IMG/VR virus record: IMGVR_UViG_3300026184_000242
Coordinates: 380-64,379 of that record
From: a virus
Lineage: Duplodnaviria > Caudoviricetes
Reading direction: 5' to 3' (one strand)
DNA length: 64,000 nucleotides
Shown here piece after piece: positions 1 through 64,000 of the stretch. The notes beneath the pieces are model-generated. The model did no database searches, was not told the DNA's origin, and saw only the letters and a list, made by a program, of their open reading frames with translations. Every line of letters begins with the position of its first letter. Position 1 is the stretch's first letter. Position numbers and translations under genes: made by a program.

Positions 1-1614
1 CAGGGCCTTGTTGTTCAGGTCCAGGAGAATGTTGGTGCTGTTCTGGATCACGCCGCCCTGGTCCAAACCACTGGTGATCCGGGCGGAGGTGTTGTCGGCC
101 CCCGTCTCCGAAACCGCCTTCCCAGCCCCGGTCTGGACATCGTTCGCCGTGTTGTTACCGGTGACGTCCGCGCCGGACTCAGCAACCGCCTTCCCAGCCC
201 CGGTCTGGACGTCGCTGGCGGTGTGGCTGCCCGTGACGTCGGCTCCTCCCTCGGCCACGGCGTTGGTCGCCTGGGTCAGGTCCACCAGGCTGTGGTCGAA
301 GTCCCGCGCCGTGGACAGGAGGTTGTTGCCTCCGGCGTCCTTGATGAAGATGCCGTAGTCGGCGCTCCCGGTACCGAGCTTGCCGATGGTCACCCGCTTC
401 ACTGGGGTGGCCTGGCTGTCCACGATGGCTACCTGGGAGTTCGATCCGTCGAGCTGGACGTTGTTGGAGCCGATATAGACCTGGCTGGCGGTTACGGTCC
501 CTGCGGTGATCTTGTCGGCCGACAAGTCGTTCACCTTGGCGTTGGTCACCGCCAGGTTCTGGATCTTGGCGTTGGTGATCGCCGCCCCGGCAATCTTCGC
601 CGTGGTGACGGACAGGTTCTGGATCTTGGCCTCGGTCACCGCCGCGCTGCCGATCTTGGCCGTGGCGATGGCCCCGTCCGCGATTTTCGCCGTGTCCACC
701 GCCACGTCGGCAAGTTTGGCGTTGGTAACCGCCAGGTTGGCGATGGCGGCCGACCCCACCGCCGCGTTCTTGATCTTGGCGCTGGTGATGGCCGCGTCGA
801 TGATGGCGGCCGAGCCGATCACCGCGCTGCCAATCCGGGTGGGATCGGAGAGATAGTCCACCTCGATCCAGGAGCTGCCGTTGTAGCGGTAGACCTTGTC
901 CTGGTCGGTGCGGTAGAAGAACTCGCCGTCGTCGGGGGAGGCCGGGAAGGACGTCCCGGAAGTCCCGGCGAACCATTTGGCCACCTTGGACTGGGTGACG
1001 GCCGAGTTCGCAATCTTGTTCGCGGTGATAATGCTGTCCGTCAGGTCCGCGTTCCCCACCTTCCCGGTGGTGGCCGACACCCAGGTCTTGGAGAAGGGGC
1101 CCTTCTTGGCCGCCTCGTTCACGAACCGCACCCAGTAGAATTTCTGGGTGGCGGCGAGCCCGACGTTGTCCGTGTAGAAGGCCGTGGTGGAGGTGCCCAC
1201 CTTCACCGCCGTGGCCAGGTTGGTAGTGGAGTTGCGCCACACCTCCGTGAAGCTGTGGCTGGCGTACTTGTCGTAGGGGCTGTCCCACTGGAGGATCACG
1301 GACTGGATTGCCGACGTGGCCGTGAGCCCGGTCGGGACCGGGGGCGTCTCCACGGTGGGGGCCGGGTTGGACGGCAGGTAACTCGGAACCTTGGCCCCGG
1401 GCACGATGTTCGTGGACTGCCCGGAACCCTGCCAGGAGGAGGTGGCCAGGCCGATGTCCACCAGGTCCTTGAACCGGACGAAGGACTCGCCGTGCGGGCC
1501 GGACTGGCCCTCGCGCAACATGACCGTGTCCCGCAGCGCCCGCAGGAGGGGCAGGGCCTGGGGGTCCTGGCTTTTGGCCGGGGGCAGCGCCTGGGCCTTG
1601 GTATCCCGGGCCAT
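1..1614 (-). CDS. Tail fibre / host-specificity protein (runs off the left edge)
   Basis: Not in the ORF track; read by hand. ATG at 1614 overlaps the upstream TAA (MARDTKAQALPP...). Contains ~10-aa repeats (AKIQNLAVTN / AKIADGAIAT type) and 24-aa ADVTG repeats typical of phage fibres. Confidence 0.75.
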   Translation of the reverse strand, partial: MARDTKAQALPPAKSQDPQALPLLRALRDTVMLREGQSGPHGESFVRFKDLVDIGLATSSWQGSGQSTNIVPGAKVPSYLPSNPAPTVETPPVPTGLTATSAIQSVILQWDSPYDKYASHSFTEVWRNSTTNLATAVKVGTSTTAFYTDNVGLAATQKFYWVRFVNEAAKKGPFSKTWVSATTGKVGNADLTDSIITANKIANSAVTQSKVAKWFAGTSGTSFPASPDDGEFFYRTDQDKVYRYNGSSWIEVDYLSDPTRIGSAVIGSAAIIDAAITSAKIKNAAVGSAAIANLAVTNAKLADVAVDTAKIADGAIATAKIGSAAVTEAKIQNLSVTTAKIAGAAITNAKIQNLAVTNAKVNDLSADKITAGTVTASQVYIGSNNVQLDGSNSQVAIVDSQATPVKRVTIGKLGTGSADYGIFIKDAGGNNLLSTARDFDHSLVDLTQATNAVAEGGADVTGSHTASDVQTGAGKAVAESGADVTGNNTANDVQTGAGKAVSETGADNTSARITSGLDQGGVIQNSTNILLDLNNKAL

Positions 1615-3434
1615 TAGCCGATCTCCTGGGGCCGCGAGGCGATGGCCACCCGCTGGACTTCGTCCGTCCCTTCCAGTTCGATCTCCCAGTCCCGTGCCCG
1701 GAACCCGGACGGCAGTCGGAAGATGCCGTCACTCTGTACGCGGATTTCCGCGCCGAGCTGGCCGTCCGCGTACAGACGGAATACCAGGTCGTCAAAGCTG
1801 GTGGCGAAAACCCGACCGCAGGTGAAGTTGACCCGCTGCTGGGCCTGGAACACCTTGCTCCGCCACCGGTAGGTCAGGTTGGTCGAGCCGGCGTCCCACT
1901 TCTCGATGGAGCTGGACAGCACCAGGAACAGGCTGTCGTTCACCAGATCCGTGTAGCCCGTGGTGGGGTACAGGTCCGTCTCCGTGAAGGTGGAGGCCGG
2001 GTTCTGGGGGTCCAGGATGATCCCGCCCGTGCTCGCCCCATCCTTCCAGAAGGCGTGGTAGCGGTTGTTGTAGTAGTAGGCGTGGATGGAGGACGGGTTG
2101 TACGCCTGCCACTGGTCCCGGGTGAGAATGTGCTGGGTCAGGAGCTGGCCGCCGCCGGAGCTGATGAACACCAGCCCGTCGGGGCTCGGGTAGATCACCC
2201 CGCTCTGGGTGGAGACAATCCCGCGCTTGCTGACGCAGGCCTGGGGCAGGTCCACCTCCTCCATGGTCATGGAGGCCGGGTCCACCCCCGTGAGCAGGTA
2301 GGGATGGCCCTCCGTCAGGATCACCAGGGTGGTACCGAAGGTCCCCAGGCCGACGATCTGGTAGTTCGTGGACTGGCGATAGGCCGAGGGATAGGTGTGC
2401 GGCAGGTAGGGCTCGGACAGGCAAACCTCGTTGCCAGAAAACCCCGCGAGCACTCCGTTGGCCATCCCCACCAGGCCGATCATGTCGTCCGGCGGCGTGT
2501 TGTAGTGGGCGCTCGGGATCACCTCCCCCAGGAGGGCCGGGGGCACCGAATCGTCGAAGGTGGTGTACCCGATGGCCCGCTCCCCCACGTAGACGTATTC
2601 CCCGTTGGTCGTGCCCGCGTGGTAGCGGTAGACCCTGAACTTGGCCATGTTGTAGGCCCCGGTGGGGGCGTCGGGGATATTGGAGAGGGAGATTCGGGTG
2701 CGGAAATTGCCGTCCGCCGTCGCGTTGCCGATGGATTCGTTGGTGACGATGTTGGTCTGATCGTTGCCGCTGTCGTAGGAGGCCGAGGAGACGGTGTAGT
2801 TGCCGTCGTTGCCCGTACTGCCGACGATGGCCGCCGTATCCCCCGAGCCCCAGCTTGAGGTCTGGTCCCCGCTCACCGTCACCGTATTGCTCCCGGTGGC
2901 CACGGCGACGATGTCGTGGTCCCTCCAGTAGGCCGACACCACCGCGCTCGGATCGGAAGGCTGGCCCTCCTCGCCGTAGTCGCTGACATAGGTGGTGACG
3001 TAGGCGATGTCCTCCTTGTTGGCCGGGTCCGAGCTGTCCTGGAAGGACAGCGTGGGGCCATTGGCCGGCTTGGGGACCTCCAGGAGGTACTCGGTGGAGG
3101 GATAGGGATGGGCCCCCGTGGCCACCGTGTGGTCCGTCTTTTTGGGTTTGCCGTCCCCAGTCCAGTAGACGCGCTTGTAGCTGTCGTTGGCGATGGGGGA
3201 GCGCACCACGTCCACGTCCTGGTTCCACTCGAACCAGTAGTTCCACTGGTAGTGGTAGATCGTGGTGGGGGTGGCCACGGTGACGTTGTACGCCTGGTCG
3301 GCGGTGCCCTTCCAGGGCTCCAGGCTCCCGGTCCACAGGCGCGTGTTGGTCGCCGTCTGCGCCTGGTGGCTGTCCAGGAGCTTGGGGTCCTTGGCCGGCA
3401 GCATGCCCGCGAAGCCCTCGATCTGGACCTTCAT
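1614..3434 (-). CDS. Tail nozzle / tubular (stabilisation) protein
   Basis: 606 aa, beta-rich. C-terminal SEPYLPHTYP...CVSKRGIV...YPSPDGLV pattern of podovirus tail tubular proteins; lies before the fibre gene. Confidence 0.7.
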   Translation of the reverse strand: MKVQIEGFAGMLPAKDPKLLDSHQAQTATNTRLWTGSLEPWKGTADQAYNVTVATPTTIYHYQWNYWFEWNQDVDVVRSPIANDSYKRVYWTGDGKPKKTDHTVATGAHPYPSTEYLLEVPKPANGPTLSFQDSSDPANKEDIAYVTTYVSDYGEEGQPSDPSAVVSAYWRDHDIVAVATGSNTVTVSGDQTSSWGSGDTAAIVGSTGNDGNYTVSSASYDSGNDQTNIVTNESIGNATADGNFRTRISLSNIPDAPTGAYNMAKFRVYRYHAGTTNGEYVYVGERAIGYTTFDDSVPPALLGEVIPSAHYNTPPDDMIGLVGMANGVLAGFSGNEVCLSEPYLPHTYPSAYRQSTNYQIVGLGTFGTTLVILTEGHPYLLTGVDPASMTMEEVDLPQACVSKRGIVSTQSGVIYPSPDGLVFISSGGGQLLTQHILTRDQWQAYNPSSIHAYYYNNRYHAFWKDGASTGGIILDPQNPASTFTETDLYPTTGYTDLVNDSLFLVLSSSIEKWDAGSTNLTYRWRSKVFQAQQRVNFTCGRVFATSFDDLVFRLYADGQLGAEIRVQSDGIFRLPSGFRARDWEIELEGTDEVQRVAIASRPQEIG

Positions 3435-3733
3435 TCCGCAAGCACCTTGAGGAAGCCCACCAGGACGAGGGTGTTGCCGTTGGAGGTGGACACCGTGCAG
3501 ACGAGCTTATAGGTCACTCCCCCCGTTCCGGCGCTGATGGAGGCCTGGACGGAGGGGTCGTTGACCGAGCCCGCCCCGACCGTAAGGCCGGTTGTCTCCG
3601 AGCCCGAAAAGACGCTGTTGCTGATGGAGGAGACGGAGGCGACGGAGTCCCCGTTCTCCAGAAGGTTGGAGAAGTCGAAGTCGTACTTGCGGGCTTCGGA
3701 CTGATACTTCTCCAAGGTTTGGCTGATCGGCAT
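3431..3733 (-). CDS. Fibre/tail adaptor-like small virion protein
   Basis: 100 aa with KYDFDFS...GGVTYKLVCTVSTSNG; coupled to both neighbours. Confidence 0.55.
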   Translation of the reverse strand: MPISQTLEKYQSEARKYDFDFSNLLENGDSVASVSSISNSVFSGSETTGLTVGAGSVNDPSVQASISAGTGGVTYKLVCTVSTSNGNTLVLVGFLKVLAE

Positions 3734-3737
3734 AGCT

Positions 3738-6700
3738 CTACCCCTTCCAGGACGTGGAGCGCCCGGGTCCGGTCCATTTGGTCAGCCGCAATTCCGAGCC
3801 CCATACGGTGGGCCGGGCCAGGGCCACCCAGCTTTCTGCGGGGCCCTTGGGCAGGTAGCCCACTCGGAAGGCCTGCGCCGTGACGGAGGCGTACCCGGCC
3901 TGCGCGGTGCCGGTGGCGGCCTGGGACTGGCTCTGCGTGGAGGAAACCGTCGCGTCCGAGGCCTGGACGGCGGCGGTGCCCTGGCGGACGAAAATACCCT
4001 TGGCGGTGCTGGTGGCCGGCTGGGCGGAGACTGCGGCGGTACCAGTGCGCTTCCCCAGGAACAGCCCGGTTGCGGACACCGTTGCCGGATCGGCGGCTAC
4101 TGCTGCCGTCCCGGTACGCTTGCCGAGGAACTGCCCGGTGCCGGCCGTGGTGGCCGGTTGTGCAGAGGCGGTCGCCGTGGCGGTGAGGCTCTTTGTCGCC
4201 GTGGCGGCTGCGGTCGCCGGTTGCGCCGAGACGGTGGCGGTTGCGGTGAGATTCTTGGTCGCCGCGCCGACCGTGCCGGAGGCGCTGACAGTGGCCGCCT
4301 GGGCCGTGGCCGCCCCAGTGGCGGTCCAGGTGACGGTGCCCGAGGCCGTGGCGGTGGCCGGTTGCGCCGCTGCGGCGGCAGTACCGGTCTGGGTGGCGAA
4401 GGCGCTGCCCGACGCGCTGACGGTGGCGTCCTGGGCGCTTGCGGCGGCGGTGGCCGTTCGCACCCGGCCGGCGCTACCTGCGGTCGTGGCGTCCCCGGCC
4501 TGCGCGGCCCCCTGGGCGTCGATGGCTCCGGTGGGGTCCTGGAAGAACAGGGTTGGGACGTTGACGTCGGCCGGGGGCGGGGTAACGACGTCCAGGGTCA
4601 TCCCCATGGTGTCGTAGTGGAGCAGGTTGGCCACCAGATAGGCGCTGGACTCCAGAAGCTCCAGGCTGTTGTTCCAGGTCTCCGTGGTGTTGGAGCTGGT
4701 CACCCCGTCGGCAAAGTAGGTGCCCACCGACCGGTCATTGCCGGCCCCTCCGGCCATGAGCAGGGAGGCGGACTCGGCATGGGCTCCCGTCACCCAGGTG
4801 CCTGCTGTCCCGACCTTGGAGGCCAGACCCACCAGGCCCTTGGCCTGGAAGCCCTGCCCGGGGGTGTAGCTGGTGGTCCCCGAGTCGGTGCTGGCGATCA
4901 CCGTGGTGGCGCTGGCCACCTGCCCGGACCCCCACCGCAGGGCCAGGTAGGGGATCAGGGCCCCGCCCGAATCGCCCCGGGTGGGGTTGATCCCGAGTGT
5001 GAACCCGTCCGATGCCCACGAGCTGACGTTGGCGGACCACCCCCAGCCACCCGCGCCGTCGCAGCTCCCCGCCACCTCGCTCTGGTCCCAAATCTCCTGG
5101 ACGTCGGTGGGATTCGCGCCGCTCGCCGTGTAGCGGAGGAGGCAGTTGGCCCCGCCGGAGGGCGTATCCCAGCCGAAGGACAGGGTGCCGTCCGCCGTCA
5201 CCGAGCTGGCCGCGAAGGCGGTCTGGTTGGTATTGGCGAACAGCACGGCGCTGGGGGAGAAGCCCGTCGTCACCGAGGAGGAGCTTCCGGCCACACCCCC
5301 GGTAACGTAGCCGGCCTGGGCCTGGACCGAGTCTCCGGCGAATAGCTGCACCACCACGGTGTCGCCGTCCTGAGCCACCCCGAAGTCGAGCTGGATCCCC
5401 GTCTGCCCATTACCGGAGTCCGCAATCCAGGCATTGAAGGCGGCCTGGGTCTTGCGGTTGAAGCTGGAGAGGTCGTAGAGCCAGCGGACCGCGCAGTTGG
5501 TGTTGTCGAGCGCCCGCGCGGTGGCCGCCCCGCTGCTGCCGTCCTGGCCCATTAGGGTGGCCGTGAACTGGCTGGTCCCGTCGGTGAAGCCGACGCTCAG
5601 GTTCTCCCCCGAAGCAACCGCGCCAGCTCCGCCGATGTGGCTGACGAAGATCAGCGCCGCCTTGGGCGTCTTGCCCCCCAGGGCGGAGGTGGTGATGTCT
5701 AGGGTGCCCGGCGTGGTCGGCGCGGTAGCCACCACCGTGGCGACGTGAACGTCCGTGGTCCGGGACGCCTCCGCGCTGACGGTTGCGTCGGAGGCCTGAG
5801 CCGCCCCGGACCCGGTGATGTCGGGGCCGCCCGCCGCCGGGTCCTCGAAGGCTATGGTCGGGAAGTAGAGGGTCGCCCCAGGGCTGGTGCCAACATTCAG
5901 CGCGAAGCCGTCCGCCTGGATGGAGCCGAAGGTGCCGCTCCAGATCGTGGCCGGCGTCACCTCGTCCATGATCTCCCAGTGGTCGTGGAATACCGTCCAC
6001 GTGGACTCCCGGGAGCTGGTCGAGGCGGCCAGGGCAGGAATGGGGTTGAGAGCCCCCATATTGCCCTGTGCGTCGAGCATGGCCAGGCCATGTCCGCAGG
6101 CCTGGGTGACGTCGTAATAGAGGTTGTCAGTGGCCTCCGCTCGCGTCAGGTAGCCGAATACCGCCTGGGGCTGGAAACCGTAGCCGGTGAACGAGGTCGT
6201 GCCACTGTCGGCGGAGCCCACGGACTGGATCACCGAGGCAATTTGGGAGTTGGAGCCCCACTGGATCGCCAGCCAGTACAGGTAGGTCAGGCTGTAGTAG
6301 CTGGCGGACGGGGTGACCGAGAACCCCGAGGCATCAAAATTGCTGATGGTGTAGTAGAAATCGAGGGAGCCGGTGTTCATGCCACCGACCGCCCCGCTGG
6401 TTATGATCTCCTGGGTGTCCTCTTCCGAGGTGGAGGAATAGCCGCCCTTGACGTTGCTGACCACCGACGTCTGCGTTGGCCCGCCATCGTTGATGGCCCA
6501 GCCTAGCGAGGTCCACCAGAAATACCCCTCCGGGGCGTTGAGGGTGGAGGCCTCCACGTAGTTGAACAGCACCGCGTCCGGGGTGAACCCCGGGGCTGTC
6601 ACGTTCTGGGTGGCGGTGGAGCTGGCCGGCATGTCGGTCCGGCCGTGCTTGACCTGGAGGTCGGCACCGGCCAGGAAAAGGACCTGGAAGTAGGCCCCGC

Positions 6701-7076
6701 TCGTGACCGTGTCCATTTGCAGGGTCACCCCATTGGTGATCCAGGCGCTGAATGCCCCCTGCACGTCCCAAATGAAATCGTTGGTCCCCTGGTTCGCGTG
6801 GCCGGCCCGCAGGCAGTAGGACTCCGTCTGCTCCGTGCGGGTGAAGTTGATGTAGTCGTCGTTCTTGGCCGCCACGCAAGACTGGGAGTTGCCGTCGGTG
6901 GAGCCGATGGAGTAGATGGCATCGACAACGGTGCTGTTCACCGTCGTGTTGCGCGAGCCCAGGAAGATCGCCGCCTTGGGGGTTAGCCCGCCCAGGTCGG
7001 TGGTGGTGAAGTCATGGGTGCCGGTGGCGGAGGGGCACGTAAAGGTGGCCACCACCGCTTTTAGTTGCTCGGCCAT
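3738..7076 (-). CDS. Large virion fibre-like protein with duplicated domain and Ala/Thr repeat stalk
   Basis: 1112 aa. Two related domains (DLGGLTPKAAIF / ALGGKTPKAALIF) followed by ~23-aa A/T/G repeats. Confidence 0.6.
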   Translation of the reverse strand: MAEQLKAVVATFTCPSATGTHDFTTTDLGGLTPKAAIFLGSRNTTVNSTVVDAIYSIGSTDGNSQSCVAAKNDDYINFTRTEQTESYCLRAGHANQGTNDFIWDVQGAFSAWITNGVTLQMDTVTSGAYFQVLFLAGADLQVKHGRTDMPASSTATQNVTAPGFTPDAVLFNYVEASTLNAPEGYFWWTSLGWAINDGGPTQTSVVSNVKGGYSSTSEEDTQEIITSGAVGGMNTGSLDFYYTISNFDASGFSVTPSASYYSLTYLYWLAIQWGSNSQIASVIQSVGSADSGTTSFTGYGFQPQAVFGYLTRAEATDNLYYDVTQACGHGLAMLDAQGNMGALNPIPALAASTSSRESTWTVFHDHWEIMDEVTPATIWSGTFGSIQADGFALNVGTSPGATLYFPTIAFEDPAAGGPDITGSGAAQASDATVSAEASRTTDVHVATVVATAPTTPGTLDITTSALGGKTPKAALIFVSHIGGAGAVASGENLSVGFTDGTSQFTATLMGQDGSSGAATARALDNTNCAVRWLYDLSSFNRKTQAAFNAWIADSGNGQTGIQLDFGVAQDGDTVVVQLFAGDSVQAQAGYVTGGVAGSSSSVTTGFSPSAVLFANTNQTAFAASSVTADGTLSFGWDTPSGGANCLLRYTASGANPTDVQEIWDQSEVAGSCDGAGGWGWSANVSSWASDGFTLGINPTRGDSGGALIPYLALRWGSGQVASATTVIASTDSGTTSYTPGQGFQAKGLVGLASKVGTAGTWVTGAHAESASLLMAGGAGNDRSVGTYFADGVTSSNTTETWNNSLELLESSAYLVANLLHYDTMGMTLDVVTPPPADVNVPTLFFQDPTGAIDAQGAAQAGDATTAGSAGRVRTATAAASAQDATVSASGSAFATQTGTAAAAAQPATATASGTVTWTATGAATAQAATVSASGTVGAATKNLTATATVSAQPATAAATATKSLTATATASAQPATTAGTGQFLGKRTGTAAVAADPATVSATGLFLGKRTGTAAVSAQPATSTAKGIFVRQGTAAVQASDATVSSTQSQSQAATGTAQAGYASVTAQAFRVGYLPKGPAESWVALARPTVWGSELRLTKWTGPGRSTSWKG

Positions 7077-7751
7077 TTACGCCCCTCGCTGTTTTCGCGC
7101 TTCCCGGCAGAATCTCCGATACAGGGCCCGCGCCAGCCGCGCCCGGCCCGGGTCCAGGGCCTCCAGGTCCCCCCATCCAATCGGGCCCGCCCGGTGGGTG
7201 GCGCTCGTCGGATTGGGGATCGGTACCTGGGGCATGGCGCATTGCCATCCCAGGGTCTGGCGGATCAGCGGCCAGTGTTTCGGTATCCGCTCCAGCTCCA
7301 GGCGCAGGCCCTGCGGCGGGGTCTGCTCCCAGACGCGCCAGTGCGTCTCCAGCCAGACCACCAGGCCGTAGTGGAGTAGGTCGCCATTGGTCGCGCCCTG
7401 GGGGGAGGCCGGCACGTCGTAGCCGAGCTGGTGGAACCAGCCGAGGAAGCGGTCCCGACCGGTCAGGAACCAGGCCAACGAGGGCACCGCCGTCAACGGG
7501 TGGCGCATGAGCCACCAGCGGTGATCGAACTCGTAGGCGTCGGGGTGATTGGATGGTATGGGGTACCAGTGATGCCGGCTGTGGAAGAAGCCGGTGCAAA
7601 GCCCGAAGGCGTCGGGCCGCTCATGCCCGATATGGGCTCCCGCGCGGCGCAGGAGGTTGGAGAGGTAAGTGGTGCCCCCTTTTGGGCAGCCCTGGATCAG
7701 TAGCGTCTTGTGGCCGCCCTCAGAAACTAGCTGCGGCTCGAACTGGCTCAT
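7077..7751 (-). CDS. Sulfotransferase-like P-loop protein
   Basis: IQGCPKGGTTYL (5'-PSB-like motif) and LMRHPLTAVPS (3'-PB-like motif). Confidence 0.6.
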   Translation of the reverse strand: MSQFEPQLVSEGGHKTLLIQGCPKGGTTYLSNLLRRAGAHIGHERPDAFGLCTGFFHSRHHWYPIPSNHPDAYEFDHRWWLMRHPLTAVPSLAWFLTGRDRFLGWFHQLGYDVPASPQGATNGDLLHYGLVVWLETHWRVWEQTPPQGLRLELERIPKHWPLIRQTLGWQCAMPQVPIPNPTSATHRAGPIGWGDLEALDPGRARLARALYRRFCREARKQRGA

Positions 7752-8571
7752 AGCCCAGCATCTGCATTACCTCGCGGTGATCGGCCTCCAGCTTTTCCAC
7801 GATTTCGCGCGGGACCACCTCCTGCCAGCCGCCGGCCGTGCCACGCTTGAAGAAGTCGCCGGCCTTGGGGCTCGCCTCGCGGAAGCCGTTCTCCTGCTCC
7901 TGGCGGCGCAGGTGGTCGAAGCTGGCCAGCTCCACGGCGAGGTCCAGGCGCTCCTCGTCAACCGAGAGGCCGAGGTGCTCCAGCACCTGCTGGAACTCGC
8001 CCCGGGGGTCCTCCAGGAGGTCCTCGTAGCGCAAAACCTTGACGGGGATGGACTCCTGCTCGGCCCAGCTCCGCACGTGCTGGGACCACGTGGTCAGGTG
8101 GTGATAGATGCCCAGGTTGCCCTGGTCCAGACAGGACCCCATGTTGTTCATGGACTCGGCCGCCTGCTCCAGGGTGTGCCCCATGTGGTCGGCGTAGCTC
8201 ACCAGCACGTCCCTGGGGTCGCGGACCACGTAGACCGAGGGCCCGGACATTTCCTGGGGGATCAGGTCCACCGACCCCGCCCGCACGTTGGCGTTGTGGG
8301 ATTTCAGGACCACGGGGTTGTGCGGGAACCGGGCGATGATATGGGCCAGGGCGGCATGGCGCAGGAACAGGATCTCGGCCGGCGTCATGTCCTTGAGCTG
8401 GGTCGGGGCCACCGTGTGATAGGCGTACGGCTGGCAATCCCCCACCACGATCTCCCCCGACATATTGATGTCCAGGGTCCCCCACCGGTAGGCGGTCAGC
8501 ATCATCCGGACCCAGGTGTTGCCGGATTTCGGCCAGCTCGCCAGCCAGCTCACTTGCCGTAGAACCCCCAT
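7720..8571 (-). CDS. PAPS-dependent sulfotransferase (Sulfotransfer_1-like)
   Basis: WLASWPKSGNTWVR, YVVRDPRDVLVS, LRYEDL and FFKRGTAGGW are canonical sulfotransferase motifs; RBS GGAGGACGCCATG. Confidence 0.9.
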   Translation of the reverse strand: MGVLRQVSWLASWPKSGNTWVRMMLTAYRWGTLDINMSGEIVVGDCQPYAYHTVAPTQLKDMTPAEILFLRHAALAHIIARFPHNPVVLKSHNANVRAGSVDLIPQEMSGPSVYVVRDPRDVLVSYADHMGHTLEQAAESMNNMGSCLDQGNLGIYHHLTTWSQHVRSWAEQESIPVKVLRYEDLLEDPRGEFQQVLEHLGLSVDEERLDLAVELASFDHLRRQEQENGFREASPKAGDFFKRGTAGGWQEVVPREIVEKLEADHREVMQMLGYEPVRAAASF

Positions 8572-8580
8572 GGCGTCCTC

Positions 8581-8970
8581 CTAGTTCGGCGCAGAATAGG
8601 TAAACGAGGTGATCTGGATTTTATCGCCGCTGGCGATGTTGGTGTTGGACAGGTTCAGGTCGGAGCCGGTGGTGGCCACCGCCCCGGTGAACATGGTGGA
8701 GTCGTCCCGATCCCGGATCTTGAACTCGGCCGCCGTGCCCGTGGCGGTGGCGGTTCCCGAGGGCGAACCGTTCATGGTCGCGGTCCCACCGGAGGCGGCC
8801 CCGAAGGCCGGGTTCTGGAGCGGGATGGAAACCAGGGTGGTTGGGGTGCCTCCCCCGGTGGTGATGATCAGATTACCCACCGTGGTGGCGGTGGCGGTTC
8901 CGGTGTCCACCTGATCCACGACGTTGTTCGCCAAGCCGTTTCGGATCGTGGCCGGATGGGTGATGGCCAT
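8581..8970 (-). CDS. Small virion structural protein (fibre module)
   Basis: 129 aa, T/A/G-rich; GTAAEFKI...DLNLSNTNIASGDKIQITSFT. Confidence 0.55.
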   Translation of the reverse strand: MAITHPATIRNGLANNVVDQVDTGTATATTVGNLIITTGGGTPTTLVSIPLQNPAFGAASGGTATMNGSPSGTATATGTAAEFKIRDRDDSTMFTGAVATTGSDLNLSNTNIASGDKIQITSFTYSAPN

Positions 8971-8973
8971 GGG

Positions 8974-9144
8974 TTATTCCTCCTGGAACATGCGGTGGTT
9001 GGGGTAGCGGGCCCGCAGGTATTCCCGGTCCTGATCGCTCAGGTGGGGCCACACGCGCCGTAATTGGTTGGGGGACACCTTGGGACGGCCGTCACGGTCC
9101 CGGACCACGAGAAAGCCGTCCGTTCGCGCCTTTGGGCGGTTCAT
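8974..9144 (-). CDS. Hypothetical protein, 56 aa
   Basis: Read by hand (MNRPKARTDG...). ATGA overlap with the upstream gene; fills the operon gap. Confidence 0.5.
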   Translation of the reverse strand: MNRPKARTDGFLVVRDRDGRPKVSPNQLRRVWPHLSDQDREYLRARYPNHRMFQEE

Positions 9145-9356
9145 CCCTTCTCCTTCACGCGCTTGGCGATCACCGTGGCCAGGTCCTTGTCCGCCTGATC
9201 GAGCTGACTAAAGGCGTGGTCCACCTCCTTGTCCGTCAGGTCCCGGCCTTGCTCGTGGGCGGTCTGGATCACCTGCATCATTTGCCGGAGCTGGACGGCC
9301 TCCATACCGATACCCATGAGGGCGTTGAGGATCTTGATGGCGCTGAGTACCGTCAT
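9141..9356 (-). CDS. Lysis-cassette small protein
   Basis: 71 aa, amphipathic N-terminus, overlaps the lipoprotein stop codon. Confidence 0.5.
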   Translation of the reverse strand: MTVLSAIKILNALMGIGMEAVQLRQMMQVIQTAHEQGRDLTDKEVDHAFSQLDQADKDLATVIAKRVKEKG

Positions 9357-9691
9357 TTCGAGGACTTCTCCTGCTGGAGCTGCTGCTGGATCCGGGCCAG
9401 GGTCTGCTGCATCTTCCGGAGCTGGACCATGGTGTCGGCCGGCACCTTCTTGTCGCTGTGGACAGCCGCATGAGCCGTATCCAGGGCCGGCTTGAACTTG
9501 TGGAGCGTGGCCTGGATCTTCTTGGCCTGCTCCAGGCTGATGGTATGGGAGCGCAGGAGGTCCGCCGTGGTGCGGGCGGTACTGGCGTAGAGCGCCGCCG
9601 CCGCGTAGACGTTCTGCCGGGGCGTCTCCGGAGCCGTTTGACAGCCCACCAGGGTGAAGGCGAGGAAGGCTGCCAGGATAAGGGGGCGCAC
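9353..9691 (-). CDS. Lipoprotein (possible spanin-like)
   Basis: GTG start at 9691; signal peptide and lipobox MRPLILAAFLAFTLVG-C; helical C-terminus. Confidence 0.65.
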   Translation of the reverse strand: MRPLILAAFLAFTLVGCQTAPETPRQNVYAAAALYASTARTTADLLRSHTISLEQAKKIQATLHKFKPALDTAHAAVHSDKKVPADTMVQLRKMQQTLARIQQQLQQEKSSK

Positions 9692-9693
9692 GG

Positions 9694-9927
9694 TTAGCCC
9701 TTCTGGCCCTTGCGGGCGGAGGCGTTGTCGGGATTCATGGCCAGGCGGTCCAGGATCTTCTGGAGCCGGCCCACGAACTGCTTCACCTTGCCCGCGAATT
9801 TGTCGTCCGCCGTGTTCGGCGTGACCTTGGCGAAGGCGCGGATGGCGGCGGAAACCGCCGAGGCCACGCCCACGATGCTCGCCAGGAAGGCGATGATCTC
9901 CTGGTAGTGCTGCATGAGGAACTGCAT
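9694..9927 (-). CDS. Putative holin
   Basis: 77 aa, N-terminal TM segment, TPNTADD motif, basic tail; adjacent to the putative endolysin. Confidence 0.6.
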   Translation of the reverse strand: MQFLMQHYQEIIAFLASIVGVASAVSAAIRAFAKVTPNTADDKFAGKVKQFVGRLQKILDRLAMNPDNASARKGQKG

Positions 9928-9936
9928 GGCATCCTC

Positions 9937-10389
9937 CTATCTGGGCCGGATCTCCAGGACTATGGGTCCGGCAGACTTCTGCTGCTTGATTCGCTCCATC
10001 CGGTCCATAAACTCGTGGAAGGTGTCGCGGGAGTTCAGGACTGCCCACTTGCCTTCCACGAACCCAAGGCTGTCGCCCAAGGCGATACACCCCTGGACGT
10101 CGTCCACGACGTTGCCCGGGTGGAGCATGATGTATTTGCGGTTGACGACATGCTGGACGTGCCAGCCGCGCTTGAACTCGCCCCCGGAGGCCCGCCGGAC
10201 CACGCCGGACCACCGCATCCCCAGGGAGTACATGCCCACGGGGATCCGGGAGGTGTTCTGGTGGTTGTTCTGCCAGGGGCGCTCGATGGTGTAGCATTCC
10301 CAGTTGCCCACCTTCCCGGGCATCCGAAGGGTGCCGAAGGTCCCCCAGTTGGGGACTTCCGCGAAGTGCTGGATCAGTAGGCGCATCAT
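9937..10389 (-). CDS. DUF5675-family putative endolysin
   Basis: TFGTL...CYTIERPW..N...SRIPVGMY...IMLHPGN...GCIALG. Confidence 0.75.
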   Translation of the reverse strand: MMRLLIQHFAEVPNWGTFGTLRMPGKVGNWECYTIERPWQNNHQNTSRIPVGMYSLGMRWSGVVRRASGGEFKRGWHVQHVVNRKYIMLHPGNVVDDVQGCIALGDSLGFVEGKWAVLNSRDTFHEFMDRMERIKQQKSAGPIVLEIRPR

Positions 10390-10760
10390 TGCTTGCGATC
10401 CTCCAGGATCTGGCGGATCACCTTCACGTCCGTGCGCATCTTGTGGATCTTCTCCTGGGCGTCCTCCGCCTCCTGACGGATTTCCCGGCGCTTGCGGGCG
10501 TTCAGATTCTCCATTTGGTCGATCTCGTGGCGCAGGTTGTCGATCTGCGCCCGCATGTTCGTCTGCTGGGTCTGGATTTTGTCCTTAAACACGAGGAGCT
10601 GCACTACCCCTCCGATCCCACCCCAGACGATTCCGGGCACCACGGTTACCAGGAGGCCGATCAGGATTTTGCGCTTCGTGTCGGTGGTGAACGCCAACAA
10701 TAACCCCATTCCTGGGAGGGCCTGCGCTACTTCCAGTAATTTGTGGAACTGATCCAGCAT
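10386..10760 (-). CDS. Membrane protein with coiled coil (holin/antiholin-like)
   Basis: ATG at 10760; TM segment ILIGLLVTVVPGIVWGGIGG followed by heptad repeats. Confidence 0.5.
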   Translation of the reverse strand: MLDQFHKLLEVAQALPGMGLLLAFTTDTKRKILIGLLVTVVPGIVWGGIGGVVQLLVFKDKIQTQQTNMRAQIDNLRHEIDQMENLNARKRREIRQEAEDAQEKIHKMRTDVKVIRQILEDRKQ

Positions 10761-10768
10761 GGCCGCTC

Positions 10769-11398
10769 TCATATCCACGGGCGCATCTGGGCCTGGGTAT
10801 TGGCGCGGCGGGTGTTGAAGGCGTTGCGCTTCGCCTCGGTCAGCTTGGCCAGGTATTCGCGCAGCTTCTCCTGGGCCATGTCCGGATTGGACCATGGCTG
10901 ACCGGAAACCCGCATGAGCCGATATTTGGCCCGGAGGAGGATGGCGTCCCGGTAGTGGGTGGCAATCCAGTCCGGAATATCCGAACTGTCGGTTGTGGGC
11001 ACAAGGGAAACCAGGAAGTAGAGGGTCTTGGTTTCGTTTGCCGTGGGTTCCGGCCAGATCAGGAAGCCATCGTCGTCCATAGCCGGAGCGAAATTCCGGG
11101 GCGGGCCGGTCCCCGCCTTGCGGAAAAGGTCCTCGTAGTTGGCGTCATAGACCGGCCGCTGGTCGTACCAGCATTGCTCATAGTTGTCGATCCGCGTCCC
11201 CGACGGGATAGACAGGTCCGAGCTGGGATACTGGGACTGGCCGGCGGTGAGCGTCATGGACAGGGTGGTGCGGTAAAGCCCCGAGTCCTTGAGCAGGTCG
11301 ATGGCGGCGTAGCGCACCTCGTGCTCCACGTAGAAGATCGGGGCGTCCTGCACTTCGTCCAACACGCCCGGGGCCAGGGACTGGTAGGTGGTCGCCAT
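10769..11398 (-). CDS. Head-tail adaptor / tail tubular A-like protein
   Basis: 209 aa; GPPRNF...LIWPEP...IPDW...GQPWSNP. Confidence 0.6.
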   Translation of the reverse strand: MATTYQSLAPGVLDEVQDAPIFYVEHEVRYAAIDLLKDSGLYRTTLSMTLTAGQSQYPSSDLSIPSGTRIDNYEQCWYDQRPVYDANYEDLFRKAGTGPPRNFAPAMDDDGFLIWPEPTANETKTLYFLVSLVPTTDSSDIPDWIATHYRDAILLRAKYRLMRVSGQPWSNPDMAQEKLREYLAKLTEAKRNAFNTRRANTQAQMRPWI

Positions 11399-12123
11399 CA
11401 GCCACCCCCACCACCCTGGGCCCGCTCCCGGGTGTCCATGGAGGCACCGGGGATGGTGAACAGGTCCGTGTTGCCCTTGATTCCCAGGCTCTGCGAGAAC
11501 GCCTTGTAGTGGGCGTTGGCGAGTTGGGCGCTGCCGAAGTCCGCATCCTTGGAGTAGGCGCGGTACAAAACGTAATCCAGGAGGGCGTTGGCGTAGACGT
11601 CGTCCAGCGAAATGCTGTCCGAAAGGGTGACGTCCTGCGGGGAGCTGGAGTAAAGAAGCTCCACGTAATTGGTCCCGGTGCCCGGTTGCGGCGGGTAGAC
11701 ATAGAACGTCTTGGGATCCCGCTCGTCGTGCATGAAGTGCATGGCCTCGGCGGCCGTCTGACCGGAATGCCAGTCGGGAACCTGGTAGTCGATGATCTTG
11801 CGCTCGATCACCGTGACCGACCGGCCCGGGGTGGAACCACCGGTCCCCATATTCCGCACCACGTCGATCAGCCGGATGCCTGCCCCGATGTTGGTCCCGG
11901 AGTTGTCCGGGTCGCTGGCCAGGTCGTTGAAATTCTGCTTGGACCCGGACACCAGCCGCACCGTCTCGTTGTCGGCGTGGGCGGAGGGGTCCAGCAGGAC
12001 CGTCTCCCGCTGGCCGTCGTTGAGCCAGTCCAGAAGCTCGCTCTCGGGCCAGCGAACGCTGGTGGTGTCCTGGAGGATCACCCCGGCGCGGTCCACGATT
12101 TGCTGGGCCTTGATGGTACTCAT
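11398..12123 (-). CDS. Head-tail adaptor (DUF6682-like)
   Basis: RWPESELLDWLNDGQRE...FYVYPP...LLDYVLYRAYSKDAD. Confidence 0.7.
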   Translation of the reverse strand: MSTIKAQQIVDRAGVILQDTTSVRWPESELLDWLNDGQRETVLLDPSAHADNETVRLVSGSKQNFNDLASDPDNSGTNIGAGIRLIDVVRNMGTGGSTPGRSVTVIERKIIDYQVPDWHSGQTAAEAMHFMHDERDPKTFYVYPPQPGTGTNYVELLYSSSPQDVTLSDSISLDDVYANALLDYVLYRAYSKDADFGSAQLANAHYKAFSQSLGIKGNTDLFTIPGASMDTRERAQGGGGG

Positions 12124-12134
12124 GGGTTCGCCCC

Positions 12135-12485
12135 TTATTCGTTAAGAGCCAACGCCTCCTGGGGCGTCATGCCCTTCTCCATGGCCTCTACCTGGCGCAC
12201 CAGGGTTTCCTTGCGGTGCCGCTTGTCCAGCTCCGCGCCGTAGTTGCGGCGGGCATAAGCCTCCAGCATGTCCTTGGTCATGTTGTCGAAGTTGCTGGGG
12301 CTCGGACCCTCCAGGGCCTGTTCCGGCGTACTCTCCTGGACAGCCGCCTGTTGGTCCTCGGCCAGGTAGCCGTTGACCACCTTGCGCGGATCCGCCTGGA
12401 CCACCCGGAAGTCCCCCCGCTCCGCGAGCACGAGGGAGTAGGGGTAGAGATAGCCGTCGTCAATCTTCTGGCAGTAGCGAGCCAT
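12135..12485 (-). CDS. Hypothetical head-region protein
   Basis: 116 aa; C-terminal MTKDMLEAYAR...LDKR...ETL (Rho-N/HeH-like). Confidence 0.55.
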   Translation of the reverse strand: MARYCQKIDDGYLYPYSLVLAERGDFRVVQADPRKVVNGYLAEDQQAAVQESTPEQALEGPSPSNFDNMTKDMLEAYARRNYGAELDKRHRKETLVRQVEAMEKGMTPQEALALNE

Positions 12486-12542
12486 ATCCTTGCCTTATTG
12501 GGAGGGCCCCCGCTGGGGGCCCTGTCCGTGATTCCCGGGGCC

Positions 12543-12959
12543 TTAGCCGTCCGGATTCAGGTCGGCCACCAGGGCAGCCACCTCGATCCGCGCCTTGCTT
12601 GCAGCGTTGTTGACGTGGACCCGAATGTCGTCGGCGGCGGTGCCGCTGGTCACCGTGGTGTCGATGGCCTCGGTACTGGTGGCGTTGCCGTCCAGCCCGT
12701 TATGCCACCGGGTGTTGGAGCCGGAATCCCCCACGTCGAAGGTCATGGTGGCCCCTTCGGCCTCCAGGACCTGCGCCCGTACGGACATGACGTGGTGGTT
12801 GGCCGGCAGGTTGAGCACCTGGGCCGAATCCCCGCTGGCCAGGCCGCTGCCTGCGTTGGCCTCGGCGCAGTCCAGGACGGTGCGCATCACGAAAACGTGC
12901 CCCATCCGGTTCGAGGGGAAGCCGATGGTGCCGCCCTTGGTTTCGTCGTAAACCGCCAT
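12543..12959 (-). CDS. Capsid decoration / cement protein
   Basis: 138 aa, directly downstream of the major capsid gene. Confidence 0.55.
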   Translation of the reverse strand: MAVYDETKGGTIGFPSNRMGHVFVMRTVLDCAEANAGSGLASGDSAQVLNLPANHHVMSVRAQVLEAEGATMTFDVGDSGSNTRWHNGLDGNATSTEAIDTTVTSGTAADDIRVHVNNAASKARIEVAALVADLNPDG

Positions 12960-13018
12960 TTCAGTCTCCTATTCGCTTGGGGTGGGCCCCGTTACCGGGG
13001 CCCGGTCAATGCCTGGGG

Positions 13019-13945
13019 TCAGCCCTTCTTGGCGTAGAAGTGGCCGATGGCCTCCGGCTTCACCACCTTGTAGCCATACACGTGGAGGCCCCGGTACTTG
13101 TCCCCGAAGGTGAACTCGGAGCGCATGGGGCCCTCGTTCCGGACAAGCTGGGAGGCGAAGGTAATCGCCGTCTGGTGACCGAACATCATGTTGGTCACCA
13201 TGCTCCCGCCGTCGGTGGAGTGGGCCAGGCTGTTGGAGCTGTAGATCGTGAAGCGGTCGATCTGTCCCAGGCGGCCGTTGCGAACGATGGAGGTGCCATC
13301 CCCAGCCAGGCTTGCGTCCTGGAGATCGGACTTCTTGATCATGGCGCAAGCCCAGGGCGGCATAACCACCCAGCGGTTGGACTCGGGGACGTTCTGCTCG
13401 TCGAGCACCACGCCCATGTCCACCAGGTAGTCCACGATGTTGGACTTATCCAGGGAGACGGGGGCCCCGGTGGAGCCCAGGTCGATGGAGCTGGAGATCG
13501 CCCCAGCCGAGGACCCCTTGTTCGCGGCAGCCACGTCGGCGTAGACGTTGGCCAGGAGGTCGGAGTCAATCTTGATCTTGAGCTGCTCCGAGGCGTCCTG
13601 GGTCCAGTCCTCCACGTAATCGTAGTCGGACTGGTACTTGTCCACGTCGTCGGACGTGAAGGCCCAATACTTGCCCTGGTCGATGGTCAGATCCACCAGA
13701 TCGGGCTCGGGGTTCTCGTAGTCGAGCTGCTGCCCCTTGGAGTAGTCCTTGATGGTAATGCTGGGGGTCGTCCGAATGTGGACGGTATCGCCCATATCGG
13801 AGATTTCACCCTCGTAGTCCGTATTGGCGATTTCCCCGAACACGGTTGCCTTGTAGAACTTCACGAGGATTTTTCCCGACCAAATCTCAGGGATCATCAC
13901 ACCAGAATGGTCGGGATGGCCTGCACTCACAGGATAAACAGCCAT
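13019..13945 (-). CDS. Major capsid protein (P22-coat-like HK97 fold)
   Basis: IPEIWSGK...NTDYEGEI..GDTVHI...FGDKYRGLHVYGYKVVKPEA; follows the scaffold gene. Confidence 0.88.
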   Translation of the reverse strand: MAVYPVSAGHPDHSGVMIPEIWSGKILVKFYKATVFGEIANTDYEGEISDMGDTVHIRTTPSITIKDYSKGQQLDYENPEPDLVDLTIDQGKYWAFTSDDVDKYQSDYDYVEDWTQDASEQLKIKIDSDLLANVYADVAAANKGSSAGAISSSIDLGSTGAPVSLDKSNIVDYLVDMGVVLDEQNVPESNRWVVMPPWACAMIKKSDLQDASLAGDGTSIVRNGRLGQIDRFTIYSSNSLAHSTDGGSMVTNMMFGHQTAITFASQLVRNEGPMRSEFTFGDKYRGLHVYGYKVVKPEAIGHFYAKKG

Positions 13946-13995
13946 TTTGCGTTCCTTCTGCTTCTAGGTTTTTGATTTCCCGCGAGCCACGGCAC

Positions 13996-14018
13996 AAAAA
14001 AACCGCCCATTCGGGCGG
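13996..14018 (-). terminator. Intrinsic terminator between scaffold and capsid genes
   Basis: CCGCCC-GAAT-GGGCGG followed by T7 on the minus strand. Confidence 0.65.
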
Positions 14019-14044
14019 CCCCTCTCGACATTACCGTTGACGGT

Positions 14045-15121
14045 TTAGGACACGGTGCCGTTGTTTTGGGCTTCGCGGATCGCACTTTCGTGTTGCGCAA
14101 ACTCCTGATCCGTCATGCGTCCCAGCGCGTAATCCCGGTACACCTGCGCAATGCGGTCCCGGGTGTAGTGCGGGGGCTGGTTCGGCGCTTCGCCGGCCCG
14201 GGTTTCACCGGGGGCGATTTTGCGCTCCAGCTCCTGCTGGCGCTCCTGCGAACGGCGCTCCTTCTCTGCTTCCGGGTTCGGCTGATTGCTTTCCTGGTGC
14301 GAAGGCGGAGCCTGCCCGGTGGAAGCCTTGTAGGAAGTGAAGAACTGCGCCGCCCGATTGGCGTCCAGGTCCTGCCGGGCCTGGTTGAGTAACTGGATCA
14401 TGGGCTGTCCGGAAAGCGGCTCGACCTGCTGGAGCCACTGGATGAAGCCCGGATCCTCATTAAGCCGCTGCCAATCAGGAACCTCCCTCGCCAGCGCCTC
14501 GAAGAACTCCTGCTCCTGGTCCCGTTCCCGGCTCTGGGCCACGTCCTGCACCTGCGTCTTGAGCTGGGCCAGTTCGTCGGCAAGCGTCTGGTTCCGCTGC
14601 TGCATGGTGCTCAGGAGGTTCTCCTGATCACGGAACGGCTTGACGAACTCGGGCCCGTAGGTGTTCTCCAGGACCTGTAGGGACTCCTCCAGGTTGGAGG
14701 TGTCCAGGTTCGGGGCTTCGGTCGGCGTCTGGGATTCCTGCTCACGGTCGCCCTTGAGCTGCTCCATCTGCTCCTGGAGGTCCTGCATCTGCTGACGGGA
14801 CTGCTGGAGCTGCTGGTGGAGCTGCGGGACCTCGGACTGGTATTTGCCCTCCATGACCTCGAAGCGCCGCTTCCAATACTCGGCGTCCGTTTCCTGGGAG
14901 GGCGTCTCTACCGGCGTAGACGGCGTAGACGGCGTACCAGCCTCCGGCGTTGCCGTTGCTTCTGCCGGGGTGGCCGGGGTCTGCTCCGTGGGCGTTGCGC
15001 TGGGCGGAGTTTGGTTCTCCTCTGCGGTTGGGGTTTCATGCTGCGCGTCGGCCTCCGTCCACTTTTTCATCAGCTCGTCGGCACGTTCGGCCTGTCGGCG
15101 CACCTGCTCGGGAATAGCCAT
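14045..15121 (-). CDS. Capsid scaffolding protein
   Basis: 358 aa, acidic and coiled-coil, VPDWQRLNEDPGFIQWL; lies between portal and capsid genes. Confidence 0.75.
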   Translation of the reverse strand: MAIPEQVRRQAERADELMKKWTEADAQHETPTAEENQTPPSATPTEQTPATPAEATATPEAGTPSTPSTPVETPSQETDAEYWKRRFEVMEGKYQSEVPQLHQQLQQSRQQMQDLQEQMEQLKGDREQESQTPTEAPNLDTSNLEESLQVLENTYGPEFVKPFRDQENLLSTMQQRNQTLADELAQLKTQVQDVAQSRERDQEQEFFEALAREVPDWQRLNEDPGFIQWLQQVEPLSGQPMIQLLNQARQDLDANRAAQFFTSYKASTGQAPPSHQESNQPNPEAEKERRSQERQQELERKIAPGETRAGEAPNQPPHYTRDRIAQVYRDYALGRMTDQEFAQHESAIREAQNNGTVS

Positions 15122-15272
15122 TCAAACGTCCTTCCTGCTTTGCCGGGATTCACAGCACAAACGCCCCCATTCCCGAGCCGGCGGAGCGGGATTCGGGCGG
15201 GGGTTGGTTCGCGTTATGAGCCGGGGGTCAGGGTAGATATACCGGTCGGGAGCCGGCGCTGCGGGATTCCCG

Positions 15273-15515
15273 TTACCGGCTGCGATACCGCTGGAGGATC
15301 TCTCCAGCCTGCTCCTTGTGCTCCAGGAGCGATTTCAGGGCCCAAAGGGCCCCCTGGTTCCGGCGGAACGACGTCTCCTCCTGGATGCTGTCGTTCTGCT
15401 CACGGATCTGCTGGATGGAGTCGTTCAGCCACTCCACCACCACCTTGAAGTCCCCGTTGGCCTGGAGGCGCTTGAGGGCTTCCGCCTGGCGTTCGGTGGG
15501 CTTGGCCAGTTTCAT
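15273..15515 (-). CDS. Small head-assembly protein (Bbp19-like)
   Basis: 80 aa with RRNQG motif, between portal and scaffold. Confidence 0.55.
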   Translation of the reverse strand: MKLAKPTERQAEALKRLQANGDFKVVVEWLNDSIQQIREQNDSIQEETSFRRNQGALWALKSLLEHKEQAGEILQRYRSR

Positions 15516-15817
15516 GCGCTAGTCACCAGGGTGACCGTCACCATCTCCCCGTTACCCGATGTGTTGGTCAGGTTGGCCCGCACGTAGGCGAAGGGGGCCG
15601 CGTCCGTGAAGGTGTCGGCTCCGTTGCTGGTGGTGATGTTGTTGAACGTGTGGAGGCTCACCCACGGGCCGTCCCGGAGGTTGGAAACCTCGATGTCCAC
15701 GTCCACGTTCGGGCTGGTGGTGCCGTCCACGTAGAGGTGGAAGGCGCGGTGGGCCTCCTCGGTGCGGACCGCGTTCCCGGGGCCCACCGCCGTGGCCTGA
15801 TCTAGTAGGTAGAACAT
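15512..15817 (-). CDS. Small virion protein
   Basis: 101 aa beta-sandwich-like (IEVSN...WV...YVRANL). Confidence 0.5.
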   Translation of the reverse strand: MFYLLDQATAVGPGNAVRTEEAHRAFHLYVDGTTSPNVDVDIEVSNLRDGPWVSLHTFNNITTSNGADTFTDAAPFAYVRANLTNTSGNGEMVTVTLVTSA

Positions 15818-15820
15818 CGT

Positions 15821-17935
15821 TTACCCCTGCTGGTGCTCGGGCCCGCCAGCCGGCGAACCATCTGGGTTGGTTTTCTGCGGCGCGGCCTGGCTCGGCCCCT
15901 GCTGACCCGGTGCCTCCTGGCCCGTGCCCTGGCCGGGCGGGACCTGCTGGCCCTGGGCCATGGCCATGCGCCGTTGAATGGCCTCCTCGCGGCGGATCTC
16001 GTCGGGATCGGGGACTACTTCGTCCACGTCCACGTTGAGGTGTTTGGCGGCCTCGCGCAGGAGGGCGGCGCGTCCGGCGCGTCCGATGATGCTCATGTCG
16101 AACTCGTTGGTGGTCGCCTTGAGGAACTCGTTGCGCCGCGTGTTCTCCTGCTCGCGGGCCACCAGGGACTGGCTGCCCTGCGCCTGGACGGACAGGTCGC
16201 CCTTAATGGACTCGTCGTCCAGGTACAGCATGTTGTGCAGATACTGGCGGAACACCGTGGTTTCCACCAGGCCCACGTCGATATGGGCGATCACCCGGCG
16301 GATGCCCTTGGACGTCTGCTGGAGGAGCATATGGAGCCCGGAGGCCGTGTCGGCGGCTCCGCCCATGTCGGACTGGCCGTAGGCGTAGGCCGGGATCCCC
16401 GTGTAGTCGTCGGCCAGGCGGGCGTAGTAGTCGTAGATCGACATAAGCTCCTTGGCCAGGGAGTTGGGCTGGAAGAACTCCACCGGGGGGCGGTGGCTGC
16501 TGGCCACGGCGCTGTCGCCCTCGAACTGCCAGACCTTCCATGGATACAGTGCTGTCACCTGCTCGCCGGCCGGGATCCGGTTAATGTCGTTGATCGCAAC
16601 CTGGGGCCCGGACGCTATGCCCATGTTGTTGGCAAGGGCGCGGGCGGCGGCGTTGCACATGGCCTGGGTGTCGCGCATCAGCTCCGAGACGCCCTTCCCC
16701 CAGAAGGCCCCGGGGATCACCTCGTAGCTGGCCTTGGACAGGGGCCGGGCCGGAACCGGGTCGTCCGCCACCACCGCCTTGATCACCCAGGAGCCGATCA
16801 GCCAGGCCTCCACCTCGTACTGCCGGGAGGGGTTTTCCACCTTCAAGCCCCACTCGGCCAGGTCCTGTCCGGAGGCGGGGCCGAAATACTGGAGCGCCTC
16901 GATCTTGTCCGAGTTCTGGTAGTAGAAGCCCTGGTCCCGCTCCTCGATCTCGCGGCGCTGCTGGTCGATGGCCACGTATTCGTGGTAGCCCTTGTTGTTG
17001 TACTCCTCCAGCACCGCGCGGATGGCCTCGTCGTCGTATCCCTCCACCCCGATCATGGCCTCCAGGTCATGGCGGGACAGCCGGTGGCGGCGGAACAGGT
17101 AGGAGTCGTCCACGTCCACGGCGTCGGGGGCCGGGTAGATGTCGAAGGGGGAGACGCGCTCATACTCCAGGGTGTGCTCCTCCTCGACCTTCGGCTGGTA
17201 ACCACCAGGGCCCTGCTCCCAGCGGAGCTTGCGCTTGCGGCGCACGATAGGCCCGGCGACAAAGCCGGCCTTCGAGGTCACCACGTCCGAAATGGCTTCG
17301 TCCATGGCCGCCCGCCACTTCCCCTCCAGGAACTGGTCCGCGATGGTGTGCTCCATGCGCTGGGCAATCTCCTGGGCCTGGTCCTTGACCTCCTTCTCGA
17401 TCTCCTGACGGACCTCCTGGGCTCGTTCGTGGATCTGCTGGGGGGTCATAGGGGCCCCCATCATTTCCTCTTGCTGGGCGGCCTCCATGCCCACCTGATG
17501 GCCGATCCGCTGCTCCATGTCCGGGGGCAGCTCCGGCTCCGGGGACGGCTTCAAGGACCACGGGTTGGCGTCGGCCGGCAGCATGACGTCCCGGATCCAG
17601 GCCTCGGCGGCCCGGCACTTCACCGACGTCAGCATCATGTAGATTTCCGAGCCGCCCTGCTTCCGGATCTCCGCCAGCTTGTCCGGGTCGTACTCCCCGT
17701 TGCGCTGGCGGTAGTCCCGGAGCATTTCCTGCTCGATCTCGCGCTTGGCGTTCTTGGCCGTCTCCCACTTGCGCCGCATTTCCCCAGCCAGGGCCAGGAT
17801 ATGGGGCTGGGACTGGCGCTGCTCGGCCAGCTCGCGCTCGGAGCGCCGGGCCTCCAGCTCGTCGTTGGGGACCAAGCGCATATAGCTGATGGAGGCACCG
17901 CCGGTCTGGTTGTTCTGGGGCGTCATTGCGGTCAT
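15821..17935 (-). CDS. Portal protein
   Basis: 704 aa; VSPFDIYPAP, GAFWGKGV, IASGPQV, ADDYTGIPAY...TASGLHML. Confidence 0.88.
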   Translation of the reverse strand: MTAMTPQNNQTGGASISYMRLVPNDELEARRSERELAEQRQSQPHILALAGEMRRKWETAKNAKREIEQEMLRDYRQRNGEYDPDKLAEIRKQGGSEIYMMLTSVKCRAAEAWIRDVMLPADANPWSLKPSPEPELPPDMEQRIGHQVGMEAAQQEEMMGAPMTPQQIHERAQEVRQEIEKEVKDQAQEIAQRMEHTIADQFLEGKWRAAMDEAISDVVTSKAGFVAGPIVRRKRKLRWEQGPGGYQPKVEEEHTLEYERVSPFDIYPAPDAVDVDDSYLFRRHRLSRHDLEAMIGVEGYDDEAIRAVLEEYNNKGYHEYVAIDQQRREIEERDQGFYYQNSDKIEALQYFGPASGQDLAEWGLKVENPSRQYEVEAWLIGSWVIKAVVADDPVPARPLSKASYEVIPGAFWGKGVSELMRDTQAMCNAAARALANNMGIASGPQVAINDINRIPAGEQVTALYPWKVWQFEGDSAVASSHRPPVEFFQPNSLAKELMSIYDYYARLADDYTGIPAYAYGQSDMGGAADTASGLHMLLQQTSKGIRRVIAHIDVGLVETTVFRQYLHNMLYLDDESIKGDLSVQAQGSQSLVAREQENTRRNEFLKATTNEFDMSIIGRAGRAALLREAAKHLNVDVDEVVPDPDEIRREEAIQRRMAMAQGQQVPPGQGTGQEAPGQQGPSQAAPQKTNPDGSPAGGPEHQQG

Positions 17936-17945
17936 GGCGAATCCC

Positions 17946-18263
17946 TTACTGCGTTAGGCGGTGCAGGGCCTTGGAAATAGAGTCGTGGCGGTGATCTTCG
18001 AGCCGGTCCCGGACGTCCACCAGGAGGTTCTCCAGGTAGGGCCGGCCCTTGCGGATCAGGGTGGGGACGTCCAGCTCCACCTCCACCAGCTTGTCGTCCC
18101 ACGACACCAGCCGGTATTTGATCCGGCCCTCGCGGGTGTTCTTGCCCACCAGGACCTCGATCCCCTTGGCGTTCTCGCGGGGCAGCTTGCCGGTGGCGGC
18201 GAAAACCGACAGGGCATCCACCATCTGCCGGTTCAGCTCGGAGACGTCGATCTCGGTTTTCAA
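17946..18263 (-). CDS. Hypothetical protein
   Basis: TTG start overlapping the upstream stop; tightly packed operon. Confidence 0.5.
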   Translation of the reverse strand: MKTEIDVSELNRQMVDALSVFAATGKLPRENAKGIEVLVGKNTREGRIKYRLVSWDDKLVEVELDVPTLIRKGRPYLENLLVDVRDRLEDHRHDSISKALHRLTQ

Positions 18264-18481
18264 TGCAGCTCCCCCAAGTCCTCGTCGTCCTCCTCCCCCA
18301 GGAACTCGAAAAGCTCCCCCATGCAGATCCGGAGGCCATCCTGGGTAATGTCGGAGTACAGCACGGTGGACACCCCCAGGCCATCCACCTCCAGGCGCAC
18401 CTCCCATCCTTCCTCGAACGGGATCACCTGGGGCTGCGGGAACTCCCGGGCAAAGGTCTGACGGATCTCGTCGGTGGTCAC
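18260..18481 (-). CDS. Hypothetical acidic protein
   Basis: 73 aa, coupled to neighbours. Confidence 0.5.
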   Translation of the reverse strand: MTTDEIRQTFAREFPQPQVIPFEEGWEVRLEVDGLGVSTVLYSDITQDGLRICMGELFEFLGEEDDEDLGELH

Positions 18482-18669
18482 TTTTTCTTTCCCTCGTTCG
18501 CCATGGCCTTGCGGGCGTGTTGGGCCCCCTTGGACGTCAGCTCCAGGTGCTTACCGTTCTGCTTCATCCAGCCCCGGTCCTTGGCGATGGCGATGGCCTC
18601 GGACTTGGACATGCGCTTGCCGCCGCTGCGGATGGCGCGGAGCAGGGCTTCCTCCCCCTTGTCGCTCAT
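18478..18669 (-). CDS. Hypothetical basic protein
   Basis: ATG at 18669 with AGGAG RBS (MSDKGEEALLRAIR...). Confidence 0.5.
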   Translation of the reverse strand: MSDKGEEALLRAIRSGGKRMSKSEAIAIAKDRGWMKQNGKHLELTSKGAQHARKAMANEGKKK

Positions 18670-18840
18670 GGTCAGCTCCTGTAGGTGCGGGGCGGGATCA
18701 CCCGCGCCGGCTTCTTGCAGTAAGGGCAGGCCAGATACCGGTCGGTCTTGCGCACTACCCAGGTCGCCCTCCACTGACAGTGGGGGCAGACCAGGGCCCG
18801 GACCGTCCATTGGTTTGACGACGGGGCCGTTTCTGGCATG

Positions 18841-19056
18841 TCACTGTTCCCTGGCGAACCCGGCCTGCATGAGTTCCACCACGCTCTGGAAGTCCTCGGT
18901 GGTCATGGAGGGCAGCTCCTCCGGATCGACCCACCACTTGGCCACCTTGGTGGACCCGGTCGGATGCACCAGGAAGCGGACCCGGCCCTGCTGGAACCAA
19001 AACCAGGATTGCCCGAAGGTTGTGCGCAGAATCTCGTTGGCTTGTTGGGCGTCCAT
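18841..19056 (-). CDS. Hypothetical protein
   Basis: ATG overlaps the terL TAA. Confidence 0.5.
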   Translation of the reverse strand: MDAQQANEILRTTFGQSWFWFQQGRVRFLVHPTGSTKVAKWWVDPEELPSMTTEDFQSVVELMQAGFAREQ

Positions 19057-21356
19057 TACGTCCATCCTTTGGCTGAGGGCACCACGATCTGGCGCGGTGC
19101 TCGATGTTTTGGCCCGAAGGTATGCGCCGAGGCCAGTACCTGGAATGCGTCCGCGCCGTGGGAGGCCCAATCATGGCGCGGCTGGTTTTTCCAGGTCCCG
19201 CGCTTGTCGTCCCACTCCTTGCGGTACGCGGCCAGCACCCCCAGCCCCTCCTGGCAATGTTCCTCGTCAAAATAGCAATACCCCAGGAAGTTGCGGGCGG
19301 CCTGGATGGCGTCCTCCTTGCGGTCGGGCCGGTTGGCGATCTCGAAGTGGATGCCAAGCTGCGCCGCTGTCTCCCAGCGGCTTTTCCCCGTCCCCATTTC
19401 CCGGACGGCGATGTCATGCGGCGCGGTATGGGTACCGTAGCGCCAGCCCCGCTCCCGCGCCTTCTGGTGGAGCATGTCGATGTAGTAGGGGATACCCTCT
19501 CCGGAGTCCTCGAAGTAGTCCACCACCCACACCTCGCGCCCCACCGTCTGCGTAAACCAGATCGCGGTGGAGTCCCCCACCCCCAGGTCCCACCACGTAT
19601 CCACGGATACCGCCTTCTCCGGCGTGATCCGCGTCACCCGCCCCTCCTGACGGGCCTCCGAAAGCTGGCGGGCGAAGTACGCGCCGTACAGGGTCGCCTG
19701 GAACGCCTCCTCCGGCGTGGACGGATGCTCCTTGAGCATATCTTTGCCCTGCTGCTTCTCCTTGAGCACGTACCAGGCCTTTTGCCGAGCATCCAGCTCG
19801 ATCCCGTACTCCTTGGCCAGCCGGTCGAAGTAATCCTGCAACCGCTGGCCGATCACCACCCGGTTCGCCTCCTCCGCCGTCAACCGGTACGAAGGCTCCT
19901 TCCACCAGGGGTAGAAGTGGAACTCCATATCCAGCCGGGTCAGCGGCCGGTCCTGCTCCTGACGCTCCTGGGCCGCCATGGCCATGTCATAGAACACGCC
20001 CTCCTGGCCCTCCGCCGTGGACTCCACCCACACCATCCCGGACTGGGGCACCGCCTCCAACGACCCGCTTTTGATCTCCTGGGCCTTGTCCGGATGCTTG
20101 GCCGCCAGCCTCCCATACTCCGATATATGCAGGAGCTGGACCGTCCCCGACCGGGCGGAAGTTGTCACGCGGATCGAAGATCCGTTCTCGAAAACCAGCT
20201 CGGCGGATTGCTCCGTCTCCGTCACCCGCGCCTGCTGGAGCGCCTCCGGCAGGTTGTCATACGGGAACTTCACCTTCTCCCGGAAGATCCGGCCGGCATC
20301 CTCCAGGGTATGGGCGATGATCGCCGCCGACACGTGGTTGTTGAACAAGCACGTATCCAGGATGAACAGGTCGATGAAGGTGGTGTTGTGGGAGACGAAC
20401 CCTTCCGCGATGTACGTGCCCACGTCCGTCTGGAGGTCAATGAGCGTCTGTTCCCCCAGCTCCTCGATGGATTCGATCCGACTCCAGCCTATCCTGCCAT
20501 TGCGCTTCCCGGGCAGCTCGCGGCCCTCCCAGAAACGGTCGCCAAGGAAGCGGCTGGGGCGGGTCTGCCCGACCAGGCGGAACAGCTCGTCCATCCGGCC
20601 CATGGCCAGCTTGGGCACCGGGTTGGCCCCGAACCGGCTGGGGCGGTCGTTGTCGTCCTCGATCCGGTAGTGGTAGCCATGGGCGTCCAGGTAATCGACC
20701 ATCCGATCCCAGACCGCGCCCTCGCGCTGCGCCACCGTCACTCCGGCCGACGTATTGCCGTTGGCGATGGAGCCTTCCCCGTCGAGCATCCCGCCGAACC
20801 AGCCGTCCTCGGCCTCGGGGGCGTCCCACGGGCGGGTGACCCAGCGCACGTAGGTCCCCGGGGTGAGCTTCTTCTTGTTGTCGGATTCGATGGTCCGCCA
20901 GTCCGTGCCGGTCCCGGCCTTCTTGGAAAGCCAGGGGTGCTTGCCGGTGCAGACCACCGACCGGCCATCGTCGAAGGTAATTCGATACGCCTTTCGGTAC
21001 ACCTCGACCACACCCTGGACGGTGGCGGTCCGCATTTTGCGGGCCCGCCCGCGCCCGCCAGGCGGGTATTCGTCCACCGACACGATCTGCTGGCCCGGTT
21101 CCAGGTCGGCGATCTGGACCCATTGCAGCTCGGCCGTCAGGACCCGGGTGCTTGGGTCCAGGCAGAACCCAATCTGCCGCGCCTTCAAGATCAGGTTCCG
21201 GTACCACATGGACCGGTACAGGTCCGCCTGGGCCCAATTCGCCCGGAACGGCACCACGTTCGAGTCCCGGTCCACCACCTTGTATAGCCGGTTAAGCCGC
21301 GCCCACTGATTGCGTAGAAGCTGCCGCGACAGCTCCCGCTCCTTCGCCTCGGCCAT
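19056..21356 (-). CDS. terL: Terminase large subunit (intein-containing)
   Basis: LKARQIGF/TT Walker A, LHISE Walker B, VESTAEG, WDLGVGDSTAIW, HDWASHGADAF nuclease motifs; ATG at 21356 with GGAGG. Confidence 0.93.
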   Translation of the reverse strand: MAEAKERELSRQLLRNQWARLNRLYKVVDRDSNVVPFRANWAQADLYRSMWYRNLILKARQIGFCLDPSTRVLTAELQWVQIADLEPGQQIVSVDEYPPGGRGRARKMRTATVQGVVEVYRKAYRITFDDGRSVVCTGKHPWLSKKAGTGTDWRTIESDNKKKLTPGTYVRWVTRPWDAPEAEDGWFGGMLDGEGSIANGNTSAGVTVAQREGAVWDRMVDYLDAHGYHYRIEDDNDRPSRFGANPVPKLAMGRMDELFRLVGQTRPSRFLGDRFWEGRELPGKRNGRIGWSRIESIEELGEQTLIDLQTDVGTYIAEGFVSHNTTFIDLFILDTCLFNNHVSAAIIAHTLEDAGRIFREKVKFPYDNLPEALQQARVTETEQSAELVFENGSSIRVTTSARSGTVQLLHISEYGRLAAKHPDKAQEIKSGSLEAVPQSGMVWVESTAEGQEGVFYDMAMAAQERQEQDRPLTRLDMEFHFYPWWKEPSYRLTAEEANRVVIGQRLQDYFDRLAKEYGIELDARQKAWYVLKEKQQGKDMLKEHPSTPEEAFQATLYGAYFARQLSEARQEGRVTRITPEKAVSVDTWWDLGVGDSTAIWFTQTVGREVWVVDYFEDSGEGIPYYIDMLHQKARERGWRYGTHTAPHDIAVREMGTGKSRWETAAQLGIHFEIANRPDRKEDAIQAARNFLGYCYFDEEHCQEGLGVLAAYRKEWDDKRGTWKNQPRHDWASHGADAFQVLASAHTFGPKHRAPRQIVVPSAKGWT
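20385..21164 (-). mobile_element. Intein (260 aa) with LAGLIDADG-like motif
   Basis: Starts CLDPSTRV, has block B CTGKHPW, GGMLDGEGS and C-terminal YIAEGFVSHN, followed by +1 Thr. Confidence 0.92.
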
Positions 21357-21404
21357 AACACCTCCACCACCAGGTGGGTCCTCCTGGACCCCCCGGCACG
21401 AGCT

Positions 21405-21658
21405 GGGGCCCCATGAGCTTGTCGTGGGGCCCCATAGAACCTTGCAACCCCCATGGGATACTGCCCCCCGAGGCCATCGCACTAGAGGACTGAATCAATG
21501 GGACTTTTAACTTTGCTACTTCTGTGCAGCGGGGCCCCTATTTTTGGGTCCTACTGGGAGTCCCGGGCTTTATGGGGCCCCTTGGGATTTTGGCGATTGT
21601 TCGGGGGGAGAACCTGACTGGAGCGGTCCACCCCCCCGGCCCCCGGGGGTGGGGCCCC
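21405..21658. repeat. Five GGGGCCCC palindromes upstream of terL
   Basis: Copies at 21405, 21426, 21531, 21574 and 21651. Confidence 0.7.
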
Positions 21659-21781
21659 TCTGAGGGGGTGCCCCCTGGGGGGTCGCCTGCGCGGGCGCGC
21701 GGACGGCCAGGACGCCCACGCGGACGCCGCTACGCAAGGTTTTCCCCTTGAGAATCAAGGAGATACCCCGCGAACCCCAAC

Positions 21782-21809
21782 ATTGCGCGTAACGTCCATT
21801 ATGTTAAAA
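21782..21809 (+). other. dif: dif-like XerC/XerD recombination site
   Basis: ATTGCGCGTAA-CGTCCA-TTATGTTAAAA versus E. coli GGTGCGCATAA-TGTATA-TTATGTTAAAT (8/11 and 10/11 arm matches, 6-bp spacer). Confidence 0.8.
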
Positions 21810-22103
21810 GCAGCCGGGAACGCGCATAACTCCGGGCCTTGTCCCTGGCGCATTGTGCGCCCTGTCACGCCCTTCATCCGCCACGCCAGGGCAGGGACAC
21901 CAGGACCGAGCCAAGCTCCACGCACAGGGCCACCTGGGCCGCGAGAACCCCATCCTCGTACGGGACTTCCCCTAGTCCAGTAGGGACTAGCACCACTACC
22001 ACCCAAGAATCAACCGGATATACGCGCCGTCTCCGACCGTGCGACAAAGTCCCTGACGGTGGCTGCCAAGCGGTACGGCGACCACCAGGGCACCCCAGCC
22101 CCT

Positions 22104-22300
22104 CGCAGCTCCCCGCATGAGCGCGATTGCGAGCGCGATTGCGAGCGATTGCGAGCGATTGCGAGCGTGAGCGAGCGCAGCTCCCCGCGTGAGTGCGTGA
22201 GCGTGAGCGAGTGCGGCTGCCCGCGTAAGCGCATGAGCGCGATTGCGAGCGCGAGCGTGAGCGCGATTGCAAGTGCGCGTGAGCGAGCCTGCGAGCGCAT
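22104..22300. repeat. Degenerate GCGAGCG(CG)ATT / GCGTGAGC tandem repeat tract
   Basis: About 200 bp of 6-12-bp units in a non-coding divergent region. Confidence 0.85.
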
Positions 22301-22577
22301 GGGGGGGGGTGCCGCCCTTCTCGGGTTGCATGACGGCCGGGCCAGTCTTTGGCGGGTGCCTTGGTCGAGACTACACCCCGGGGTTCGGGCTGCTCATTCA
22401 CAACCTGTTACGAGTCGCCCCCTATCCTCGACGAACGGCTAACAGCGGGGGAGGTGGGGGCGAGGCTGCCGCCGGGCTCCACCAGGACGGAGAGGCTGGC
22501 GAGCGCGTTTATCGTCTTGCCCCCTCGCGCAGGGGGCAGGCGCGATAAACACGCCAACCACAGTAGGAGGAAGCGCC

Positions 22578-22841
22578 ATGCCTAGCCCGTACCAATCTGT
22601 TGAGGTTGTCCCTTACCACGTCTGGGTCCACCAGCCTACGGGGAGACAGGCGAGCATCCACGGGGCCGCCCCCTGGACCAGCGAGACCGACAAGAAGAAC
22701 TGGACACGCAAGCGCCGGGGGTGGACGTGGCGATCCTGGATGATGTCGGGGAGGACTTCGGGGTCCTGTACGGGGACCGGGCCGAGCGGGCTATCGAGAA
22801 GGCCACGAGCAGCGCAAAGGGCCCAACTGGTGGGCCCTTGA
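22578..22841 (+). CDS. Hypothetical early protein (possibly chimeric)
   Basis: AGGAGG RBS; first gene of the plus-strand cassette. Confidence 0.45.
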   Translation: MPSPYQSVEVVPYHVWVHQPTGRQASIHGAAPWTSETDKKNWTRKRRGWTWRSWMMSGRTSGSCTGTGPSGLSRRPRAAQRAQLVGP

Positions 22842-22875
22842 CGGTGCCCACCAACAGCAACCACAGGAGTGGGAA

Positions 22876-23652
22876 ATGAGTGAGTACCCCAAAACCGCAA
22901 GGGAAATCTGGCATGCCCTGCGCCGGGCGAGCACAAAGCGGTACGTGATCTATGCACCAACGGGTGAGCCTACCCGAACCGAGTATCGCCGCGTAACGAA
23001 CGGCGCCTACGTGCCGTATATCCGGGTCAAGCGGGGCAAGGCGGGCCTGCGCGATTTCCTGGCTCACCAGCTCCTGGAGCGCAACCGCTGGCTGGACTGG
23101 CCCCGGCCACAATCGCTAGAGGCCCGCCTTAATGCTTATCTGGTGACAAAGGGCCTCCGGATCATCAACCAGCGCGGGCTATCCACCCCGGCGGGCTGGG
23201 GCCCTGCCCGGGTCCAAGTCCGGGACCACCAGCCCGGGCTAACGCTAATCGCGGGGGAGTACGAGTACAAGTACTCTCGCCGGGCGGGCTCCTGGCGGGT
23301 CGGTGGAGCCTACCTGTTCGGCACGGATGATGCCGGGGAGTGGGCAATCCGGGTTCCCCGCGACACAAAAACGATCCGGTCGGCCCTGGCGTGGGCCACC
23401 CCGGCAAAGGTTCTTGAGGCGGAGCGGGAAGGCCGCGACGTCCGACGCCAGGGCGACGTCTTTTTCGTACCGCTCAAGCGGGGCGGGTCCAATTTCCAGG
23501 CCTTGACCGCACAACGGCACGAGGTCCGCCAGCGGCGCGACGGGGGCTATACCGTGGTCCACCCCGAGCACCGGCCCCTCCGCCTGCCTCGCGGAGCGTG
23601 GCGGGCATATATGATGCGCCAGGATGCCGCCCACGGGGGCGGCGGAGACTAA
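22876..23652 (+). CDS. Hypothetical early protein
   Basis: 258 aa, AGGAG RBS; C-terminal RQGDVFFVP...HPEHRPLRLP motif. Confidence 0.65.
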   Translation: MSEYPKTAREIWHALRRASTKRYVIYAPTGEPTRTEYRRVTNGAYVPYIRVKRGKAGLRDFLAHQLLERNRWLDWPRPQSLEARLNAYLVTKGLRIINQRGLSTPAGWGPARVQVRDHQPGLTLIAGEYEYKYSRRAGSWRVGGAYLFGTDDAGEWAIRVPRDTKTIRSALAWATPAKVLEAEREGRDVRRQGDVFFVPLKRGGSNFQALTAQRHEVRQRRDGGYTVVHPEHRPLRLPRGAWRAYMMRQDAAHGGGGD

Positions 23653-23742
23653 CACCAACCGGGTCCGGGTTGCCTACCGCCGCCTGTGGGGCATTACCAA
23701 ATCACCAGCCTAGTTCCCATTTCCGAGCTATAGGAGAACGCC

Positions 23743-23991
23743 GTGAAGGACGCCAACAACCGAAACACCCCCGGCGAGCAGGCTTACCGCGCCGCCTACG
23801 CGCAGGACCTGCATGCGCTATGCACTATGGACCGCCAGGAACTGAACGCCGGGCTCCGTATCGCCAAGCAGCGGCAGCGGGATCCGAGCGCGGCAACGCG
23901 GCGACAGGGGGCCGGAGCTGCCCGCACCTTGGCCCACCTGCTATCCCTGCAATCACGCCAGCCGGTCCAGGACCTGTTAGACCTTGACTAA
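23743..23991 (+). CDS. Hypothetical protein
   Basis: AGGAG RBS, GTG start. Confidence 0.5.
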   Translation: MKDANNRNTPGEQAYRAAYAQDLHALCTMDRQELNAGLRIAKQRQRDPSAATRRQGAGAARTLAHLLSLQSRQPVQDLLDLD

Positions 23992-24075
23992 GGGAGTGCC
24001 ACAGGAAGCCCCCTGCATAGGGGGCTTTGGCTGGGGCAATCCCGCCCCTTTGGACGCCAATCGGAGGACGCACAA

Positions 24076-24303
24076 ATGATCCGTAACCCCATGATTTGGC
24101 ATGGCCGCCGCGCCGCCGCCCGGGAGCTGGCCCGTCTCCGCCAGGAGCTGGAGGAGCTGGCCGTACACTCCGACCCCGTGGCCCGGGAATACTACTGGGA
24201 GGTGGAGGCGGAGTACGTGGAGGCGGAACGGCTGCTCCGCACCATCCAGGAGGGACGGCCCCGTGACCAGTACGAGGCCGCCGAACAAGCAATGGCGCTA
24301 TAG
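24076..24303 (+). CDS. Hypothetical protein
   Basis: GGAGGACGC RBS. Confidence 0.55.
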   Translation: MIRNPMIWHGRRAAARELARLRQELEELAVHSDPVAREYYWEVEAEYVEAERLLRTIQEGRPRDQYEAAEQAMAL

Positions 24304-24312
24304 GAGGCCACC

Positions 24313-24507
24313 ATGCACCGCGAACCCAATGCAGCCGAGCACGTCGGGGCCGTGTTCCTGGTGGCCCTCCTGGCCGCCTGGATTGTGCTCCCTACGGTCT
24401 ATGGGGCTATCTGGATAGCTGCGGACCCGTTCAACCTCCAGGCCTGGGCCTGCGCCCTCGCATGGCCAATCGTATTTGGCCTGGGGGCCCTTTCTACCCA
24501 CGGATAG
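24313..24507 (+). CDS. Small two-TM membrane protein
   Basis: AGGAGG RBS; two hydrophobic segments. Confidence 0.55.
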   Translation: MHREPNAAEHVGAVFLVALLAAWIVLPTVYGAIWIAADPFNLQAWACALAWPIVFGLGALSTHG

Positions 24508-24575
24508 GGGGGGCAGCCGGTAGGGCCTCCGCCTGGAGGCCCTGCATCGGGTGCCACCAACCGAAGGAGGACGCC

Positions 24576-24875
24576 ATGAGCGTTGAATCCCAACGTCTCC
24601 GCCAGGACCCGACCCTTCAATCCATCGGGCGCAAGTTAGGCCAGCACAAAAAGCCGCGCCTGCGGGTACGCCTGCTCCGCGCCGCGTGGAAGGCAGCGGA
24701 ATGGGCATTTATCGCCTTCTGCTACGGCTCCCCGTTCGCCCTGATCTACGTCAACGCCCCCCATATCTCCTGGCTCACGTACTGCTGGGCCGGGGCCTCC
24801 CTGGTGGGGCTAATGCAACAAATGGAGCGGGAACGTCTCGCCCACGTCAACGCCTGGAGGCATCACCATGACTGA
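24576..24875 (+). CDS. Membrane protein
   Basis: GGAGGACGCCATG start; two hydrophobic segments. Confidence 0.5.
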   Translation: MSVESQRLRQDPTLQSIGRKLGQHKKPRLRVRLLRAAWKAAEWAFIAFCYGSPFALIYVNAPHISWLTYCWAGASLVGLMQQMERERLAHVNAWRHHHD

Positions 24876-25362
24876 CCCATCTTGTGCCGACCGTCTCCCC
24901 GAGCATTGGCAATCCACCAGGGACGACTTGGAGACCATCCTGTACCCGGACAAGGCCGACCCCGAGGACCTGGAGGCCCTGGGCCAGGACCCCGAGGACG
25001 CCTCCCTGGCCCGGTACGGCCTGGCCTTCGATTATGTCCCCATGGCCACCTTCTCCGACCAACAGGAGGGTTATTTCCGCTACCAAATCTCTTGGGGCGG
25101 TCCGTCGGACGAAATCCGATTTTACCTGAGCATCGCGGACCGGATGGCCCTACTCCAGGGGAAGCGCAGCTCGATAGAACCCGAAAGCATCGTGTACTGG
25201 TTCATGGATTGGTTCGACGGAGCCAGTAAAGACGTGACCTATGACGAAATCGCCCGCGCCACCTGGCAATGGTTCGCGGACGTGGGGGGCCCCCGCACCG
25301 CCATGCAGGAGGCCGACGTGGGCGAAGGCGAACTCCTGGCCGAAGCCGACGAGGAGGAATAA
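24868..25362 (+). CDS. Acidic early phage protein
   Basis: 164 aa, D/E-rich, YQISWGGPSDEIRF motif. Confidence 0.65.
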   Translation: MTDPSCADRLPEHWQSTRDDLETILYPDKADPEDLEALGQDPEDASLARYGLAFDYVPMATFSDQQEGYFRYQISWGGPSDEIRFYLSIADRMALLQGKRSSIEPESIVYWFMDWFDGASKDVTYDEIARATWQWFADVGGPRTAMQEADVGEGELLAEADEEE

Positions 25363-25460
25363 CCGCCAGGGCGGGCCTATCCGGTCCGCCCCTCTTGTCA
25401 ACCCTGTTACCCCTTGCTAACGTGATAATCACGCCAACCATTCAAGCTCAGGAGCTACCA

Positions 25461-26441
25461 ATGAGCCACGAAATCGCAAGCCGCGCCGACGGACGCGCCG
25501 CCATGGCCTTTACCGGGGATACCCCCTGGCACGGGCTGGGCCACAATCTCACCCCGGGCGCCCCCCTGGAGGACTGGCAGCGGGAGGCGGGCCTGGACTA
25601 TTCCGTCGCCTCCGCCCCTGTCGAGTACCACACCGAGGATGGGGAGCACCGCCGCGCCGCCGGCCAGAAGGTCCTGTATCGTTCCGACAACGCCCAATCC
25701 CTGGCCGTGGTGTCCGACCGGTATCAGGTCCTTCAACCCGGGGACGTGATGGCCTTTTACCGGGACCTGACCGAGGCGCAGGGCTACACGATGGAAACTG
25801 CGGGAGTGCTGAAAGGTGGCCGCCGGGTCTGGGCCCTGGCCCGCGCCCCGCAGGAGGACTTCGCCGTCGGGGGTGATCTCATGCAGGGATATGTCCTGCT
25901 GGCGACCAGCTATGATGGAACCATGGCAACCGTCGCCAGCCACACCACGGTTCGCGTGGTTTGCCACAACACCCTGTCCATGGCCGTCGGGGCCGGGGGC
26001 GAGCGCGGGGATATTAAGATCCCGCACAACACCTCGTTCGACGCCGACGCCGTCAAGGCCCGCCTCGGGCTGCGCCCGGATCTGGTTGCGCGGTTCCAGG
26101 AGAACGCCGAGGCCATGGCCCGGAAGCAGGTTTCCAAGGACGCTGCCGTCCGGTTCTTCCTGAATGTCTACTATCCGGACCAGGAAACCTTGGAGGTCAC
26201 CCGCGCCGTCAATCGCCGCCTGGAGGAGCTGGTGACCCTGTGGAACACCGCGCCCGGCCAGGAGACGGACGCTGCCCGGGGCACCGCCTGGGGCCTGCTC
26301 AACGCGGTCACCTACCACACCGACCACGCAAGGAACACCCGGACCCAGGAGAACCGCCTAGAGGCCGCATGGTTCGGGACCGGGGCAACCACCAAGGCCA
26401 GGGCTGCCTTCGAGGCTCGCAAGCTCGCGGAGGTCGCCTAA
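25461..26441 (+). CDS. DUF932/DUF945 (TIGR03299-like) phage/plasmid protein
   Basis: TPWHGLG, ETAGVLKGGRRVWALA, TSYDG, VRVVCHNTL, GTAWGLLNAVT. Confidence 0.88.
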   Translation: MSHEIASRADGRAAMAFTGDTPWHGLGHNLTPGAPLEDWQREAGLDYSVASAPVEYHTEDGEHRRAAGQKVLYRSDNAQSLAVVSDRYQVLQPGDVMAFYRDLTEAQGYTMETAGVLKGGRRVWALARAPQEDFAVGGDLMQGYVLLATSYDGTMATVASHTTVRVVCHNTLSMAVGAGGERGDIKIPHNTSFDADAVKARLGLRPDLVARFQENAEAMARKQVSKDAAVRFFLNVYYPDQETLEVTRAVNRRLEELVTLWNTAPGQETDAARGTAWGLLNAVTYHTDHARNTRTQENRLEAAWFGTGATTKARAAFEARKLAEVA

Positions 26442-26450
26442 GCCCAACGG

Positions 26451-26476
26451 GCCCGGGGTTCGCCCCGGGCCTTCTT
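26451..26476 (+). terminator. Hairpin / terminator after the DUF932 gene
   Basis: GGCCCGGGG-TTCG-CCCCGGGCC followed by TTCTT. Confidence 0.5.
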
Positions 26477-26583
26477 GTGTCTGGAGGACGCCATGATTCC
26501 CCTAATCCTTTTTGCCCCGCTTGGTATCGGGGCCGTCGGAGGGGCCGTCGCCGCCGCCGTCGAGAACGTTACCGGAGGACGCC

Positions 26584-27003
26584 ATGAGACGCGCAAACAT
26601 CCTGCTGCCCCTGGCCCTGGCCGCCTGCGGGCCTATTCACCCCCGGACGGTACGCCGGGAGGGGGCTTACCTCGCCGTCCAGGCTACGGACTGGAGGCAG
26701 TCCCGGACCATCGCCGCGCACCCGGACCGGTTCCAGGAGGCCAACCGGGTCTTGGGCAACCATCCGAGCCGGGCCGCCGTTGACCGGTATTTCCTGGCCG
26801 CGTCCCTGCTGCATGCCGGGGCCGTTGCCGCGCTGCCGGATACCTACCGGGCCCGCTTTCAGTGGCTCTCCCTGTCCCTGGAGGCGTCCTGCATTGCCAT
26901 GAACGCCCAGGATGGGGCCGGGGGCCCGCGAATCGGGTATAACCACCCGGTGGGCTACTCCGTCGCCCACGTATCCGGACGGTTTCACGGACTCACGCAC
27001 TAG
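26584..27003 (+). CDS. Putative lipoprotein / membrane protein
   Basis: GGAGGACGCCATG start; MRRANILLPLALAA-C lipobox; EANRVLG motif. Confidence 0.5.
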   Translation: MRRANILLPLALAACGPIHPRTVRREGAYLAVQATDWRQSRTIAAHPDRFQEANRVLGNHPSRAAVDRYFLAASLLHAGAVAALPDTYRARFQWLSLSLEASCIAMNAQDGAGGPRIGYNHPVGYSVAHVSGRFHGLTH

Positions 27004-27017
27004 TAGGAGGTTGCGCA

Positions 27018-27215
27018 ATGCCCAACACCACCCAGGAGAAGCCCACCATCCCCGGCCCCGACACCGTGGAGACGCCGTTCCAGGTATTGATTACCGCCTC
27101 CCGCGCCCTGCTCAACCGGGGCGAATCCGTGCGGGCTGCGGAAATGCAGGATCGGGTATACGAGGATCCGGAACGGGCCCTGGAGATCATGCAGGAGTAC
27201 GTACGCTTCCGATGA
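27018..27215 (+). CDS. Hypothetical protein
   Basis: AGGAGG RBS, 65 aa. Confidence 0.55.
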   Translation: MPNTTQEKPTIPGPDTVETPFQVLITASRALLNRGESVRAAEMQDRVYEDPERALEIMQEYVRFR

Positions 27216-27433
27216 ACTACGAGGTCACCTATTTCCAGCTAGGCGGGCCGAGCGACTACCCGGAACCGTGCCATTCCTACGAGGAGGCGGATCTGGTGGC
27301 TCGCAAGGCCCGCGATTCCTACCTGTACGCCCACCCGGGCAAAGGACTCCGAGGACGCCACCACAAAGACAAATACCAAGCGGTACGCCCGGATGGCACC
27401 GTGGAGTTCCAAGCCTGGGTATCCCTTTTTTAG
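27212..27433 (+). CDS. Hypothetical protein
   Basis: ATGA overlap (MNYEVTYF...). Confidence 0.5.
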   Translation: MNYEVTYFQLGGPSDYPEPCHSYEEADLVARKARDSYLYAHPGKGLRGRHHKDKYQAVRPDGTVEFQAWVSLF

Positions 27434-27442
27434 GAGGCAGCA

Positions 27443-27895
27443 ATGACCCAAGTTATCGGCTCGATCAGCACCGGCACCCAACGCCCCCAGGACCTGATCC
27501 CAACCTTCCTGGAGGAGCTGGGGGAGCGGGACACCGAACGCTATCAATCCGAGCTGGAGTATATCGGCGCGAGCAGCCCGGTGGACCTGCCCGAAGATTC
27601 CAACCCCTGGTGGAGCGGGGATAAGCCTCCGGAGGTCCTGGAGCGCCTCCAGGAAGCCTTAAACAACACCGCCCCGCCGTATTGCTACTTCGGCCCCCAC
27701 GAGGGAGACAACTCGGACTACGGATTCTGGCCAGACCTGGAGCAGGCTGCCGAGGAGCTGCCTACCTTCACCGACCCCGGGCTCCTGGATGAAGCCGATT
27801 CCAACGCCGCCGTAGTGGTCAATGACCACGGCAACATGACCCTCTATTCCCGGGATCCGTCCGGGGAATGGCAGGAGGTATGGGCCATCGTCTGA
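27443..27895 (+). CDS. Acidic early phage protein
   Basis: SISTGTQRPQDLIPTF...PPYCYFGPHEGDNSDYGFW...NDHGN. Confidence 0.65.
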   Translation: MTQVIGSISTGTQRPQDLIPTFLEELGERDTERYQSELEYIGASSPVDLPEDSNPWWSGDKPPEVLERLQEALNNTAPPYCYFGPHEGDNSDYGFWPDLEQAAEELPTFTDPGLLDEADSNAAVVVNDHGNMTLYSRDPSGEWQEVWAIV

Positions 27896-27980
27896 CGCCT
27901 TGAGCGGGCTTGTGCGGGGATTTTTGGTTGACCCCTAGCTTCCCCCTACGGGCCCACCTGAAAACGCTTTGGAGGACGCC

Positions 27981-28472
27981 ATGGAAAGCCAAAACAAAAA
28001 CGGACGAGTTAAGTTCGTGGACCTTGCCGAGGAGCTGGGCCTGGAGTTTGACACGGAGCGCGTCGATCCCCCGGAGGCGCAGGGCCTGCCCGAAGGGGTG
28101 ACCCCCGTCCTGGCCCATATCACCCGGCAGGGCTGCTCCGGAACCCTGTCCCTGGTGATCGGGTCACCCTCCGAGGAGACGGTACCGCCGGAGGCTATCC
28201 TTGCGGGCCTGGGGATGCAGCTCCTGATGTACCACCAGATGCAGGACTGGGCCGATTTTGTCTCCCGCTTCTGGGAGCCTTCCAGCGGGGCGGATGGGCT
28301 GCGCGAGGGGTCCAAGGCCTTCGACACGCTCGCCCAACAGGACCGCCTGGCCCGGCTCCTGCTGGGCAATTACGGGGTCCGTAAGCTCCTGGCCCTGGCC
28401 AATTCCGACGTTCACTCCGAGGTCAAGAAGGAGGGAACGGAGGTGCCTGCGACGAACCGGTCCCTGCATTGA
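27981..28472 (+). CDS. Hypothetical protein
   Basis: GGAGGACGCCATG start. Confidence 0.55.
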   Translation: MESQNKNGRVKFVDLAEELGLEFDTERVDPPEAQGLPEGVTPVLAHITRQGCSGTLSLVIGSPSEETVPPEAILAGLGMQLLMYHQMQDWADFVSRFWEPSSGADGLREGSKAFDTLAQQDRLARLLLGNYGVRKLLALANSDVHSEVKKEGTEVPATNRSLH

Positions 28473-28759
28473 CCGCCGCCGAGCTACCCGGCGAGCTGTC
28501 CCTGCCCGGGATGGCTCGCCGCATCGGCTGCCCATCCTGGGAGGTGGCCCGGCTGCGGCTGGGCTACCACCTGGAGGTGCCGGACTGGCAGGAGCCGATC
28601 CTTGTGGAGGAGATCCAGGGGATGGTTTTCTGTCGCCTGGAGGCCCCACCCTGCTTCCTGCCCCGGCTGAATTTCCCGGCCACCCGGGCCATCCGCCCGG
28701 AGCAGATGGCCTATCCGCCCATACGTGCCCTTTTCGATCACGTACCCATCGGGGCCTAG
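28469..28759 (+). CDS. Hypothetical protein
   Basis: TTGA overlap with the upstream stop. Confidence 0.45.
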   Translation: MTAAELPGELSLPGMARRIGCPSWEVARLRLGYHLEVPDWQEPILVEEIQGMVFCRLEAPPCFLPRLNFPATRAIRPEQMAYPPIRALFDHVPIGA

Positions 28760-28774
28760 CCCCAAGGAGTAGAA

Positions 28775-28987
28775 ATGGCAACGCTGCGCCGGTCCCACCC
28801 GGACTCCTACCACGTGCTTAACGATGCCGGGGAGGTTACCGGCAAATGCGAATGGGGCCGCCAGGGGCAATGGCTCGGATGGCGGCTCACTATCACCCAC
28901 CGCAACCGGACCCACCAATATACCCGCCAGAACCTGGAGCAGATCAAGGCCATCCTCCAGGACCTGGAACGGGAAGGGTTCCTGTAG
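28775..28987 (+). CDS. Hypothetical protein
   Basis: AAGGAG RBS. Confidence 0.5.
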   Translation: MATLRRSHPDSYHVLNDAGEVTGKCEWGRQGQWLGWRLTITHRNRTHQYTRQNLEQIKAILQDLEREGFL

Positions 28988-28996
28988 GAGCCAGCC

Positions 28997-29245
28997 ATGG
29001 CGGAATACTGGACGTGCCCCGGCCAGGAGTACGTGGTCCACACCGTCACCAATGTCCAGGGCGGAATCCTGTTCAACCCCCATTTCCTGGGCTACCTGAC
29101 CATGGCCTTGTCCCTGGCCATCACCGTGCTCGCCGCCTGGGCCTACCGGGTCGGACGGCGGCGCGGCTGGCAGGAAGCCCACGGCCTGTTGCCCCCCGAG
29201 CAGCCCACCCTCAAAAAGGACCCGCATTCGGACGAATCCGATTAG
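28997..29245 (+). CDS. Small membrane protein
   Basis: AGGAG RBS, one TM segment; converges on terS. Confidence 0.5.
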   Translation: MAEYWTCPGQEYVVHTVTNVQGGILFNPHFLGYLTMALSLAITVLAAWAYRVGRRRGWQEAHGLLPPEQPTLKKDPHSDESD

Positions 29246-29820
29246 TCCTGCCCTTCCTCCTCCTGCCCGTCCTGGCCCTCCAGGGCGGGCGGGCTCACCA
29301 GCTCGCCATCTTCCGTCACGTCCGAAAAGGACCCGTCGAGCGTGGAACGCTCCCGCGGGGGGGCCATGGTCTCCCCCGAAATCTCACTCAGGAGACTCCG
29401 GAGGGAGTCGTCCGCCCCCACGCTGACATTCACTTGCCGGTCGAACCCCCCCGTATAGCGCCCGATGGCCTCCAGGGCCTTGGCCGCTCCGGAGCTGTCG
29501 AACCGGTACTCCCCGAGGAAATTGCCCTTCTTGTCCCGGACGGGGACCTCCTGAACGCACCGTTCGTACAGGGCCATCCATTTGCGCAGGACCCAGTCCG
29601 AGTCGATCCCCACGCTCTGGGTGATCTCCTCCAGGAGCCGATCAACCTCCTTGCGGACGGCCGGCTTGCGCAGCAGCTCGTACGATACGTTGCGGGCCAT
29701 TTTCTTGGAGTATCCCGCCTCCAGCGCCGCCTTTTTTGCGTCGAAGTCTCGCACGTAGTAGCGGGCGAACGCTTTCTGCTTCGGGGTCAGCCCGTTTCTT
29801 GGATTGATCTTGTTGGGCAT
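29242..29820 (-). CDS. terS: Terminase small subunit
   Basis: LTPKQKAFARYYVRDFDAKKAALEAGYSKKMA...LLRKP...KALEAIGRYTGGF (Terminase_2-like). Confidence 0.88.
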   Translation of the reverse strand: MPNKINPRNGLTPKQKAFARYYVRDFDAKKAALEAGYSKKMARNVSYELLRKPAVRKEVDRLLEEITQSVGIDSDWVLRKWMALYERCVQEVPVRDKKGNFLGEYRFDSSGAAKALEAIGRYTGGFDRQVNVSVGADDSLRSLLSEISGETMAPPRERSTLDGSFSDVTEDGELVSPPALEGQDGQEEEGQD

Positions 29821-29914
29821 TCCCTCCTCCGAATAAAAATCGGGGCGGGCCCACAGGCGCTGGGCCGATAGGTTTCAAGGTTACTTTCCACAGTTTCCGC
29901 CCGCCCCGAACCGC

Positions 29915-29947
29915 AAAAAAAGGACCCGCCTCCGAAAAGGCGGGCCC
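29915..29947 (-). terminator. Intrinsic terminator upstream of terS
   Basis: CCCGCCT-6nt-AGGCGGG stem followed by T7 on the minus strand. Confidence 0.6.
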
Positions 29948-29968
29948 GGTCGGCCGTATCACTCCGAC

Positions 29969-30409
29969 CTACTCCCAGTAGCCATCGACCTCCAGACGGG
30001 TGCCCTCGCTCACGGGCTCCCCCGTTTCCGGGTGTCGGGCGTGTACCTCAAGAACCCCTTGGTAGGGCTCCCAGACGTCCAGTTCAACCTCGCCCTGGTC
30101 GCTCGCCGTGCGGCCCACCAGGGTGGGATGGCCCCAGGTATTGGACGGGTCGGAGGCGAGGGTCAGGGCCCCGCGCAAGACCCGGGCGGTGAACCCGAAG
30201 GGGCACCGCGTGTTTAGGTAGACCGAGGGGATACGGACGTATCCGCTGGACAGTTGGCCCTGCTCGGTCCCGTTGATTCCCATAAGGCTAGTCGGACCCA
30301 TAAGGGGTAACCTCCTCCGCGTCGGCCGGGTCCACATGGAAAACCACCTGCCTCCCCAGGTACTGGGTTTCCACGCGGTAGACCTGAATGCCGGGATCCC
30401 ATTTGGCAT
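29969..30409 (-). CDS. Hypothetical protein (start probably nearer 30299)
   Basis: Protein-like C-terminal part; overlaps the upstream gene. Confidence 0.4.
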   Translation of the reverse strand: MPNGIPAFRSTAWKPSTWGGRWFSMWTRPTRRRLPLMGPTSLMGINGTEQGQLSSGYVRIPSVYLNTRCPFGFTARVLRGALTLASDPSNTWGHPTLVGRTASDQGEVELDVWEPYQGVLEVHARHPETGEPVSEGTRLEVDGYWE

Positions 30410-30512
30410 TCAGGACCCGCCCCCGCCATTCCGCCAGGCGGGGAGCTGTCCCGAACCGTCTCCGGGTTGCATCCAGGCTATGGATTTTTATGAGCCGTTC
30501 CATTGAACCCAT
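30288..30512 (-). CDS. Hypothetical protein
   Basis: 74 aa, in the minus-strand operon. Confidence 0.45.
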   Translation of the reverse strand: MGSMERLIKIHSLDATRRRFGTAPRLAEWRGRVLNAKWDPGIQVYRVETQYLGRQVVFHVDPADAEEVTPYGSD

Positions 30513-30856
30513 GGCAGGCTCTTTAACTCCCCCGAGACGAGGATTCCGGCCCCGTTCTCAACAAACACGTTGTTCCCGTCCAGGTCCACCACGAAGCCCC
30601 ACACCCGGGGGCCGGGGGTGGTCTTGCTGAACAGGCCGAACAGCCCCTTGCGCTTCTTCCGGCCCGCCTTGCGCTCGGCAATGGCCTTGCCCTTGGCTCG
30701 GAACACCTTGCCCCGCTGCTCGCAGGGGGTTGTCCCACCGTTATCCATAGCCCAGTAGGCTATATCCGTCAGCATCACCAGATGGACGGGCTCCTGGTTC
30801 TCGACCGGGTCCTCCGTCTCCTCCGGGACGCGGGCAGGGATTTTCTCCTTGAACAT
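30488..30856 (-). CDS. Hypothetical protein
   Basis: GGAGGACGCCATG start. Confidence 0.55.
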   Translation of the reverse strand: MFKEKIPARVPEETEDPVENQEPVHLVMLTDIAYWAMDNGGTTPCEQRGKVFRAKGKAIAERKAGRKKRKGLFGLFSKTTPGPRVWGFVVDLDGNNVFVENGAGILVSGELKSLPWVQWNGS

Positions 30857-30958
30857 GGCGTCCTCCGGGCGGCCTGGAGGGGCTCCTAACCCATCCGCCG
30901 CACTGGCTTGGGTTGGGGCTCGAAACAGTACCGAGCCCGTTTTTTGGCGTCCTTCACT

Positions 30959-31636
30959 TCATCCACACGCGCTCCCTCCACACTCCAGGCAGGTCGCACA
31001 CCCTCCCTGGATGGCGTGTTCGGTTCGCCTTCCGCAGTCGCGGCATAGGCGGTATTCGGCCGAGTCCTGGTCATTCTCTTCCGGCTCCCCTTCTTGTTCC
31101 GCCACCTTTTCGGCCTTGCCCTTGGGGGGGGCCTTTTCCACCAGCCCCTCCTCGTATAGATGGCGCTGGAGGACCTCCCCGATATGGGCCACCACGGAGG
31201 GTTGCCATTTCCCGCCGGGGAGCCAATACCCCCCATTCGGGTGGAACACCGACCGCAGCTCCTCCACCAGGAACTCCAGGTCTCCCCCCTTGCGAAATAT
31301 GCCGGAAATAACCCGGGTCAGGGCCACGATCCACTGGAAGGACTCCATGTCCTTCGAGTTCAGGAAAATCTCGAAGGGCCTGCGGTATTCGTGCTCCGTC
31401 CCCGGGTTCACCACCACGTCGTTGATCGTGATGTAGAGGGCATGCGGCTCCGTGGGCGGGTGGATCTTGTAGGTCCTCCCCTCCAGCGCATCCGGCCGGA
31501 CTTCCGGCGGAATATGGGTCACGGTCGGCCCCTCTGCTGTTTCCGGCTCCGGCTCATTGACCACCGAGCATCTAACAATCGGTTGGTCAATTCTAATCCG
31601 GCCCCGGTTCTCTGGGGCAGGATCGGGGTCAGTCAC
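30959..31636 (-). CDS. TSCPD-domain protein (NrdJb-like, class II RNR C-terminal part) with Zn ribbon
   Basis: RPDALEGRTYKI...HALYITIND...RPFEIFLNSK...ALTRVISGIFRKGG...CRDC...GCATCLECGGSACG. Confidence 0.8.
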   Translation of the reverse strand: MTDPDPAPENRGRIRIDQPIVRCSVVNEPEPETAEGPTVTHIPPEVRPDALEGRTYKIHPPTEPHALYITINDVVVNPGTEHEYRRPFEIFLNSKDMESFQWIVALTRVISGIFRKGGDLEFLVEELRSVFHPNGGYWLPGGKWQPSVVAHIGEVLQRHLYEEGLVEKAPPKGKAEKVAEQEGEPEENDQDSAEYRLCRDCGRRTEHAIQGGCATCLECGGSACG

Positions 31637-32276
31637 CGGCTTCCCCCTCCCTTTCCTGAGCGCGAAGGTCGGCAACGGTCTGGGTGGCGTAATTGTAGCT
31701 CCGGGCCACCCCTTCGGCGTCTCCGGAGAAGCTCCGGGTGTACCGCTGGGCGATCCCTAATCGGGTTCCCTGGGCGAAGGCGTCGATGCCCACGCCAAGG
31801 AACAGGAAATCCCAGTTGTACTTTTCCTGTTGATGCTCCACCCGCTGACGAACGTCCCCCAGCTCGTACCGCTTGCTGGAGTTCTCCTCGCCATCGGTCA
31901 GGACCACGAAGATCACCTTACCGGGCCGCTGGCTCTCCGGAAGCTCCGCGAGACGCTCCCCGACCTTGTCGATGGTTTCCACCAGGGCGTCGTGCAACGC
32001 CGTGGCTCCCCCGATCTGGTAGGGCTTGTAGATCAGCCCATCCTCCGGAGGGGTTTCGGCATGGTGGTAGATCCCACCGAAAAGGTCCCCGTCCACGCGA
32101 ACACAGGGAGTCTCCACCACGGTGTCGAACAGGGCCAGGGTGAATCGAAACCGGCCCTCCACCTCCCGCTGCTTGTCGAGGAACTCGTTTAGGCCCCCCA
32201 CCATGTCCTGGATCTTGCTGGCCATAGACCCGGAACGGTCCAGGACACACACAATCTCGGTCAGGTCCTTGTCCAT
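31629..32276 (-). CDS. von Willebrand factor A domain protein
   Basis: MIDAS motif VLDRSGSM, TALHDA, LTDGEENSS, WDFLFLG. Confidence 0.88.
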   Translation of the reverse strand: MDKDLTEIVCVLDRSGSMASKIQDMVGGLNEFLDKQREVEGRFRFTLALFDTVVETPCVRVDGDLFGGIYHHAETPPEDGLIYKPYQIGGATALHDALVETIDKVGERLAELPESQRPGKVIFVVLTDGEENSSKRYELGDVRQRVEHQQEKYNWDFLFLGVGIDAFAQGTRLGIAQRYTRSFSGDAEGVARSYNYATQTVADLRAQEREGEAGD

Positions 32277-32301
32277 GAAAACCTCCTTGCCTTGGAGGCC
32301 C

Positions 32302-32340
32302 AAGTTACCCAGGGGGGCTGCTTATGTCAATCCCATTATC
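32302..32340 (-). promoter_or_regulatory. sigma70-like promoter with GATAA-N5 upstream box
   Basis: GATAATGGGA-TTGACA-17bp-TAACTT upstream of the vWA gene. Confidence 0.6.
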
Positions 32341-32384
32341 ATCCAAGGGAGCCCTGAAGGGCCTCCCGGGCTGGGGGTTTCCTC

Positions 32385-33137
32385 TTACCGCTCCGCCACG
32401 GTCAGCACCCAATCCACGTCCAGGATGCGGGAGCCCGTATTGTCGTCAGAGGCCGCCACAATGGGCGTCAGGGCGGTTCCGGGGGTAACGGCCGAGGCGA
32501 GCTGGGCCACCTGGGAGCCGTCCAGGATAAACTCGGCCAGGCCGGAGCTGCGGACACGCACCTCCAGCTCCACCCAGGTCCCGTTGGCCGGGGTCTGGTC
32601 GAGCTGGGTGGGCCCGGCGTCGGTGTCACCGGCCACACCGGCCACGAACCAGTAGTCCGATCCCGTGGAGTCGTACAGGAAGCCGGCCGCGTCGGTGGCG
32701 GTGGACGTCAGGGCGTTGGAGCCGTCCAGGCTGAACGGCTGCTCGGCCGAGGAGGACGCCAAGGTGTCGGTGAACCCCACGAAAATCCAGGAGTTCGCCT
32801 TATTGTCGATCTGGACCCGGGCGCGGGCCAGCATTTCCCCCTTGTCGGCCTGGAAGTTGAGCCCGAGGGTCAGGCTGGAGATATTGCCCCCGAAGCCCGA
32901 GGTCCCCCCACCCGTGGCCAGGCGGACCACACCGCCGGACTGGGCGTTGAGTGCCGGGGAGCTGCCGTCCGCCCCCGATCCCCCGGACCAAGTGGCGTCC
33001 AGGGTATCCCCCAGGAAGTCGTCATAGGCCACCACCTTGGAGGGCTCCCCTAGGCCGGGGACAACATCGGCCAGGAGCCGGGCGTTCTTGCGCAGGGACG
33101 AAGGTCCCGTTCCTCGTACGTGGTAATCGCGGATCAT
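32385..33137 (-). CDS. Probable virion protein (lectin/ConA-like beta fold)
   Basis: 250 aa, G/S/T/D-rich; YDDFLGDTL...ILDVDWV. Confidence 0.55.
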   Translation of the reverse strand: MIRDYHVRGTGPSSLRKNARLLADVVPGLGEPSKVVAYDDFLGDTLDATWSGGSGADGSSPALNAQSGGVVRLATGGGTSGFGGNISSLTLGLNFQADKGEMLARARVQIDNKANSWIFVGFTDTLASSSAEQPFSLDGSNALTSTATDAAGFLYDSTGSDYWFVAGVAGDTDAGPTQLDQTPANGTWVELEVRVRSSGLAEFILDGSQVAQLASAVTPGTALTPIVAASDDNTGSRILDVDWVLTVAER

Positions 33138-33197
33138 CTGCTTCTCCTACGTCGTCGGTTACCGACGCCAGAACGGGTCTGGCGCAGGAGGGGTGGA

Positions 33198-33440
33198 TTA
33201 GCTGGACCGATTCGGGTCCGGTCCGTGGACCTTTTGCGGGGTGCCGCTGGGGCTGGGGTGGCTCGCACCGCCGCCCTTGACCTTCTTGCCATGCTCACCC
33301 GAGTGGCTCGGCATGGATCCTCGGTCGTCGGCATCCGGGCGAGACTCCCGGCGTTCTTCGCGCCGGCCGCCGGGCTCCCCGCTCCGGTCGTCCGCATCGC
33401 TGCGGCTTTCCCGGCGTTCCTCGCGTCGTTCCTTGGCCAT
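33198..33440 (-). CDS. Small disordered charged protein
   Basis: ATG at 33440 with GGAG RBS; duplicated RREERRESRxDADDR. Confidence 0.5.
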   Translation of the reverse strand: MAKERREERRESRSDADDRSGEPGGRREERRESRPDADDRGSMPSHSGEHGKKVKGGGASHPSPSGTPQKVHGPDPNRSS

Positions 33441-33459
33441 GTCGTTCTCCCGTAGGCAT

Positions 33460-33588
33460 AAAAAAGGCCGGACCCGTGGGGGTCCGGCCCGGCTTGAAGG
33501 ACGCCAATCTTCCAAGCCCGGATGGGGAGAGGACGCACAGTCCCCATCCTGGAGATTTCATGGTGCAGGGAGGGCGAGGGTCGGTCAA
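33460..33588 (-). promoter_or_regulatory. Putative late promoter plus leader terminator (pR'/tR'-like)
   Basis: TTGACC-17bp-CACCAT (33588-33560), then a GGCCGGACC/GGTCCGGCC hairpin with T6 (33489-33460). Confidence 0.5.
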
Positions 33589-33690
33589 TAGGAGATGAAC
33601 CTTTTTATCCGTTGCGGCTCACCCGAATCGCCAAATCACCATGTCGTGTTATTCTCATTAGCACCATTTCCGCAAAAGGAGGGGAAAGGC

Positions 33691-33972
33691 ATGGATCAGT
33701 CGGCCTCCCGCAACCCCGAGGAGTTCCGCATCAACGGCGGGCTCCTCATTCGGATCCTGCTGGTGATCGCCCGGGGCGAAACCGGCCGCAAGGATCTCCA
33801 GCTCGCCACTGGCCTGAGCCAGGGTACCATCACCCGGATGCTCCATGTGGCCCGAGCCCAGTTCGGGGTGGACATTCAGTTCGACCGGTCCCACGGCTAT
33901 CAGGTCCAGGACTGGGGCGTATTCAACCCCGAGGTTTTCCAGGAGGTGCTCCAGGATAATCAGGAGGGGTGA
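33691..33972 (+). CDS. Winged-HTH DNA-binding protein (HTH_43-like)
   Basis: LQLATGLSQGTITRML...GYQVQDWG; AGGAGG RBS. Confidence 0.65.
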   Translation: MDQSASRNPEEFRINGGLLIRILLVIARGETGRKDLQLATGLSQGTITRMLHVARAQFGVDIQFDRSHGYQVQDWGVFNPEVFQEVLQDNQEG

Positions 33973-34559
33973 TCTCCCCCCACCAGCCCCGTCTCGCGTA
34001 GCGGACCCGCTGCGGCACCTTTGGCCTCGCCGCGCCATTGCTCAAGGACCTCCTCGGCTCCCTCGATCTCCGCCGATCCGAACCGGTGGCGGCGCAGGGT
34101 CTTGGCATCCCGCATGAGTTGGCGGGCCCAATCGGCGTGGGTTTTGTGCATCGGCAGCCCGGCCCACCCACGTACCAGGTCCCAGATCCAATCCCGCTCC
34201 AGGGCCACGTCGTCCAGGTACTCCAGGAGCTGGTCGGCCACCCGGGCGCAGGCCACCTCCTTGTCAGGGATGCCATGCTCCGTCAGGGGCAGGTAGTAGG
34301 CCCGCACCACAGTCCAGTGCCAGGGCCGTAGGTGCCTGCGCAGTAGGCGGACCACCATGCAGGCCTGGATATGGTGATCCCATTCGGTGAGCCCGGAGCT
34401 GTTGCGTCCGGGCACCGTGGAGCCCGTCAGCCGCGCCAGGGCCTGACTGGTCCGCCACACCGGGTGGTTCTCGTACCGGTGGACGTACCGAAGCGCCCCT
34501 TCCACGGAGGGCCATAGGGGTTCATTCGCTTCGGAATGGGTAATCTTCGAGGGGGGCAC
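33960..34559 (-). CDS. Putative late-gene regulator (Q-like antiterminator)
   Basis: GTG start with AGGGGA RBS; C-terminal HTH-like segment; lies between the resolvase and the late operon. Confidence 0.5.
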   Translation of the reverse strand: MPPSKITHSEANEPLWPSVEGALRYVHRYENHPVWRTSQALARLTGSTVPGRNSSGLTEWDHHIQACMVVRLLRRHLRPWHWTVVRAYYLPLTEHGIPDKEVACARVADQLLEYLDDVALERDWIWDLVRGWAGLPMHKTHADWARQLMRDAKTLRRHRFGSAEIEGAEEVLEQWRGEAKGAAAGPLRETGLVGGDHPS

Positions 34560-34875
34560 GTTTCCCCTGGTTCCCAGCCTCGCCCTTCCGCTCGGCAAGG
34601 CGCTGGATTTTGGGAATGTTGGGAAGCCGCTGCTGGAATGCGAGGACTGGGACGGTGCCAAGCGACTCGCACAGGTCATAGAGCTGGTTCCACTCCGTAT
34701 AATCCAAGCGCCCGTTGCGCTTGGCCTGGACAAAAAGGGGCGGGTGCCCCTTCCGGAAAGCGATCAGATCCGCCTCGCCCCGACTGGCAGCGGCCCGTAC
34801 CACCCACCAGCCATTCTCCTCCAACAGGTTGCGGATCTTGCGCTCGAAACGAGCGCCCGCATGAGACTTGTTCAC
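34522..34875 (-). CDS. Holliday junction resolvase (Hjc-type PD-(D/E)XK)
   Basis: GARFER...GWWVVRAAASRGEADLIA...FVQAK. Confidence 0.82.
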   Translation of the reverse strand: MNKSHAGARFERKIRNLLEENGWWVVRAAASRGEADLIAFRKGHPPLFVQAKRNGRLDYTEWNQLYDLCESLGTVPVLAFQQRLPNIPKIQRLAERKGEAGNQGKRAPLEDYPFRSE

Positions 34876-35567
34876 GACTCCTCCTCCCATTCCCGATAGG
34901 CCCGGGGCAGGTAGACGCTCAGGCCGTTAGCCTGAGCCCATGCCCGAAATTCCCCCGGCTCGATCTGCGATAGATGGTCCACCCCGAATCCCTCCTTGAT
35001 TGACTTTTTGGCCCAGGCGGCGGGGTAGTCCACGCTCGCCTTCTCCCACCAATCCTGGTCCCCCAGGGCGGAGTACCCCTGATCGTGCTGTAGGCGATGG
35101 TGGCGGTCGCATAGGGGGATGGCGGAATAAGGGGGTTTGTGGCCAGTACCGGACCCCCGGGATACCCGGCGGTAGTGCGCGGCCACCACGTCGCCCTGGC
35201 ATCCTCCGTGGTCGGCCAGGGCGCAGCCCTGGTGGGTGAGCCAGTCCAGGAAATTGGAGTCCGGGCCGGCCGCCTCCCACACCCGGGGGGCCGCGAAAAA
35301 CCCGTTGCGGTGCAGCTCCTTGGCGTACTGGCCGTATTCGCCCCGGTCCTCCCGGGTAACGCCTGCGGCCTGGTGGCTGCTGGCGGCTTCGTCCGACAGG
35401 CGGGCCAGGGCCAGGGCCGCGCCAACCCGGGCCACCCGGGTGACGGCTCGCTCATAGGTCTGGTCGTCGGGGGTGAACAGGTCCACCTCCACACGCAGGG
35501 TGCCGTCCGCCATGGACCGGTGCTTCACAACGTGGCCCATGATGGCCAGCGGTTCGTCCTCACTCAC
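34872..35567 (-). CDS. DUF968-like Zn-binding putative nuclease
   Basis: GC...C...AAH...GTGHKP...AIPLCDRHHRLQH. Confidence 0.65.
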   Translation of the reverse strand: MSEDEPLAIMGHVVKHRSMADGTLRVEVDLFTPDDQTYERAVTRVARVGAALALARLSDEAASSHQAAGVTREDRGEYGQYAKELHRNGFFAAPRVWEAAGPDSNFLDWLTHQGCALADHGGCQGDVVAAHYRRVSRGSGTGHKPPYSAIPLCDRHHRLQHDQGYSALGDQDWWEKASVDYPAAWAKKSIKEGFGVDHLSQIEPGEFRAWAQANGLSVYLPRAYREWEEES

Positions 35568-35702
35568 GGGTGTCCCCCAGGCTGTATCCGGTGGTTTCGT
35601 CGTGGCCGTCCAGGAGGGTGCCGTGGAGCCCCAGGCTGGCGAAGTGCTCCAGGATCCCGGACACCTCCGGCATGTAGTGCTCCAGGTCAGCGCGGGTGCG
35701 GA

Positions 35703-36782
35703 TCAATCGCCTGTCAGCCCTTTTTTTTTCCGCAGGAGGTCGTTCCAGTCCATTCCGACCTCCGGCGGGATATGGACATTCTCGGCCTCCACGGAGTACC
35801 CCTTGGCCCGGAGCCGGAAGGCGAGGGTATAGGCCGCCTTCTGGCCGGCGCAGGACGGATCGTTGTCCCCGAAGATGGAAACCGCCTTGATCCCGGCCGG
35901 AGGCACCCAGGCCTCCATGTTGTTGGCGCTGTAGAGGGACCAGCACGGGATCCCGTACAACTCCCAGACCGACAGCGCCGTCTCGATCCCCTCCGCCACC
36001 GCGAGGTGATCCAGGCCCCGGACATCGAACAGCCGGATGGCCCCACCCTTGAGGGGGCGGTACGGGGGAAGGACCTTCTTGCGGGACTGGTTGGCGGGGA
36101 AGGATGCATCCCCGGGGAGGTAGGTGCGGTGGAGGCTGGCCCCCCGGCCATCGGCGTCATGGAAAGGCACCACCAGGGCCGGATACTTGGCCAGGAGGTT
36201 CATATCCTTGTCGTAGAGGGGGAGGTCGGGGTGCTCGCGGAGCACTTCGGGAAGCTCGGATTCGATCCCCCGGCCGCGCAGGTAGGCCTCCACGCTCGGC
36301 CGGGACTGGGAAAGCTCCCCCCAGATCCGTTCGATGCGCTTGCGGTTCTCCTCCTTGGACGGACCTTGGGGGGTGGGGTCGGTAGCGGGGGCCTGACCGG
36401 TCATTTCCAGGACCTCCCGCAGGGCTTCCCGGAAGGTGAGCCCCAGGAGCTGCTGGACCAGCCGGATCCCGTCCCCCGGGCCCTCGACGTTGCAGTACCA
36501 GTCCCCGTTGCCCCGCTTGTTATCGAATCGGAAGCGGTCCTTTCCGCCGCAGGACGGACAGGGATGGTGGTGGCCGTCCAGGTACTGGGACGGGACGCCG
36601 ACGGCGGCCAGGATCCAGGACCAGCGCCCCCGGGCCGCCTCCAGGACGTCCTCCCGGTCAAGCCTGGGCCCGCTCCTTCTCCCGCTGCTTGGCGAGCTTG
36701 ATGTTGCGGTATTTGATCCACCGTGCGACCTCGTCGTTGGGGCGGAGGGGCTGCCCCTTCCACCATGTCCGTTCTGGATCAT
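35703..36782 (-). CDS. Primase (P4-alpha-type Zn finger plus Toprim); start uncertain
   Basis: HHPCPSCGGKDRFRFD...GDG; AVAEGIETAL; IFGDND; DWND. Confidence 0.85.
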   Translation of the reverse strand: MIQNGHGGRGSPSAPTTRSHGGSNTATSSSPSSGRRSGPRLDREDVLEAARGRWSWILAAVGVPSQYLDGHHHPCPSCGGKDRFRFDNKRGNGDWYCNVEGPGDGIRLVQQLLGLTFREALREVLEMTGQAPATDPTPQGPSKEENRKRIERIWGELSQSRPSVEAYLRGRGIESELPEVLREHPDLPLYDKDMNLLAKYPALVVPFHDADGRGASLHRTYLPGDASFPANQSRKKVLPPYRPLKGGAIRLFDVRGLDHLAVAEGIETALSVWELYGIPCWSLYSANNMEAWVPPAGIKAVSIFGDNDPSCAGQKAAYTLAFRLRAKGYSVEAENVHIPPEVGMDWNDLLRKKKGLTGD

Positions 36783-38178
36783 GGCCGAATTTGTCCCGGA
36801 AGGCGTAGTACGCCCACCCGCGTTTGTGGCCTTTCAGCTCGGCATGTCCCCATAGCATCCGGAACCATAGGTGCTTGGTTTTCTCGGTCGGCTCCTGGGC
36901 CTCGGAGGGCTGGGCCTGGCCGGAATCGCGGCGGATCTCGCCTAGCTGGCCGTCCACGTAGGCCACACCCTTGCCGATCTCGTCGGGGATGGTACCGCAG
37001 TTGGGACAATCCGGGCGGCCGGAGTAGACATGGAGGCAGTTTTCGCAGGTAAGGAGGGTAGCGCCCTTCTCTTTGCGCTTCTCCTGGACGGGGTTTTTGT
37101 TGTCCTGCCCCGGTTCCAGGGTCCAATCCTCGAACTCGTCAATGAACCCATGCTCGAAAACGGCCCCGGCATGGTCCAGGACAAGGGCGTCCTCCTTGCC
37201 ATCCGCCGGGCGCAAAACGCGCCCAACCATTTGCAGGTAGAGGATAAGAGACTTCGTCGGCCGCGCCAATACACAACAGGAAGCGCGGGGAAAATCCCAT
37301 CCCTCGGTCAACACCTGACAGTTTACGACAACCTGCAAATGTCCTGCTTCCAAATCTTCGAGAATCCGGTCGCGCTCCTCCTTGTCCGTCTTGCCGTGGA
37401 CCACCTCGGCGGCCACCCCGGACGCGCGGAACTCCTCGGCCAGATGGACGGCATGCCGGACCCCGGAGGCGAACACCACGGTGGGCCGGTCCGGCGCGTA
37501 CCGCTCCCAGTGGGTGACCACGTCCCCCACCAGAGTGGGTTGGTCCATGGCGGATTCCAGCTCCCCGCTGGCGTAGTCCCCGTTGCGGATGGTGACCTCG
37601 TCCAGGTCGGGCTGGCTGGGGGCGAAGTACCGGGGCGGGACCAGCCACCCGGCGTCCAACATTTCCCGCATTGTCGGACCCTGGACCAGGGCCTCGAACA
37701 CGTTGCCCAGGCCGCGCCCTTGGATATTGGCGGGCGTGGCGGTAAGGCCGATGAAAACGGCGTCCGGCCACTTCTCCATCAGCTCGCGGTAGGACTTGGC
37801 GGTGGCGTGGTGGGCTTCGTCAATGAAAACCAGGCCGGCGGCCGGCGGGGTGATGCTGCCGTCCTTCACGGCCCGGCGGTATAGGGTCTGGATGGAGCAG
37901 ACCTGGACATGGCGGGCCAGCGGTTGGGCCCCGGCCATAATGATCCCGTGGGGGACGTCGTAGGCCTCCAGCTTATCGCTGGCCTGGTTCACCAGCTCCC
38001 GGCGGTGGGCCAGGAACGCGGTGTAGGTGGACTTCTCCACGGCCCTTCGGATGATGTCGGCGGCCAGGACCGTTTTCCCGGATCCCATCCAGGCCTGGAC
38101 CAGGATCGTGCGGTTCCCCTGACGGATCAGGTCCCGGATCTCCTCGCGGAGGCGCTCCTGGTAGTCGCGCAGTTCCAT
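36658..38178 (-). CDS. Superfamily 2 DNA helicase with C-terminal Zn finger
   Basis: LRDYQ, GSGKT, DEAHH, GLTATP, LTEGWD, QMVGRVLR, CxxC...CPNC. Confidence 0.92.
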   Translation of the reverse strand: MELRDYQERLREEIRDLIRQGNRTILVQAWMGSGKTVLAADIIRRAVEKSTYTAFLAHRRELVNQASDKLEAYDVPHGIIMAGAQPLARHVQVCSIQTLYRRAVKDGSITPPAAGLVFIDEAHHATAKSYRELMEKWPDAVFIGLTATPANIQGRGLGNVFEALVQGPTMREMLDAGWLVPPRYFAPSQPDLDEVTIRNGDYASGELESAMDQPTLVGDVVTHWERYAPDRPTVVFASGVRHAVHLAEEFRASGVAAEVVHGKTDKEERDRILEDLEAGHLQVVVNCQVLTEGWDFPRASCCVLARPTKSLILYLQMVGRVLRPADGKEDALVLDHAGAVFEHGFIDEFEDWTLEPGQDNKNPVQEKRKEKGATLLTCENCLHVYSGRPDCPNCGTIPDEIGKGVAYVDGQLGEIRRDSGQAQPSEAQEPTEKTKHLWFRMLWGHAELKGHKRGWAYYAFRDKFGHDPERTWWKGQPLRPNDEVARWIKYRNIKLAKQREKERAQA

Positions 38179-38260
38179 TGCGGCGTCCTGTCTTGAAATG
38201 GGCGTGATAACGAGGGTATCCCCACCAGGAGGGTGGGGAAAGGGGCAAGAGGGATGGGGG

Positions 38261-38790
38261 TTGACCCTAATGGGCTATAGGGTAATAGTGAATGGACGCA
38301 AAAAAACCCGGCGGTCGGTCATGGGGCCTTACCCGCCGGGTTCAGCCTGGGTGGAACCAGGGACTCAACATATTGTACCCCTGAGTCCCTCCCAGATACA
38401 AGAAGTTCCCACCAGGCTGTTTCGATGTGACCCCATCCGGAATCGCCCAAGCCGCAGACCTCCGGGGGATGCAACCCCTGCAAGGGAGGTAAGAGGCGAA
38501 CCCACCCTGGCCGTCCGCTTGGACCAGCGGCCCGTACTCGGGAAGGTAGCCCGAGCGAGGGATAAACGGTTGAAGGTAGGGCTCCGTTGCGTCGGAGCCA
38601 GGTGCTGGGGGCCTGATGATCCGTGCTGGAGCTGTTCACCGACCAGCGTGGAATGCACGGTAAAGGCTCAGGCAGCGGAGTGGCGGGCGAGACACCGCGC
38701 CGATATAGCGACCAGGGCGGAACAGCTACCGAAACACCACAAAGGCCTAGAGGCTGGGGGAGGCAGCACCGCCTACCCCGGTCAAAGATT
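38261..38790 (+). ncRNA. Candidate large structured RNA with overlapping antisense unit
   Basis: Promoter-like TTGACC at 38261 and at least 8 GC-rich stems including a long-range pair (38505-38513 with 38709-38717). An opposing promoter and terminator lie at 38401-38300. No convincing ORF. Confidence 0.45.
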
Positions 38791-38810
38791 CTTATTGCCT
38801 GGAGGTTGGC

Positions 38811-39017
38811 ATGAGCGACTGCAAGTGCGGCGGGGTGGTCGAGGTAAAAACCCATGACGTTTCCGGGAAAACCAAGAAAAGGGAATGGCTCCAAAACCCA
38901 TCCCGCCAGGTCCCCGAAGGCTCCCTTTCTGTTTACCAGCGCCGTTGCCGGTCCTGCGGCAGGCAGGAAGTCCGGATTTTTGACGCCGAGGGCTATCAGG
39001 TCGAGCACCGGGGGTAG
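38811..39017 (+). CDS. Small Zn-ribbon protein
   Basis: GGAGG RBS; CKC...CRSC. Confidence 0.55.
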   Translation: MSDCKCGGVVEVKTHDVSGKTKKREWLQNPSRQVPEGSLSVYQRRCRSCGRQEVRIFDAEGYQVEHRG

Positions 39018-39067
39018 GTCGCCGGATCAAAGGGCCCCCGGTATGTCTTAGCCCAGAATCAGGATAT

Positions 39068-39106
39068 GATAACCCTGTTGACATCGGGAATCCCGCTAAG
39101 TAGGAT
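39068..39106 (+). promoter_or_regulatory. sigma70-like promoter of the recombination operon
   Basis: GATAACCCTG-TTGACA-17bp-TAGGAT. Confidence 0.7.
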
Positions 39107-39155
39107 TCCATACATGGGTTCGGAAAGAACCTAACTGCGGCGAGGAGAAGGCGAA

Positions 39156-39971
39156 ATGGGCGATGGGAATTGTTCTGACCCCCGGATGATTAGAGACGTC
39201 TACGTCCGGGAGCTGGGGGATGGAAAGGATTGGTACGGGGAAGTCCGGGCCGAGTTCGTTCCTTCCCGCAGCCTGGGGTGGATCGGGGTTACGGGTTTTC
39301 ACCAGGAGGCCAGCGAAGATCCTGGATTCGACTTTCCTGTAGCCGTGGTAGGGGTAACCCGGGAGGAGCTGATCGAGTCCGCTATCCTGGTGCGGGATGC
39401 CCTGCGCCAGTGGGGCACCCAGCTCACCGCCGGCCACCGGCCCACCGAGGCCAGGCAGGGTTTGCGCCGGGCCAAGCGGGCCATTCTGGGGGAGGCGGAG
39501 CCGGAGCCAGCCAAGACTCCGAGTAAACAACCCGCCCCCACCGAGAAACCTGCCAACCAACAAGGTTGCACCCTCAACCCAGACGGCAAAACCTACTCCG
39601 TTCCCCCCCACCTTCTCCGCAGCCCGCCCAGCTCCAATCCCCGCGCCCAGAAGTGGACCCAGGTCCCCCGGGCTGACCAATTCGTTAGCGACCCCTCTTG
39701 GCGTGGCCGGAAAGTGGAGGAGCTGGAGCTTGGGCCCTACCCGCGCGGCCGGCTTTTGGCCGCAGGGATCCGGAGGCTGGGGCAACTCCAGGACTTCACG
39801 GAGGCCGACCTGGCCCAGATCCAAGGCATTGGCACCGATACCGCCCGCGCCATCCTGACCACCATCAACCAGTACGTGGCCTGGGAAGGAAGCGGAAAGA
39901 AGGTCACACGGGCCCGCGACCGCAACCCAAACCCGGCCAAGACCAAGGCCAAGCCCAAGGAGCTTTTCTGA
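39156..39971 (+). CDS. Protein with C-terminal RNA polymerase alpha-CTD-like (HhH) domain
   Basis: VEELELGPYPRGRLLAAGIRRLGQLQDFTEADLAQIQGIG resembles the RpoA CTD pattern. Confidence 0.6.
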   Translation: MGDGNCSDPRMIRDVYVRELGDGKDWYGEVRAEFVPSRSLGWIGVTGFHQEASEDPGFDFPVAVVGVTREELIESAILVRDALRQWGTQLTAGHRPTEARQGLRRAKRAILGEAEPEPAKTPSKQPAPTEKPANQQGCTLNPDGKTYSVPPHLLRSPPSSNPRAQKWTQVPRADQFVSDPSWRGRKVEELELGPYPRGRLLAAGIRRLGQLQDFTEADLAQIQGIGTDTARAILTTINQYVAWEGSGKKVTRARDRNPNPAKTKAKPKELF

Positions 39972-40853
39972 ATGCTTACGGAGGAGGACAAGAGGCTTCG
40001 GCAAACCGGGGTAGGGGGTTCCGATCTGGCCACCATCCTGGGGCTGAATCCTTACCAGACCGCGTGGGAGCTGTACTACGAGAAGATCGGTGTCATGCCT
40101 GACGACGGCGAGGACAGCTTGGCGCAGCGGATGGGCCATCGCCTGGAGGATCCTATCGCCCGCGAGTACGCCCAGGAGTTCCAGGTCCGCCTCCGGCGGC
40201 GCAACCAGACGGTGCGCCACCCCAAGTACGACTGGTTGCTGGCCAACATCGACCGGGAGCGCGTCAAGGAGAAGCGCGGGGTGGAGATCAAGAATGTCGG
40301 GTGGCCGATGGTGGACCGTTGGGGGCCCAGCGGGACGGATCAGGTAGCCGAGCACTACCTACCCCAGCCGCTGCACTACATGCTCGTGCTCGACTATCCG
40401 CGCTGGGACGTCGCCGCCTACCTGGCCGGCACGGAGATCCGCTACTACCACCTGGAGCGTGACCCCGAGTGGGACGAAATCATTATCCAGACCACCCACG
40501 ACTTCTGGCACCACCACGTGCTGGTCCAGAAGCCCCCGGAGCCGGATTTCTCCAAGGAGCCCAACCGGGAGGCCCTGAAGCGCCTCTACCCCGGGACGAA
40601 TGGGGAGACGGTCGAGCTTCCCCCGGAAGCGGTTCACTGGGACCGCGTGTACCAGGAGTCCCGGGAGCTGGCAAAACGCTATGACAACGCCGCACAGGCC
40701 GCCCAGGCCCATATTCTGGAGCTGATCGGGGAGGCGTCCCGGGGGGTGTTTCCGGATGGCTCCGGGTGGGAGCGCAAGAAGGTTTCCCGCAAGGGCTACA
40801 CCGTCGATGCGGCCGAGTATGTCCAGGCCAACCGCAAGAAGGAGCTGAAATGA
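39972..40853 (+). CDS. YqaJ-like (lambda Exo-type) exonuclease
   Basis: GVGGSD...LGLNPY...LYYEK...GHRLED...LANID...VEIK. Confidence 0.9.
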   Translation: MLTEEDKRLRQTGVGGSDLATILGLNPYQTAWELYYEKIGVMPDDGEDSLAQRMGHRLEDPIAREYAQEFQVRLRRRNQTVRHPKYDWLLANIDRERVKEKRGVEIKNVGWPMVDRWGPSGTDQVAEHYLPQPLHYMLVLDYPRWDVAAYLAGTEIRYYHLERDPEWDEIIIQTTHDFWHHHVLVQKPPEPDFSKEPNREALKRLYPGTNGETVELPPEAVHWDRVYQESRELAKRYDNAAQAAQAHILELIGEASRGVFPDGSGWERKKVSRKGYTVDAAEYVQANRKKELK

Positions 40854-41620
40854 CCGCCAGCCAGCCGAGCCTCCTGGTGCGGATGGGGCAGCAATACGGG
40901 GTGGACCCCAACAAGATGATGGTCACCCTCAAGTCCACCGCCTTCCGCCGCGCGGGCCAGATCACCAACGAGGAAATGATGTCCCTCCTGGTGGTGGCCG
41001 AGCAGTACGGGCTCAACCCCTTCACCGGGGAGATCCACGCCTTCCCGAGCAGATCCGGAATCATCCCCGTGGTGGGCGTGGATGGCTGGAGCCGGATCAT
41101 CAATGAGAACCCCAACTTCGACGGGGTGGAGTTCGTGTACTCCGAGGAAATGGCCCAGCCCGAGGGCGGCAAACGCGCCCCCGAGTGGATCGAGGCGGTG
41201 ATCTACCGCAAGGACCGCAGCCACCCCACCCGCGTCCGGGAGTACCTGGACGAGGTCTACCGGGGCACCCAGCCCTGGGTCACCCATACCAAGCGCATGC
41301 TCCGGCATAAGGCCCTGATCCAGGGGGCCCGGATTGCCTTCGGGTTCGCCGGCCTCTACGACGAGGACGAAGCGGAGCGGATCCGGGAGGCGCAGGTAGT
41401 GGAGCCCCAGGGCGGCCCGGTGGAATCCACCCCCACCAGCCGCACCCAGGACCTCAAGGACCAATTCCTGCCGCCATCCGATCCGGACGAGGACGGTGCC
41501 GAGGCGGAGGGCGAGGAGCTTGCCGCAGAGGGGCCGGAGGAGAATCCGGACGACGAATTGTCCGCCCTGGATGGCGACCCCGGGCAAACCACCAAGGAGG
41601 ACGCCGAGGATGGAGAGTAA
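40850..41620 (+). CDS. bet: Bet/RecT single-strand annealing protein
   Basis: QYGLNPFTGEIHAF...VVGVDGWSRIINENPNFDG...RMLRHKALIQGARIAFGFAGLYDEDEA. Confidence 0.92.
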   Translation: MTASQPSLLVRMGQQYGVDPNKMMVTLKSTAFRRAGQITNEEMMSLLVVAEQYGLNPFTGEIHAFPSRSGIIPVVGVDGWSRIINENPNFDGVEFVYSEEMAQPEGGKRAPEWIEAVIYRKDRSHPTRVREYLDEVYRGTQPWVTHTKRMLRHKALIQGARIAFGFAGLYDEDEAERIREAQVVEPQGGPVESTPTSRTQDLKDQFLPPSDPDEDGAEAEGEELAAEGPEENPDDELSALDGDPGQTTKEDAEDGE

Positions 41621-41924
41621 AAAGAATCAGGACGACCTGCTGGCGCACCAACTGCGCCAGATGGCCGATGGGCAGGAGGTATCCGTGGAGGCCCTGATCC
41701 GCGCGGCCCATCGGATCGAGCAGCTCAACGCCTTCCACGAACAGATCATCAACGCCTCCGGCGGGATCTTCCAGGGCCTGATTCGGCTCCTGCCCGAGTC
41801 CGACCGGGACGAAGGCATGAGCTTCGCGGACCAGCGCCACCTCCACACCACCATCCGCCGGGCCTATGACCTGGCCCTGGCTGGCGGGTTCGATCCCGAC
41901 CAGCGCCCGGAGGCCAAGGGATGA
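41610..41924 (+). CDS. Hypothetical protein
   Basis: Coupled between bet and ssb. Confidence 0.5.
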   Translation: MESKKNQDDLLAHQLRQMADGQEVSVEALIRAAHRIEQLNAFHEQIINASGGIFQGLIRLLPESDRDEGMSFADQRHLHTTIRRAYDLALAGGFDPDQRPEAKG

Positions 41925-42310
41925 TTTCCTTCAACAAGCAGTTCATCCAGGGCGAGGTGGTAAACGAGCCAGAGGTCAGCAACCAGGGCCGGACGGCCCG
42001 GGGCAAGGTCACCGTGCGTACCGACCGGGTGGTGAACAAGCGCGAGGGTGGCCAGGAAACCTATAGCGACTACCACCGGGTGGTGGCCTTTGGGGACCGG
42101 GCCGACACCCTGGGCCAGGTCCGCCAGGGAGACGTGGTCTATGTGGAGGGGCGCAGCTCCACCCGCAAGTACCAGGACAAGCAGAACAACAACCGCTACA
42201 TCACCGAGCTAATCGCCATGGAGATCCAGACCCAGGAATCCCGCCCTCAGCCCCAGGAGGTTCCCTCCAATGCGGGCGGCGAGGACCTGGAGGACGATCT
42301 GCCGTTCTAG
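41921..42310 (+). CDS. ssb: Single-stranded DNA-binding protein
   Basis: OB fold (YHRVVAFG...VYVEG...YITE) and acidic DDLPF tail. Confidence 0.92.
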   Translation: MISFNKQFIQGEVVNEPEVSNQGRTARGKVTVRTDRVVNKREGGQETYSDYHRVVAFGDRADTLGQVRQGDVVYVEGRSSTRKYQDKQNNNRYITELIAMEIQTQESRPQPQEVPSNAGGEDLEDDLPF

Positions 42311-42322
42311 GAGGACGCCAAG

Positions 42323-42556
42323 ATGTCGGATGGGCTTTACCGGGTTTCGGATGGGGCGGAAGCCGTTTTCGTCCAGGAGGACGGAACGGAGATCCGGGTT
42401 CATAACTCGCACGATACCACCGGGGTGGTGGTGGACTTCCGCTACCCGGACGGCCGGAAACACCATCCACTCCATGTGGTGCGCCTGCTGACCCATCGAG
42501 TCCGGATCGAGCGCCCCACGGAGCCGCTAGTGGGGCACCCTTTGGACGATGATTAA
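42323..42556 (+). CDS. Hypothetical protein
   Basis: GGAGGACGCC RBS. Confidence 0.5.
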   Translation: MSDGLYRVSDGAEAVFVQEDGTEIRVHNSHDTTGVVVDFRYPDGRKHHPLHVVRLLTHRVRIERPTEPLVGHPLDDD

Positions 42557-42827
42557 GCATGGTTGCTATAACGCGCCGCGTCATAGGGCCTGGCCAGGGG
42601 CGAGCCTGACCTGCGCCTACAGTTTCGACCCCGACGCGGACCACGGGCCATGCAGGGGCTGTTTCCACTACCGCCGGGTCTACCCCGGGGATGAATGGCT
42701 GTACCCACAGTACGTCGCCGCGCAGGGCGTACATTACATCGACCGGCCCTGCCCGGAATGCGGGCGTGAGCGGCTGGTGAGCAATGGGCAGCGGGTATGG
42801 TGCCCGCGCTGCCCTCATTCGCCTTAA
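42549..42827 (+). CDS. Cys-rich hypothetical protein
   Basis: Several CxxC pairs. Confidence 0.5.
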   Translation: MIKHGCYNAPRHRAWPGASLTCAYSFDPDADHGPCRGCFHYRRVYPGDEWLYPQYVAAQGVHYIDRPCPECGRERLVSNGQRVWCPRCPHSP

Positions 42828-42839
42828 CTGGAGGACGCC

Positions 42840-43274
42840 ATGCAGCGTTACATGCAGTTCACCGATTATGAGAACGACCGGCTCCTGATCAACCTGGATC
42901 ACGTCTACGCCTGCGGGTACCGCCGGGACCGCCATGGGACCTACGGCGGGGGCACCCCTCCCGTCCTGTTCCTGGAGTTCGGTGGGGTTTTGCAGCACGT
43001 GGTGCTCAAGGACGAATCCCTGGTGATCCAGTCGGCCAACGAGGTGCGCGAGCTGGGCCACCGGGTGCTGTTCGCCTCCTGGGGAATCAACCCGGACAAG
43101 ACCGTCTGGATGCGGGCCGACCGGATCATCCATGCCCTGGAGAGTCCTGGAGGCGAGTACACCACCGTGGGCCTGGGCGAGACGGGTGACCCGAACGACC
43201 GCCGCCCGGACGGGCTGGAGGTGGCCGAGAACCTGGATCAGCTCCAATCCCACCTGCACCAGCTCTGGAACTAG
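42840..43274 (+). CDS. Hypothetical protein with two similar small domains
   Basis: GGAGGACGCCATG start; LLINLDHV and VWMRADRI segments. Confidence 0.55.
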   Translation: MQRYMQFTDYENDRLLINLDHVYACGYRRDRHGTYGGGTPPVLFLEFGGVLQHVVLKDESLVIQSANEVRELGHRVLFASWGINPDKTVWMRADRIIHALESPGGEYTTVGLGETGDPNDRRPDGLEVAENLDQLQSHLHQLWN

Positions 43275-43283
43275 GGGGAGAAA

Positions 43284-43748
43284 ATGGCGCGAATGCTCAT
43301 ATCAATCCCCGTCCTGGCCACGACGTCCGGCCGCTTCCGGAACCTTTCCCGGATCGGGGCTGGAGGGTTGCTGTTCCAGGAGATCAAGGTGGTCTGGGAG
43401 GACGGAAGGGCCTTCTGGACCATCGGCTGCACGACGATTTCCACCAAGGACCTGCGCAGGGCCCTCCGTCGGTCCCTGATTTCCTACCGCTGGGCCGCCC
43501 TCGCCCTTTCCCCCATGGCCACGGGTGAGGACGTCAAGCGTCATGCCTGGCTTGGGCGGTACGTGCTCCGGATCATGGAGATCCTGGAGGACAGGAGGGT
43601 GACGGAGTTCGATGTCAAGATCCTGGCCGATGCCGAGGTAACCGCTCCGGATACGTCTATCCTCCAAGAAACCCTGGAGGACCTGGAGGCGATACGGGAC
43701 CGAGCCGGACGCTCCCATGCACGGATCCGGATGCGAATGAACCACTGA
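43284..43748 (+). CDS. Hypothetical protein
   Basis: GGAG RBS, 154 aa. Confidence 0.5.
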   Translation: MARMLISIPVLATTSGRFRNLSRIGAGGLLFQEIKVVWEDGRAFWTIGCTTISTKDLRRALRRSLISYRWAALALSPMATGEDVKRHAWLGRYVLRIMEILEDRRVTEFDVKILADAEVTAPDTSILQETLEDLEAIRDRAGRSHARIRMRMNH

Positions 43749-43800
43749 ACCACGGAACCGCTGACTACCCCGGGGGCCTCCCCGGGGCTTGGAGGACGCC

Positions 43801-44127
43801 ATGACTGCCAACCCCTTTGGACGCAACAAGCGCCAGGCCTGGAGAAACCGCCTGGTCCTCTACGACCTCACCACCCGGACCCTCCAGGACACCGGACTCC
43901 GCTATGGCTTAACCCCCACCCGGGTCCGCCAGATTGCCGTGGAGGAGATCCGGGACTACTTCCCCGAGCTGAAAGACGGGGACAGCCCTCCGTCCATCCG
44001 GCAATTCCACCAGAGACCGCGTCTGAACCGGCGGACGATTACCAAGACCACTCCCTGGTGGGTTTTCCTCATGGGGCCTTGTGTACGGATGCGGGGCCGG
44101 TTCCGCCACTTCCGCCGCCAGTCCTGA
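43801..44127 (+). CDS. Sigma70-region-4-like HTH protein
   Basis: TLQDTGLRYGLTPTRVRQI. Confidence 0.55.
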   Translation: MTANPFGRNKRQAWRNRLVLYDLTTRTLQDTGLRYGLTPTRVRQIAVEEIRDYFPELKDGDSPPSIRQFHQRPRLNRRTITKTTPWWVFLMGPCVRMRGRFRHFRRQS

Positions 44128-44142
44128 CAAAGGAGCTTTCCC

Positions 44143-44547
44143 GTGTCGGATTATCCATCCGTGCGTTCCCTGATGTCCCGTTTTCCGAATCCGGTCCGTG
44201 CTCGTCATGGGACTAAACGTAACCGGTATTGCGTGGGTGGGGCGTTACTTATCGCCCTGGAGGAGCGGGAAGATAGCCGGAGGCTGTCTTTCCCCTCTTA
44301 CTCCGAGCTTGGCATGGAGTTCCAAAAGGTGAACCCAGGGCTATCCCCGGTTCGGGCCCATTCACTGGCCGATGAGCTGGTCGATGCCAACGACCGGGGC
44401 CAGTTTAATGAGGCCTGGGGGATCCTGGCCGAGGTCTTGGGGGAATCCAAGCCCGTCCCGCGCTCCAAGTCCCTGGTACCCATCGAGCCCGAGCCCGTCG
44501 AGCCGGTGCGGATCGAGCTGGAGCAGAAAGAACCAGCCCTTGTCTAG
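44143..44547 (+). CDS. Hypothetical protein (YCVGGAL...ND motif)
   Basis: AAGGAG RBS, GTG start. Confidence 0.55.
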   Translation: MSDYPSVRSLMSRFPNPVRARHGTKRNRYCVGGALLIALEEREDSRRLSFPSYSELGMEFQKVNPGLSPVRAHSLADELVDANDRGQFNEAWGILAEVLGESKPVPRSKSLVPIEPEPVEPVRIELEQKEPALV

Positions 44548-44602
44548 CGATAATCCGTTTGAGCCTGATCAACTATCCTCCATCCCTCCAGGGGAGATTC
44601 AT

Positions 44603-45742
44603 ATGCAGGACGCCAAGACTTCCGGAATGAGCCTGGGATTCCACAACGAGGATCCCGACGAGCTGGAGCTGTACGCCTTCCTGTCCAAGGAGCAGGGGTA
44701 CTTCGAGCCCGAAACCTCCCACCTGTTCCAGGCCCACCTGCAACCAGAGCAGGTCGCCTACTTCCAGGAGCTGGTGCTGGAGCACCTGTCCGACGGTCAG
44801 CCCTTGGCCCAATTCCACGCCGATCTGGCCAAGGACGGCTATATCCTCCACCCCCGTGCCCGGCTGCTGATCCACCGCCACGCCTACGGATCCTCCTCCA
44901 CCAAGGTTTTCGCGGTGCTGCCTCCCGATCAGCTCCAGCCGTTCCAGAAGATCCTGGAGAGGGTGGACCAGGACCGCCCGGTTGTGAAGGACGGGACCGC
45001 CGGCGTCACGCTCCACTTCTGGGAAAAGGACCCCATGGGCCGCCTGAATTTCGACCGGATGCTGGTCCAGGCCGACAGTCTCGGCGGGGACGATGGGCTG
45101 TATCCCTTCCTGAACGTCCCCAAGATGGTCAACAGCTTCCTGGATTCCGACGAGCATATCCTGATCCTGTTCGGCCCTCCTGGCTCCGGGAAAACCAGCC
45201 TCATAAAGCGTGTCATGTGGGAGGTGGCCCAAAGCGGACTGCGCCAGGGCGAACCCTTCCCCAACACGTTCTATGTCAAGGACGAAAACCTGCTCCGGGA
45301 CAACAGCTTCTGGAGCAAGATGTCCGGCTCCAACTGCTCCCTGCTGGTGCTGGACGACCTGGACGACAGCCTCCAGCCCCGCACCGCCAGGAAGCCCAAT
45401 CCGTTCGTCAGCCAGCTCCTGTCCTACTCGGACGGCGTGTTCCAGCATCCAGCCAAGACGATCATCACCTCCAACCGGCCCGAGCAATCGGTGGATAAGG
45501 CGCTGGTGCGCCCCGGGCGGTGCTTCGACGTCCTGGAAATGCCCTACCTGACCCGGCAGCAAGCCCAAACGTACTGGACAAGCCAGGGGCTGTCCGCCTC
45601 CTCCTTCCATGACCATTTCGAGGGTCAGGAGGAGATCAGCCAGGCGTGGCTGGTCAGCGCCGTCCAGACGGCCAAGGATCTGCTCCCCCGGGACTACCTC
45701 CACCAGGAGGGGGTGAGCGTTCGCCAACGGTTCCTGCAATGA
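44603..45742 (+). CDS. AAA+ ATPase
   Basis: GPPGSGKT, LLVLDDLD, ITSN...DKALVRPGRCFD (SRH motif). Confidence 0.88.
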   Translation: MQDAKTSGMSLGFHNEDPDELELYAFLSKEQGYFEPETSHLFQAHLQPEQVAYFQELVLEHLSDGQPLAQFHADLAKDGYILHPRARLLIHRHAYGSSSTKVFAVLPPDQLQPFQKILERVDQDRPVVKDGTAGVTLHFWEKDPMGRLNFDRMLVQADSLGGDDGLYPFLNVPKMVNSFLDSDEHILILFGPPGSGKTSLIKRVMWEVAQSGLRQGEPFPNTFYVKDENLLRDNSFWSKMSGSNCSLLVLDDLDDSLQPRTARKPNPFVSQLLSYSDGVFQHPAKTIITSNRPEQSVDKALVRPGRCFDVLEMPYLTRQQAQTYWTSQGLSASSFHDHFEGQEEISQAWLVSAVQTAKDLLPRDYLHQEGVSVRQRFLQ

Positions 45743-45987
45743 CCGACCGGCGGGCATCGCAGGAGGATCTGGCCTACGCCCTGGCCCAGGTCCTTTTCCT
45801 GCTGGACCGGCTGGAAACCCTGGAGCGGGACGAAATCCAGGAGGCCGCCCGGACGTTTGCCGCCTACTCCAAGGTGTCCCGGGCTCCGCTGTTCGAGCAG
45901 AAGGTGGCCCGCAACCTTTCCCGCCTGCGTCTGGCGAGCGGCTCCTGGAGCCAACGGCGAGCGGCGAGGGAAACCAATGGGCCATAG
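45739..45987 (+). CDS. Hypothetical protein
   Basis: ATGA overlap with the AAA gene stop. Confidence 0.5.
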   Translation: MTDRRASQEDLAYALAQVLFLLDRLETLERDEIQEAARTFAAYSKVSRAPLFEQKVARNLSRLRLASGSWSQRRAARETNGP

Positions 45988-46240
45988 CACCAAGGTCGGC
46001 AACAAGCGGCGCTCCCTGGAGGAGCAGGCCCGGGAGGACCGCTACAACGCCTGGGTGAAACGGTCGGGGAAGGAGGCCGCCGACCGGATCCTGGAGCTGG
46101 AGGACGCCCTGCACCTTGTCCTCCAATCCCTGGGGGACATGATCCCCAGGGCCGACGATAGGACGGCCGCAGCCCGGACAGCGAAGCGACGGGCAGAGGA
46201 GGTGCGGGACAATGCTTACGGGGTTGCCCGAAAAAACTAG
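45977..46240 (+). CDS. Hypothetical protein
   Basis: MGHSTKVG...EAADRILELE. Confidence 0.5.
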   Translation: MGHSTKVGNKRRSLEEQAREDRYNAWVKRSGKEAADRILELEDALHLVLQSLGDMIPRADDRTAAARTAKRRAEEVRDNAYGVARKN

Positions 46241-46278
46241 GATAACCCCATTGACATGACAGGGAGGGCCAGTAGAAT
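46241..46278 (+). promoter_or_regulatory. sigma70-like promoter of the Y-RNA/Ro60 unit
   Basis: GATAACCCCA-TTGACA-16bp-TAGAAT. Confidence 0.75.
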
Positions 46279-46374
46279 AGGAATTGTGCCGCAGACGTCG
46301 GACGGCCGGGGGATCTTCCCGCTTCGCACCCCGGCCCCGTCCGGCCACACAAGGATAGCTTGCTGTCCTTGTGT

Positions 46375-46449
46375 GGCTGGATGGCGCAGAGGACAGGTAC
46401 TTCGTCCAGTGATAACGTCAACCCCCGTTCGCAACAGCTTCCTCCAGCC
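46375..46449 (+). ncRNA. Y-RNA-like unit 1
   Basis: Closing stem GGCTGGA/TCCAGCC; shared TGGCGCAG, TACTTCG and CAGCTTCC motifs. Confidence 0.7.
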
Positions 46450-46460
46450 TCTACTCAGTT

Positions 46461-46541
46461 TGCCCGTGGCGCAGGGCTCGGTTACTTCGCCAGTGACTTG
46501 AAATCACTACCAAAACACCGAGCCCATCAGCTTCCCGGGCA
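46461..46541 (+). ncRNA. Y-RNA-like unit 2 with anticodon-stem-loop mimic
   Basis: TGCCCG/CGGGCA and GGGCTCGGT/ACCGAGCCC stems; same three motifs; internal AGTGA-CTTGAAA-TCACT. Confidence 0.75.
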
Positions 46542-46547
46542 TCTTTT

Positions 46548-46676
46548 CGGGTGGCGCAGAGGGCGGATACTTCGCCATAGGAGCGAGTGGTCGTCGGTTC
46601 GAGTCCGACCGGGTTTCAAAGGAACCCGTAGCTCAGTGGGTAGAGCACTTATCTCCGTCCTCCCCAGCTTCCCCCG
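46548..46676 (+). ncRNA. yrlA: YrlA-like Y RNA with circularly permuted tRNA domain
   Basis: Same motifs. The T arm GTCGG-TTCGAGT-CCGAC precedes a closed acceptor-like stem and the D arm GCTC-AGTGGGTA-GAGC. Confidence 0.85.
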
Positions 46677-46679
46677 TCC

Positions 46680-46704
46680 GGGGCCCTTCGGGGCCCCACT
46701 TTTT
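46680..46704 (+). terminator. Intrinsic terminator after the RNA array
   Basis: GGGGCCC-TTCG-GGGCCCC followed by ACTTTTT. Confidence 0.7.
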
Positions 46705-46718
46705 CAAGGAGCCCCGCC

Positions 46719-48086
46719 ATGTCCCGCCTCAACACCCCGTCCCAGGCTGACCGCCCCCGCACCCACGAGGGAGCCCCTGCCCGCCGGCTGACCGCCATCC
46801 AGGCGCTGCGCCGGACGGTACTGTCCGCCCTCCTGTGGGAGGACACCTTCTACGAGTTCGGTAGCGAAGGAGCCCAGCGGATCCGGGCCCAGGTTGCCCG
46901 TCTCGCGGAGACGGACCCGGACCTGGAGACGGTGGCCGCTATGGCCGTCGAGGCGCGGGAGGAGCAGCACCTGCGTCATGTCCCCCTGCTGCTGGTGCGG
47001 GAGCTGGCTCGGTTCAGTTCCCCGCGCACCGCGCAGACCCTGGCCCGGGTGATCCGGCGCCCGGACGAATTGGGGGAGTTCGTGCGCATGTATTGGGAGG
47101 GGAGCACGGAGGGCCCGGCCCTTTCCAACCAGGTCAAGAAGGGGCTGGCGGAGGCGTTCCGCAAGTTCGACCGCTACCAGCTCGCCAAGTGGTCTACGGG
47201 AGACACGCGCAAGGGAGGGGTGCAGGGGCGGACGGTTTCGCTCCTGGACGTTATGCGGCTGGTCCACCCCAAGCCCAAGGACGCGGCCCAGGCGAAGCTG
47301 TGGGCCGATCTCAAGGCTGCCCCCCTGGCCCCTCCGGACACCTGGGAGACTCGGCTTTCCGGGGGCGAGTCGGCCAAGTCCGCCTTCCTGGACCTTCTGG
47401 AGCGGAACAAGCTGGGGTACATGGCCCTGCTCCGGAACCTACGGAAGATGGATATGGAGGGGGTGGACTCCGATCTGGTCCGCCAGCGGCTCCTGGAAGG
47501 GGCCCAGAAAGCCCAGGCCCTTCCCTTCCGGTTCATCGCCGCAGCCCGCGCCGCCCCGCGCCTGGAGCCCACCCTGGATCAGGCCATGATCGAGTCCATG
47601 GGGGCCATGGACCGTCTCCCGGGCAAGACCCTGGTCCTGGTGGACCACTCCGGATCCATGTCTGCCCCGGTTTCCCGGCGGTCGGATATGAGGCGCTGGG
47701 ACGCCGCCGCCGGCCTCGCCGTTCTGCTGGCCGGGGTGGCGCAGGAGTGCGAAGTTTGGTCGTTCGGAACGGACATTCAGGCGGTTCCGCCCCGCCAGGG
47801 CATGGCCCTGATCGACGCCATACACAAGGCCCGGGTGGGAATGAGCACCAACCTGGGGAAGGCCGTCAAGAATGCGCTGGTCGAGGATTGGGACCGCCTG
47901 GTGGTGATTACCGACGAGCAGTCCGGCGACCGGGTTCCGGAGCCCTCCACCGCCAAGCCGGCCTACATGATTAACGTGGCCCCATATGAGCACGGGGTCG
48001 GCTATGGAAGCTGGGTGCATATCGACGGATTCAGCGAAGCCACCCTCAAGTTCATCCAGGCCCTGGAGAGCGAGGAGCTGTCCTGA
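46719..48086 (+). CDS. Ro60/Rsr-like TROVE + vWA RNA-binding protein
   Basis: THEGAPA, LLWEDTFYE, RHVPLLL, FDRYQLAKW, HPKP, PDTWET, YMALLRNLR, LPFRF, VDHSGSM, VITDEQ, IDGFSE. Confidence 0.92.
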   Translation: MSRLNTPSQADRPRTHEGAPARRLTAIQALRRTVLSALLWEDTFYEFGSEGAQRIRAQVARLAETDPDLETVAAMAVEAREEQHLRHVPLLLVRELARFSSPRTAQTLARVIRRPDELGEFVRMYWEGSTEGPALSNQVKKGLAEAFRKFDRYQLAKWSTGDTRKGGVQGRTVSLLDVMRLVHPKPKDAAQAKLWADLKAAPLAPPDTWETRLSGGESAKSAFLDLLERNKLGYMALLRNLRKMDMEGVDSDLVRQRLLEGAQKAQALPFRFIAAARAAPRLEPTLDQAMIESMGAMDRLPGKTLVLVDHSGSMSAPVSRRSDMRRWDAAAGLAVLLAGVAQECEVWSFGTDIQAVPPRQGMALIDAIHKARVGMSTNLGKAVKNALVEDWDRLVVITDEQSGDRVPEPSTAKPAYMINVAPYEHGVGYGSWVHIDGFSEATLKFIQALESEELS

Positions 48087-48133
48087 CGGGCGGCTCCGCC
48101 ACCAGCCCGCCTAAACCTCATGGAGAGGACGCC

Positions 48134-48682
48134 ATGAAAGACGGAACACGCCGTTTGCTGAACGTACTCCGGGAAGCGATTCCCCTGGCCAGGGAGGAAG
48201 CCGAGAATGGCCACCTGGAGTTCGATACCTTCGGCCTGGCCGGACCTGCCTGCGGAACCGTGGCCTGCCTGATGGGGTGGGCGGCCCAAACCCCCTCCAT
48301 GATCGAGGAGGGGCTGGCCCCCAAGGTAAGTTTCCCGGAAAGAAGTGGGTTCGGTACCTCTAAGGAGAACCCGCTGATCTTTTATTTCAACGGGCAACCC
48401 CTAACCAGTTTCAAGCAGATTGCCTTGTTCTTCGGTATTACGCTCAATATGACGGAGCAGATTTTCGGGATTTCCCGCATGGCCTGCCCCGCAGAGGACC
48501 TGAAATTCCGGGAGGAGAAACTTCGAGCCCTGCTCCTGGAACGGCTGCTGGAGGAAGGGGAGCTTCTGGACGAGCCTGCGGCGGAGGTTGCCGCCTGCAA
48601 GGAGAAGGAGGCTCGGGAAGCGGCCACCCAGGCCACCCAGGTGATGCGGGAGAAACCCGCCCGGCATACGGAGTGCGTGTGA
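48134..48682 (+). CDS. Hypothetical protein, CGTxxCxxGWAA paralogue 1
   Basis: FDTFG...CGTVACLMGWAA...FFGI...IFG. Confidence 0.65.
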   Translation: MKDGTRRLLNVLREAIPLAREEAENGHLEFDTFGLAGPACGTVACLMGWAAQTPSMIEEGLAPKVSFPERSGFGTSKENPLIFYFNGQPLTSFKQIALFFGITLNMTEQIFGISRMACPAEDLKFREEKLRALLLERLLEEGELLDEPAAEVAACKEKEAREAATQATQVMREKPARHTECV

Positions 48683-48939
48683 TGGACGAGCAAGAGCTTC
48701 CCCGGTACCGCTGCCACAAGGAGGTGTGGGCGGTAAAGATAAAGGCCATCAAGAACAACCCGGAGGAGGGCTGGCAAATTATCCCGGCCGACGAGGGCTA
48801 CCCGGCCATCCATGTTCCCTATAGCTACATGGAGAAGCATAACCCGGTCCCCGGTGGATACTACGTGGTCTACGAGGACGGGTACGAGAGCTGGAGCCCG
48901 GCCGAGGCCTTCGAGGCCGGATATACCCGGATTGACTAG
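48682..48939 (+). CDS. Small conserved phage protein (GYYVVYEDGYESWSP motif)
   Basis: LPRYRCHKEVWAVKI...GGYYVVYEDGYESWSPAEAFEAGY. Confidence 0.7.
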   Translation: MDEQELPRYRCHKEVWAVKIKAIKNNPEEGWQIIPADEGYPAIHVPYSYMEKHNPVPGGYYVVYEDGYESWSPAEAFEAGYTRID

Positions 48940-48948
48940 GAGGATGCC

Positions 48949-49509
48949 ATGAGCAAGGAAAGGGAGCGGATCGAGGCCCTGGTTCGCAACGCCTTCCCAC
49001 GGGCCTGGGAGGCCTATGACGAGGGCAGGCTGAATTTCAACACATTCGGTCACCACAAGGAGGAATGCGGGACCTTCGGGTGCCTGGTGGGGTGGGCGGC
49101 CATAGAGGACGGGGGCCGGGAAATCGGCCTTTACCCGAGCTGGAATTGCGGAGCCTTGGACGTGCGGAATTCGGAGGGGAAAAGCCTGCTAGATGGCCAA
49201 TGGGGGCGGACCCTGTCCGATTTCTTTGGGATTGCCCAGGATGAATCCACCCTTCTTTTTGGAGGGAACCACCAACACCTCTTTTGGGAAATGCACGGTC
49301 ACGGTGACCTTCTCCCCAATGAAGATCCGGGAATTTCGAATATATCCGACGACCTGGAGCTGGAGCTACGGGAGAGGCTCGCCCGCCAGATCGTGGCCAG
49401 GATGCGCGAGGAGGAAGGGTTGCCACCCGACATGGAGGAGGACGACGGTCAGGAGGCTGCCCAGGAGGTCCAGGAGTTCCTGCGCAGCGAGGCAACCGTC
49501 ACCGCCTGA
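48949..49509 (+). CDS. Hypothetical protein, CGTxxCxxGWAA paralogue 2
   Basis: FNTFG...CGTFGCLVGWAA...FFGI...LFG. Confidence 0.65.
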   Translation: MSKERERIEALVRNAFPRAWEAYDEGRLNFNTFGHHKEECGTFGCLVGWAAIEDGGREIGLYPSWNCGALDVRNSEGKSLLDGQWGRTLSDFFGIAQDESTLLFGGNHQHLFWEMHGHGDLLPNEDPGISNISDDLELELRERLARQIVARMREEEGLPPDMEEDDGQEAAQEVQEFLRSEATVTA

Positions 49510-49711
49510 GCGTTTCGCCCGCCCCGTTCTTCAACAGGCGCGGCCACTCCTGGTGGGGCGGGCACTATTCGACGGGCCCTGGGGGCAACGCTCCTTGGTT
49601 GTTGGTTGGCGCTGACAATCGCCCCTGGGCCCACCTTTCGGCCCGTCAGGGATCCCGCCACCACCTGGGTGGGATCCCGCCGCAATGGCGGGCCCCTTTT
49701 TGGAGGACGCC

Positions 49712-50044
49712 ATGTTTCCAAGGTGTTTGCAGGTGAAGCCGACCCTTAAACCGGTGGTGGTCCAGGTACATCGCCGCTCCTATGCCCACCAGGAGCAGGG
49801 GATTTCGGGGGCCATGGGGCGAGCTATCGCCCATTTCCGGAAGGATTCGGTGGTGGGGCTCATGGTCGCCACCCCGTTCGGGATCCGCCCCAGCATTCGG
49901 GGAAACCATGATGTTGTGTGTGGGAGGCTGGACCGCCTCCCGGAATGGATGGGAAACAGAGGACGCCAGAATGCCTACCAAGGAACGCGAGACGAGCATG
50001 CCGAAGTTCCCGCAGGAAACCGAGAGCCCGTCGGAGCCCGATAA
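49712..50044 (+). CDS. Hypothetical protein
   Basis: GGAGGACGCCATG start. Confidence 0.4.
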   Translation: MFPRCLQVKPTLKPVVVQVHRRSYAHQEQGISGAMGRAIAHFRKDSVVGLMVATPFGIRPSIRGNHDVVCGRLDRLPEWMGNRGRQNAYQGTRDEHAEVPAGNREPVGAR

Positions 50045-50333
50045 CCGGGTCCTGGTGACGGTTAGAACCCGCGCTTACATGCGGGCCAGCCCGAATACGG
50101 AGCGAAAGGAGGACCCTTGGGCCGGCTATCCCGAAGCCGACGAGGAGGTCGAGGTGATCGCCCTGGGGCTTTGTTGCGGGAACTGGAGCTACGTCGTGCG
50201 CGGCACCGACGGGGAGAGTATCTATCAGGTAAACCCGCATTACACCACCCACACCCAGGGCTCCAAGGCCGACCTGCCGAAGGGGGACTGTGGGTCGATC
50301 CTTGTCCACGAGGGTCGCGTCCCCGAGGACTGA
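49971..50333 (+). CDS. Hypothetical protein
   Basis: GAGGACGCC RBS; ends 2 bp from the convergent giant gene. Confidence 0.45.
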   Translation: MPTKERETSMPKFPQETESPSEPDNRVLVTVRTRAYMRASPNTERKEDPWAGYPEADEEVEVIALGLCCGNWSYVVRGTDGESIYQVNPHYTTHTQGSKADLPKGDCGSILVHEGRVPED

Positions 50334-50334
50334 C

Positions 50335-53300
50335 CTACTCCAGCCCCTGGCTTTCCAGGGTCTTTATGGACCGCCGGAAGATTTCATTCTTCCGGCGGTT
50401 TAGTTCTTCGATCTTGCGCCGCTTCTCCTCCGGATCCAGGTAGGGGGTTCGGTAAAGCTCCTCCACCTGATTGTTGATCTCCCGGATGGTCCGGTAGTTC
50501 TTGCGCAGGAAGTCGTGCTCCCGAAGCTGCTTCTCGTGGCTGGTGAGCAGGCTGCGCTTCTGCTGGGGGAGGTGGCGGTTGCGGTAGCTCCGCGCCGTGT
50601 TCATGGTCTTGTCGGCGTCCACCATCAGCTCGTAGAACCGCTTCTCGTAGTACGTGTTGTGCTCCGGGCCGGTGCCCCGGTAGAGCGCCCCCAGCACCGG
50701 CCAGTCCTGTAGCTCGGTGCTCGGCGGGTGCGGGTAGTCCAGCATGTTGCGGGCGAACACGTCCGTGGCCCCCAGGGCGTACATGCCGATGGGGCCCAGG
50801 TAGCCCCGGAAAAGGTGCTCCAGGCGGTCCGGAGACATACCGGTGGCCTGGCCCACCGCCCGCATGGTGTCGCTGGTCCAGGGGCCATACTGCGCCTGCG
50901 GGAGCAGCTCCTGCTCCCCTTCCGGGACGATGGGCCGGTTCGTGAAGAAGCTCCGGTTGGCGATTTCCTCCGCCAGCGGGGCCAGCACGTGCGGCACCGG
51001 GGCCGGGATCCCGTCTACCTCCACGTTCCCGAAGTTCAGGGTGTTCTCCAGGTCGAATTGGAGCGCCCGCATGGACTTGTCCAGCGCCTCCCGGTTGTGG
51101 AAGTACAACAGCTCCGCCAGCCGCTCCGGCACGTTGCCGAACAGAATCCCGATCTCGAAGGGCTTGGGGATCACCCAGTGCTCGCCCCCGGCGAAGAAGT
51201 GCCAGTATTGCTCCCGCTGCCAGGTTTCCAGGGCGTTGAACCGGTCGTCGTCCTTGTTCTGCATCCAGAGGGCCACCGACGCCAAGGCCAGACCCATGCC
51301 CTTGAAGGTGAAGGCCACGGGGTGCTGGAGCCCGTACCGCGCCAGCCGGTCGATGCCCTGGAGGCGGGCGTTCAGGAAGGGCACGGTGCTGGCCATGAAG
51401 CGCACCACCGGGTTATCCCCGCGCTTTGAGAAATCCATCATGTCCTTGGCCTCGAAGGCCGCCTCCAGGTTGGACTTCCCGGCCCGCTTGGCCGCCTTGT
51501 AGTAGGCCAGGCGGTTGGCGTTCTCCGAGCGCACCGACAGGGATTCCCATTTGTCGTTGGCCCGCGCCATGAGCTTGACCGGGCTCCCCCACGCGCGGCG
51601 CTTGCGGTCGTGGGCCCTGAGCAGGCGGCGGGTCACCTTGGTCATGGCCGAGGGGTCCTGAGCGTGGAGATAGCCGCCGTAGAAGCCACCACCAGCCGCC
51701 CACATTGCGATCATGTCCGGGTCCTCCTCGTGGGCGTGGAACAGCTCCCGGACCCCGGAGAGGATCGGGGTGACGTTATCCCGCGACAGGACATAGGCCT
51801 GGCCCGTATCCCGGAGGAAGTTGCGAAGCATGAACTCCGGATTCCGCGTCACCGACCAGCGCAGGAGCTGGGTGGGGGCCCGGAAGGCCCGCGCCCATGG
51901 CCCCAGGGGCTTCTCCTGGAGGGAGCCCATGGCCCGCGCCAGGAGCTGGTTGTGGACCTCCCAGTATTCCGCCTGGCCGCCCCGGTACACCCGCATGATC
52001 CGGGCGTCGTCCGGCTGCGCCCAGTGGTACATCATCCGCATGCCCCGCCAGGCTTCATCGGGCAGGCTGTCCACGTCCACCCCGTCCTCGGCCAGGAGCC
52101 GCTTGACCTGCTCCATGGGCACCGGGGCCTTGCGGAAGTTGGGCCGGGCCCGGGTCATAAGGTCGGAATGACCACCCAGGTTCTCCACGGCCATGGCCGC
52201 CGCATGGTTGCGCATGGAGGCGGTCAGGAGGTGGGCGGTGTTCATCAGCATGTTTTCGATCACGCTATTGATGTTGCTCCGCCCCCCACCCAGGCGCTTG
52301 ATGGGGTTGGTCTGGTTGGCCAGGCTGCCCGCCGCCTTGGGGCCGCGAATGTCGTCCGCCTCGTGGACGCGGTAGAAGGGTACATAGTCCATATGCTCCC
52401 AATACTTCCGGGACTCCGGGTCGATCAGGCCGGAGGATTCCGCGAAGTTAAGCATCTGGTGGTTGAAGTCCGTCCACTCCTGCGCGGCCTGCTCGAACTC
52501 GGGGTGGAGACGCCCCAGGTCAATGGCGGCCTCGATCTCCTCGGGGGTGAACAGGCGCTCCCGCCCCTCCATCCATAGCCGCGCCGCCCGGCGCCCGGCC
52601 ATATACCGTTCCCATAGATCCCACTCGTGCTGGATAGGGTCGAGAATATCCAGTAGACCCTTGCGGTTCGGCACCAGGGTGGCGGCACCGTCCTTGAACA
52701 TGAGGGGCCCATGCAGGAGCACGACGCGCATTTGGGCATCGGGAGTGGTGCTCATTCGGGCGGCGATATAGGCGCTGCTTTGCGGGGTCAGCGTGGTCTG
52801 GTCCCGCTGCTCCACAATATCCTCGGCGTATTTCAGCCCGTAGAACTTGTCCAGTCCGCCCTGCTGGAGCCGTTTGGCGAGCCCCTTGCGGCTGCGGAAA
52901 AACTCCTGGATCGGGCTACGGTGGGGGCGGCCGATCTTAGCCCCCATGGATTGAAGGTGCGGGTTGTCGCGGGGGTCGGATCCCTCGTTCGTGGCCAGGA
53001 GCGGATCCGCGCTGGCCTGGCTCAGGGCCTGCCGGACGGCGGCCTGGCCCTGGGGGGAAAGGCGCTGGTACCGCGCGCGGAGGGGGCCGTACTGCTGGAA
53101 CCGGCGCTGGTTGGCCCGGTTCTCCGCCTCCAGCACCGCCACCTCGTCCTGGTTTCCCTGCTTGCGGGCCTTGGCCAGCCGGCGCTGGACCGTGCGGGCC
53201 CGGTGCTGGTCGCGGAAGGCCTGGTCCGGGCGGATACCCGCCTGGACGGCGTCCTCCACCAGGGAGCCCGCTTCCCCGGCCTCGTGCGGATTGCGGTGGC

Positions 53301-56300
53301 GCAGGGCGGCCCAAGACTCCTTGGAGCCTAGCTGCCAGTTGGCGGTCAGGCTTTCCCAGTGATCCCCCAGGGCACCGTCCAGCCAGCTACCCCGCAGGTA
53401 GCGGTAGGACCGGCCGATCAGGTTCCGCAGGTCCCGGTCGGTGAGCTGGAGCTTGAACCCTAGGCTGCGCAAGGCGGCCTTGATCGGCCCCAGGACCCGG
53501 TCCAGGAGGGTTGGCTGGGCCCCCTCCTCGGTCATTTCCGCTAAGGCCTCCTCGGCGGCCCTGCGGCGCTCTGAGACGACATTCAGGTCCAGGCCATGGG
53601 AACGCGCCGCCATCTGGACCTGCGCCGGGAACTGGTCGGCCACCTGATCCATATAGGAGTCGAGCTGCCCACCCAGGAGGGACCGGATCCCGTAGTGCCC
53701 CACCGTCTCATGCAGGAGCACCTGCTGGGCCCGCTCCACGGAGGGCAGGTTGTCGGCCACCAGATAGACCTGGCCCGTAACAGGGTCGAATACGCCCTGG
53801 GTGCCCTTCTCGAAGCCGCGCTGACGAATCGGATGGGACAGCCGGAACGGGAGGTCGGAAACCGATTGCACCACCTGGAACCCGGGCCCGTGTCGCCAGC
53901 CCTCGGCAACCGGTTGCAGGCCCTGCTCGATGGTGTGGCGCGGCAGCCCTCCCTGTTCCTGCTGCTGGCTCGGCCAGTCCTGGAACAGTGGCTGGCCCTG
54001 CATGGCGGACTCGCGCATGGCCTCCGTCACCGGAAGCCGCCATACCTGCATCGTGTGGAAGGGGTCCTCGGTCAGCGTCCCGTTGAAGTGGGCGGCCAGC
54101 CCCGGGGTGCCCTCCGCCTCCATGGCCTCCCGGAAGGTGGCTCCGGCCTCCATTTTCTCCAGCACCAGCCGCAGGGTATCAAGGTAGGGCCTGTCCAGGG
54201 ATACCAGGCTCGTTCCATCCGGAAGGGGAATATCCCCCCGTTCCATGGCGGCGAGCTGCCCTTCATCCAGCGTATCGCCTTCGTAGCGCAGCTCCCCATT
54301 ATCGTTGGGGATCTGGACGGTCGATGTCTCCGGCTTGGCCCCCCACTTCTTCGTGTACTTCTTGACGGCCTCGGGCAGGATCTTGTCGTAGTAGGCCTTC
54401 ATGCCCTCGCCGCCCATTTCCAGGTCCAGGCCGGACAGGCTGGTGAACTGCATGCCCTGCCAGGGGCCGCTGGTGGGGCTGTGCGGCTCCTGCTCCAGGA
54501 GCCGGTTGGCCAGCTCCTGCCCCACGAAGCCCTGGACCTCCTTGACGCCCATTTGCCGGCGGAGAATCTCTCTCCCGTTGTGGTCGAAGGCGACGAGCTT
54601 GGGGTTCTCGAATGCCTTGGTCGTACCCTTGGGGACCTTCTCCCGTAGCTCCAGCCGGGTAACGTGTCGGGCCATGTTGTACCGGTGGGTCTGGGTGGAA
54701 CCGGTGGTCCAGCCGATGGAGCTATACCCGTTCTCCGTGGCCCAACGGATCATCCGTTTCAGGACGAGGTTGGTCCAGCCGTTGCCCTCGAAGGGGGCTT
54801 GCGGAACCACCTTCCGGGAAAACTCCTGCTGCTCCATCATGTCCTCGCGGTAGGGGGCCGGATCCACGTCCTCCCCCAGCCCAAAGAACTCCCGAACCTG
54901 GGCGTCAGTGGGCTCCTTGCCCTGGTAGCCGTGCTTGCGGCCCGCCTGGTGCCAGTCGGATTGGAGTTCCTCCAGGAACAGCATGGGGTTACCGTCCGCG
55001 TCCTCCCGATCCGTGAACCGCACGTGGGCCAGAATGTTGGGCTCGCCCCGGAAGTGGGGGGCCCAGTAGGTCTCGCCCTTGCCTGCCGGAAGGGTCAGGG
55101 TCAGCTCGCGGTAGTTCTCCCCACCAGGGGATTTGAACTGGTCGTAGCTGGTGGGGGTCTGGCGGGGCTCGATCCGGGTGGCCACCATGGCCTTGGCCGC
55201 CTCCAGGTCCTGGAAGTGGCTAACACCTCCTCCGAAACCGGGGACGCGGTACTCCCCGGTTTCGGGGTCCTGGTCGATAACCATGACGACTCGCTTGAAG
55301 TTGATCGGGTTCTGGCCCTTGGCCATGTAGACCTTCCGGCCCCCGTCCTCCCCTTCCTGCCATTTCAGGCCCCCGGCCGGGGCCCCGCGCAGGTTCTCCT
55401 GCACCGTGACGTGGTTGTCGCGCAGGAAGTCCAGGACCTCCTGACGGCTGATCTTCTTGGGCCCCTCGAAGATCGTTCCCTGGAACTCGTCGCGGGCCGT
55501 GTCGGCCCGGTCGTCCAGGTACTCCAGGAGTCCGGACCAGTCCAGCTCCTCCTGCTTGAAGATCCGCCCCTTTCGCGCCATCGTCTGGACGATCTGTTTG
55601 ATCTGCTCCGGGGTGCCGGAATTGGGCAGCCGGTTCGCCAGCTCGTGCTCCATCTGGTAGTAGAAGCCCGGGGCCACATGGGCCAGGTAGGGTTCGGAAT
55701 CCTGGGGAATGCCGCCCTGGAGCGCGAGGGAGCTGAGGTCCCCCCGGGGGCCGGTGAAGGTGTCCAGGAACTCCAACTGGTTGTTGTTGGCGAAGCGGCT
55801 CAGGTTCGTCACCGAGGGCCCGGAGGGGCTGCGCAGGCGGGCGATGAAGGCGGACGCACCCGTCTGGTGGAGGGCCTGCAACAGCCGGGAGGCCCCCGTG
55901 CCCTGCTGGCGGGTACGGAGCGGGGCCATTTCCTCGGCGGTCATGGGCAGGAAGCCCACCACGTTGTGGCGGTGGTCCAGGAGAAGCAGGCCTTCTTCGT
56001 CCCCGACCTTGTTGGCCACGTACTGGCGGGCGTCCTGGGCGCTCTCCAGGGTATCCCTCTGGTCCTGGGGCTCGACCCGGCGGAACCTGCGCTCCTCCAC
56101 CGGGATCTGGTGGACCCGCCGCATGCCCGGGATGCGGTTCGCCTTCTGCCCCCGGTCCTCCGCCTTGGGGCCCTGGTCCTCGGTGAACTCACCGCCCGGG
56201 GCCACCACCACCATGCCTCGGAAATGGATGCCCGTTGCGGCCATGTTGCGGTTGAACCGGTCGGTGACGCGCTGGTCCAGGGCGGACTGCTGGGGGTTGC

Positions 56301-59300
56301 CCCCGGGATGGTTGTGGACAAGCCAGACCTGAGCGGCCCCCGGGACATCGTGAACCGCCCCCGCCATCAATCCGGAGTCGAAACTGGCGGAGCTGGGGCC
56401 TCCCAGGGAATGGCGGATCACCGAAAGCACGTTGCCCTTCTTGTCCGCCACCACGGCCAGGAGGTTCTCCTGGGCCTCTTTGCGGAAGGGGGCGGTAAGG
56501 TGTGCCACACCCTCGGCGCTGCTGATCCGCGTCTGGCCGGTATGGACCCTGCCGGTGCGCACCCGGGAGACGGTCTGGCGGATATGGCGCTTGGGGATGG
56601 CCGGCTTGGCCTGGGGGGCGGTAAAGAAGTCCAGCCCGCCCGGCTCGGGGACGGAGAAATCCAGGCTGTACTGCTCGCCGCCCTGGCTGATGCTGTAGGT
56701 CGGCTGCTCGCCGTTCTCCAGGTCCGTGGGGTAGTCGAACTGCTCGGACGTGGACTGGCGCTGGTGGAAGCTCGGGGAGGCCGGCTCCTTCGGGTTGGCG
56801 TTTTCCAGCCAGTCCCGGAACTCGCGCACGTTGGCGAAATCCCGCATGGCCCCCAGGCCCTTCCAGCCCTTGGCGTAGTTGCGCCGGTAGGCCTTGCGGG
56901 CCTCCTCCCGGTTCTTGTAGCCGAGCATGACCTTGTGCTCGTCAAACTCACCCGTCTGGGGGTTCTGCTGATCCACCACGAACACGGGGTTGTTGGGGTT
57001 GCGGGCGCGGCGGCCGATAAAGACGTCCATGGGCTCCCCTTCTCCGCCCACGGTGCGCTTTATGTACCCGTAGTCGTCCTGGAGCTTCACGGACCACGGG
57101 GTGCCGTTCTGGTCGGTGCCCCGCCGGGTGGACCCTCGGGGGTTCTCTACCCCGATCTCCAGACCGGGGATGGGCCGGAAGTGGCCCTTCGGGTAGTTGC
57201 CGGCCTCCTTCTGGGCCTCGCTGGGGTTGGTTTCGACCTGCCGGCGGGCCTCTGTAATCTTTGTGGTGTATTGTGGCCGCCCCTCGAAGGGAATATCTTT
57301 CTCGCTCGTGATCGTCCCTTCCGGGGATTGCTCCAGGAGAGTGCCATGCTGCGCCTGATAGGTCGCCTCCTCCTCTGGCGTAAGCCCCTGCTCCAGATCC
57401 TGATTCTCCTGAGCTTGGTAGGTATAGGTGGGCTGACCCTTCTGCTCCTGGTCGATACGATTCACCAGATCGTCGGGGCCATGTACGGGGTACCCAAGCT
57501 CCTCCAGCCGCCGGGACAGACCGTCGAGCGAATCCCCGCCATTTTTCCGGAAGGCCATGGTATCCCGCTTGAAATTCTCGGGATCAATCTCCCCTCCCAG
57601 GTCCTCGCGGTTCAGCCCCCCCAGTTTCCGGATAGCCGTCATTAGGCTGTCCTTCTGAGGGTTCACCTTGGTCCGCCGGGGGGTCGGCTGGGGCTTCGCC
57701 GGGGTTTCGCTGCCCACCACCTCGTCGTAGACCTGATTCAGCTTCCCTTCGGGAAGGTTCTTGAGGGCCTTGAAAATCGCCTTCTGCTGGGAGCTGCCCT
57801 GCTGGCCGGTCTGGGTATCCAGCTCATAATCCGTCACCAGGGAGTCCAGGTTGCCCTTGCGGGCCTTGAGGATCTGCTGGGCCTTGTAGGTCGGGGAGTT
57901 CTTTTGGGCCTCCCGTTCCTGGTCGAGCCGCTGCTGTAGGAGCTGGTCGGTGCGCTGCTCTTGCTCCTGACGGATCTGGGCCCGGGTCTTTTCCGGCCCG
58001 CTGTACTCGGGCTCACCCTCGATCTGGTTGGGGTACTGCCGCCCCAGGTCCGGGTAGTGGGTGACCGCCTTGGCCGGTACCGTCTGGCCCTGCTTTAGGG
58101 CCCGCTCCACCTGCCGGCGGTGGGGCCAGTGCCCCGGGGTCTTGCTCTTGGGCGAGTATTGGAGCCCCTGGGGCCGGCTCTGCACGTCGATCAGCTCGTC
58201 AAGGTGATCCCGCAGGAAGCCCCGCATTTCCTCGGTGCTGGGGACCTCCTTGCCGTTCTGCTTGGGCTCGTTCGCCAGCGCCCGGTAGGCCTTCTCCACC
58301 TCCTGGTCCGTCATGTCCTCGGGCTGCTTGCCCTGGAACCGGTCGTTGTTGACCAACGACTCCTCCAGGGAGTTCTGCGCCTCCTTGGTGCGCCTCTGGT
58401 TCTTGGCCACCTTGCTCGACCGGATCTGATCGACGTCCTCCTGTAGCCAATTCGCGGCGTCCGGGATCTCCTGCCCTTTCTGGACGGCTTGGCGAACGGC
58501 CTGGGAGTAGCGGCGCACCTGATCCGGGGTTACCTCCTCGGACGGCACCCCGTGCCCGGCAAGCTGGTGGTCCAGGTTGCGCCGGTCCATATCCTTTTCG
58601 GATAGGTCCTTGGTCTGGAGCTGGCGTCCCAGGTCGTAGGCGTAGGCAGAGAAATCGTCGGGCAGGTTGACCTCGTGCTTGCCGTACCGACCCAGGTTGA
58701 GCTGTCGCTTCGGGCCCTGGTTCTCGGCTTCCGGCTGGGCCTCCTCCTCGGGCGGACCCACCAGATCCCCTTGCTCGGGCTGGGGTTCGGGCTGGGGTTC
58801 GGGCTGGGGCTCGCCGTTCTGCTTGGCCAGGATGCCGTCGATCAGGCCTTGGCGATCCTTGCCCTCGGTCTGGACTCCGAGCTTCTCCCCCAGGGCCCGC
58901 AGGTTCTCCTCGTCAAAGTCCTGGAGGTCCTCGGCCCCCAGGTTCATCTGGGGCTGCTCGGTCGGCGTGGCCTCGGTCGGCGTGGCCTCCGTGGGGGCCG
59001 CCTGGGGCCCCTGGTCCGGGCTGATCTCGGTCTGGGCCAAGGGGAAGTCCCGGAACGGATCCTGCTCCGGGGCTTCCGCGTTGTTATGCGCGGTCTGCGT
59101 CTCGGGCGAGCCGCGCTCGGCCATGATTATGGAGTTGACAATCTGGTCCCGGCCCTTCCCCTCGGTGGGGATGCCAAGCTCGTCGGCACGGGCCTGGAGG
59201 TCCCCATCGGAAAGCTGCCCCAGCTCCTGTCGGCGCTGTTCGGCCTGCTGGCGGATCTGCTGGGCCTGGTTCTCCAGGTCGGCCTGCCCCGAGCCGCCCT

Positions 59301-60795
59301 GGAAGGACGGGGTTTCCTCGCCCTCCGGGTGGCCACCCTTGGCCGCCTGGACTGCCTTCTTGGCCGCCTGCTTTCCACCAAGGACGGAGTGGAGGATGCT
59401 GCCGGCCCCAGCGCCGCCAATGGCCCCCAGGATCCCGGCGTTGAGGATGGTGTGCCCCACCTTACTCCAGTCCAGGTTCTTCACGTCCTCCCAGGAGTCC
59501 ACGCCCTCGAACTGGTTGAGGTTGTACGCCGTCTGGGCGGCCTGGTTGAGCATTTCCGTGAAGCCCTCGGCCGCGCCGCCACCCAGGGTGCGCCGCAGGA
59601 GGGTGTGACCCTTGGCCAGGAACTCGTGGAAGGGCAGGCCCTCGGAAGCGATCTCCGTTAGGCCGTTGAACGCGGCATGGATTGTCGCGTCCTTCTGATC
59701 CCGGTGCTGGAGGTTGACGTCGCTGCCATAGGTCGCCCCGGCGCTCTGCCCGTACAACATGGCGTAGCCCAAGCCGGGGTTGCCGGTGGTCACCGACACC
59801 CCCAGGGCCGGGAGGAGGCTGCTGGCCATGGTGATCCCGCCCTTCTCCAACCACCAGGCGGGCGTCCCCTTCTCGGCTTTCAGCGGGCTCTGTAGGAGCT
59901 TTTTGGTCGCGTCCAGGTAGATCCCCCGGCCCACCTTGTTCAGGGCCTGGGAGGCGGGGTTCTTGGCCGCCTCCTGGATCAGCTTCTGGCGCTCCTTGTC
60001 CGACATGGAGCCCTGGTCCATGTACTGTAGAAGCTGCTTGCGCTGGGCCTCCAGGTTATCCCCGACCATCTGGAGGGCACCCCCGGCGTCCTGCTGGAGG
60101 CGCAGGCCGATATGCGCCAGGGCCTTGAGGGGCTCCACCTGGCCGACGTTGCCACCCTGGTCTGCGCTGCCGCCGTGCTCGTGCTCCATGCCGGCGTGGG
60201 GCGGGGCCTGGAACTGGGACCAATCGGGCTGCTGGGGGTGGTAGCCCACCACGTCCCGGGCCTGGTCCAGGGGGTTGGCCGGCTGGGCCTGCTCCTGGGG
60301 CTGGCCCGCCTGGCCATGGGTAACCTGTTGGATGATCTGGTCAGGGATCCCGGCCTGACGCGCCAGCTCGGCCTTGGTCTGGAGGTCCGGCGCGTCGTGG
60401 ATCTTCTGCGCCACCTCCGGGTCGATATGCAGGTTCTGGAGCTGGTCCTGCGGCGACGGGCCGGGCTGCGGGGGCTCCCCGACCCCGGGCGGCTTGGGCG
60501 GCAGCTTGCCGATGGGCTGGTCCGGGGAGACGTCCGGAACGGTGCCCTGGCCGCCCAAGTTCTGGGTGTGCTCCATGGCCGGATGCGGCGAGGGCGGTTC
60601 CGGGGCGGAGGGGGCCGGTGTGGGCGTGTGGAGCCCCTGGGGCTCCTTGGGCATGGTGTAGGTGTCGCCCTTCGGCGCCAGGGGGAAGTCCTTGAACGGA
60701 TCGTCGCCCGATTCGGGCGCACCCGTATCGGGCGGTTCGGAATCCTGATTGGCCCCCTGCCGGAGCGGGAGGTTGGCGAAGGGATCGTCCGCCAT
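50335..60795 (-). CDS. Giant ejected internal virion / polyvalent protein (InPase-like, JAB/RadC, zincin, LPD38-like)
   Basis: 3486 aa; GNYPKGH...ENPRGS.R.G...YGYIKRT...DVFIG...FDEHKVMLG; LVHNHPGG...SALD; FLEELQSDWHQ; LLHETVGHYG; IPKPFEIG...SFFTNRPIVP. Confidence 0.85.
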   Translation of the reverse strand: MADDPFANLPLRQGANQDSEPPDTGAPESGDDPFKDFPLAPKGDTYTMPKEPQGLHTPTPAPSAPEPPSPHPAMEHTQNLGGQGTVPDVSPDQPIGKLPPKPPGVGEPPQPGPSPQDQLQNLHIDPEVAQKIHDAPDLQTKAELARQAGIPDQIIQQVTHGQAGQPQEQAQPANPLDQARDVVGYHPQQPDWSQFQAPPHAGMEHEHGGSADQGGNVGQVEPLKALAHIGLRLQQDAGGALQMVGDNLEAQRKQLLQYMDQGSMSDKERQKLIQEAAKNPASQALNKVGRGIYLDATKKLLQSPLKAEKGTPAWWLEKGGITMASSLLPALGVSVTTGNPGLGYAMLYGQSAGATYGSDVNLQHRDQKDATIHAAFNGLTEIASEGLPFHEFLAKGHTLLRRTLGGGAAEGFTEMLNQAAQTAYNLNQFEGVDSWEDVKNLDWSKVGHTILNAGILGAIGGAGAGSILHSVLGGKQAAKKAVQAAKGGHPEGEETPSFQGGSGQADLENQAQQIRQQAEQRRQELGQLSDGDLQARADELGIPTEGKGRDQIVNSIIMAERGSPETQTAHNNAEAPEQDPFRDFPLAQTEISPDQGPQAAPTEATPTEATPTEQPQMNLGAEDLQDFDEENLRALGEKLGVQTEGKDRQGLIDGILAKQNGEPQPEPQPEPQPEQGDLVGPPEEEAQPEAENQGPKRQLNLGRYGKHEVNLPDDFSAYAYDLGRQLQTKDLSEKDMDRRNLDHQLAGHGVPSEEVTPDQVRRYSQAVRQAVQKGQEIPDAANWLQEDVDQIRSSKVAKNQRRTKEAQNSLEESLVNNDRFQGKQPEDMTDQEVEKAYRALANEPKQNGKEVPSTEEMRGFLRDHLDELIDVQSRPQGLQYSPKSKTPGHWPHRRQVERALKQGQTVPAKAVTHYPDLGRQYPNQIEGEPEYSGPEKTRAQIRQEQEQRTDQLLQQRLDQEREAQKNSPTYKAQQILKARKGNLDSLVTDYELDTQTGQQGSSQQKAIFKALKNLPEGKLNQVYDEVVGSETPAKPQPTPRRTKVNPQKDSLMTAIRKLGGLNREDLGGEIDPENFKRDTMAFRKNGGDSLDGLSRRLEELGYPVHGPDDLVNRIDQEQKGQPTYTYQAQENQDLEQGLTPEEEATYQAQHGTLLEQSPEGTITSEKDIPFEGRPQYTTKITEARRQVETNPSEAQKEAGNYPKGHFRPIPGLEIGVENPRGSTRRGTDQNGTPWSVKLQDDYGYIKRTVGGEGEPMDVFIGRRARNPNNPVFVVDQQNPQTGEFDEHKVMLGYKNREEARKAYRRNYAKGWKGLGAMRDFANVREFRDWLENANPKEPASPSFHQRQSTSEQFDYPTDLENGEQPTYSISQGGEQYSLDFSVPEPGGLDFFTAPQAKPAIPKRHIRQTVSRVRTGRVHTGQTRISSAEGVAHLTAPFRKEAQENLLAVVADKKGNVLSVIRHSLGGPSSASFDSGLMAGAVHDVPGAAQVWLVHNHPGGNPQQSALDQRVTDRFNRNMAATGIHFRGMVVVAPGGEFTEDQGPKAEDRGQKANRIPGMRRVHQIPVEERRFRRVEPQDQRDTLESAQDARQYVANKVGDEEGLLLLDHRHNVVGFLPMTAEEMAPLRTRQQGTGASRLLQALHQTGASAFIARLRSPSGPSVTNLSRFANNNQLEFLDTFTGPRGDLSSLALQGGIPQDSEPYLAHVAPGFYYQMEHELANRLPNSGTPEQIKQIVQTMARKGRIFKQEELDWSGLLEYLDDRADTARDEFQGTIFEGPKKISRQEVLDFLRDNHVTVQENLRGAPAGGLKWQEGEDGGRKVYMAKGQNPINFKRVVMVIDQDPETGEYRVPGFGGGVSHFQDLEAAKAMVATRIEPRQTPTSYDQFKSPGGENYRELTLTLPAGKGETYWAPHFRGEPNILAHVRFTDREDADGNPMLFLEELQSDWHQAGRKHGYQGKEPTDAQVREFFGLGEDVDPAPYREDMMEQQEFSRKVVPQAPFEGNGWTNLVLKRMIRWATENGYSSIGWTTGSTQTHRYNMARHVTRLELREKVPKGTTKAFENPKLVAFDHNGREILRRQMGVKEVQGFVGQELANRLLEQEPHSPTSGPWQGMQFTSLSGLDLEMGGEGMKAYYDKILPEAVKKYTKKWGAKPETSTVQIPNDNGELRYEGDTLDEGQLAAMERGDIPLPDGTSLVSLDRPYLDTLRLVLEKMEAGATFREAMEAEGTPGLAAHFNGTLTEDPFHTMQVWRLPVTEAMRESAMQGQPLFQDWPSQQQEQGGLPRHTIEQGLQPVAEGWRHGPGFQVVQSVSDLPFRLSHPIRQRGFEKGTQGVFDPVTGQVYLVADNLPSVERAQQVLLHETVGHYGIRSLLGGQLDSYMDQVADQFPAQVQMAARSHGLDLNVVSERRRAAEEALAEMTEEGAQPTLLDRVLGPIKAALRSLGFKLQLTDRDLRNLIGRSYRYLRGSWLDGALGDHWESLTANWQLGSKESWAALRHRNPHEAGEAGSLVEDAVQAGIRPDQAFRDQHRARTVQRRLAKARKQGNQDEVAVLEAENRANQRRFQQYGPLRARYQRLSPQGQAAVRQALSQASADPLLATNEGSDPRDNPHLQSMGAKIGRPHRSPIQEFFRSRKGLAKRLQQGGLDKFYGLKYAEDIVEQRDQTTLTPQSSAYIAARMSTTPDAQMRVVLLHGPLMFKDGAATLVPNRKGLLDILDPIQHEWDLWERYMAGRRAARLWMEGRERLFTPEEIEAAIDLGRLHPEFEQAAQEWTDFNHQMLNFAESSGLIDPESRKYWEHMDYVPFYRVHEADDIRGPKAAGSLANQTNPIKRLGGGRSNINSVIENMLMNTAHLLTASMRNHAAAMAVENLGGHSDLMTRARPNFRKAPVPMEQVKRLLAEDGVDVDSLPDEAWRGMRMMYHWAQPDDARIMRVYRGGQAEYWEVHNQLLARAMGSLQEKPLGPWARAFRAPTQLLRWSVTRNPEFMLRNFLRDTGQAYVLSRDNVTPILSGVRELFHAHEEDPDMIAMWAAGGGFYGGYLHAQDPSAMTKVTRRLLRAHDRKRRAWGSPVKLMARANDKWESLSVRSENANRLAYYKAAKRAGKSNLEAAFEAKDMMDFSKRGDNPVVRFMASTVPFLNARLQGIDRLARYGLQHPVAFTFKGMGLALASVALWMQNKDDDRFNALETWQREQYWHFFAGGEHWVIPKPFEIGILFGNVPERLAELLYFHNREALDKSMRALQFDLENTLNFGNVEVDGIPAPVPHVLAPLAEEIANRSFFTNRPIVPEGEQELLPQAQYGPWTSDTMRAVGQATGMSPDRLEHLFRGYLGPIGMYALGATDVFARNMLDYPHPPSTELQDWPVLGALYRGTGPEHNTYYEKRFYELMVDADKTMNTARSYRNRHLPQQKRSLLTSHEKQLREHDFLRKNYRTIREINNQVEELYRTPYLDPEEKRRKIEELNRRKNEIFRRSIKTLESQGLE

Positions 60796-60797
60796 GC

Positions 60798-62288
60798 TTA
60801 CTCCTGGTGCTGGAGCACGTATTCCGCCATGCCCTGGCCGTAGTGCTTATTGAAGTAGGCGCGAGTGGTATCGGAGGGGTTCTGCCGCAGGATCTCCTGA
60901 GCCTTCTGCGGGATCTGCCGGACCCGGGAGCCCGGATCATCGACGGGATCCCCCACCTTGCTGGGGTCCACCCGGGATACGTCGCCGCCGGACTCGTTGG
61001 TTTTCTGCCCGGCGGTTCCGGAATGCCCGGGGTGGTCGCCGCCGTTCTCCTGCGGCGTCCCGGTGGGCGCGGGCTGGTTCATAATGCCCCCCTGGTAACC
61101 GGGGTGCTGCTGGTGAAGGATGGACCGCTGGCGCTGCTGGATCTCCTTCTCGGAGGGCCCGGCCCATGGGTCCAGCTTGTAGCCGACCCAGGGCCAGAAT
61201 CCTTGGTTCCAGGCCTGGTTGTTACTCTCCTGCTGGAGCTGGTGTTCGGCCTGCTGACGGGCCTGGTCCTCCCAGCCGTTGACGTTCGGGACCTCCTTGC
61301 GGGTTTGCGTGTAGGCCTGGATGGCCGCCTCGCCGGGGTTGGCCCCCTGGTCGATCAGGTCATGGGCAATCTTCTGGGCCCGCATGAACCACATGGTCTT
61401 GCCCGGGGTGGTCCCGGTGAACACGCCGTTCTGGAAGTCCCCGCCGATGGCCTGCCCCAGGGCGCGGGAGGCGGCATTGTAGAGGGAGGTGGACGGCCGA
61501 TCCTCGCTCTTGCTCTTGGCGTTGTGGTAGATCCGGTGACCGTTCTTGTCCACCAGGTCGTGGCCGGGGGCGACGTCGAAGGGGTCGGGCTGCTTGATCC
61601 CCGCCATCTGCTGGATGGTGTCCAGGCCCATGGCGTGGGGCTGGCCCTCGGAGTCCTGGAAGGTCACCTGATTCTGGTCCGGCTGGATCTCCAGGCTGCC
61701 GGGCTGGATCTGGAATTGGCCCGTCTGGTTGAACTCCTGCTCCGCGCGGCGGGGGTCACCCAGGAATACCGAGCGGGCGAAGTCCTTGAAATTCTCGTCA
61801 TGGGCCTTGCGCAGCACCTGATGGAGGTGCTCGGCCGCCTGCGGGTCCGTCTGGGCCACGTGGTTGGTCAGGGACTGAATGTACTCCGGGTAGTTGAACT
61901 CCGTCTGGTCCTGGAGCCCCTGCACCTGCTGGTCCGGGATCTGGAACGCCGTGGAGGGGGCCTGGGACACGGTCTGGTCCTGGAGCCCCTGTTCCATGGC
62001 CTGCCCGTTAGGGTAGGCGTTGGCGATGGACATATCCGTGCCCTGCCCGGAGTAGTCATGGGGCGAGGTCACGGTGGTGGTGCCCTGCATGGCCTGCTGA
62101 CCCGAGTAGGGGTGGGGCTCCGTGGTCGCCTGCTCCTGCGCCTGCTGGGCGGCGTCCTGGAGGGCCTGCTGCTGCTCCAGCTTGCGCTGGGCCTCCTGGA
62201 GCTTGAGGTCACGCAGCTTCTGCTCCTGCATGGCCTGCTTGCCGCCCGTGTAGCCCTCCATGAAGCTGTCGAGCAATCCGGTTCCCAT
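60798..62288 (-). CDS. Ejection / internal virion protein
   Basis: 496 aa, Q-rich; MGTGLLDSFMEGY start and FNKHYG end; precedes the giant protein. Confidence 0.6.
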   Translation of the reverse strand: MGTGLLDSFMEGYTGGKQAMQEQKLRDLKLQEAQRKLEQQQALQDAAQQAQEQATTEPHPYSGQQAMQGTTTVTSPHDYSGQGTDMSIANAYPNGQAMEQGLQDQTVSQAPSTAFQIPDQQVQGLQDQTEFNYPEYIQSLTNHVAQTDPQAAEHLHQVLRKAHDENFKDFARSVFLGDPRRAEQEFNQTGQFQIQPGSLEIQPDQNQVTFQDSEGQPHAMGLDTIQQMAGIKQPDPFDVAPGHDLVDKNGHRIYHNAKSKSEDRPSTSLYNAASRALGQAIGGDFQNGVFTGTTPGKTMWFMRAQKIAHDLIDQGANPGEAAIQAYTQTRKEVPNVNGWEDQARQQAEHQLQQESNNQAWNQGFWPWVGYKLDPWAGPSEKEIQQRQRSILHQQHPGYQGGIMNQPAPTGTPQENGGDHPGHSGTAGQKTNESGGDVSRVDPSKVGDPVDDPGSRVRQIPQKAQEILRQNPSDTTRAYFNKHYGQGMAEYVLQHQE

Positions 62289-63778
62289 CAGTGGACCCTC
62301 CCCTGCATGGCTTCCTGAGCCTTCTGGACCATCTTGTCCAGCTTATCCAGCCCGTAGTATTTCACCGCCTCGGTGGGCAGCACGTATTCGCCATTGGAGA
62401 GGGCCACGGGCTTGCTGTTGCCCTGGGCGTCCACCGCCTGGCCCGGGATGCTGTCCGATTTGGGACCACCAGGGCCCTGGATCAGCTCGCCCCCGTTGTT
62501 GAAGGTCCGCCCGCCCATGGCCTGGGTATCTACCTCGCCGCCTTCGGCCATGCCCGAATAACCGGCCGCCTGACCGGCCCCCTTGAGGAGGCCGTTGAAC
62601 TCTTTCAGGGCGGCCGTGGTGTTGAACTGCCGCGCCTTCTCGGCGGTGTTGTAGATGTTCTGGAAAGCGCCCTGCGCCGAGGTTAGCCCGGAAAGCGCCC
62701 CCTGCTGGAGGCTGCCCGCGCCCTGGATGGCGCTGCCCGCGTTGCCGTAGATCCCGGAGGCCCCGGAGTAGAGGTTGTTCATTCCGGACCACTGGTTGCC
62801 GGCCCCGGCGTAGGCGTTCCCCAGCCCGGCTTCGAGTTGGCCGGCGGAGCTGTTGAGGTTGCCCGCGCCGCCGTAGCTGGAGGTCGCACCACCCAGGCCC
62901 GCCTGCGCCTGGCTGAATCCCTGCTGGGCCATGCCGGGCAGGTACTGGCCGCGCCCCAGGGCGGTGGTCTTGAAGTTGAAGGAATCCGCCTTCTCCTTCC
63001 TGCGGGCCTGGGTCCGGGCCTGCGCCTCCTGCGCGGCCTGGGTCATGGCCCGGTTCTCCGCCGCCGTGGCGAAGCGCCCGCTGTTCGGGTTCATCCCGTA
63101 ACGGGACAGCATCCGGGCGTTCTGGTCCAGGTTGTTGCCCTGCGCAGCCGCGACATCGGCCATGGCCTGGGATACGGCGCGGTCGTAGTTCGGCCCCTGG
63201 TTGGCCATGTCGAGCATGGCTTTCTCCGTGGGCCGGTACAGGTCGCGGTAGTCCTGCCACCGCTGCTGACCGAAATCCAGCGCCTGCTGGCCAATATCCG
63301 CCCGCTTCTGGGCGATGTCGGCCATGTTCTGTCCCAGGTCGAGCTGGTTCTGGGCAATGTCCTTGCGCTGGTTGATGGACTGCTGGGTCAGATTGAGCTG
63401 CTTCTGCGCCAGATCCTGGCGGTTGGCCGCAATCTGCTTGTTCAGGTCCATCTGCTGCTGGCCAATGTTCATCTGGCGGTTGCCGATGTTCTGCATGACG
63501 TCGGCCTGGTGGCGCATGGCCTCCGCCTGAGCCAGCCCGGCGTCCTGGAGGCGCTTGGCGTTCTTCTTGGCCGCCTTGGCTGCCTTGTGCGCCGCCGTCT
63601 GTCCGGTCAGGTCCTTCCAGCCCTTGGAGAGCTTATTCCCTATGTCATTCAGGCCAATGGTGGACATGGACTTGAAGTCGTTCAGGCCAACCTTACCCCC
63701 GGAAATGTTGTGGAGCCCGGAGTTGACCTCGTGGGTGGCATGCTGGGCCGCATGCTTAATCTTTCCCCATGCCGACAT
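62288..63778 (-). CDS. Ejection / pilot protein
   Basis: A/G/Q/N-rich helical protein; C-terminal GPGGPKSDSIP...LSNGEYVLP motif. Confidence 0.65.
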   Translation of the reverse strand: MSAWGKIKHAAQHATHEVNSGLHNISGGKVGLNDFKSMSTIGLNDIGNKLSKGWKDLTGQTAAHKAAKAAKKNAKRLQDAGLAQAEAMRHQADVMQNIGNRQMNIGQQQMDLNKQIAANRQDLAQKQLNLTQQSINQRKDIAQNQLDLGQNMADIAQKRADIGQQALDFGQQRWQDYRDLYRPTEKAMLDMANQGPNYDRAVSQAMADVAAAQGNNLDQNARMLSRYGMNPNSGRFATAAENRAMTQAAQEAQARTQARRKEKADSFNFKTTALGRGQYLPGMAQQGFSQAQAGLGGATSSYGGAGNLNSSAGQLEAGLGNAYAGAGNQWSGMNNLYSGASGIYGNAGSAIQGAGSLQQGALSGLTSAQGAFQNIYNTAEKARQFNTTAALKEFNGLLKGAGQAAGYSGMAEGGEVDTQAMGGRTFNNGGELIQGPGGPKSDSIPGQAVDAQGNSKPVALSNGEYVLPTEAVKYYGLDKLDKMVQKAQEAMQGRVH

Positions 63779-63952
63779 TTAGTCCTCCTGCGCCTGCGGG
63801 GACTGCTCCCGCTCCAGCGTGGACAGGATTACGTCGAGCTGGTCCAGGCGGCGGTCGATGGATTCGAGCTGTTGCTTGAACAGCCGGTAGTTCTCCAGGA
63901 GCTGGCGTTGCTCCTCGCGGTGCGTCTCGATCAGGGATTGGGTATCGTTCAT
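63779..63952 (-). CDS. Small coiled-coil protein
   Basis: MNDTQSLIE... heptad repeats; abuts the next gene. Confidence 0.45.
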   Translation of the reverse strand: MNDTQSLIETHREEQRQLLENYRLFKQQLESIDRRLDQLDVILSTLEREQSPQAQED

Positions 63953-64000
63953 TGGGTGCTCATGGGTTTTGCTGGACGGCCATCCAGCCGATTTGGGCAT

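Follow-up and report, generated by a model that had tools for sequence, protein, structure and literature searches.

Why does a tailed phage with no apparent integrase carry, next to its large terminase gene, a sequence resembling the bacterial dif site? Xer sites are textbook features of chromosomes, plasmids and small integrating phages, and to our knowledge they are not known for large lytic-looking tailed phages. The locus belongs to an uncultured soil phage that, judging from its sequence, is a tailed podophage related to the Bcep22/GP4-like group. It is represented by a 64,379-bp IMG/VR virus record (IMGVR_UViG_3300026184_000242), classed as linear and estimated by CheckV to be 84% complete; the window, that is, the whole stretch of DNA analysed, comprises bases 380-64379 of this record (64,000 nucleotides, 65% G+C). 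An earlier note on this DNA had described the site and considered three uses for it: integration at the host dif, resolution of multimers as an episome, or action of Xer/FtsK near the packaging site.

Sequence of the core and its chance level

Sequence and position of the 11-6-11 site proposed in the earlier note, and of the extra arm described below, were exactly confirmed in the window. The core is made up of three parts:

21782-21792, + strand, XerC-type arm ATTGCGCGTAA
21793-21798, + strand, 6-bp central region CGTCCA
21799-21809, + strand, XerD-type arm TTATGTTAAAA

The layout is that of two 11-bp arms around a 6-bp spacer, with an inner ..GTAA / TTATG.. symmetry. The first 10 of the 11 bases of the XerD arm are those of the E. 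coli dif XerD arm, the outermost base alone being different, and the arm likewise matches the conserved TTATGTTAAAT at 10/11 positions; the outermost position of the XerD arm is described as variable in the text consulted of PMC2731167. The XerC arm falls within the range of natural sites, being identical at 8/11 positions to the E. coli chromosomal arm, at 10/11 to the arm found in Pseudomonas mucoides, and at 11/11 to that of a Hydrogenophaga MAG. In each of the latter two genomes the arm belongs to the sole RTAA-N6-TTATGTTAAA site, which is therefore probably dif. The uncommon G at arm position 8 recurs in both of these candidate dif sites, and it alternates with A in a family of IMG/VR phages of about 35 kb described below. 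The pattern TTGCGCGTAA-N6-TTATGTTAAA matched five of about 185,000 species genomes. Rosenbergiella metrosideri has two cores on separate contigs: a canonical one of the dif type, and CTTGCGCGTAA CGTCGA TTATGTTAAA, which is identical to the phage site at 25/28 positions.

Both strands of the window were scored against the Thiobacillus denitrificans dif site as printed in Table 1 of PMC2731167. The phage site was the single best place, with 18/22 arm positions and 21/28 positions overall, and one other place reached 14 or more arm positions. When 64 kb of sequence was simulated 300 times with a first-order Markov model, the top arm score ranged from 13 to 17 (17 once) and never reached 18, while the top 28-nt score was at most 19. 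Taken alone, the XerD arm is weak evidence: TTATGTTAAA with up to one mismatch occurs once in the window, but at least one match was also obtained in 23 of 100 shuffles. The presence of both arms at the correct spacing, however, is not weak evidence and is beyond chance. The 28-mer contains 18 A/T and ranks in the top 0.1% of the window's 28-mers, in agreement with the description of an AT-rich site in a GC-rich genome. Layout, arm matches and simulations all bear out the proposal of a dif-like XerCD site; the sequence is a real Xer-type core site, at which XerC and XerD are predicted to bind.

A second dif-like site that might pair with this one for inversion of the rightward block (22.3-29.2 kb) was also considered and rejected, the other TTATGNNAA contexts having no XerC-like arm. 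The viral scan for GCGCRTAASGTCCATTATGTTAAA returned no matches.

Genome context and the gene-free gap beside terL

Genes were mapped by third-position G+C gene calling combined with PHROGs and Pfam scans, and the main features are as follows:

1614-3434, leftward late operon, internal virion protein
13019-13945, leftward late operon, major head protein
15821-17935, leftward late operon (with terL), portal
19056-21354, - strand, terL
22578-29245, rightward block of small genes, including DUF932
29242-29820, - strand, terS (phrog_51, E 3.6e-27), in a leftward block, 7.4 kb from the site
same leftward block as terS: helicase, primase, HNH
rightward block: RecE-like, RecT-like, SSB, AAA/NACHT ATPase and TROVE/Ro60-like protein
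44372-45742, + strand, early region, AAA/NACHT-type NTPase domain protein, 456 aa
46719-48086, + strand, TROVE/Ro60-like protein with a vWA domain (Pfam TROVE, E 4.5e-12; phrog_850, 'RNA-binding protein')
50335-60795, leftward, DarB-like protein, 3,486 aa

ATG 21354 is the most likely start of terL; it opens MAEAKERE after GGAGG, and relatives align from there. The open frame itself reaches 21482. TerL has a long frame, of 808 aa when read as open and about 765 aa when counted from the likely start; its residues 153-366 gave a weak Intein_splicing match (E 1.4e-4, below the Pfam cut-off), and some IMG/VR TerL relatives gave matches about 1,080 aa long, which suggests a TerL family with intein-type insertions. 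No tRNA or tmRNA was found in the 64-kb window.

At each end of the record the contig stops within leftward genes for structural proteins, in the interval separating the head side from the DarB side. The late operon of BcepIL02 extends from terL by way of the tail fibres as far as DarB, past which lie integrase, RecT-like and cI-like genes. From the position of the contig ends and this synteny, the missing part would most likely lie within the structural operon; the early region of the record is then most likely complete, with the break inside that operon.

The earlier note had placed the site upstream of terL, and it is indeed located in a gap of about 1.2 kb adjoining this gene, together with an additional arm and several families of repeats:

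21355-22577, no strand, gene-free gap of about 1.2 kb, from the leftward terL to the first convincing rightward gene
21405-21658, no strand, five-copy cluster of GGGGCCCC palindromes (254 bp; 5 of the 11 window copies)
21492-22020, + strand, three same-strand copies of GAATCAA-N4-A(T/C)(A/T), at 21492, 21752 and 22007
21819-21829, + strand, orphan XerC-like half-site AACGCGCATAA, in the same orientation as the first arm and 9 nt from the core
22104-22312, no strand, iteron-like tandem arrays of GCGATTGCGA(GC) and GTGAGC units

The first convincing rightward gene starts at ATG 22578 after AGGAGG. All ORFs within the gap are of low complexity and low third-position G+C, none of them being credible, and the gap had no Pfam match. 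No match was obtained with Rfam at E<=1 on 21000-23000, and a promoter/terminator scan of 21300-22300 gave 0 sites, with no sigma-70 promoter. The gap around the site is probably a packaging and/or replication control region of the phage.

The extra arm is probably not a product of chance, since the top strand of the window has a single GCGCATAA, at 21822, which is 13 nt past the XerD arm (the bottom strand also has a single copy, at 59084). It is regarded as an orphan half-site because no XerD-like partner lies 6-8 nt downstream. The GAATCAA-type copies are spaced 260 and 255 bp apart and the middle one ends 17 nt before the XerC arm; three of the four top-strand GAATCAA copies in the window fall in the gap. 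The IHF consensus WATCAANNNNTTR was not matched anywhere in the window; the TTR part is missing from all three GAATCAA motifs. The KOPS-like word GGGNAGGG occurs 5 times on the top strand of the window and 12 times on the bottom strand (1 top and 2 bottom to the left of the site; 4 top and 10 bottom to the right), with no convergent or usable polarity around the site in the 64-kb window.

Absence of the site from relatives of the phage

A blastn search with 19000-24000 gave matches in terL only, at 64-71% identity, to Ralstonia phages GP4, Gervaise and others, to the Burkholderia phages of Lessievirus (BcepIL02, DC1 and JC1), and to some Pseudomonas phages. In the text consulted of PMC9144972, the JC1 group is described as podoviruses with a giant DarB-like virion protein; JC1 itself has terminally redundant, circularly permuted DNA, which led the authors to infer that the group packages by headful, and it has a serine recombinase and a repressor.

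Among 39 IMG/VR loci related through TerL (30-57% identity in the best segment), a two-armed site was found, within the DNA available, in one, L025, of low G+C and 37% TerL identity, where the sequence 1.3 kb upstream of terL reads TGGGTAGATAA TATATA TTATGTCAAC. It may represent a separate instance of such a site, or a chance occurrence in AT-rich DNA. TAA-N6-TTATG was absent from the complete genomes of BcepIL02 and GP4. In view of these absences, the site is not a feature of the clade; it is a sporadic acquisition among distant relatives, and could be a recent passenger. Lack of conservation in related phages had been named in the earlier note as evidence against the site. Such lack was found here, but for distant relatives alone, with TerL at most 57% identical.

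The public runs in which the region was found amounted to one, labelled soil metagenome and available as assembled contigs, from which the record itself may derive. Depth of the Logan contigs drops from about 76 (15000-20430) to about 55 (21150-29000), and a minor contig of depth 7 diverges near 21150-21250. The depth step near 21150-21250 is probably a mosaic boundary between strains sharing a structural module, mixed strains being the simplest explanation.

These observations bear on the view that the site is a functionless passenger from another phage or a plasmid, or else an AT-rich promoter or operator that happens to resemble dif. This would account for its absence from all relatives examined and for its position at the mosaic boundary, where depth falls from ~76 to ~55 near 21150-21180 and the variant contig diverges; moreover, an AT-rich island between divergent genes is often a promoter. 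Nevertheless, this explanation is unlikely, given that the score of the site is above chance, that no sigma-70-type promoter was matched, that the orphan XerC-like arm provides another Xer-type feature at a distance of 9 nt, and that selection maintains sites of this kind in other phage lineages.

Similar cores in other phages

A 40-nt query around the site matched 20 of 50,697 GenBank phage records. The closest were two Ralstonia Autographiviridae, RpY2 and p2106, with the core ATTGCGCATAA GGTCCA TTATGTTAAAT, identical to the site at 25/28 positions (5/6 in the centre, GGTCCA vs CGTCCA). Since the flanks are unrelated, only the core is common to these phages and the one studied here. In RpY2, a lytic T7-like phage, both record ends bear an exact 236-bp repeat, with the core at its positions 129-156; in p2106 the core is close to the end of the record, about 650 bp beyond terL. 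A comparable arrangement was found in Pseudomonas phage vB_PpS_SYP (linear, 107,173 bp), which has GTTACCCATAA CGTACA TTATGTTAAAT in both of its exact 351-bp terminal repeats. In phage EKP1 the core is located 28 nt before the terminase gene, and in Escherichia phage Av-05 a 1.9-kb gap lacking annotation contains the two arms of E. coli dif, with the centre CGTGTA instead of the chromosomal TGTATA.

The centre CGTCCA itself was found in Yersinia phage vB_YpM_39, a circular 49-kb record in which a gene annotated as HigB2 adjoins the site. A scan for RTAACGTCCATTATGTTAAA identified 39 metagenome contigs carrying a CGTCCA-centred core with the XerD arm, none of them from relatives of the phage studied here. 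About 40 nt of flank on each side is shared with the vB_YpM_39 site by 19 of these 39 contigs; by its sequence, the vB_YpM_39-type site is a widespread phage- or plasmid-borne Xer module.

With the E. coli dif 40-mer as query, 274 of the 50,697 GenBank phage records matched at E<=1. The matches listed included the expected integrating elements (CTXphi, TLC, microviruses, phiLf2) as well as many lytic phages (Vequintavirinae, CR3-like and Rheinheimera phages). Several of the listed sites were no more than ~1.3 kb from the start of their record, and in some records two places matched.

The centre ends in CA, by the XerD arm, in this phage as well as in RpY2, p2106, vB_PpS_SYP, EKP1 and vB_YpM_39, that is, in 6 of the 7 phage sites tabulated outside the ~35-kb family, the exception being Av-05 (TA). 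The chromosomal centres examined (TGTATA, TGTGTA, TCTATA, and TTTATC as printed for R. solanacearum) have TA or TC as their last two bases. With the terminal-repeat phage sites the present one shares Xer-type arms and a 6-bp centre that closes with CA. The 11-6-11 layout is shared with chromosomal dif, the target of XerC, XerD and FtsK (described by Carnoy and Roten, 2009, in the parts consulted of PMC2731167). Unlike dif, the site is on a phage and not at a replication terminus, has CGTCCA in place of a TGTATA-type centre, shows no KOPS polarity, and is accompanied by an orphan XerC-like arm.

A conserved, invertible core in an unrelated family of phages

The pattern TTGCGCGTAA-N6-TTATGTTAAA also retrieved six IMG/VR contigs, all belonging to one family of about 35 kb and 55% G+C that has no proteins in common with the phage studied here. 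The core is located between terS and terL in this family, and three complete members have a tyrosine integrase of their own 9-10 kb from it. The family was re-sampled by the terS protein alone, yielding 23 loci with 64-100% identity, of which three were left out for having less than 140 nt of DNA after terS. All 20 testable loci had the core, at a distance of 154-177 nt after terS. Its XerD arm does not vary between members, and the XerC arm occurs in a few variants, with both GTAA and ATAA. The centre takes 10 different forms, always 6 bp long and with CA as the last two bases (20/20 members). Moreover, in 6 of the 20 members the 28-bp core is inverted in place between flanks that remain collinear. 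The arms are kept while the centres vary and the core flips, which indicates selection on the arms, independent of neighbours and orientation. This is what selection for XerC/XerD binding would be expected to look like. An IHF-consensus-like AAATCAATGACTTA was also observed about 25 nt upstream of the core in this family, as were GCCGTGGAAC repeats and a C-run/G-run hairpin around it.

Conserved arms around a centre that is free to vary would also fit binding without recombination, the site acting as a decoy that occupies the dimer-resolution machinery of the host, as an FtsK stop, or as a landmark for end protection or packaging; its location beside packaging genes in several phages agrees with such a role. 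However, the 6-bp spacing and the CA-ending centres (20/20 in the family, 6/7 elsewhere) suggest constraint at the cleavage positions, and presence in both copies of direct terminal repeats is what recombination would require of its substrate. Binding alone is accordingly a very unlikely function.

Lysogeny, integration and host

The entire record of 64,379 bp, searched in six frames, yielded neither a tyrosine recombinase (PF00589, Phage_integrase) nor a serine recombinase (PF00239, Resolvase), which upholds, for a record estimated to be 84% complete, the view of an integrase-less tailed phage. The same searches detected no XafT (DUF3653, PF12375), no ParB_N (PF02195) and no repressor of the HTH_3 type (PF01381). 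PHROGs and Pfam scans of roughly 60 ORFs gave no repressor or partition match and no plasmid Rep or Par family, and the ORFs flanking the site had no family match.

The earlier note had assigned the host, by the XerD arm, to the proteobacteria and probably to the gamma class. Within the text consulted of PMC2731167, the same arm is printed for beta-proteobacterial dif sites. Being common to both classes, the arm cannot place the host, and the nearest isolates, by terL as well as by the site, infect Ralstonia and Burkholderia; the gamma assignment is not supported. A host among the Burkholderiaceae is suggested by three features: the relatives found through terL, the twin site of the RpY2 type and the G+C content of 65%.

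Lysogeny of the IMEX type, in which the site would be an attP and host XerCD would integrate the circular genome at the chromosomal dif, would explain a dif-like site in a record with no integrase. Indeed, BcepIL02 has tyrosine recombinase-like and cI-like genes but not the site, so the site could take the place of an integrase, and IMEX are known beyond the filamentous phages (PMC12715192, PMC4471427, as far as consulted). The phages described as exploiting Xer are filamentous, double-jelly-roll or gokushoviruses in the portions consulted of PMC12715192, PMC4471427 and PMC7062461. In the accounts consulted, IMEX phages such as CTXphi, VGJphi, TLCphi, phiRSS0, the dif-type double-jelly-roll phages and gokushoviruses resemble the present phage in having a dif-like site and no integrase, but they are at most about 16 kb, carry a repressor, often have XafT beside attP, and are found integrated at dif. 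Here, by contrast, the phage that carries the site is tailed and no smaller than 64 kb, its record has neither HTH_3 repressor nor XafT/DUF3653, and no integrated copy was found. A portal search of 401 Burkholderiales genomes gave four matches at 27-29% identity and no close prophage; a 16,882-nt contig spans 21150-29000, unbroken at the site and with no junction; and the genome and metagenome core scans yielded no relatives of this phage. Neither those genomes and scans nor the one public run contained a copy at a host dif with hybrid flanks. Furthermore, the sites most similar to it lie within the terminal repeats of lytic phages, the nearest being in a T7-like one, and the centre CGTCCA is of the phage/plasmid type, unlike the chromosomal dif centres examined. 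Integration at dif, one of the three uses first considered, is thus not borne out and is distinctly unlikely.

A second possibility involving long-term carriage is an episomal prophage or carrier state, with the site resolving multimers of a low-copy circular phage plasmid in the manner of cer or psi. Like the sites of ColE1 (cer), pSC101 (psi) and the Acinetobacter pdif plasmids, it is a Xer core with a non-chromosomal centre on a mobile replicon, and plasmids provide its most numerous sequence matches (443 records, mostly Acinetobacter pdif-type and enterobacterial plasmids). The centre and XerC arm of pSC101 psi look particularly similar to those of the phage site. Iteron-like repeats lie 300 bp away, and the circular vB_YpM_39, with its HigB2 gene, has the same centre. 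The cer centre, however, is of 8 bp in the text consulted of PMC5357621, compared with 6 bp here. No maintenance genes were found: the record contains no match to ParB_N, a repressor or a plasmid Rep family. Nor was an accessory-sequence signature recognised (about 180 bp in cer/psi), and flipping of the core with respect to its flanks in the ~35-kb family argues against accessory-dependent sites of the cer type. Episomal maintenance is therefore highly improbable.

A proposed role for host XerC and XerD on phage DNA

The reading that we favour, tentatively and with a confidence approaching even balance, is that the site is used by host XerC/XerD to recombine phage DNA with phage DNA, either circularising terminally redundant DNA or resolving multimers. 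The 28-mer would be the binding and crossover site for XerC and XerD of the host, the phage having no recombinase of its own, and the substrate would be two stretches of phage DNA rather than phage and host chromosome. Two copies could meet in the terminal redundancy of an injected headful, the site being presumed to lie inside that redundancy, or in head-to-tail multimers arising by replication, and recombination between them would release a monomeric circle. The exchange would probably start with XerC, the junction then being resolved by replication or a nuclease. This reading draws on the cores of RpY2 and vB_PpS_SYP, which lie within both exact terminal repeats, and on the terS-linked core of the ~35-kb family. 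Among the uses first considered, a tie between Xer and the packaging or end region fits best, together with multimer resolution, while integration fits poorly. At chromosomal dif, recombination requires FtsK at the septum, according to the text consulted of PMC5357621, a requirement that the phage would have to bypass. The RecE/RecT-like genes of the phage could also circularise terminally redundant DNA independently of Xer.

The proposed logic is the same as that of the P1 Cre-loxP system. In P1, loxP is near the packaging start and is duplicated in the terminal redundancy, and Cre circularises the injected DNA and resolves dimers; P1 has its own recombinase, whereas here it would be that of the host. 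The sites of RpY2 and vB_PpS_SYP share with the present one a gene-free, repeat-rich setting by the packaging genes and the lack of a recombinase, but in those phages the site is held in short exact terminal repeats, while the relatives of this phage are headful and the phage itself is known from assembled contigs.

With somewhat more reserve, the proposal may be extended to many tailed phages that lack lysogeny (T7-like, T5-sized, rV5-like and headful Bcep22-like). These would keep a XerC/XerD site of the mobile-element type in or by the DNA repeated at the virion ends, at which host XerCD would join ends or unlink multimers, in a recombinase-free counterpart of P1 Cre-loxP, and the 28-bp core would be exchanged horizontally by unrelated phages that share a host range, and would flip in place. 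The literature search, in which sources were consulted in part, retrieved no paper on Xer sites in terminal repeats or packaging regions of lytic tailed phages.

If host XerCD does process phage ends or multimers in this way, it would constitute an unrecognised host dependency in phage DNA metabolism, with relevance to host range, phage engineering and genome circularisation. The site would also be a host-linked marker for uncultured phages, which in the present case points to the Burkholderiaceae.

Follow-up and report, generated by a model that had tools for sequence, protein, structure and literature searches.

The 632-bp intergenic gap at positions 38179-38810 of the phage genome studied here is non-coding, and two of the hairpins that it contains are preserved by compensatory change in a related strain. 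We propose, tentatively and with a confidence that stays a little short of an even chance, that this gap is the control region of two diverging operons, in which a structured rightward leader or non-coding RNA is accompanied by a short terminated counter-transcript, and that its role is regulatory. All positions refer to the window, that is, the whole 64,000-nucleotide stretch that was analysed (positions 380 to 64,379 of the IMG/VR record IMGVR_UViG_3300026184_000242). The record is linear, comprises 64,379 bases and is estimated to be 84% complete, and the window therefore covers almost all of it.

Results

The gap separates two DNA-metabolism operons

The gap extends from the start of a helicase gene on the minus strand (38178) to the start of a small ORF on the plus strand (38811). 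The first leftward gene encodes an SF2 helicase (36658..38178, minus strand; ResIII 2.2e-27, Helicase_C 2.2e-16, phrog_16 1.2e-109) and is followed by a primase gene with zinc-ribbon and Toprim domains (35703-36782, minus strand; Toprim_3, DUF7146, Zn_Ribbon_Prim, phrog_510). The first rightward gene (38811..39017, plus strand), preceded by a ribosome-binding site GGAGG at 38800-04, encodes a 68-aa Cys-rich protein with a CxC...CxxC pattern. Its period-3 power of 2.68 was matched by only 3 of 500 shuffles and its GC3 is 0.74; the protein itself matched no Pfam (E up to 1) or PHROG family. Beyond it come, in order, a 271-aa protein with a weak helix-hairpin-helix match, for which no relatives were found in viral contigs, a RecE-like exonuclease, RecT and SSB. 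Eight other small proteins gave no function from Pfam at E up to 1, and no repressor-like gene was recognised near the gap with Pfam or PHROG. With the helicase-primase genes leading leftward and the zinc-ribbon, RecE, RecT and SSB genes leading rightward, the gap thus appears to be the point from which two DNA-metabolism operons diverge. The GC content is about 65% over the window and about 62% in the gap. Over the gap the plus strand is purine-rich (AT skew +0.12 to +0.21, GC skew +0.03 to +0.12), which also holds for the rightward genes on their sense strand.

The gap does not encode a protein

A long plus-strand ORF (38198-38857, 219 codons) runs through the gap and is unusually long, a stop-free run of 210 codons being reached in 11 of 1000 shuffles. 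However, its GC content is flat over the three codon positions (0.65/0.59/0.60), compared with about 0.67/0.45/0.84 in the neighbouring genes. In each of the six frames the gap has negative codon-usage log-odds (−0.53 to −0.68 bits per codon), whereas 24 genes of the window score between +0.08 and +0.77. Similarly, the period-3 power of the gap is 0.39, against 0.73±0.42 in shuffles and 11-14 in pieces of genes. Among 5.8 billion proteins, the sole match of the 219-aa product was the query itself, and tblastn of this ORF, or of a minus-strand ORF of 229 aa, against 50,697 phage records (E up to 1) returned nothing. A protein-coding gene, whether ORF 38198-38857 or 38319-39008, was consequently rejected on codon periodicity, codon usage and the homologue search. 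The first-pass annotation, made from the sequence alone, had taken this region for RNA, and its non-coding status is borne out by GC3, codon usage, period-3 power and the homologue search. It had also named codon-like conservation of an ORF as a finding that would speak against such an RNA; we looked for it and did not find it. Indeed, a variant strain described below carries four 1-nt deletions within 27 nt inside the 219-codon ORF, the net effect of which breaks the frame. A decayed upstream gene was likewise rejected: when 595 ORF pieces taken from upstream of related helicases were compared with the gap by tblastn, all scored 24 bits or less.

A leftward terminator ends at the predicted start of a putative rightward promoter

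The clearest signal of the gap is an intrinsic terminator on the minus strand (38298..38342), made of a 10-bp GC-rich stem (38305-14/38333-42) followed by a U7 tract, with a dG of −19.6 and a pair probability of 0.95-0.97. A minus-strand hairpin plus T7 had been noticed before, and it is present in canonical form, with the GC-rich stem directly before the U-run. It belongs to the same class as the intergenic terminators at 33465(−), 29921(−), 14002(−), 46700(+) and 30940(+); our automatic scan missed it because the loop limit of the scan is 8 nt. Read along the minus strand, a 77-nt hairpin (38419 to 38343) comes directly before the terminator hairpin and its U7, and from the end of the terminator about 120 nt remain before the ATG of the helicase gene, which is read in the same direction. 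No sigma-70-like promoter was found between the terminator and the helicase gene, so that the helicase-primase operon is probably fed by read-through of the terminator.

On the plus strand, the sigma-70-like site TTGACC-17-AATAGT (38261..38289), which the first-pass annotation had pointed out as promoter-like, is indeed present, with a predicted start at 38294-38297. Only 8 sigma-70-like hits, this one included, occur in 2 x 64 kb, and TTGAC is shared by all three plus-strand hits that are intergenic and properly oriented (38261, 39078 and 46251). A promoter scan of 37900-39300 returned 2 sites, against 0.3±0.6 in shuffles. The spacer of the plus-strand promoter holds a 6-bp inverted repeat (38264-83). 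In the variant strain, the −35 side cannot be aligned and four changes fall in 38285-38298, which weakens the promoter call. A promoter similar to this one (46251-78) precedes a second long non-coding stretch of the window, which encodes small RNAs in a YrlA-like array; the Y-RNA motif occurs there in three copies (46.4-46.6 kb) and was not found in the gap.

The minus-strand promoter is a different matter. The only candidate in the gap, TTGTAT-18-TACAAT (38401-38372), is a weak promoter-like site that matches 8 of 12 consensus positions and lies inside the loop of the 77-nt hairpin. The relaxed class to which it belongs gave 57 hits in 128 kb, or 0.28 expected per 631 nt per strand. The opposing promoter that had been proposed is thus there as a site, although its quality is what chance would provide. 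A candidate leftward RNA from this site would measure about 68-69 nt and consist of a 23-nt tail with a 5-bp hairpin, followed by the terminator. For this tail, trans targets among 60 gene starts gave a best energy of −30.1 kcal/mol, against −28.6±2.4 for shuffled tails, and no target stood out. Of the proposed pair formed by a long RNA and its counter-transcript, the head-to-tail geometry is reproduced by the terminator and the predicted plus-strand start, but the antisense promoter is at chance level.

The position of the terminator could also be read in another way. The gap may be transcribed leftward from about 38800 as a structured leader of about 500 nt, in which the terminator at 38342-38298 would decide whether the helicase-primase operon is read, in the manner of a riboswitch, a T-box or an antitermination system. 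The terminator lies on the strand of the helicase and 120 nt ahead of its ATG, helicase transcripts probably cross it, and two G-U pairs are added to the 77-nt hairpin when it is read on the minus strand. The long-range pairing and those of H4 and H5 (see below) are at least as probable on that strand. However, the minus strand shows no promoter-like site near 38800, none of the riboswitch or leader families of Rfam matches, and such an RNA would be pyrimidine-rich, which is unusual for structured RNAs. We consider this possibility unlikely, if worth bearing in mind.

Folding signal is confined to the left part of the gap

The first-pass annotation had described a structured RNA of about 500 nt. 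Over 38290-38800 (511 nt), the folding energy has a z-score of −2.16 on the plus strand and −2.29 on the minus strand, and sliding windows locate the signal in 38300-38419 (z −6.4 and −5.6); for 38296-38425, z is −5.0 (plus) and −4.6 (minus). The remainder, 38420-38800 (381 nt), reaches only −0.49 on the plus strand, where 30 of 100 shuffles fold as well, and −0.81 on the minus strand (19 of 100). Therefore, an RNA structured as a whole over this length is not borne out by folding energy.

Besides the terminator, the left part contains the imperfect 77-nt hairpin (38343..38419), with an outer stem 38343-57/38405-19, an inner stem 38359-67/38382-90 and an asymmetric internal loop of 13-14 nt. 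Its pairs have a probability of 0.97-0.98 on the plus strand; on the minus strand, where it has two additional G-U pairs, the probability is 0.64-0.65 and the energy −62.6 kcal/mol, against −59.4 kcal/mol on the plus strand. Further right, three hairpins are predicted on the plus strand. H3 (38458..38490) combines a stem ACCTCC/GGAGGT (38458-63/38485-90) with an inner G/C stem and has a pair probability of 0.32-0.58. H4 (38537..38555) is CTCGGG/CCCGAG around a 7-nt loop (0.98-1.00), and H5 (38580..38599) is a predicted GGCTCCG/CGGAGCC stem (0.93-0.98). Both H4 and H5 would lie within a predicted multibranch domain (38505..38717, plus strand) closed by the long-range pair 38505-13/38709-17, on which the MFE and centroid structures agree; this domain has a pair probability of 0.79 (plus) or 0.99 (minus) and shows no excess stability. 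The sense strand of the hairpins is more easily taken to be the plus strand, which is purine-rich and carries the plus-strand promoter. The minus strand may also be the sense strand in the light of the predicted pair probabilities and of the G-U pairs of the 77-nt hairpin.

All eight stems of the first-pass annotation that were checked by their coordinates are complementary: seven are perfect and the long-range pair 38505-13/38709-17 has 8 Watson-Crick pairs out of 9. As a set, they do not exceed what shuffled sequence gives. Helices of at least 6 bp (loops of 3-60 nt) number 7 in 38290-38800, against 7.3±2.6 in 300 dinucleotide shuffles, 191 of which reach 7. Only helices of at least 9 bp are above chance, with 2 observed against 0.2 expected, and 4 of the 300 shuffles reach 2. 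The pair probability of the stems 38611-16/38668-73 and 38621-26/38655-60 is 0.00-0.04 when the plus strand is folded and 0.39 for the minus strand. As for a final G-rich hairpin at 38754-81 that had been proposed, a 4-bp reading of it has an ensemble pair probability of 0.00.

With stem counts and folding energy of 38420-38800 equal to those of shuffles, and with no repeats, one might regard everything beyond the terminator and its adjacent hairpin as functionless filler or a decayed gene, the remaining stems being there by chance. The stop-free frame of 210 codons, seldom reached by shuffles, could be a coding relic, and no homologue was found in 68 loci around related helicases. Nevertheless, the gap retains no similarity to any protein or to the ORFs that precede the helicase in relatives (24 bits at most), phage genomes seldom retain 400 bp of filler, and H3 and H4 show the compensatory changes described below. 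We therefore hold this reading to be quite improbable.

A related strain preserves hairpins H3 and H4

Natural variation was examined in the contigs of a public DNA run (soil; the probable source run), placed at 80% likeness; it is the only run that a search for this sequence returned. The main contigs have a depth of 52-59, and pieces of a related strain, among them two of about 327 and 336 nt, a depth of about 5-6. The main contigs break at 38001-29, 38299-328 and 38431-60, presumably at 30-mers common to both strains. In the helicase gene, the differences of the variant are mostly 3 nt apart, as expected of a coding region. The comparison comprises one fragmentary variant, read by eye from a loose end and from four listed deletions, with 40 of the 53 differences taken into account, and it covers stretches to the left and to the right of 38329-38430.

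A variant piece over 38431-38534 carries 11 substitutions and the four 1-nt deletions (38461, 38469, 38479 and 38487). Two of these, 38461 (T) and 38487 (A), pair with each other in H3, so that a whole base pair is gone. The other two fall in the loop (38469) and on the partner of a G-U wobble (38479). The piece continues as a loose end of 30 letters, 20 of which match 38535-38564 (by eye, ungapped). Six of the ten differences are inside the H4 stem, where they form three two-sided changes (one from T-A to C-G, two from G-C to A-T) under which each of the six pairs remains able to form. Of the 7 loop bases, 6 are unchanged. Simulation with random substitutions gives this outcome for H4 with a P of about 2.3e-4. 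H3 and H4 are thus preserved by compensatory change in the related strain and, together with the two stable hairpins on the left, at least four hairpins look real. The z-scores and stem counts had called chance on stems that natural variation later backed, and such statistics should be read with caution.

The variant further differs in how it treats the left end of the gap. Positions 38299-38328, which served as a contig anchor and cover the terminator U-run and one arm of its stem, are identical. To the left, the four changes lie in the 14 nt of the −10/start stretch (38285-38298), and no alignment was possible over 38140-38284, which takes in the start of the helicase gene with its 5' UTR and the −35 side of the plus-strand promoter.

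Compensatory change in an inverted repeat can also come from the operator of a dimeric protein. The gap might accordingly contain elements acting at the DNA level, either operators of dimeric regulators or single-stranded DNA hairpins at a protein-dependent origin or primase loading site, and no functional RNA structure. The supported stems are all perfect Watson-Crick inverted repeats, which makes them features of the DNA just as much as of an RNA, and the dyad symmetry of operators forces mirrored changes in the same way. The site between divergent early operons, next to the primase and helicase genes, would suit such elements, as would the inverted repeat in the spacer of the plus-strand promoter. 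However, the deletion of a pair in H3 and the change of 3 of 6 half-site positions in H4 with its loop kept suit a stem better than a sequence read by a protein. Moreover, there is no recurrent motif or iteron in the gap and no repressor-like gene recognised nearby. In our view this explanation is improbable.

Relatives and known families

The Rfam search called for by the first-pass annotation turned up no family, with neither RNAI nor a riboswitch or leader family among the results. No match reached the gathering score in the window, and in 38100-39200 at E up to 10 there were only spurious weak matches, with no RNAI. The best match in the gap, mir-328, was spurious, with 26.5 bits where the threshold is 70. 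Neither tRNA nor tmRNA turned up. By blastn, the gap showed no similarity to 50,697 phage records and, with an E cutoff of 0.01, none to 72,556 plasmids. When viral contigs, a set that may leave out near-identical records, were scanned with four exact or IUPAC patterns, each gave 0 matches.

We also collected 68 loci (20 + 37 + 11, from viral, metagenome and genome contigs) around relatives of the helicase, with helicase protein identities of up to 48%. None contained a gap-like sequence (blastn E of at least 1, nhmmer E of at least 9.2). In all 13 loci with at least 400 nt upstream, of 14 viewed, the ORF listing places an ORF of 60 aa or more no further than about 130 nt from where the helicase begins. 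Given these ORFs close upstream of the helicase in relatives, the long gap seems particular to this lineage.

Within the gap itself, no repeat family has more than 2 copies, k-mer maxima are at or below those of shuffles and there is no tandem array. An iteron-type origin in the gap was rejected, as no direct-repeat array or enriched k-mers were found. The only non-coding tandem, iteron-like array of the window lies at 22104-22310, inside a non-coding stretch of 1.2 kb; it is a more classical candidate for an origin or a packaging site. A G-quadruplex motif at 38231-53 is one of 14 in the window and is not an enrichment.

Discussion

The gap as a regulatory leader

From the sequence we infer that both strands are transcribed, where the transcripts begin, which strand is the sense strand of the hairpins and what the region does. 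In the regulatory scenario that we propose, rightward transcription would start at about 38294-38297 from the sigma-70-like promoter at 38261-89 and produce a leader of about 515 nt ahead of the first rightward gene (38811). This leader would open with two very stable stem-loops (38305-42 and 38343-419) and would also bear at least 2 more hairpins (38458-90 and 38537-55), apparently held by selection. Leftward transcription, whether arising in the gap or entering it, would be stopped by the intrinsic terminator (38342 to 38298). As the U-tract of this terminator reaches just to the predicted start of the rightward RNA, a short leftward transcript would be exactly complementary to the first 70 nt or so of the leader, or more. 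Only read-through transcripts would then get to the helicase-primase operon. The level or the timing of both operons might be set by the structure of the leader, by antisense pairing and by interference between convergent promoters. If the hairpins belong to RNA, this would be an unclassified structured phage leader or non-coding RNA, with neither an Rfam family nor a relative in the collections searched. As RNA, moreover, it would sit at the switch point between the genes for replication and those for recombination, and might reveal how an uncultured soil phage sets their timing.

An RNA-controlled replicon is unlikely

The first-pass annotation had favoured another role, that of an initiator-free, RNA-primed replication origin with antisense copy control, in which the rightward RNA of about 500 nt primes replication and the short leftward RNA inhibits it. 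The geometry is appropriate, since the leftward terminator ends at the predicted rightward start. The gap is non-coding, about 630 bp long and 62% GC, to be compared with 60-64% GC in proven RNA-based origins of about 600 bp (PMC7157519). Its whole-gap folding z-scores, −2.8 and −3.5 (30 shuffles each), are within the range of four such proven mycobacteriophage origins of about 600 bp, which run from −2.2 to −5.5 over the whole region (30 shuffles each). Whole-region z-scores of this kind do not discriminate. The gap also adjoins the helicase-primase genes, a shallow minimum of the cumulative GC skew falls near 34-38 kb, and neither a DNA polymerase nor a clear initiator was seen among the proteins scanned.

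Several observations argue in the opposite direction. To the lack of RNAI or any other Rfam match and of blastn matches in plasmids or phages, one must add that an nhmmer profile built from ten mycobacteriophage origins and run against the window misses the gap, its best E being 9.2, at 22157. The antisense overlap would contain one hairpin instead of three, behind a weak antisense promoter. No match to ParB_N, AAA_31 (ParA) or Phage_integrase was obtained in the 64,379-base record (84% complete), so that nothing points to a plasmid prophage. A primase is among the phage's own genes, the sole iteron-like array of the window is elsewhere (22104-22310), and relatives of the helicase do without such a gap. 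To hold, this reading would require a lytic replicon under RNA control that shares no sequence relationship with ColE1 or with the RNA origins of mycobacteriophages, in a phage 84% of which contains no lysogeny or partition genes, and we give it only a slim chance. Nothing that we found ties the gap to replication, and a replicon is unlikely. It would matter more if true, yet RNA-based origins in tailed phages have already been published.

Comparison with known systems

Those published cases are the initiator-free RNA-based prophage origins of cluster A mycobacteriophages of the non-RepA parABS type (Wetzel et al. 2020, PMC7157519). They measure about 600 bp, lie directly upstream of parABS, serve extrachromosomal prophages, need no protein product and are transcribed (PMC7157519). 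They are well represented, the RedRock origin matching 133 phage records. Like the gap, they are non-coding stretches of about 600 bp in high-GC tailed phages, and length, GC content and folding z-scores are similar. They differ in adjoining parABS in temperate phages, whereas the gap adjoins helicase-primase and RecE/RecT genes.

In ColE1, a long primer RNA II is controlled by the antisense inhibitor RNA I and no Rep gene is needed (see PMC7157519). The primer is processed by RNase H and extended by Pol I. ColE1 has in common with the gap a long non-coding RNA and a short terminated counter-transcript that covers its 5' end and stops by the start site, both of these being predicted in the gap. 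No sequence or Rfam similarity accompanies this resemblance, the antisense promoter of the gap is unconvincing, and the element here is a 64-kb tailed-phage contig with its own primase and helicase. The RNA I/RNA II overlap of ColE1 comprises three stem-loops for kissing-loop pairing, whereas the candidate 69-nt RNA would form one long terminator hairpin and a 5-bp hairpin.

Antiterminated leaders offer a third comparison. The lambda PR'-tR' 6S RNA, with Q, and the HK022 put RNAs are short terminated leaders that are read through by antitermination. The gap resembles them in having a candidate promoter, some 68 nt, a strong terminator and then an operon, in this case helicase-primase. As in such leaders, two adjacent stem-loops stand directly behind a promoter, here on the other strand. 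No Q-, N- or put-like element or protein was identified for the gap, in contrast to these systems, and the promoter is weak by consensus. Further analogies may be drawn with P22 sar, the pR/pL pair of phage 186 and the CI RNA of P4.

Finally, lambda has convergent promoters, pR and pO (PMC3985674), and a short terminated oop RNA beside ori-lambda. There, as would be the case in the gap, a short leftward terminated RNA is set against strong rightward early transcription in a region of replication genes. In the gap, by contrast, the overlap would involve a non-coding leader at its 5' end, and no origin has been recognised there. In lambda, the origin is an iteron array inside gene O that works with an initiator protein, and the oop RNA is antisense to the 3' end of a coding sequence. 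Reasoning by analogy, we suggest that the lambda pR/pO pair with its oop RNA is the nearest working analogue of the arrangement proposed for this gap.

Surroundings of the non-coding gap

A sigma-70-like promoter at 38261-38289 (+) is the candidate start of a rightward transcript of the non-coding gap. Within the 3' end of the first rightward gene, a Cys-rich 68-aa ORF, a hairpin followed by T5 (38949-38981 (+), dG -17.1) lies 36 nt ahead of the stop codon, and downstream of it comes a second promoter-like site, TTGACA-17-TAGGAT (39078-39106 (+)). This succession suggests that the first rightward transcript may end early. A G-quadruplex-type motif with four or five G3-5 runs (38231-38253 (+)) sits just 5' of the plus promoter, in the template of the helicase 5' UTR; the window contains 14 motifs of this type in all. 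Contig pieces of a sister strain, found in the sequencing run that contains this phage, at a depth of about 5-6x versus about 55x for the main phage (37849-38534), were ~80-85% identical to the phage across the helicase gene and the gap. At 38140-38284, the sister strain carries an unalignable 144-nt replacement.

Other candidate sites and genes

A 1.2-kb stretch lacking coding periodicity (21483-22576), which contains several GGGGCCCC palindromes, lies upstream of a terminase-like gene. It also holds the sole non-coding tandem array within the window, a degenerate one of ~200 bp (22104-22310) built of GCGATTGCGAGC/GTGAGC units; this array could be an origin, a pac site or a centromere-like site. 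The 808-aa product of the neighbouring gene (19056-21482 (-)) matches phrog_2472 and phrog_26724, together with weak matches to terminase-large-subunit and Intein_splicing (22.1 bits against a cut-off of 35.8); this protein may be a terminase with an intein inside. A single ORF of 3486 codons (50335-60795 (-)) shows a strong coding signal, with a GC3 of 0.89; two 496-aa ORFs come after it. A search of the phage record for genes of partition or integration found none. A DUF932 protein is encoded at 25269-26441 (+) (PF06067, 3.1e-60); this family often occurs on plasmids and conjugative elements.

A putative Ro60 module

The region 46251-48086 (+) begins with a promoter-like site, TTGACA-16-TAGAAT (46251-78), 3' of which the motif GGCGCAGnGnnnnGnWACTTCG is present in three copies spaced by 85 nt (46383, 46468 and 46553). 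The third copy begins a YrlA-like Rfam match at 46560-46664 (44.9 bits, E 9e-7), which does not reach the gathering score of 69 and in which tRNA-like T and D arms are present. After this match come a terminator, consisting of a hairpin and T5 (~46700 (+)), and, as the final element, a TROVE/Ro60-like gene (46719-48086 (+); PF05731, 4.5e-12; phrog_850). Judging from this arrangement of sequence elements, the region looks like a phage Ro60 module, the RNA part of which resembles a tandem array of Y-RNA-like genes carried by a phage.
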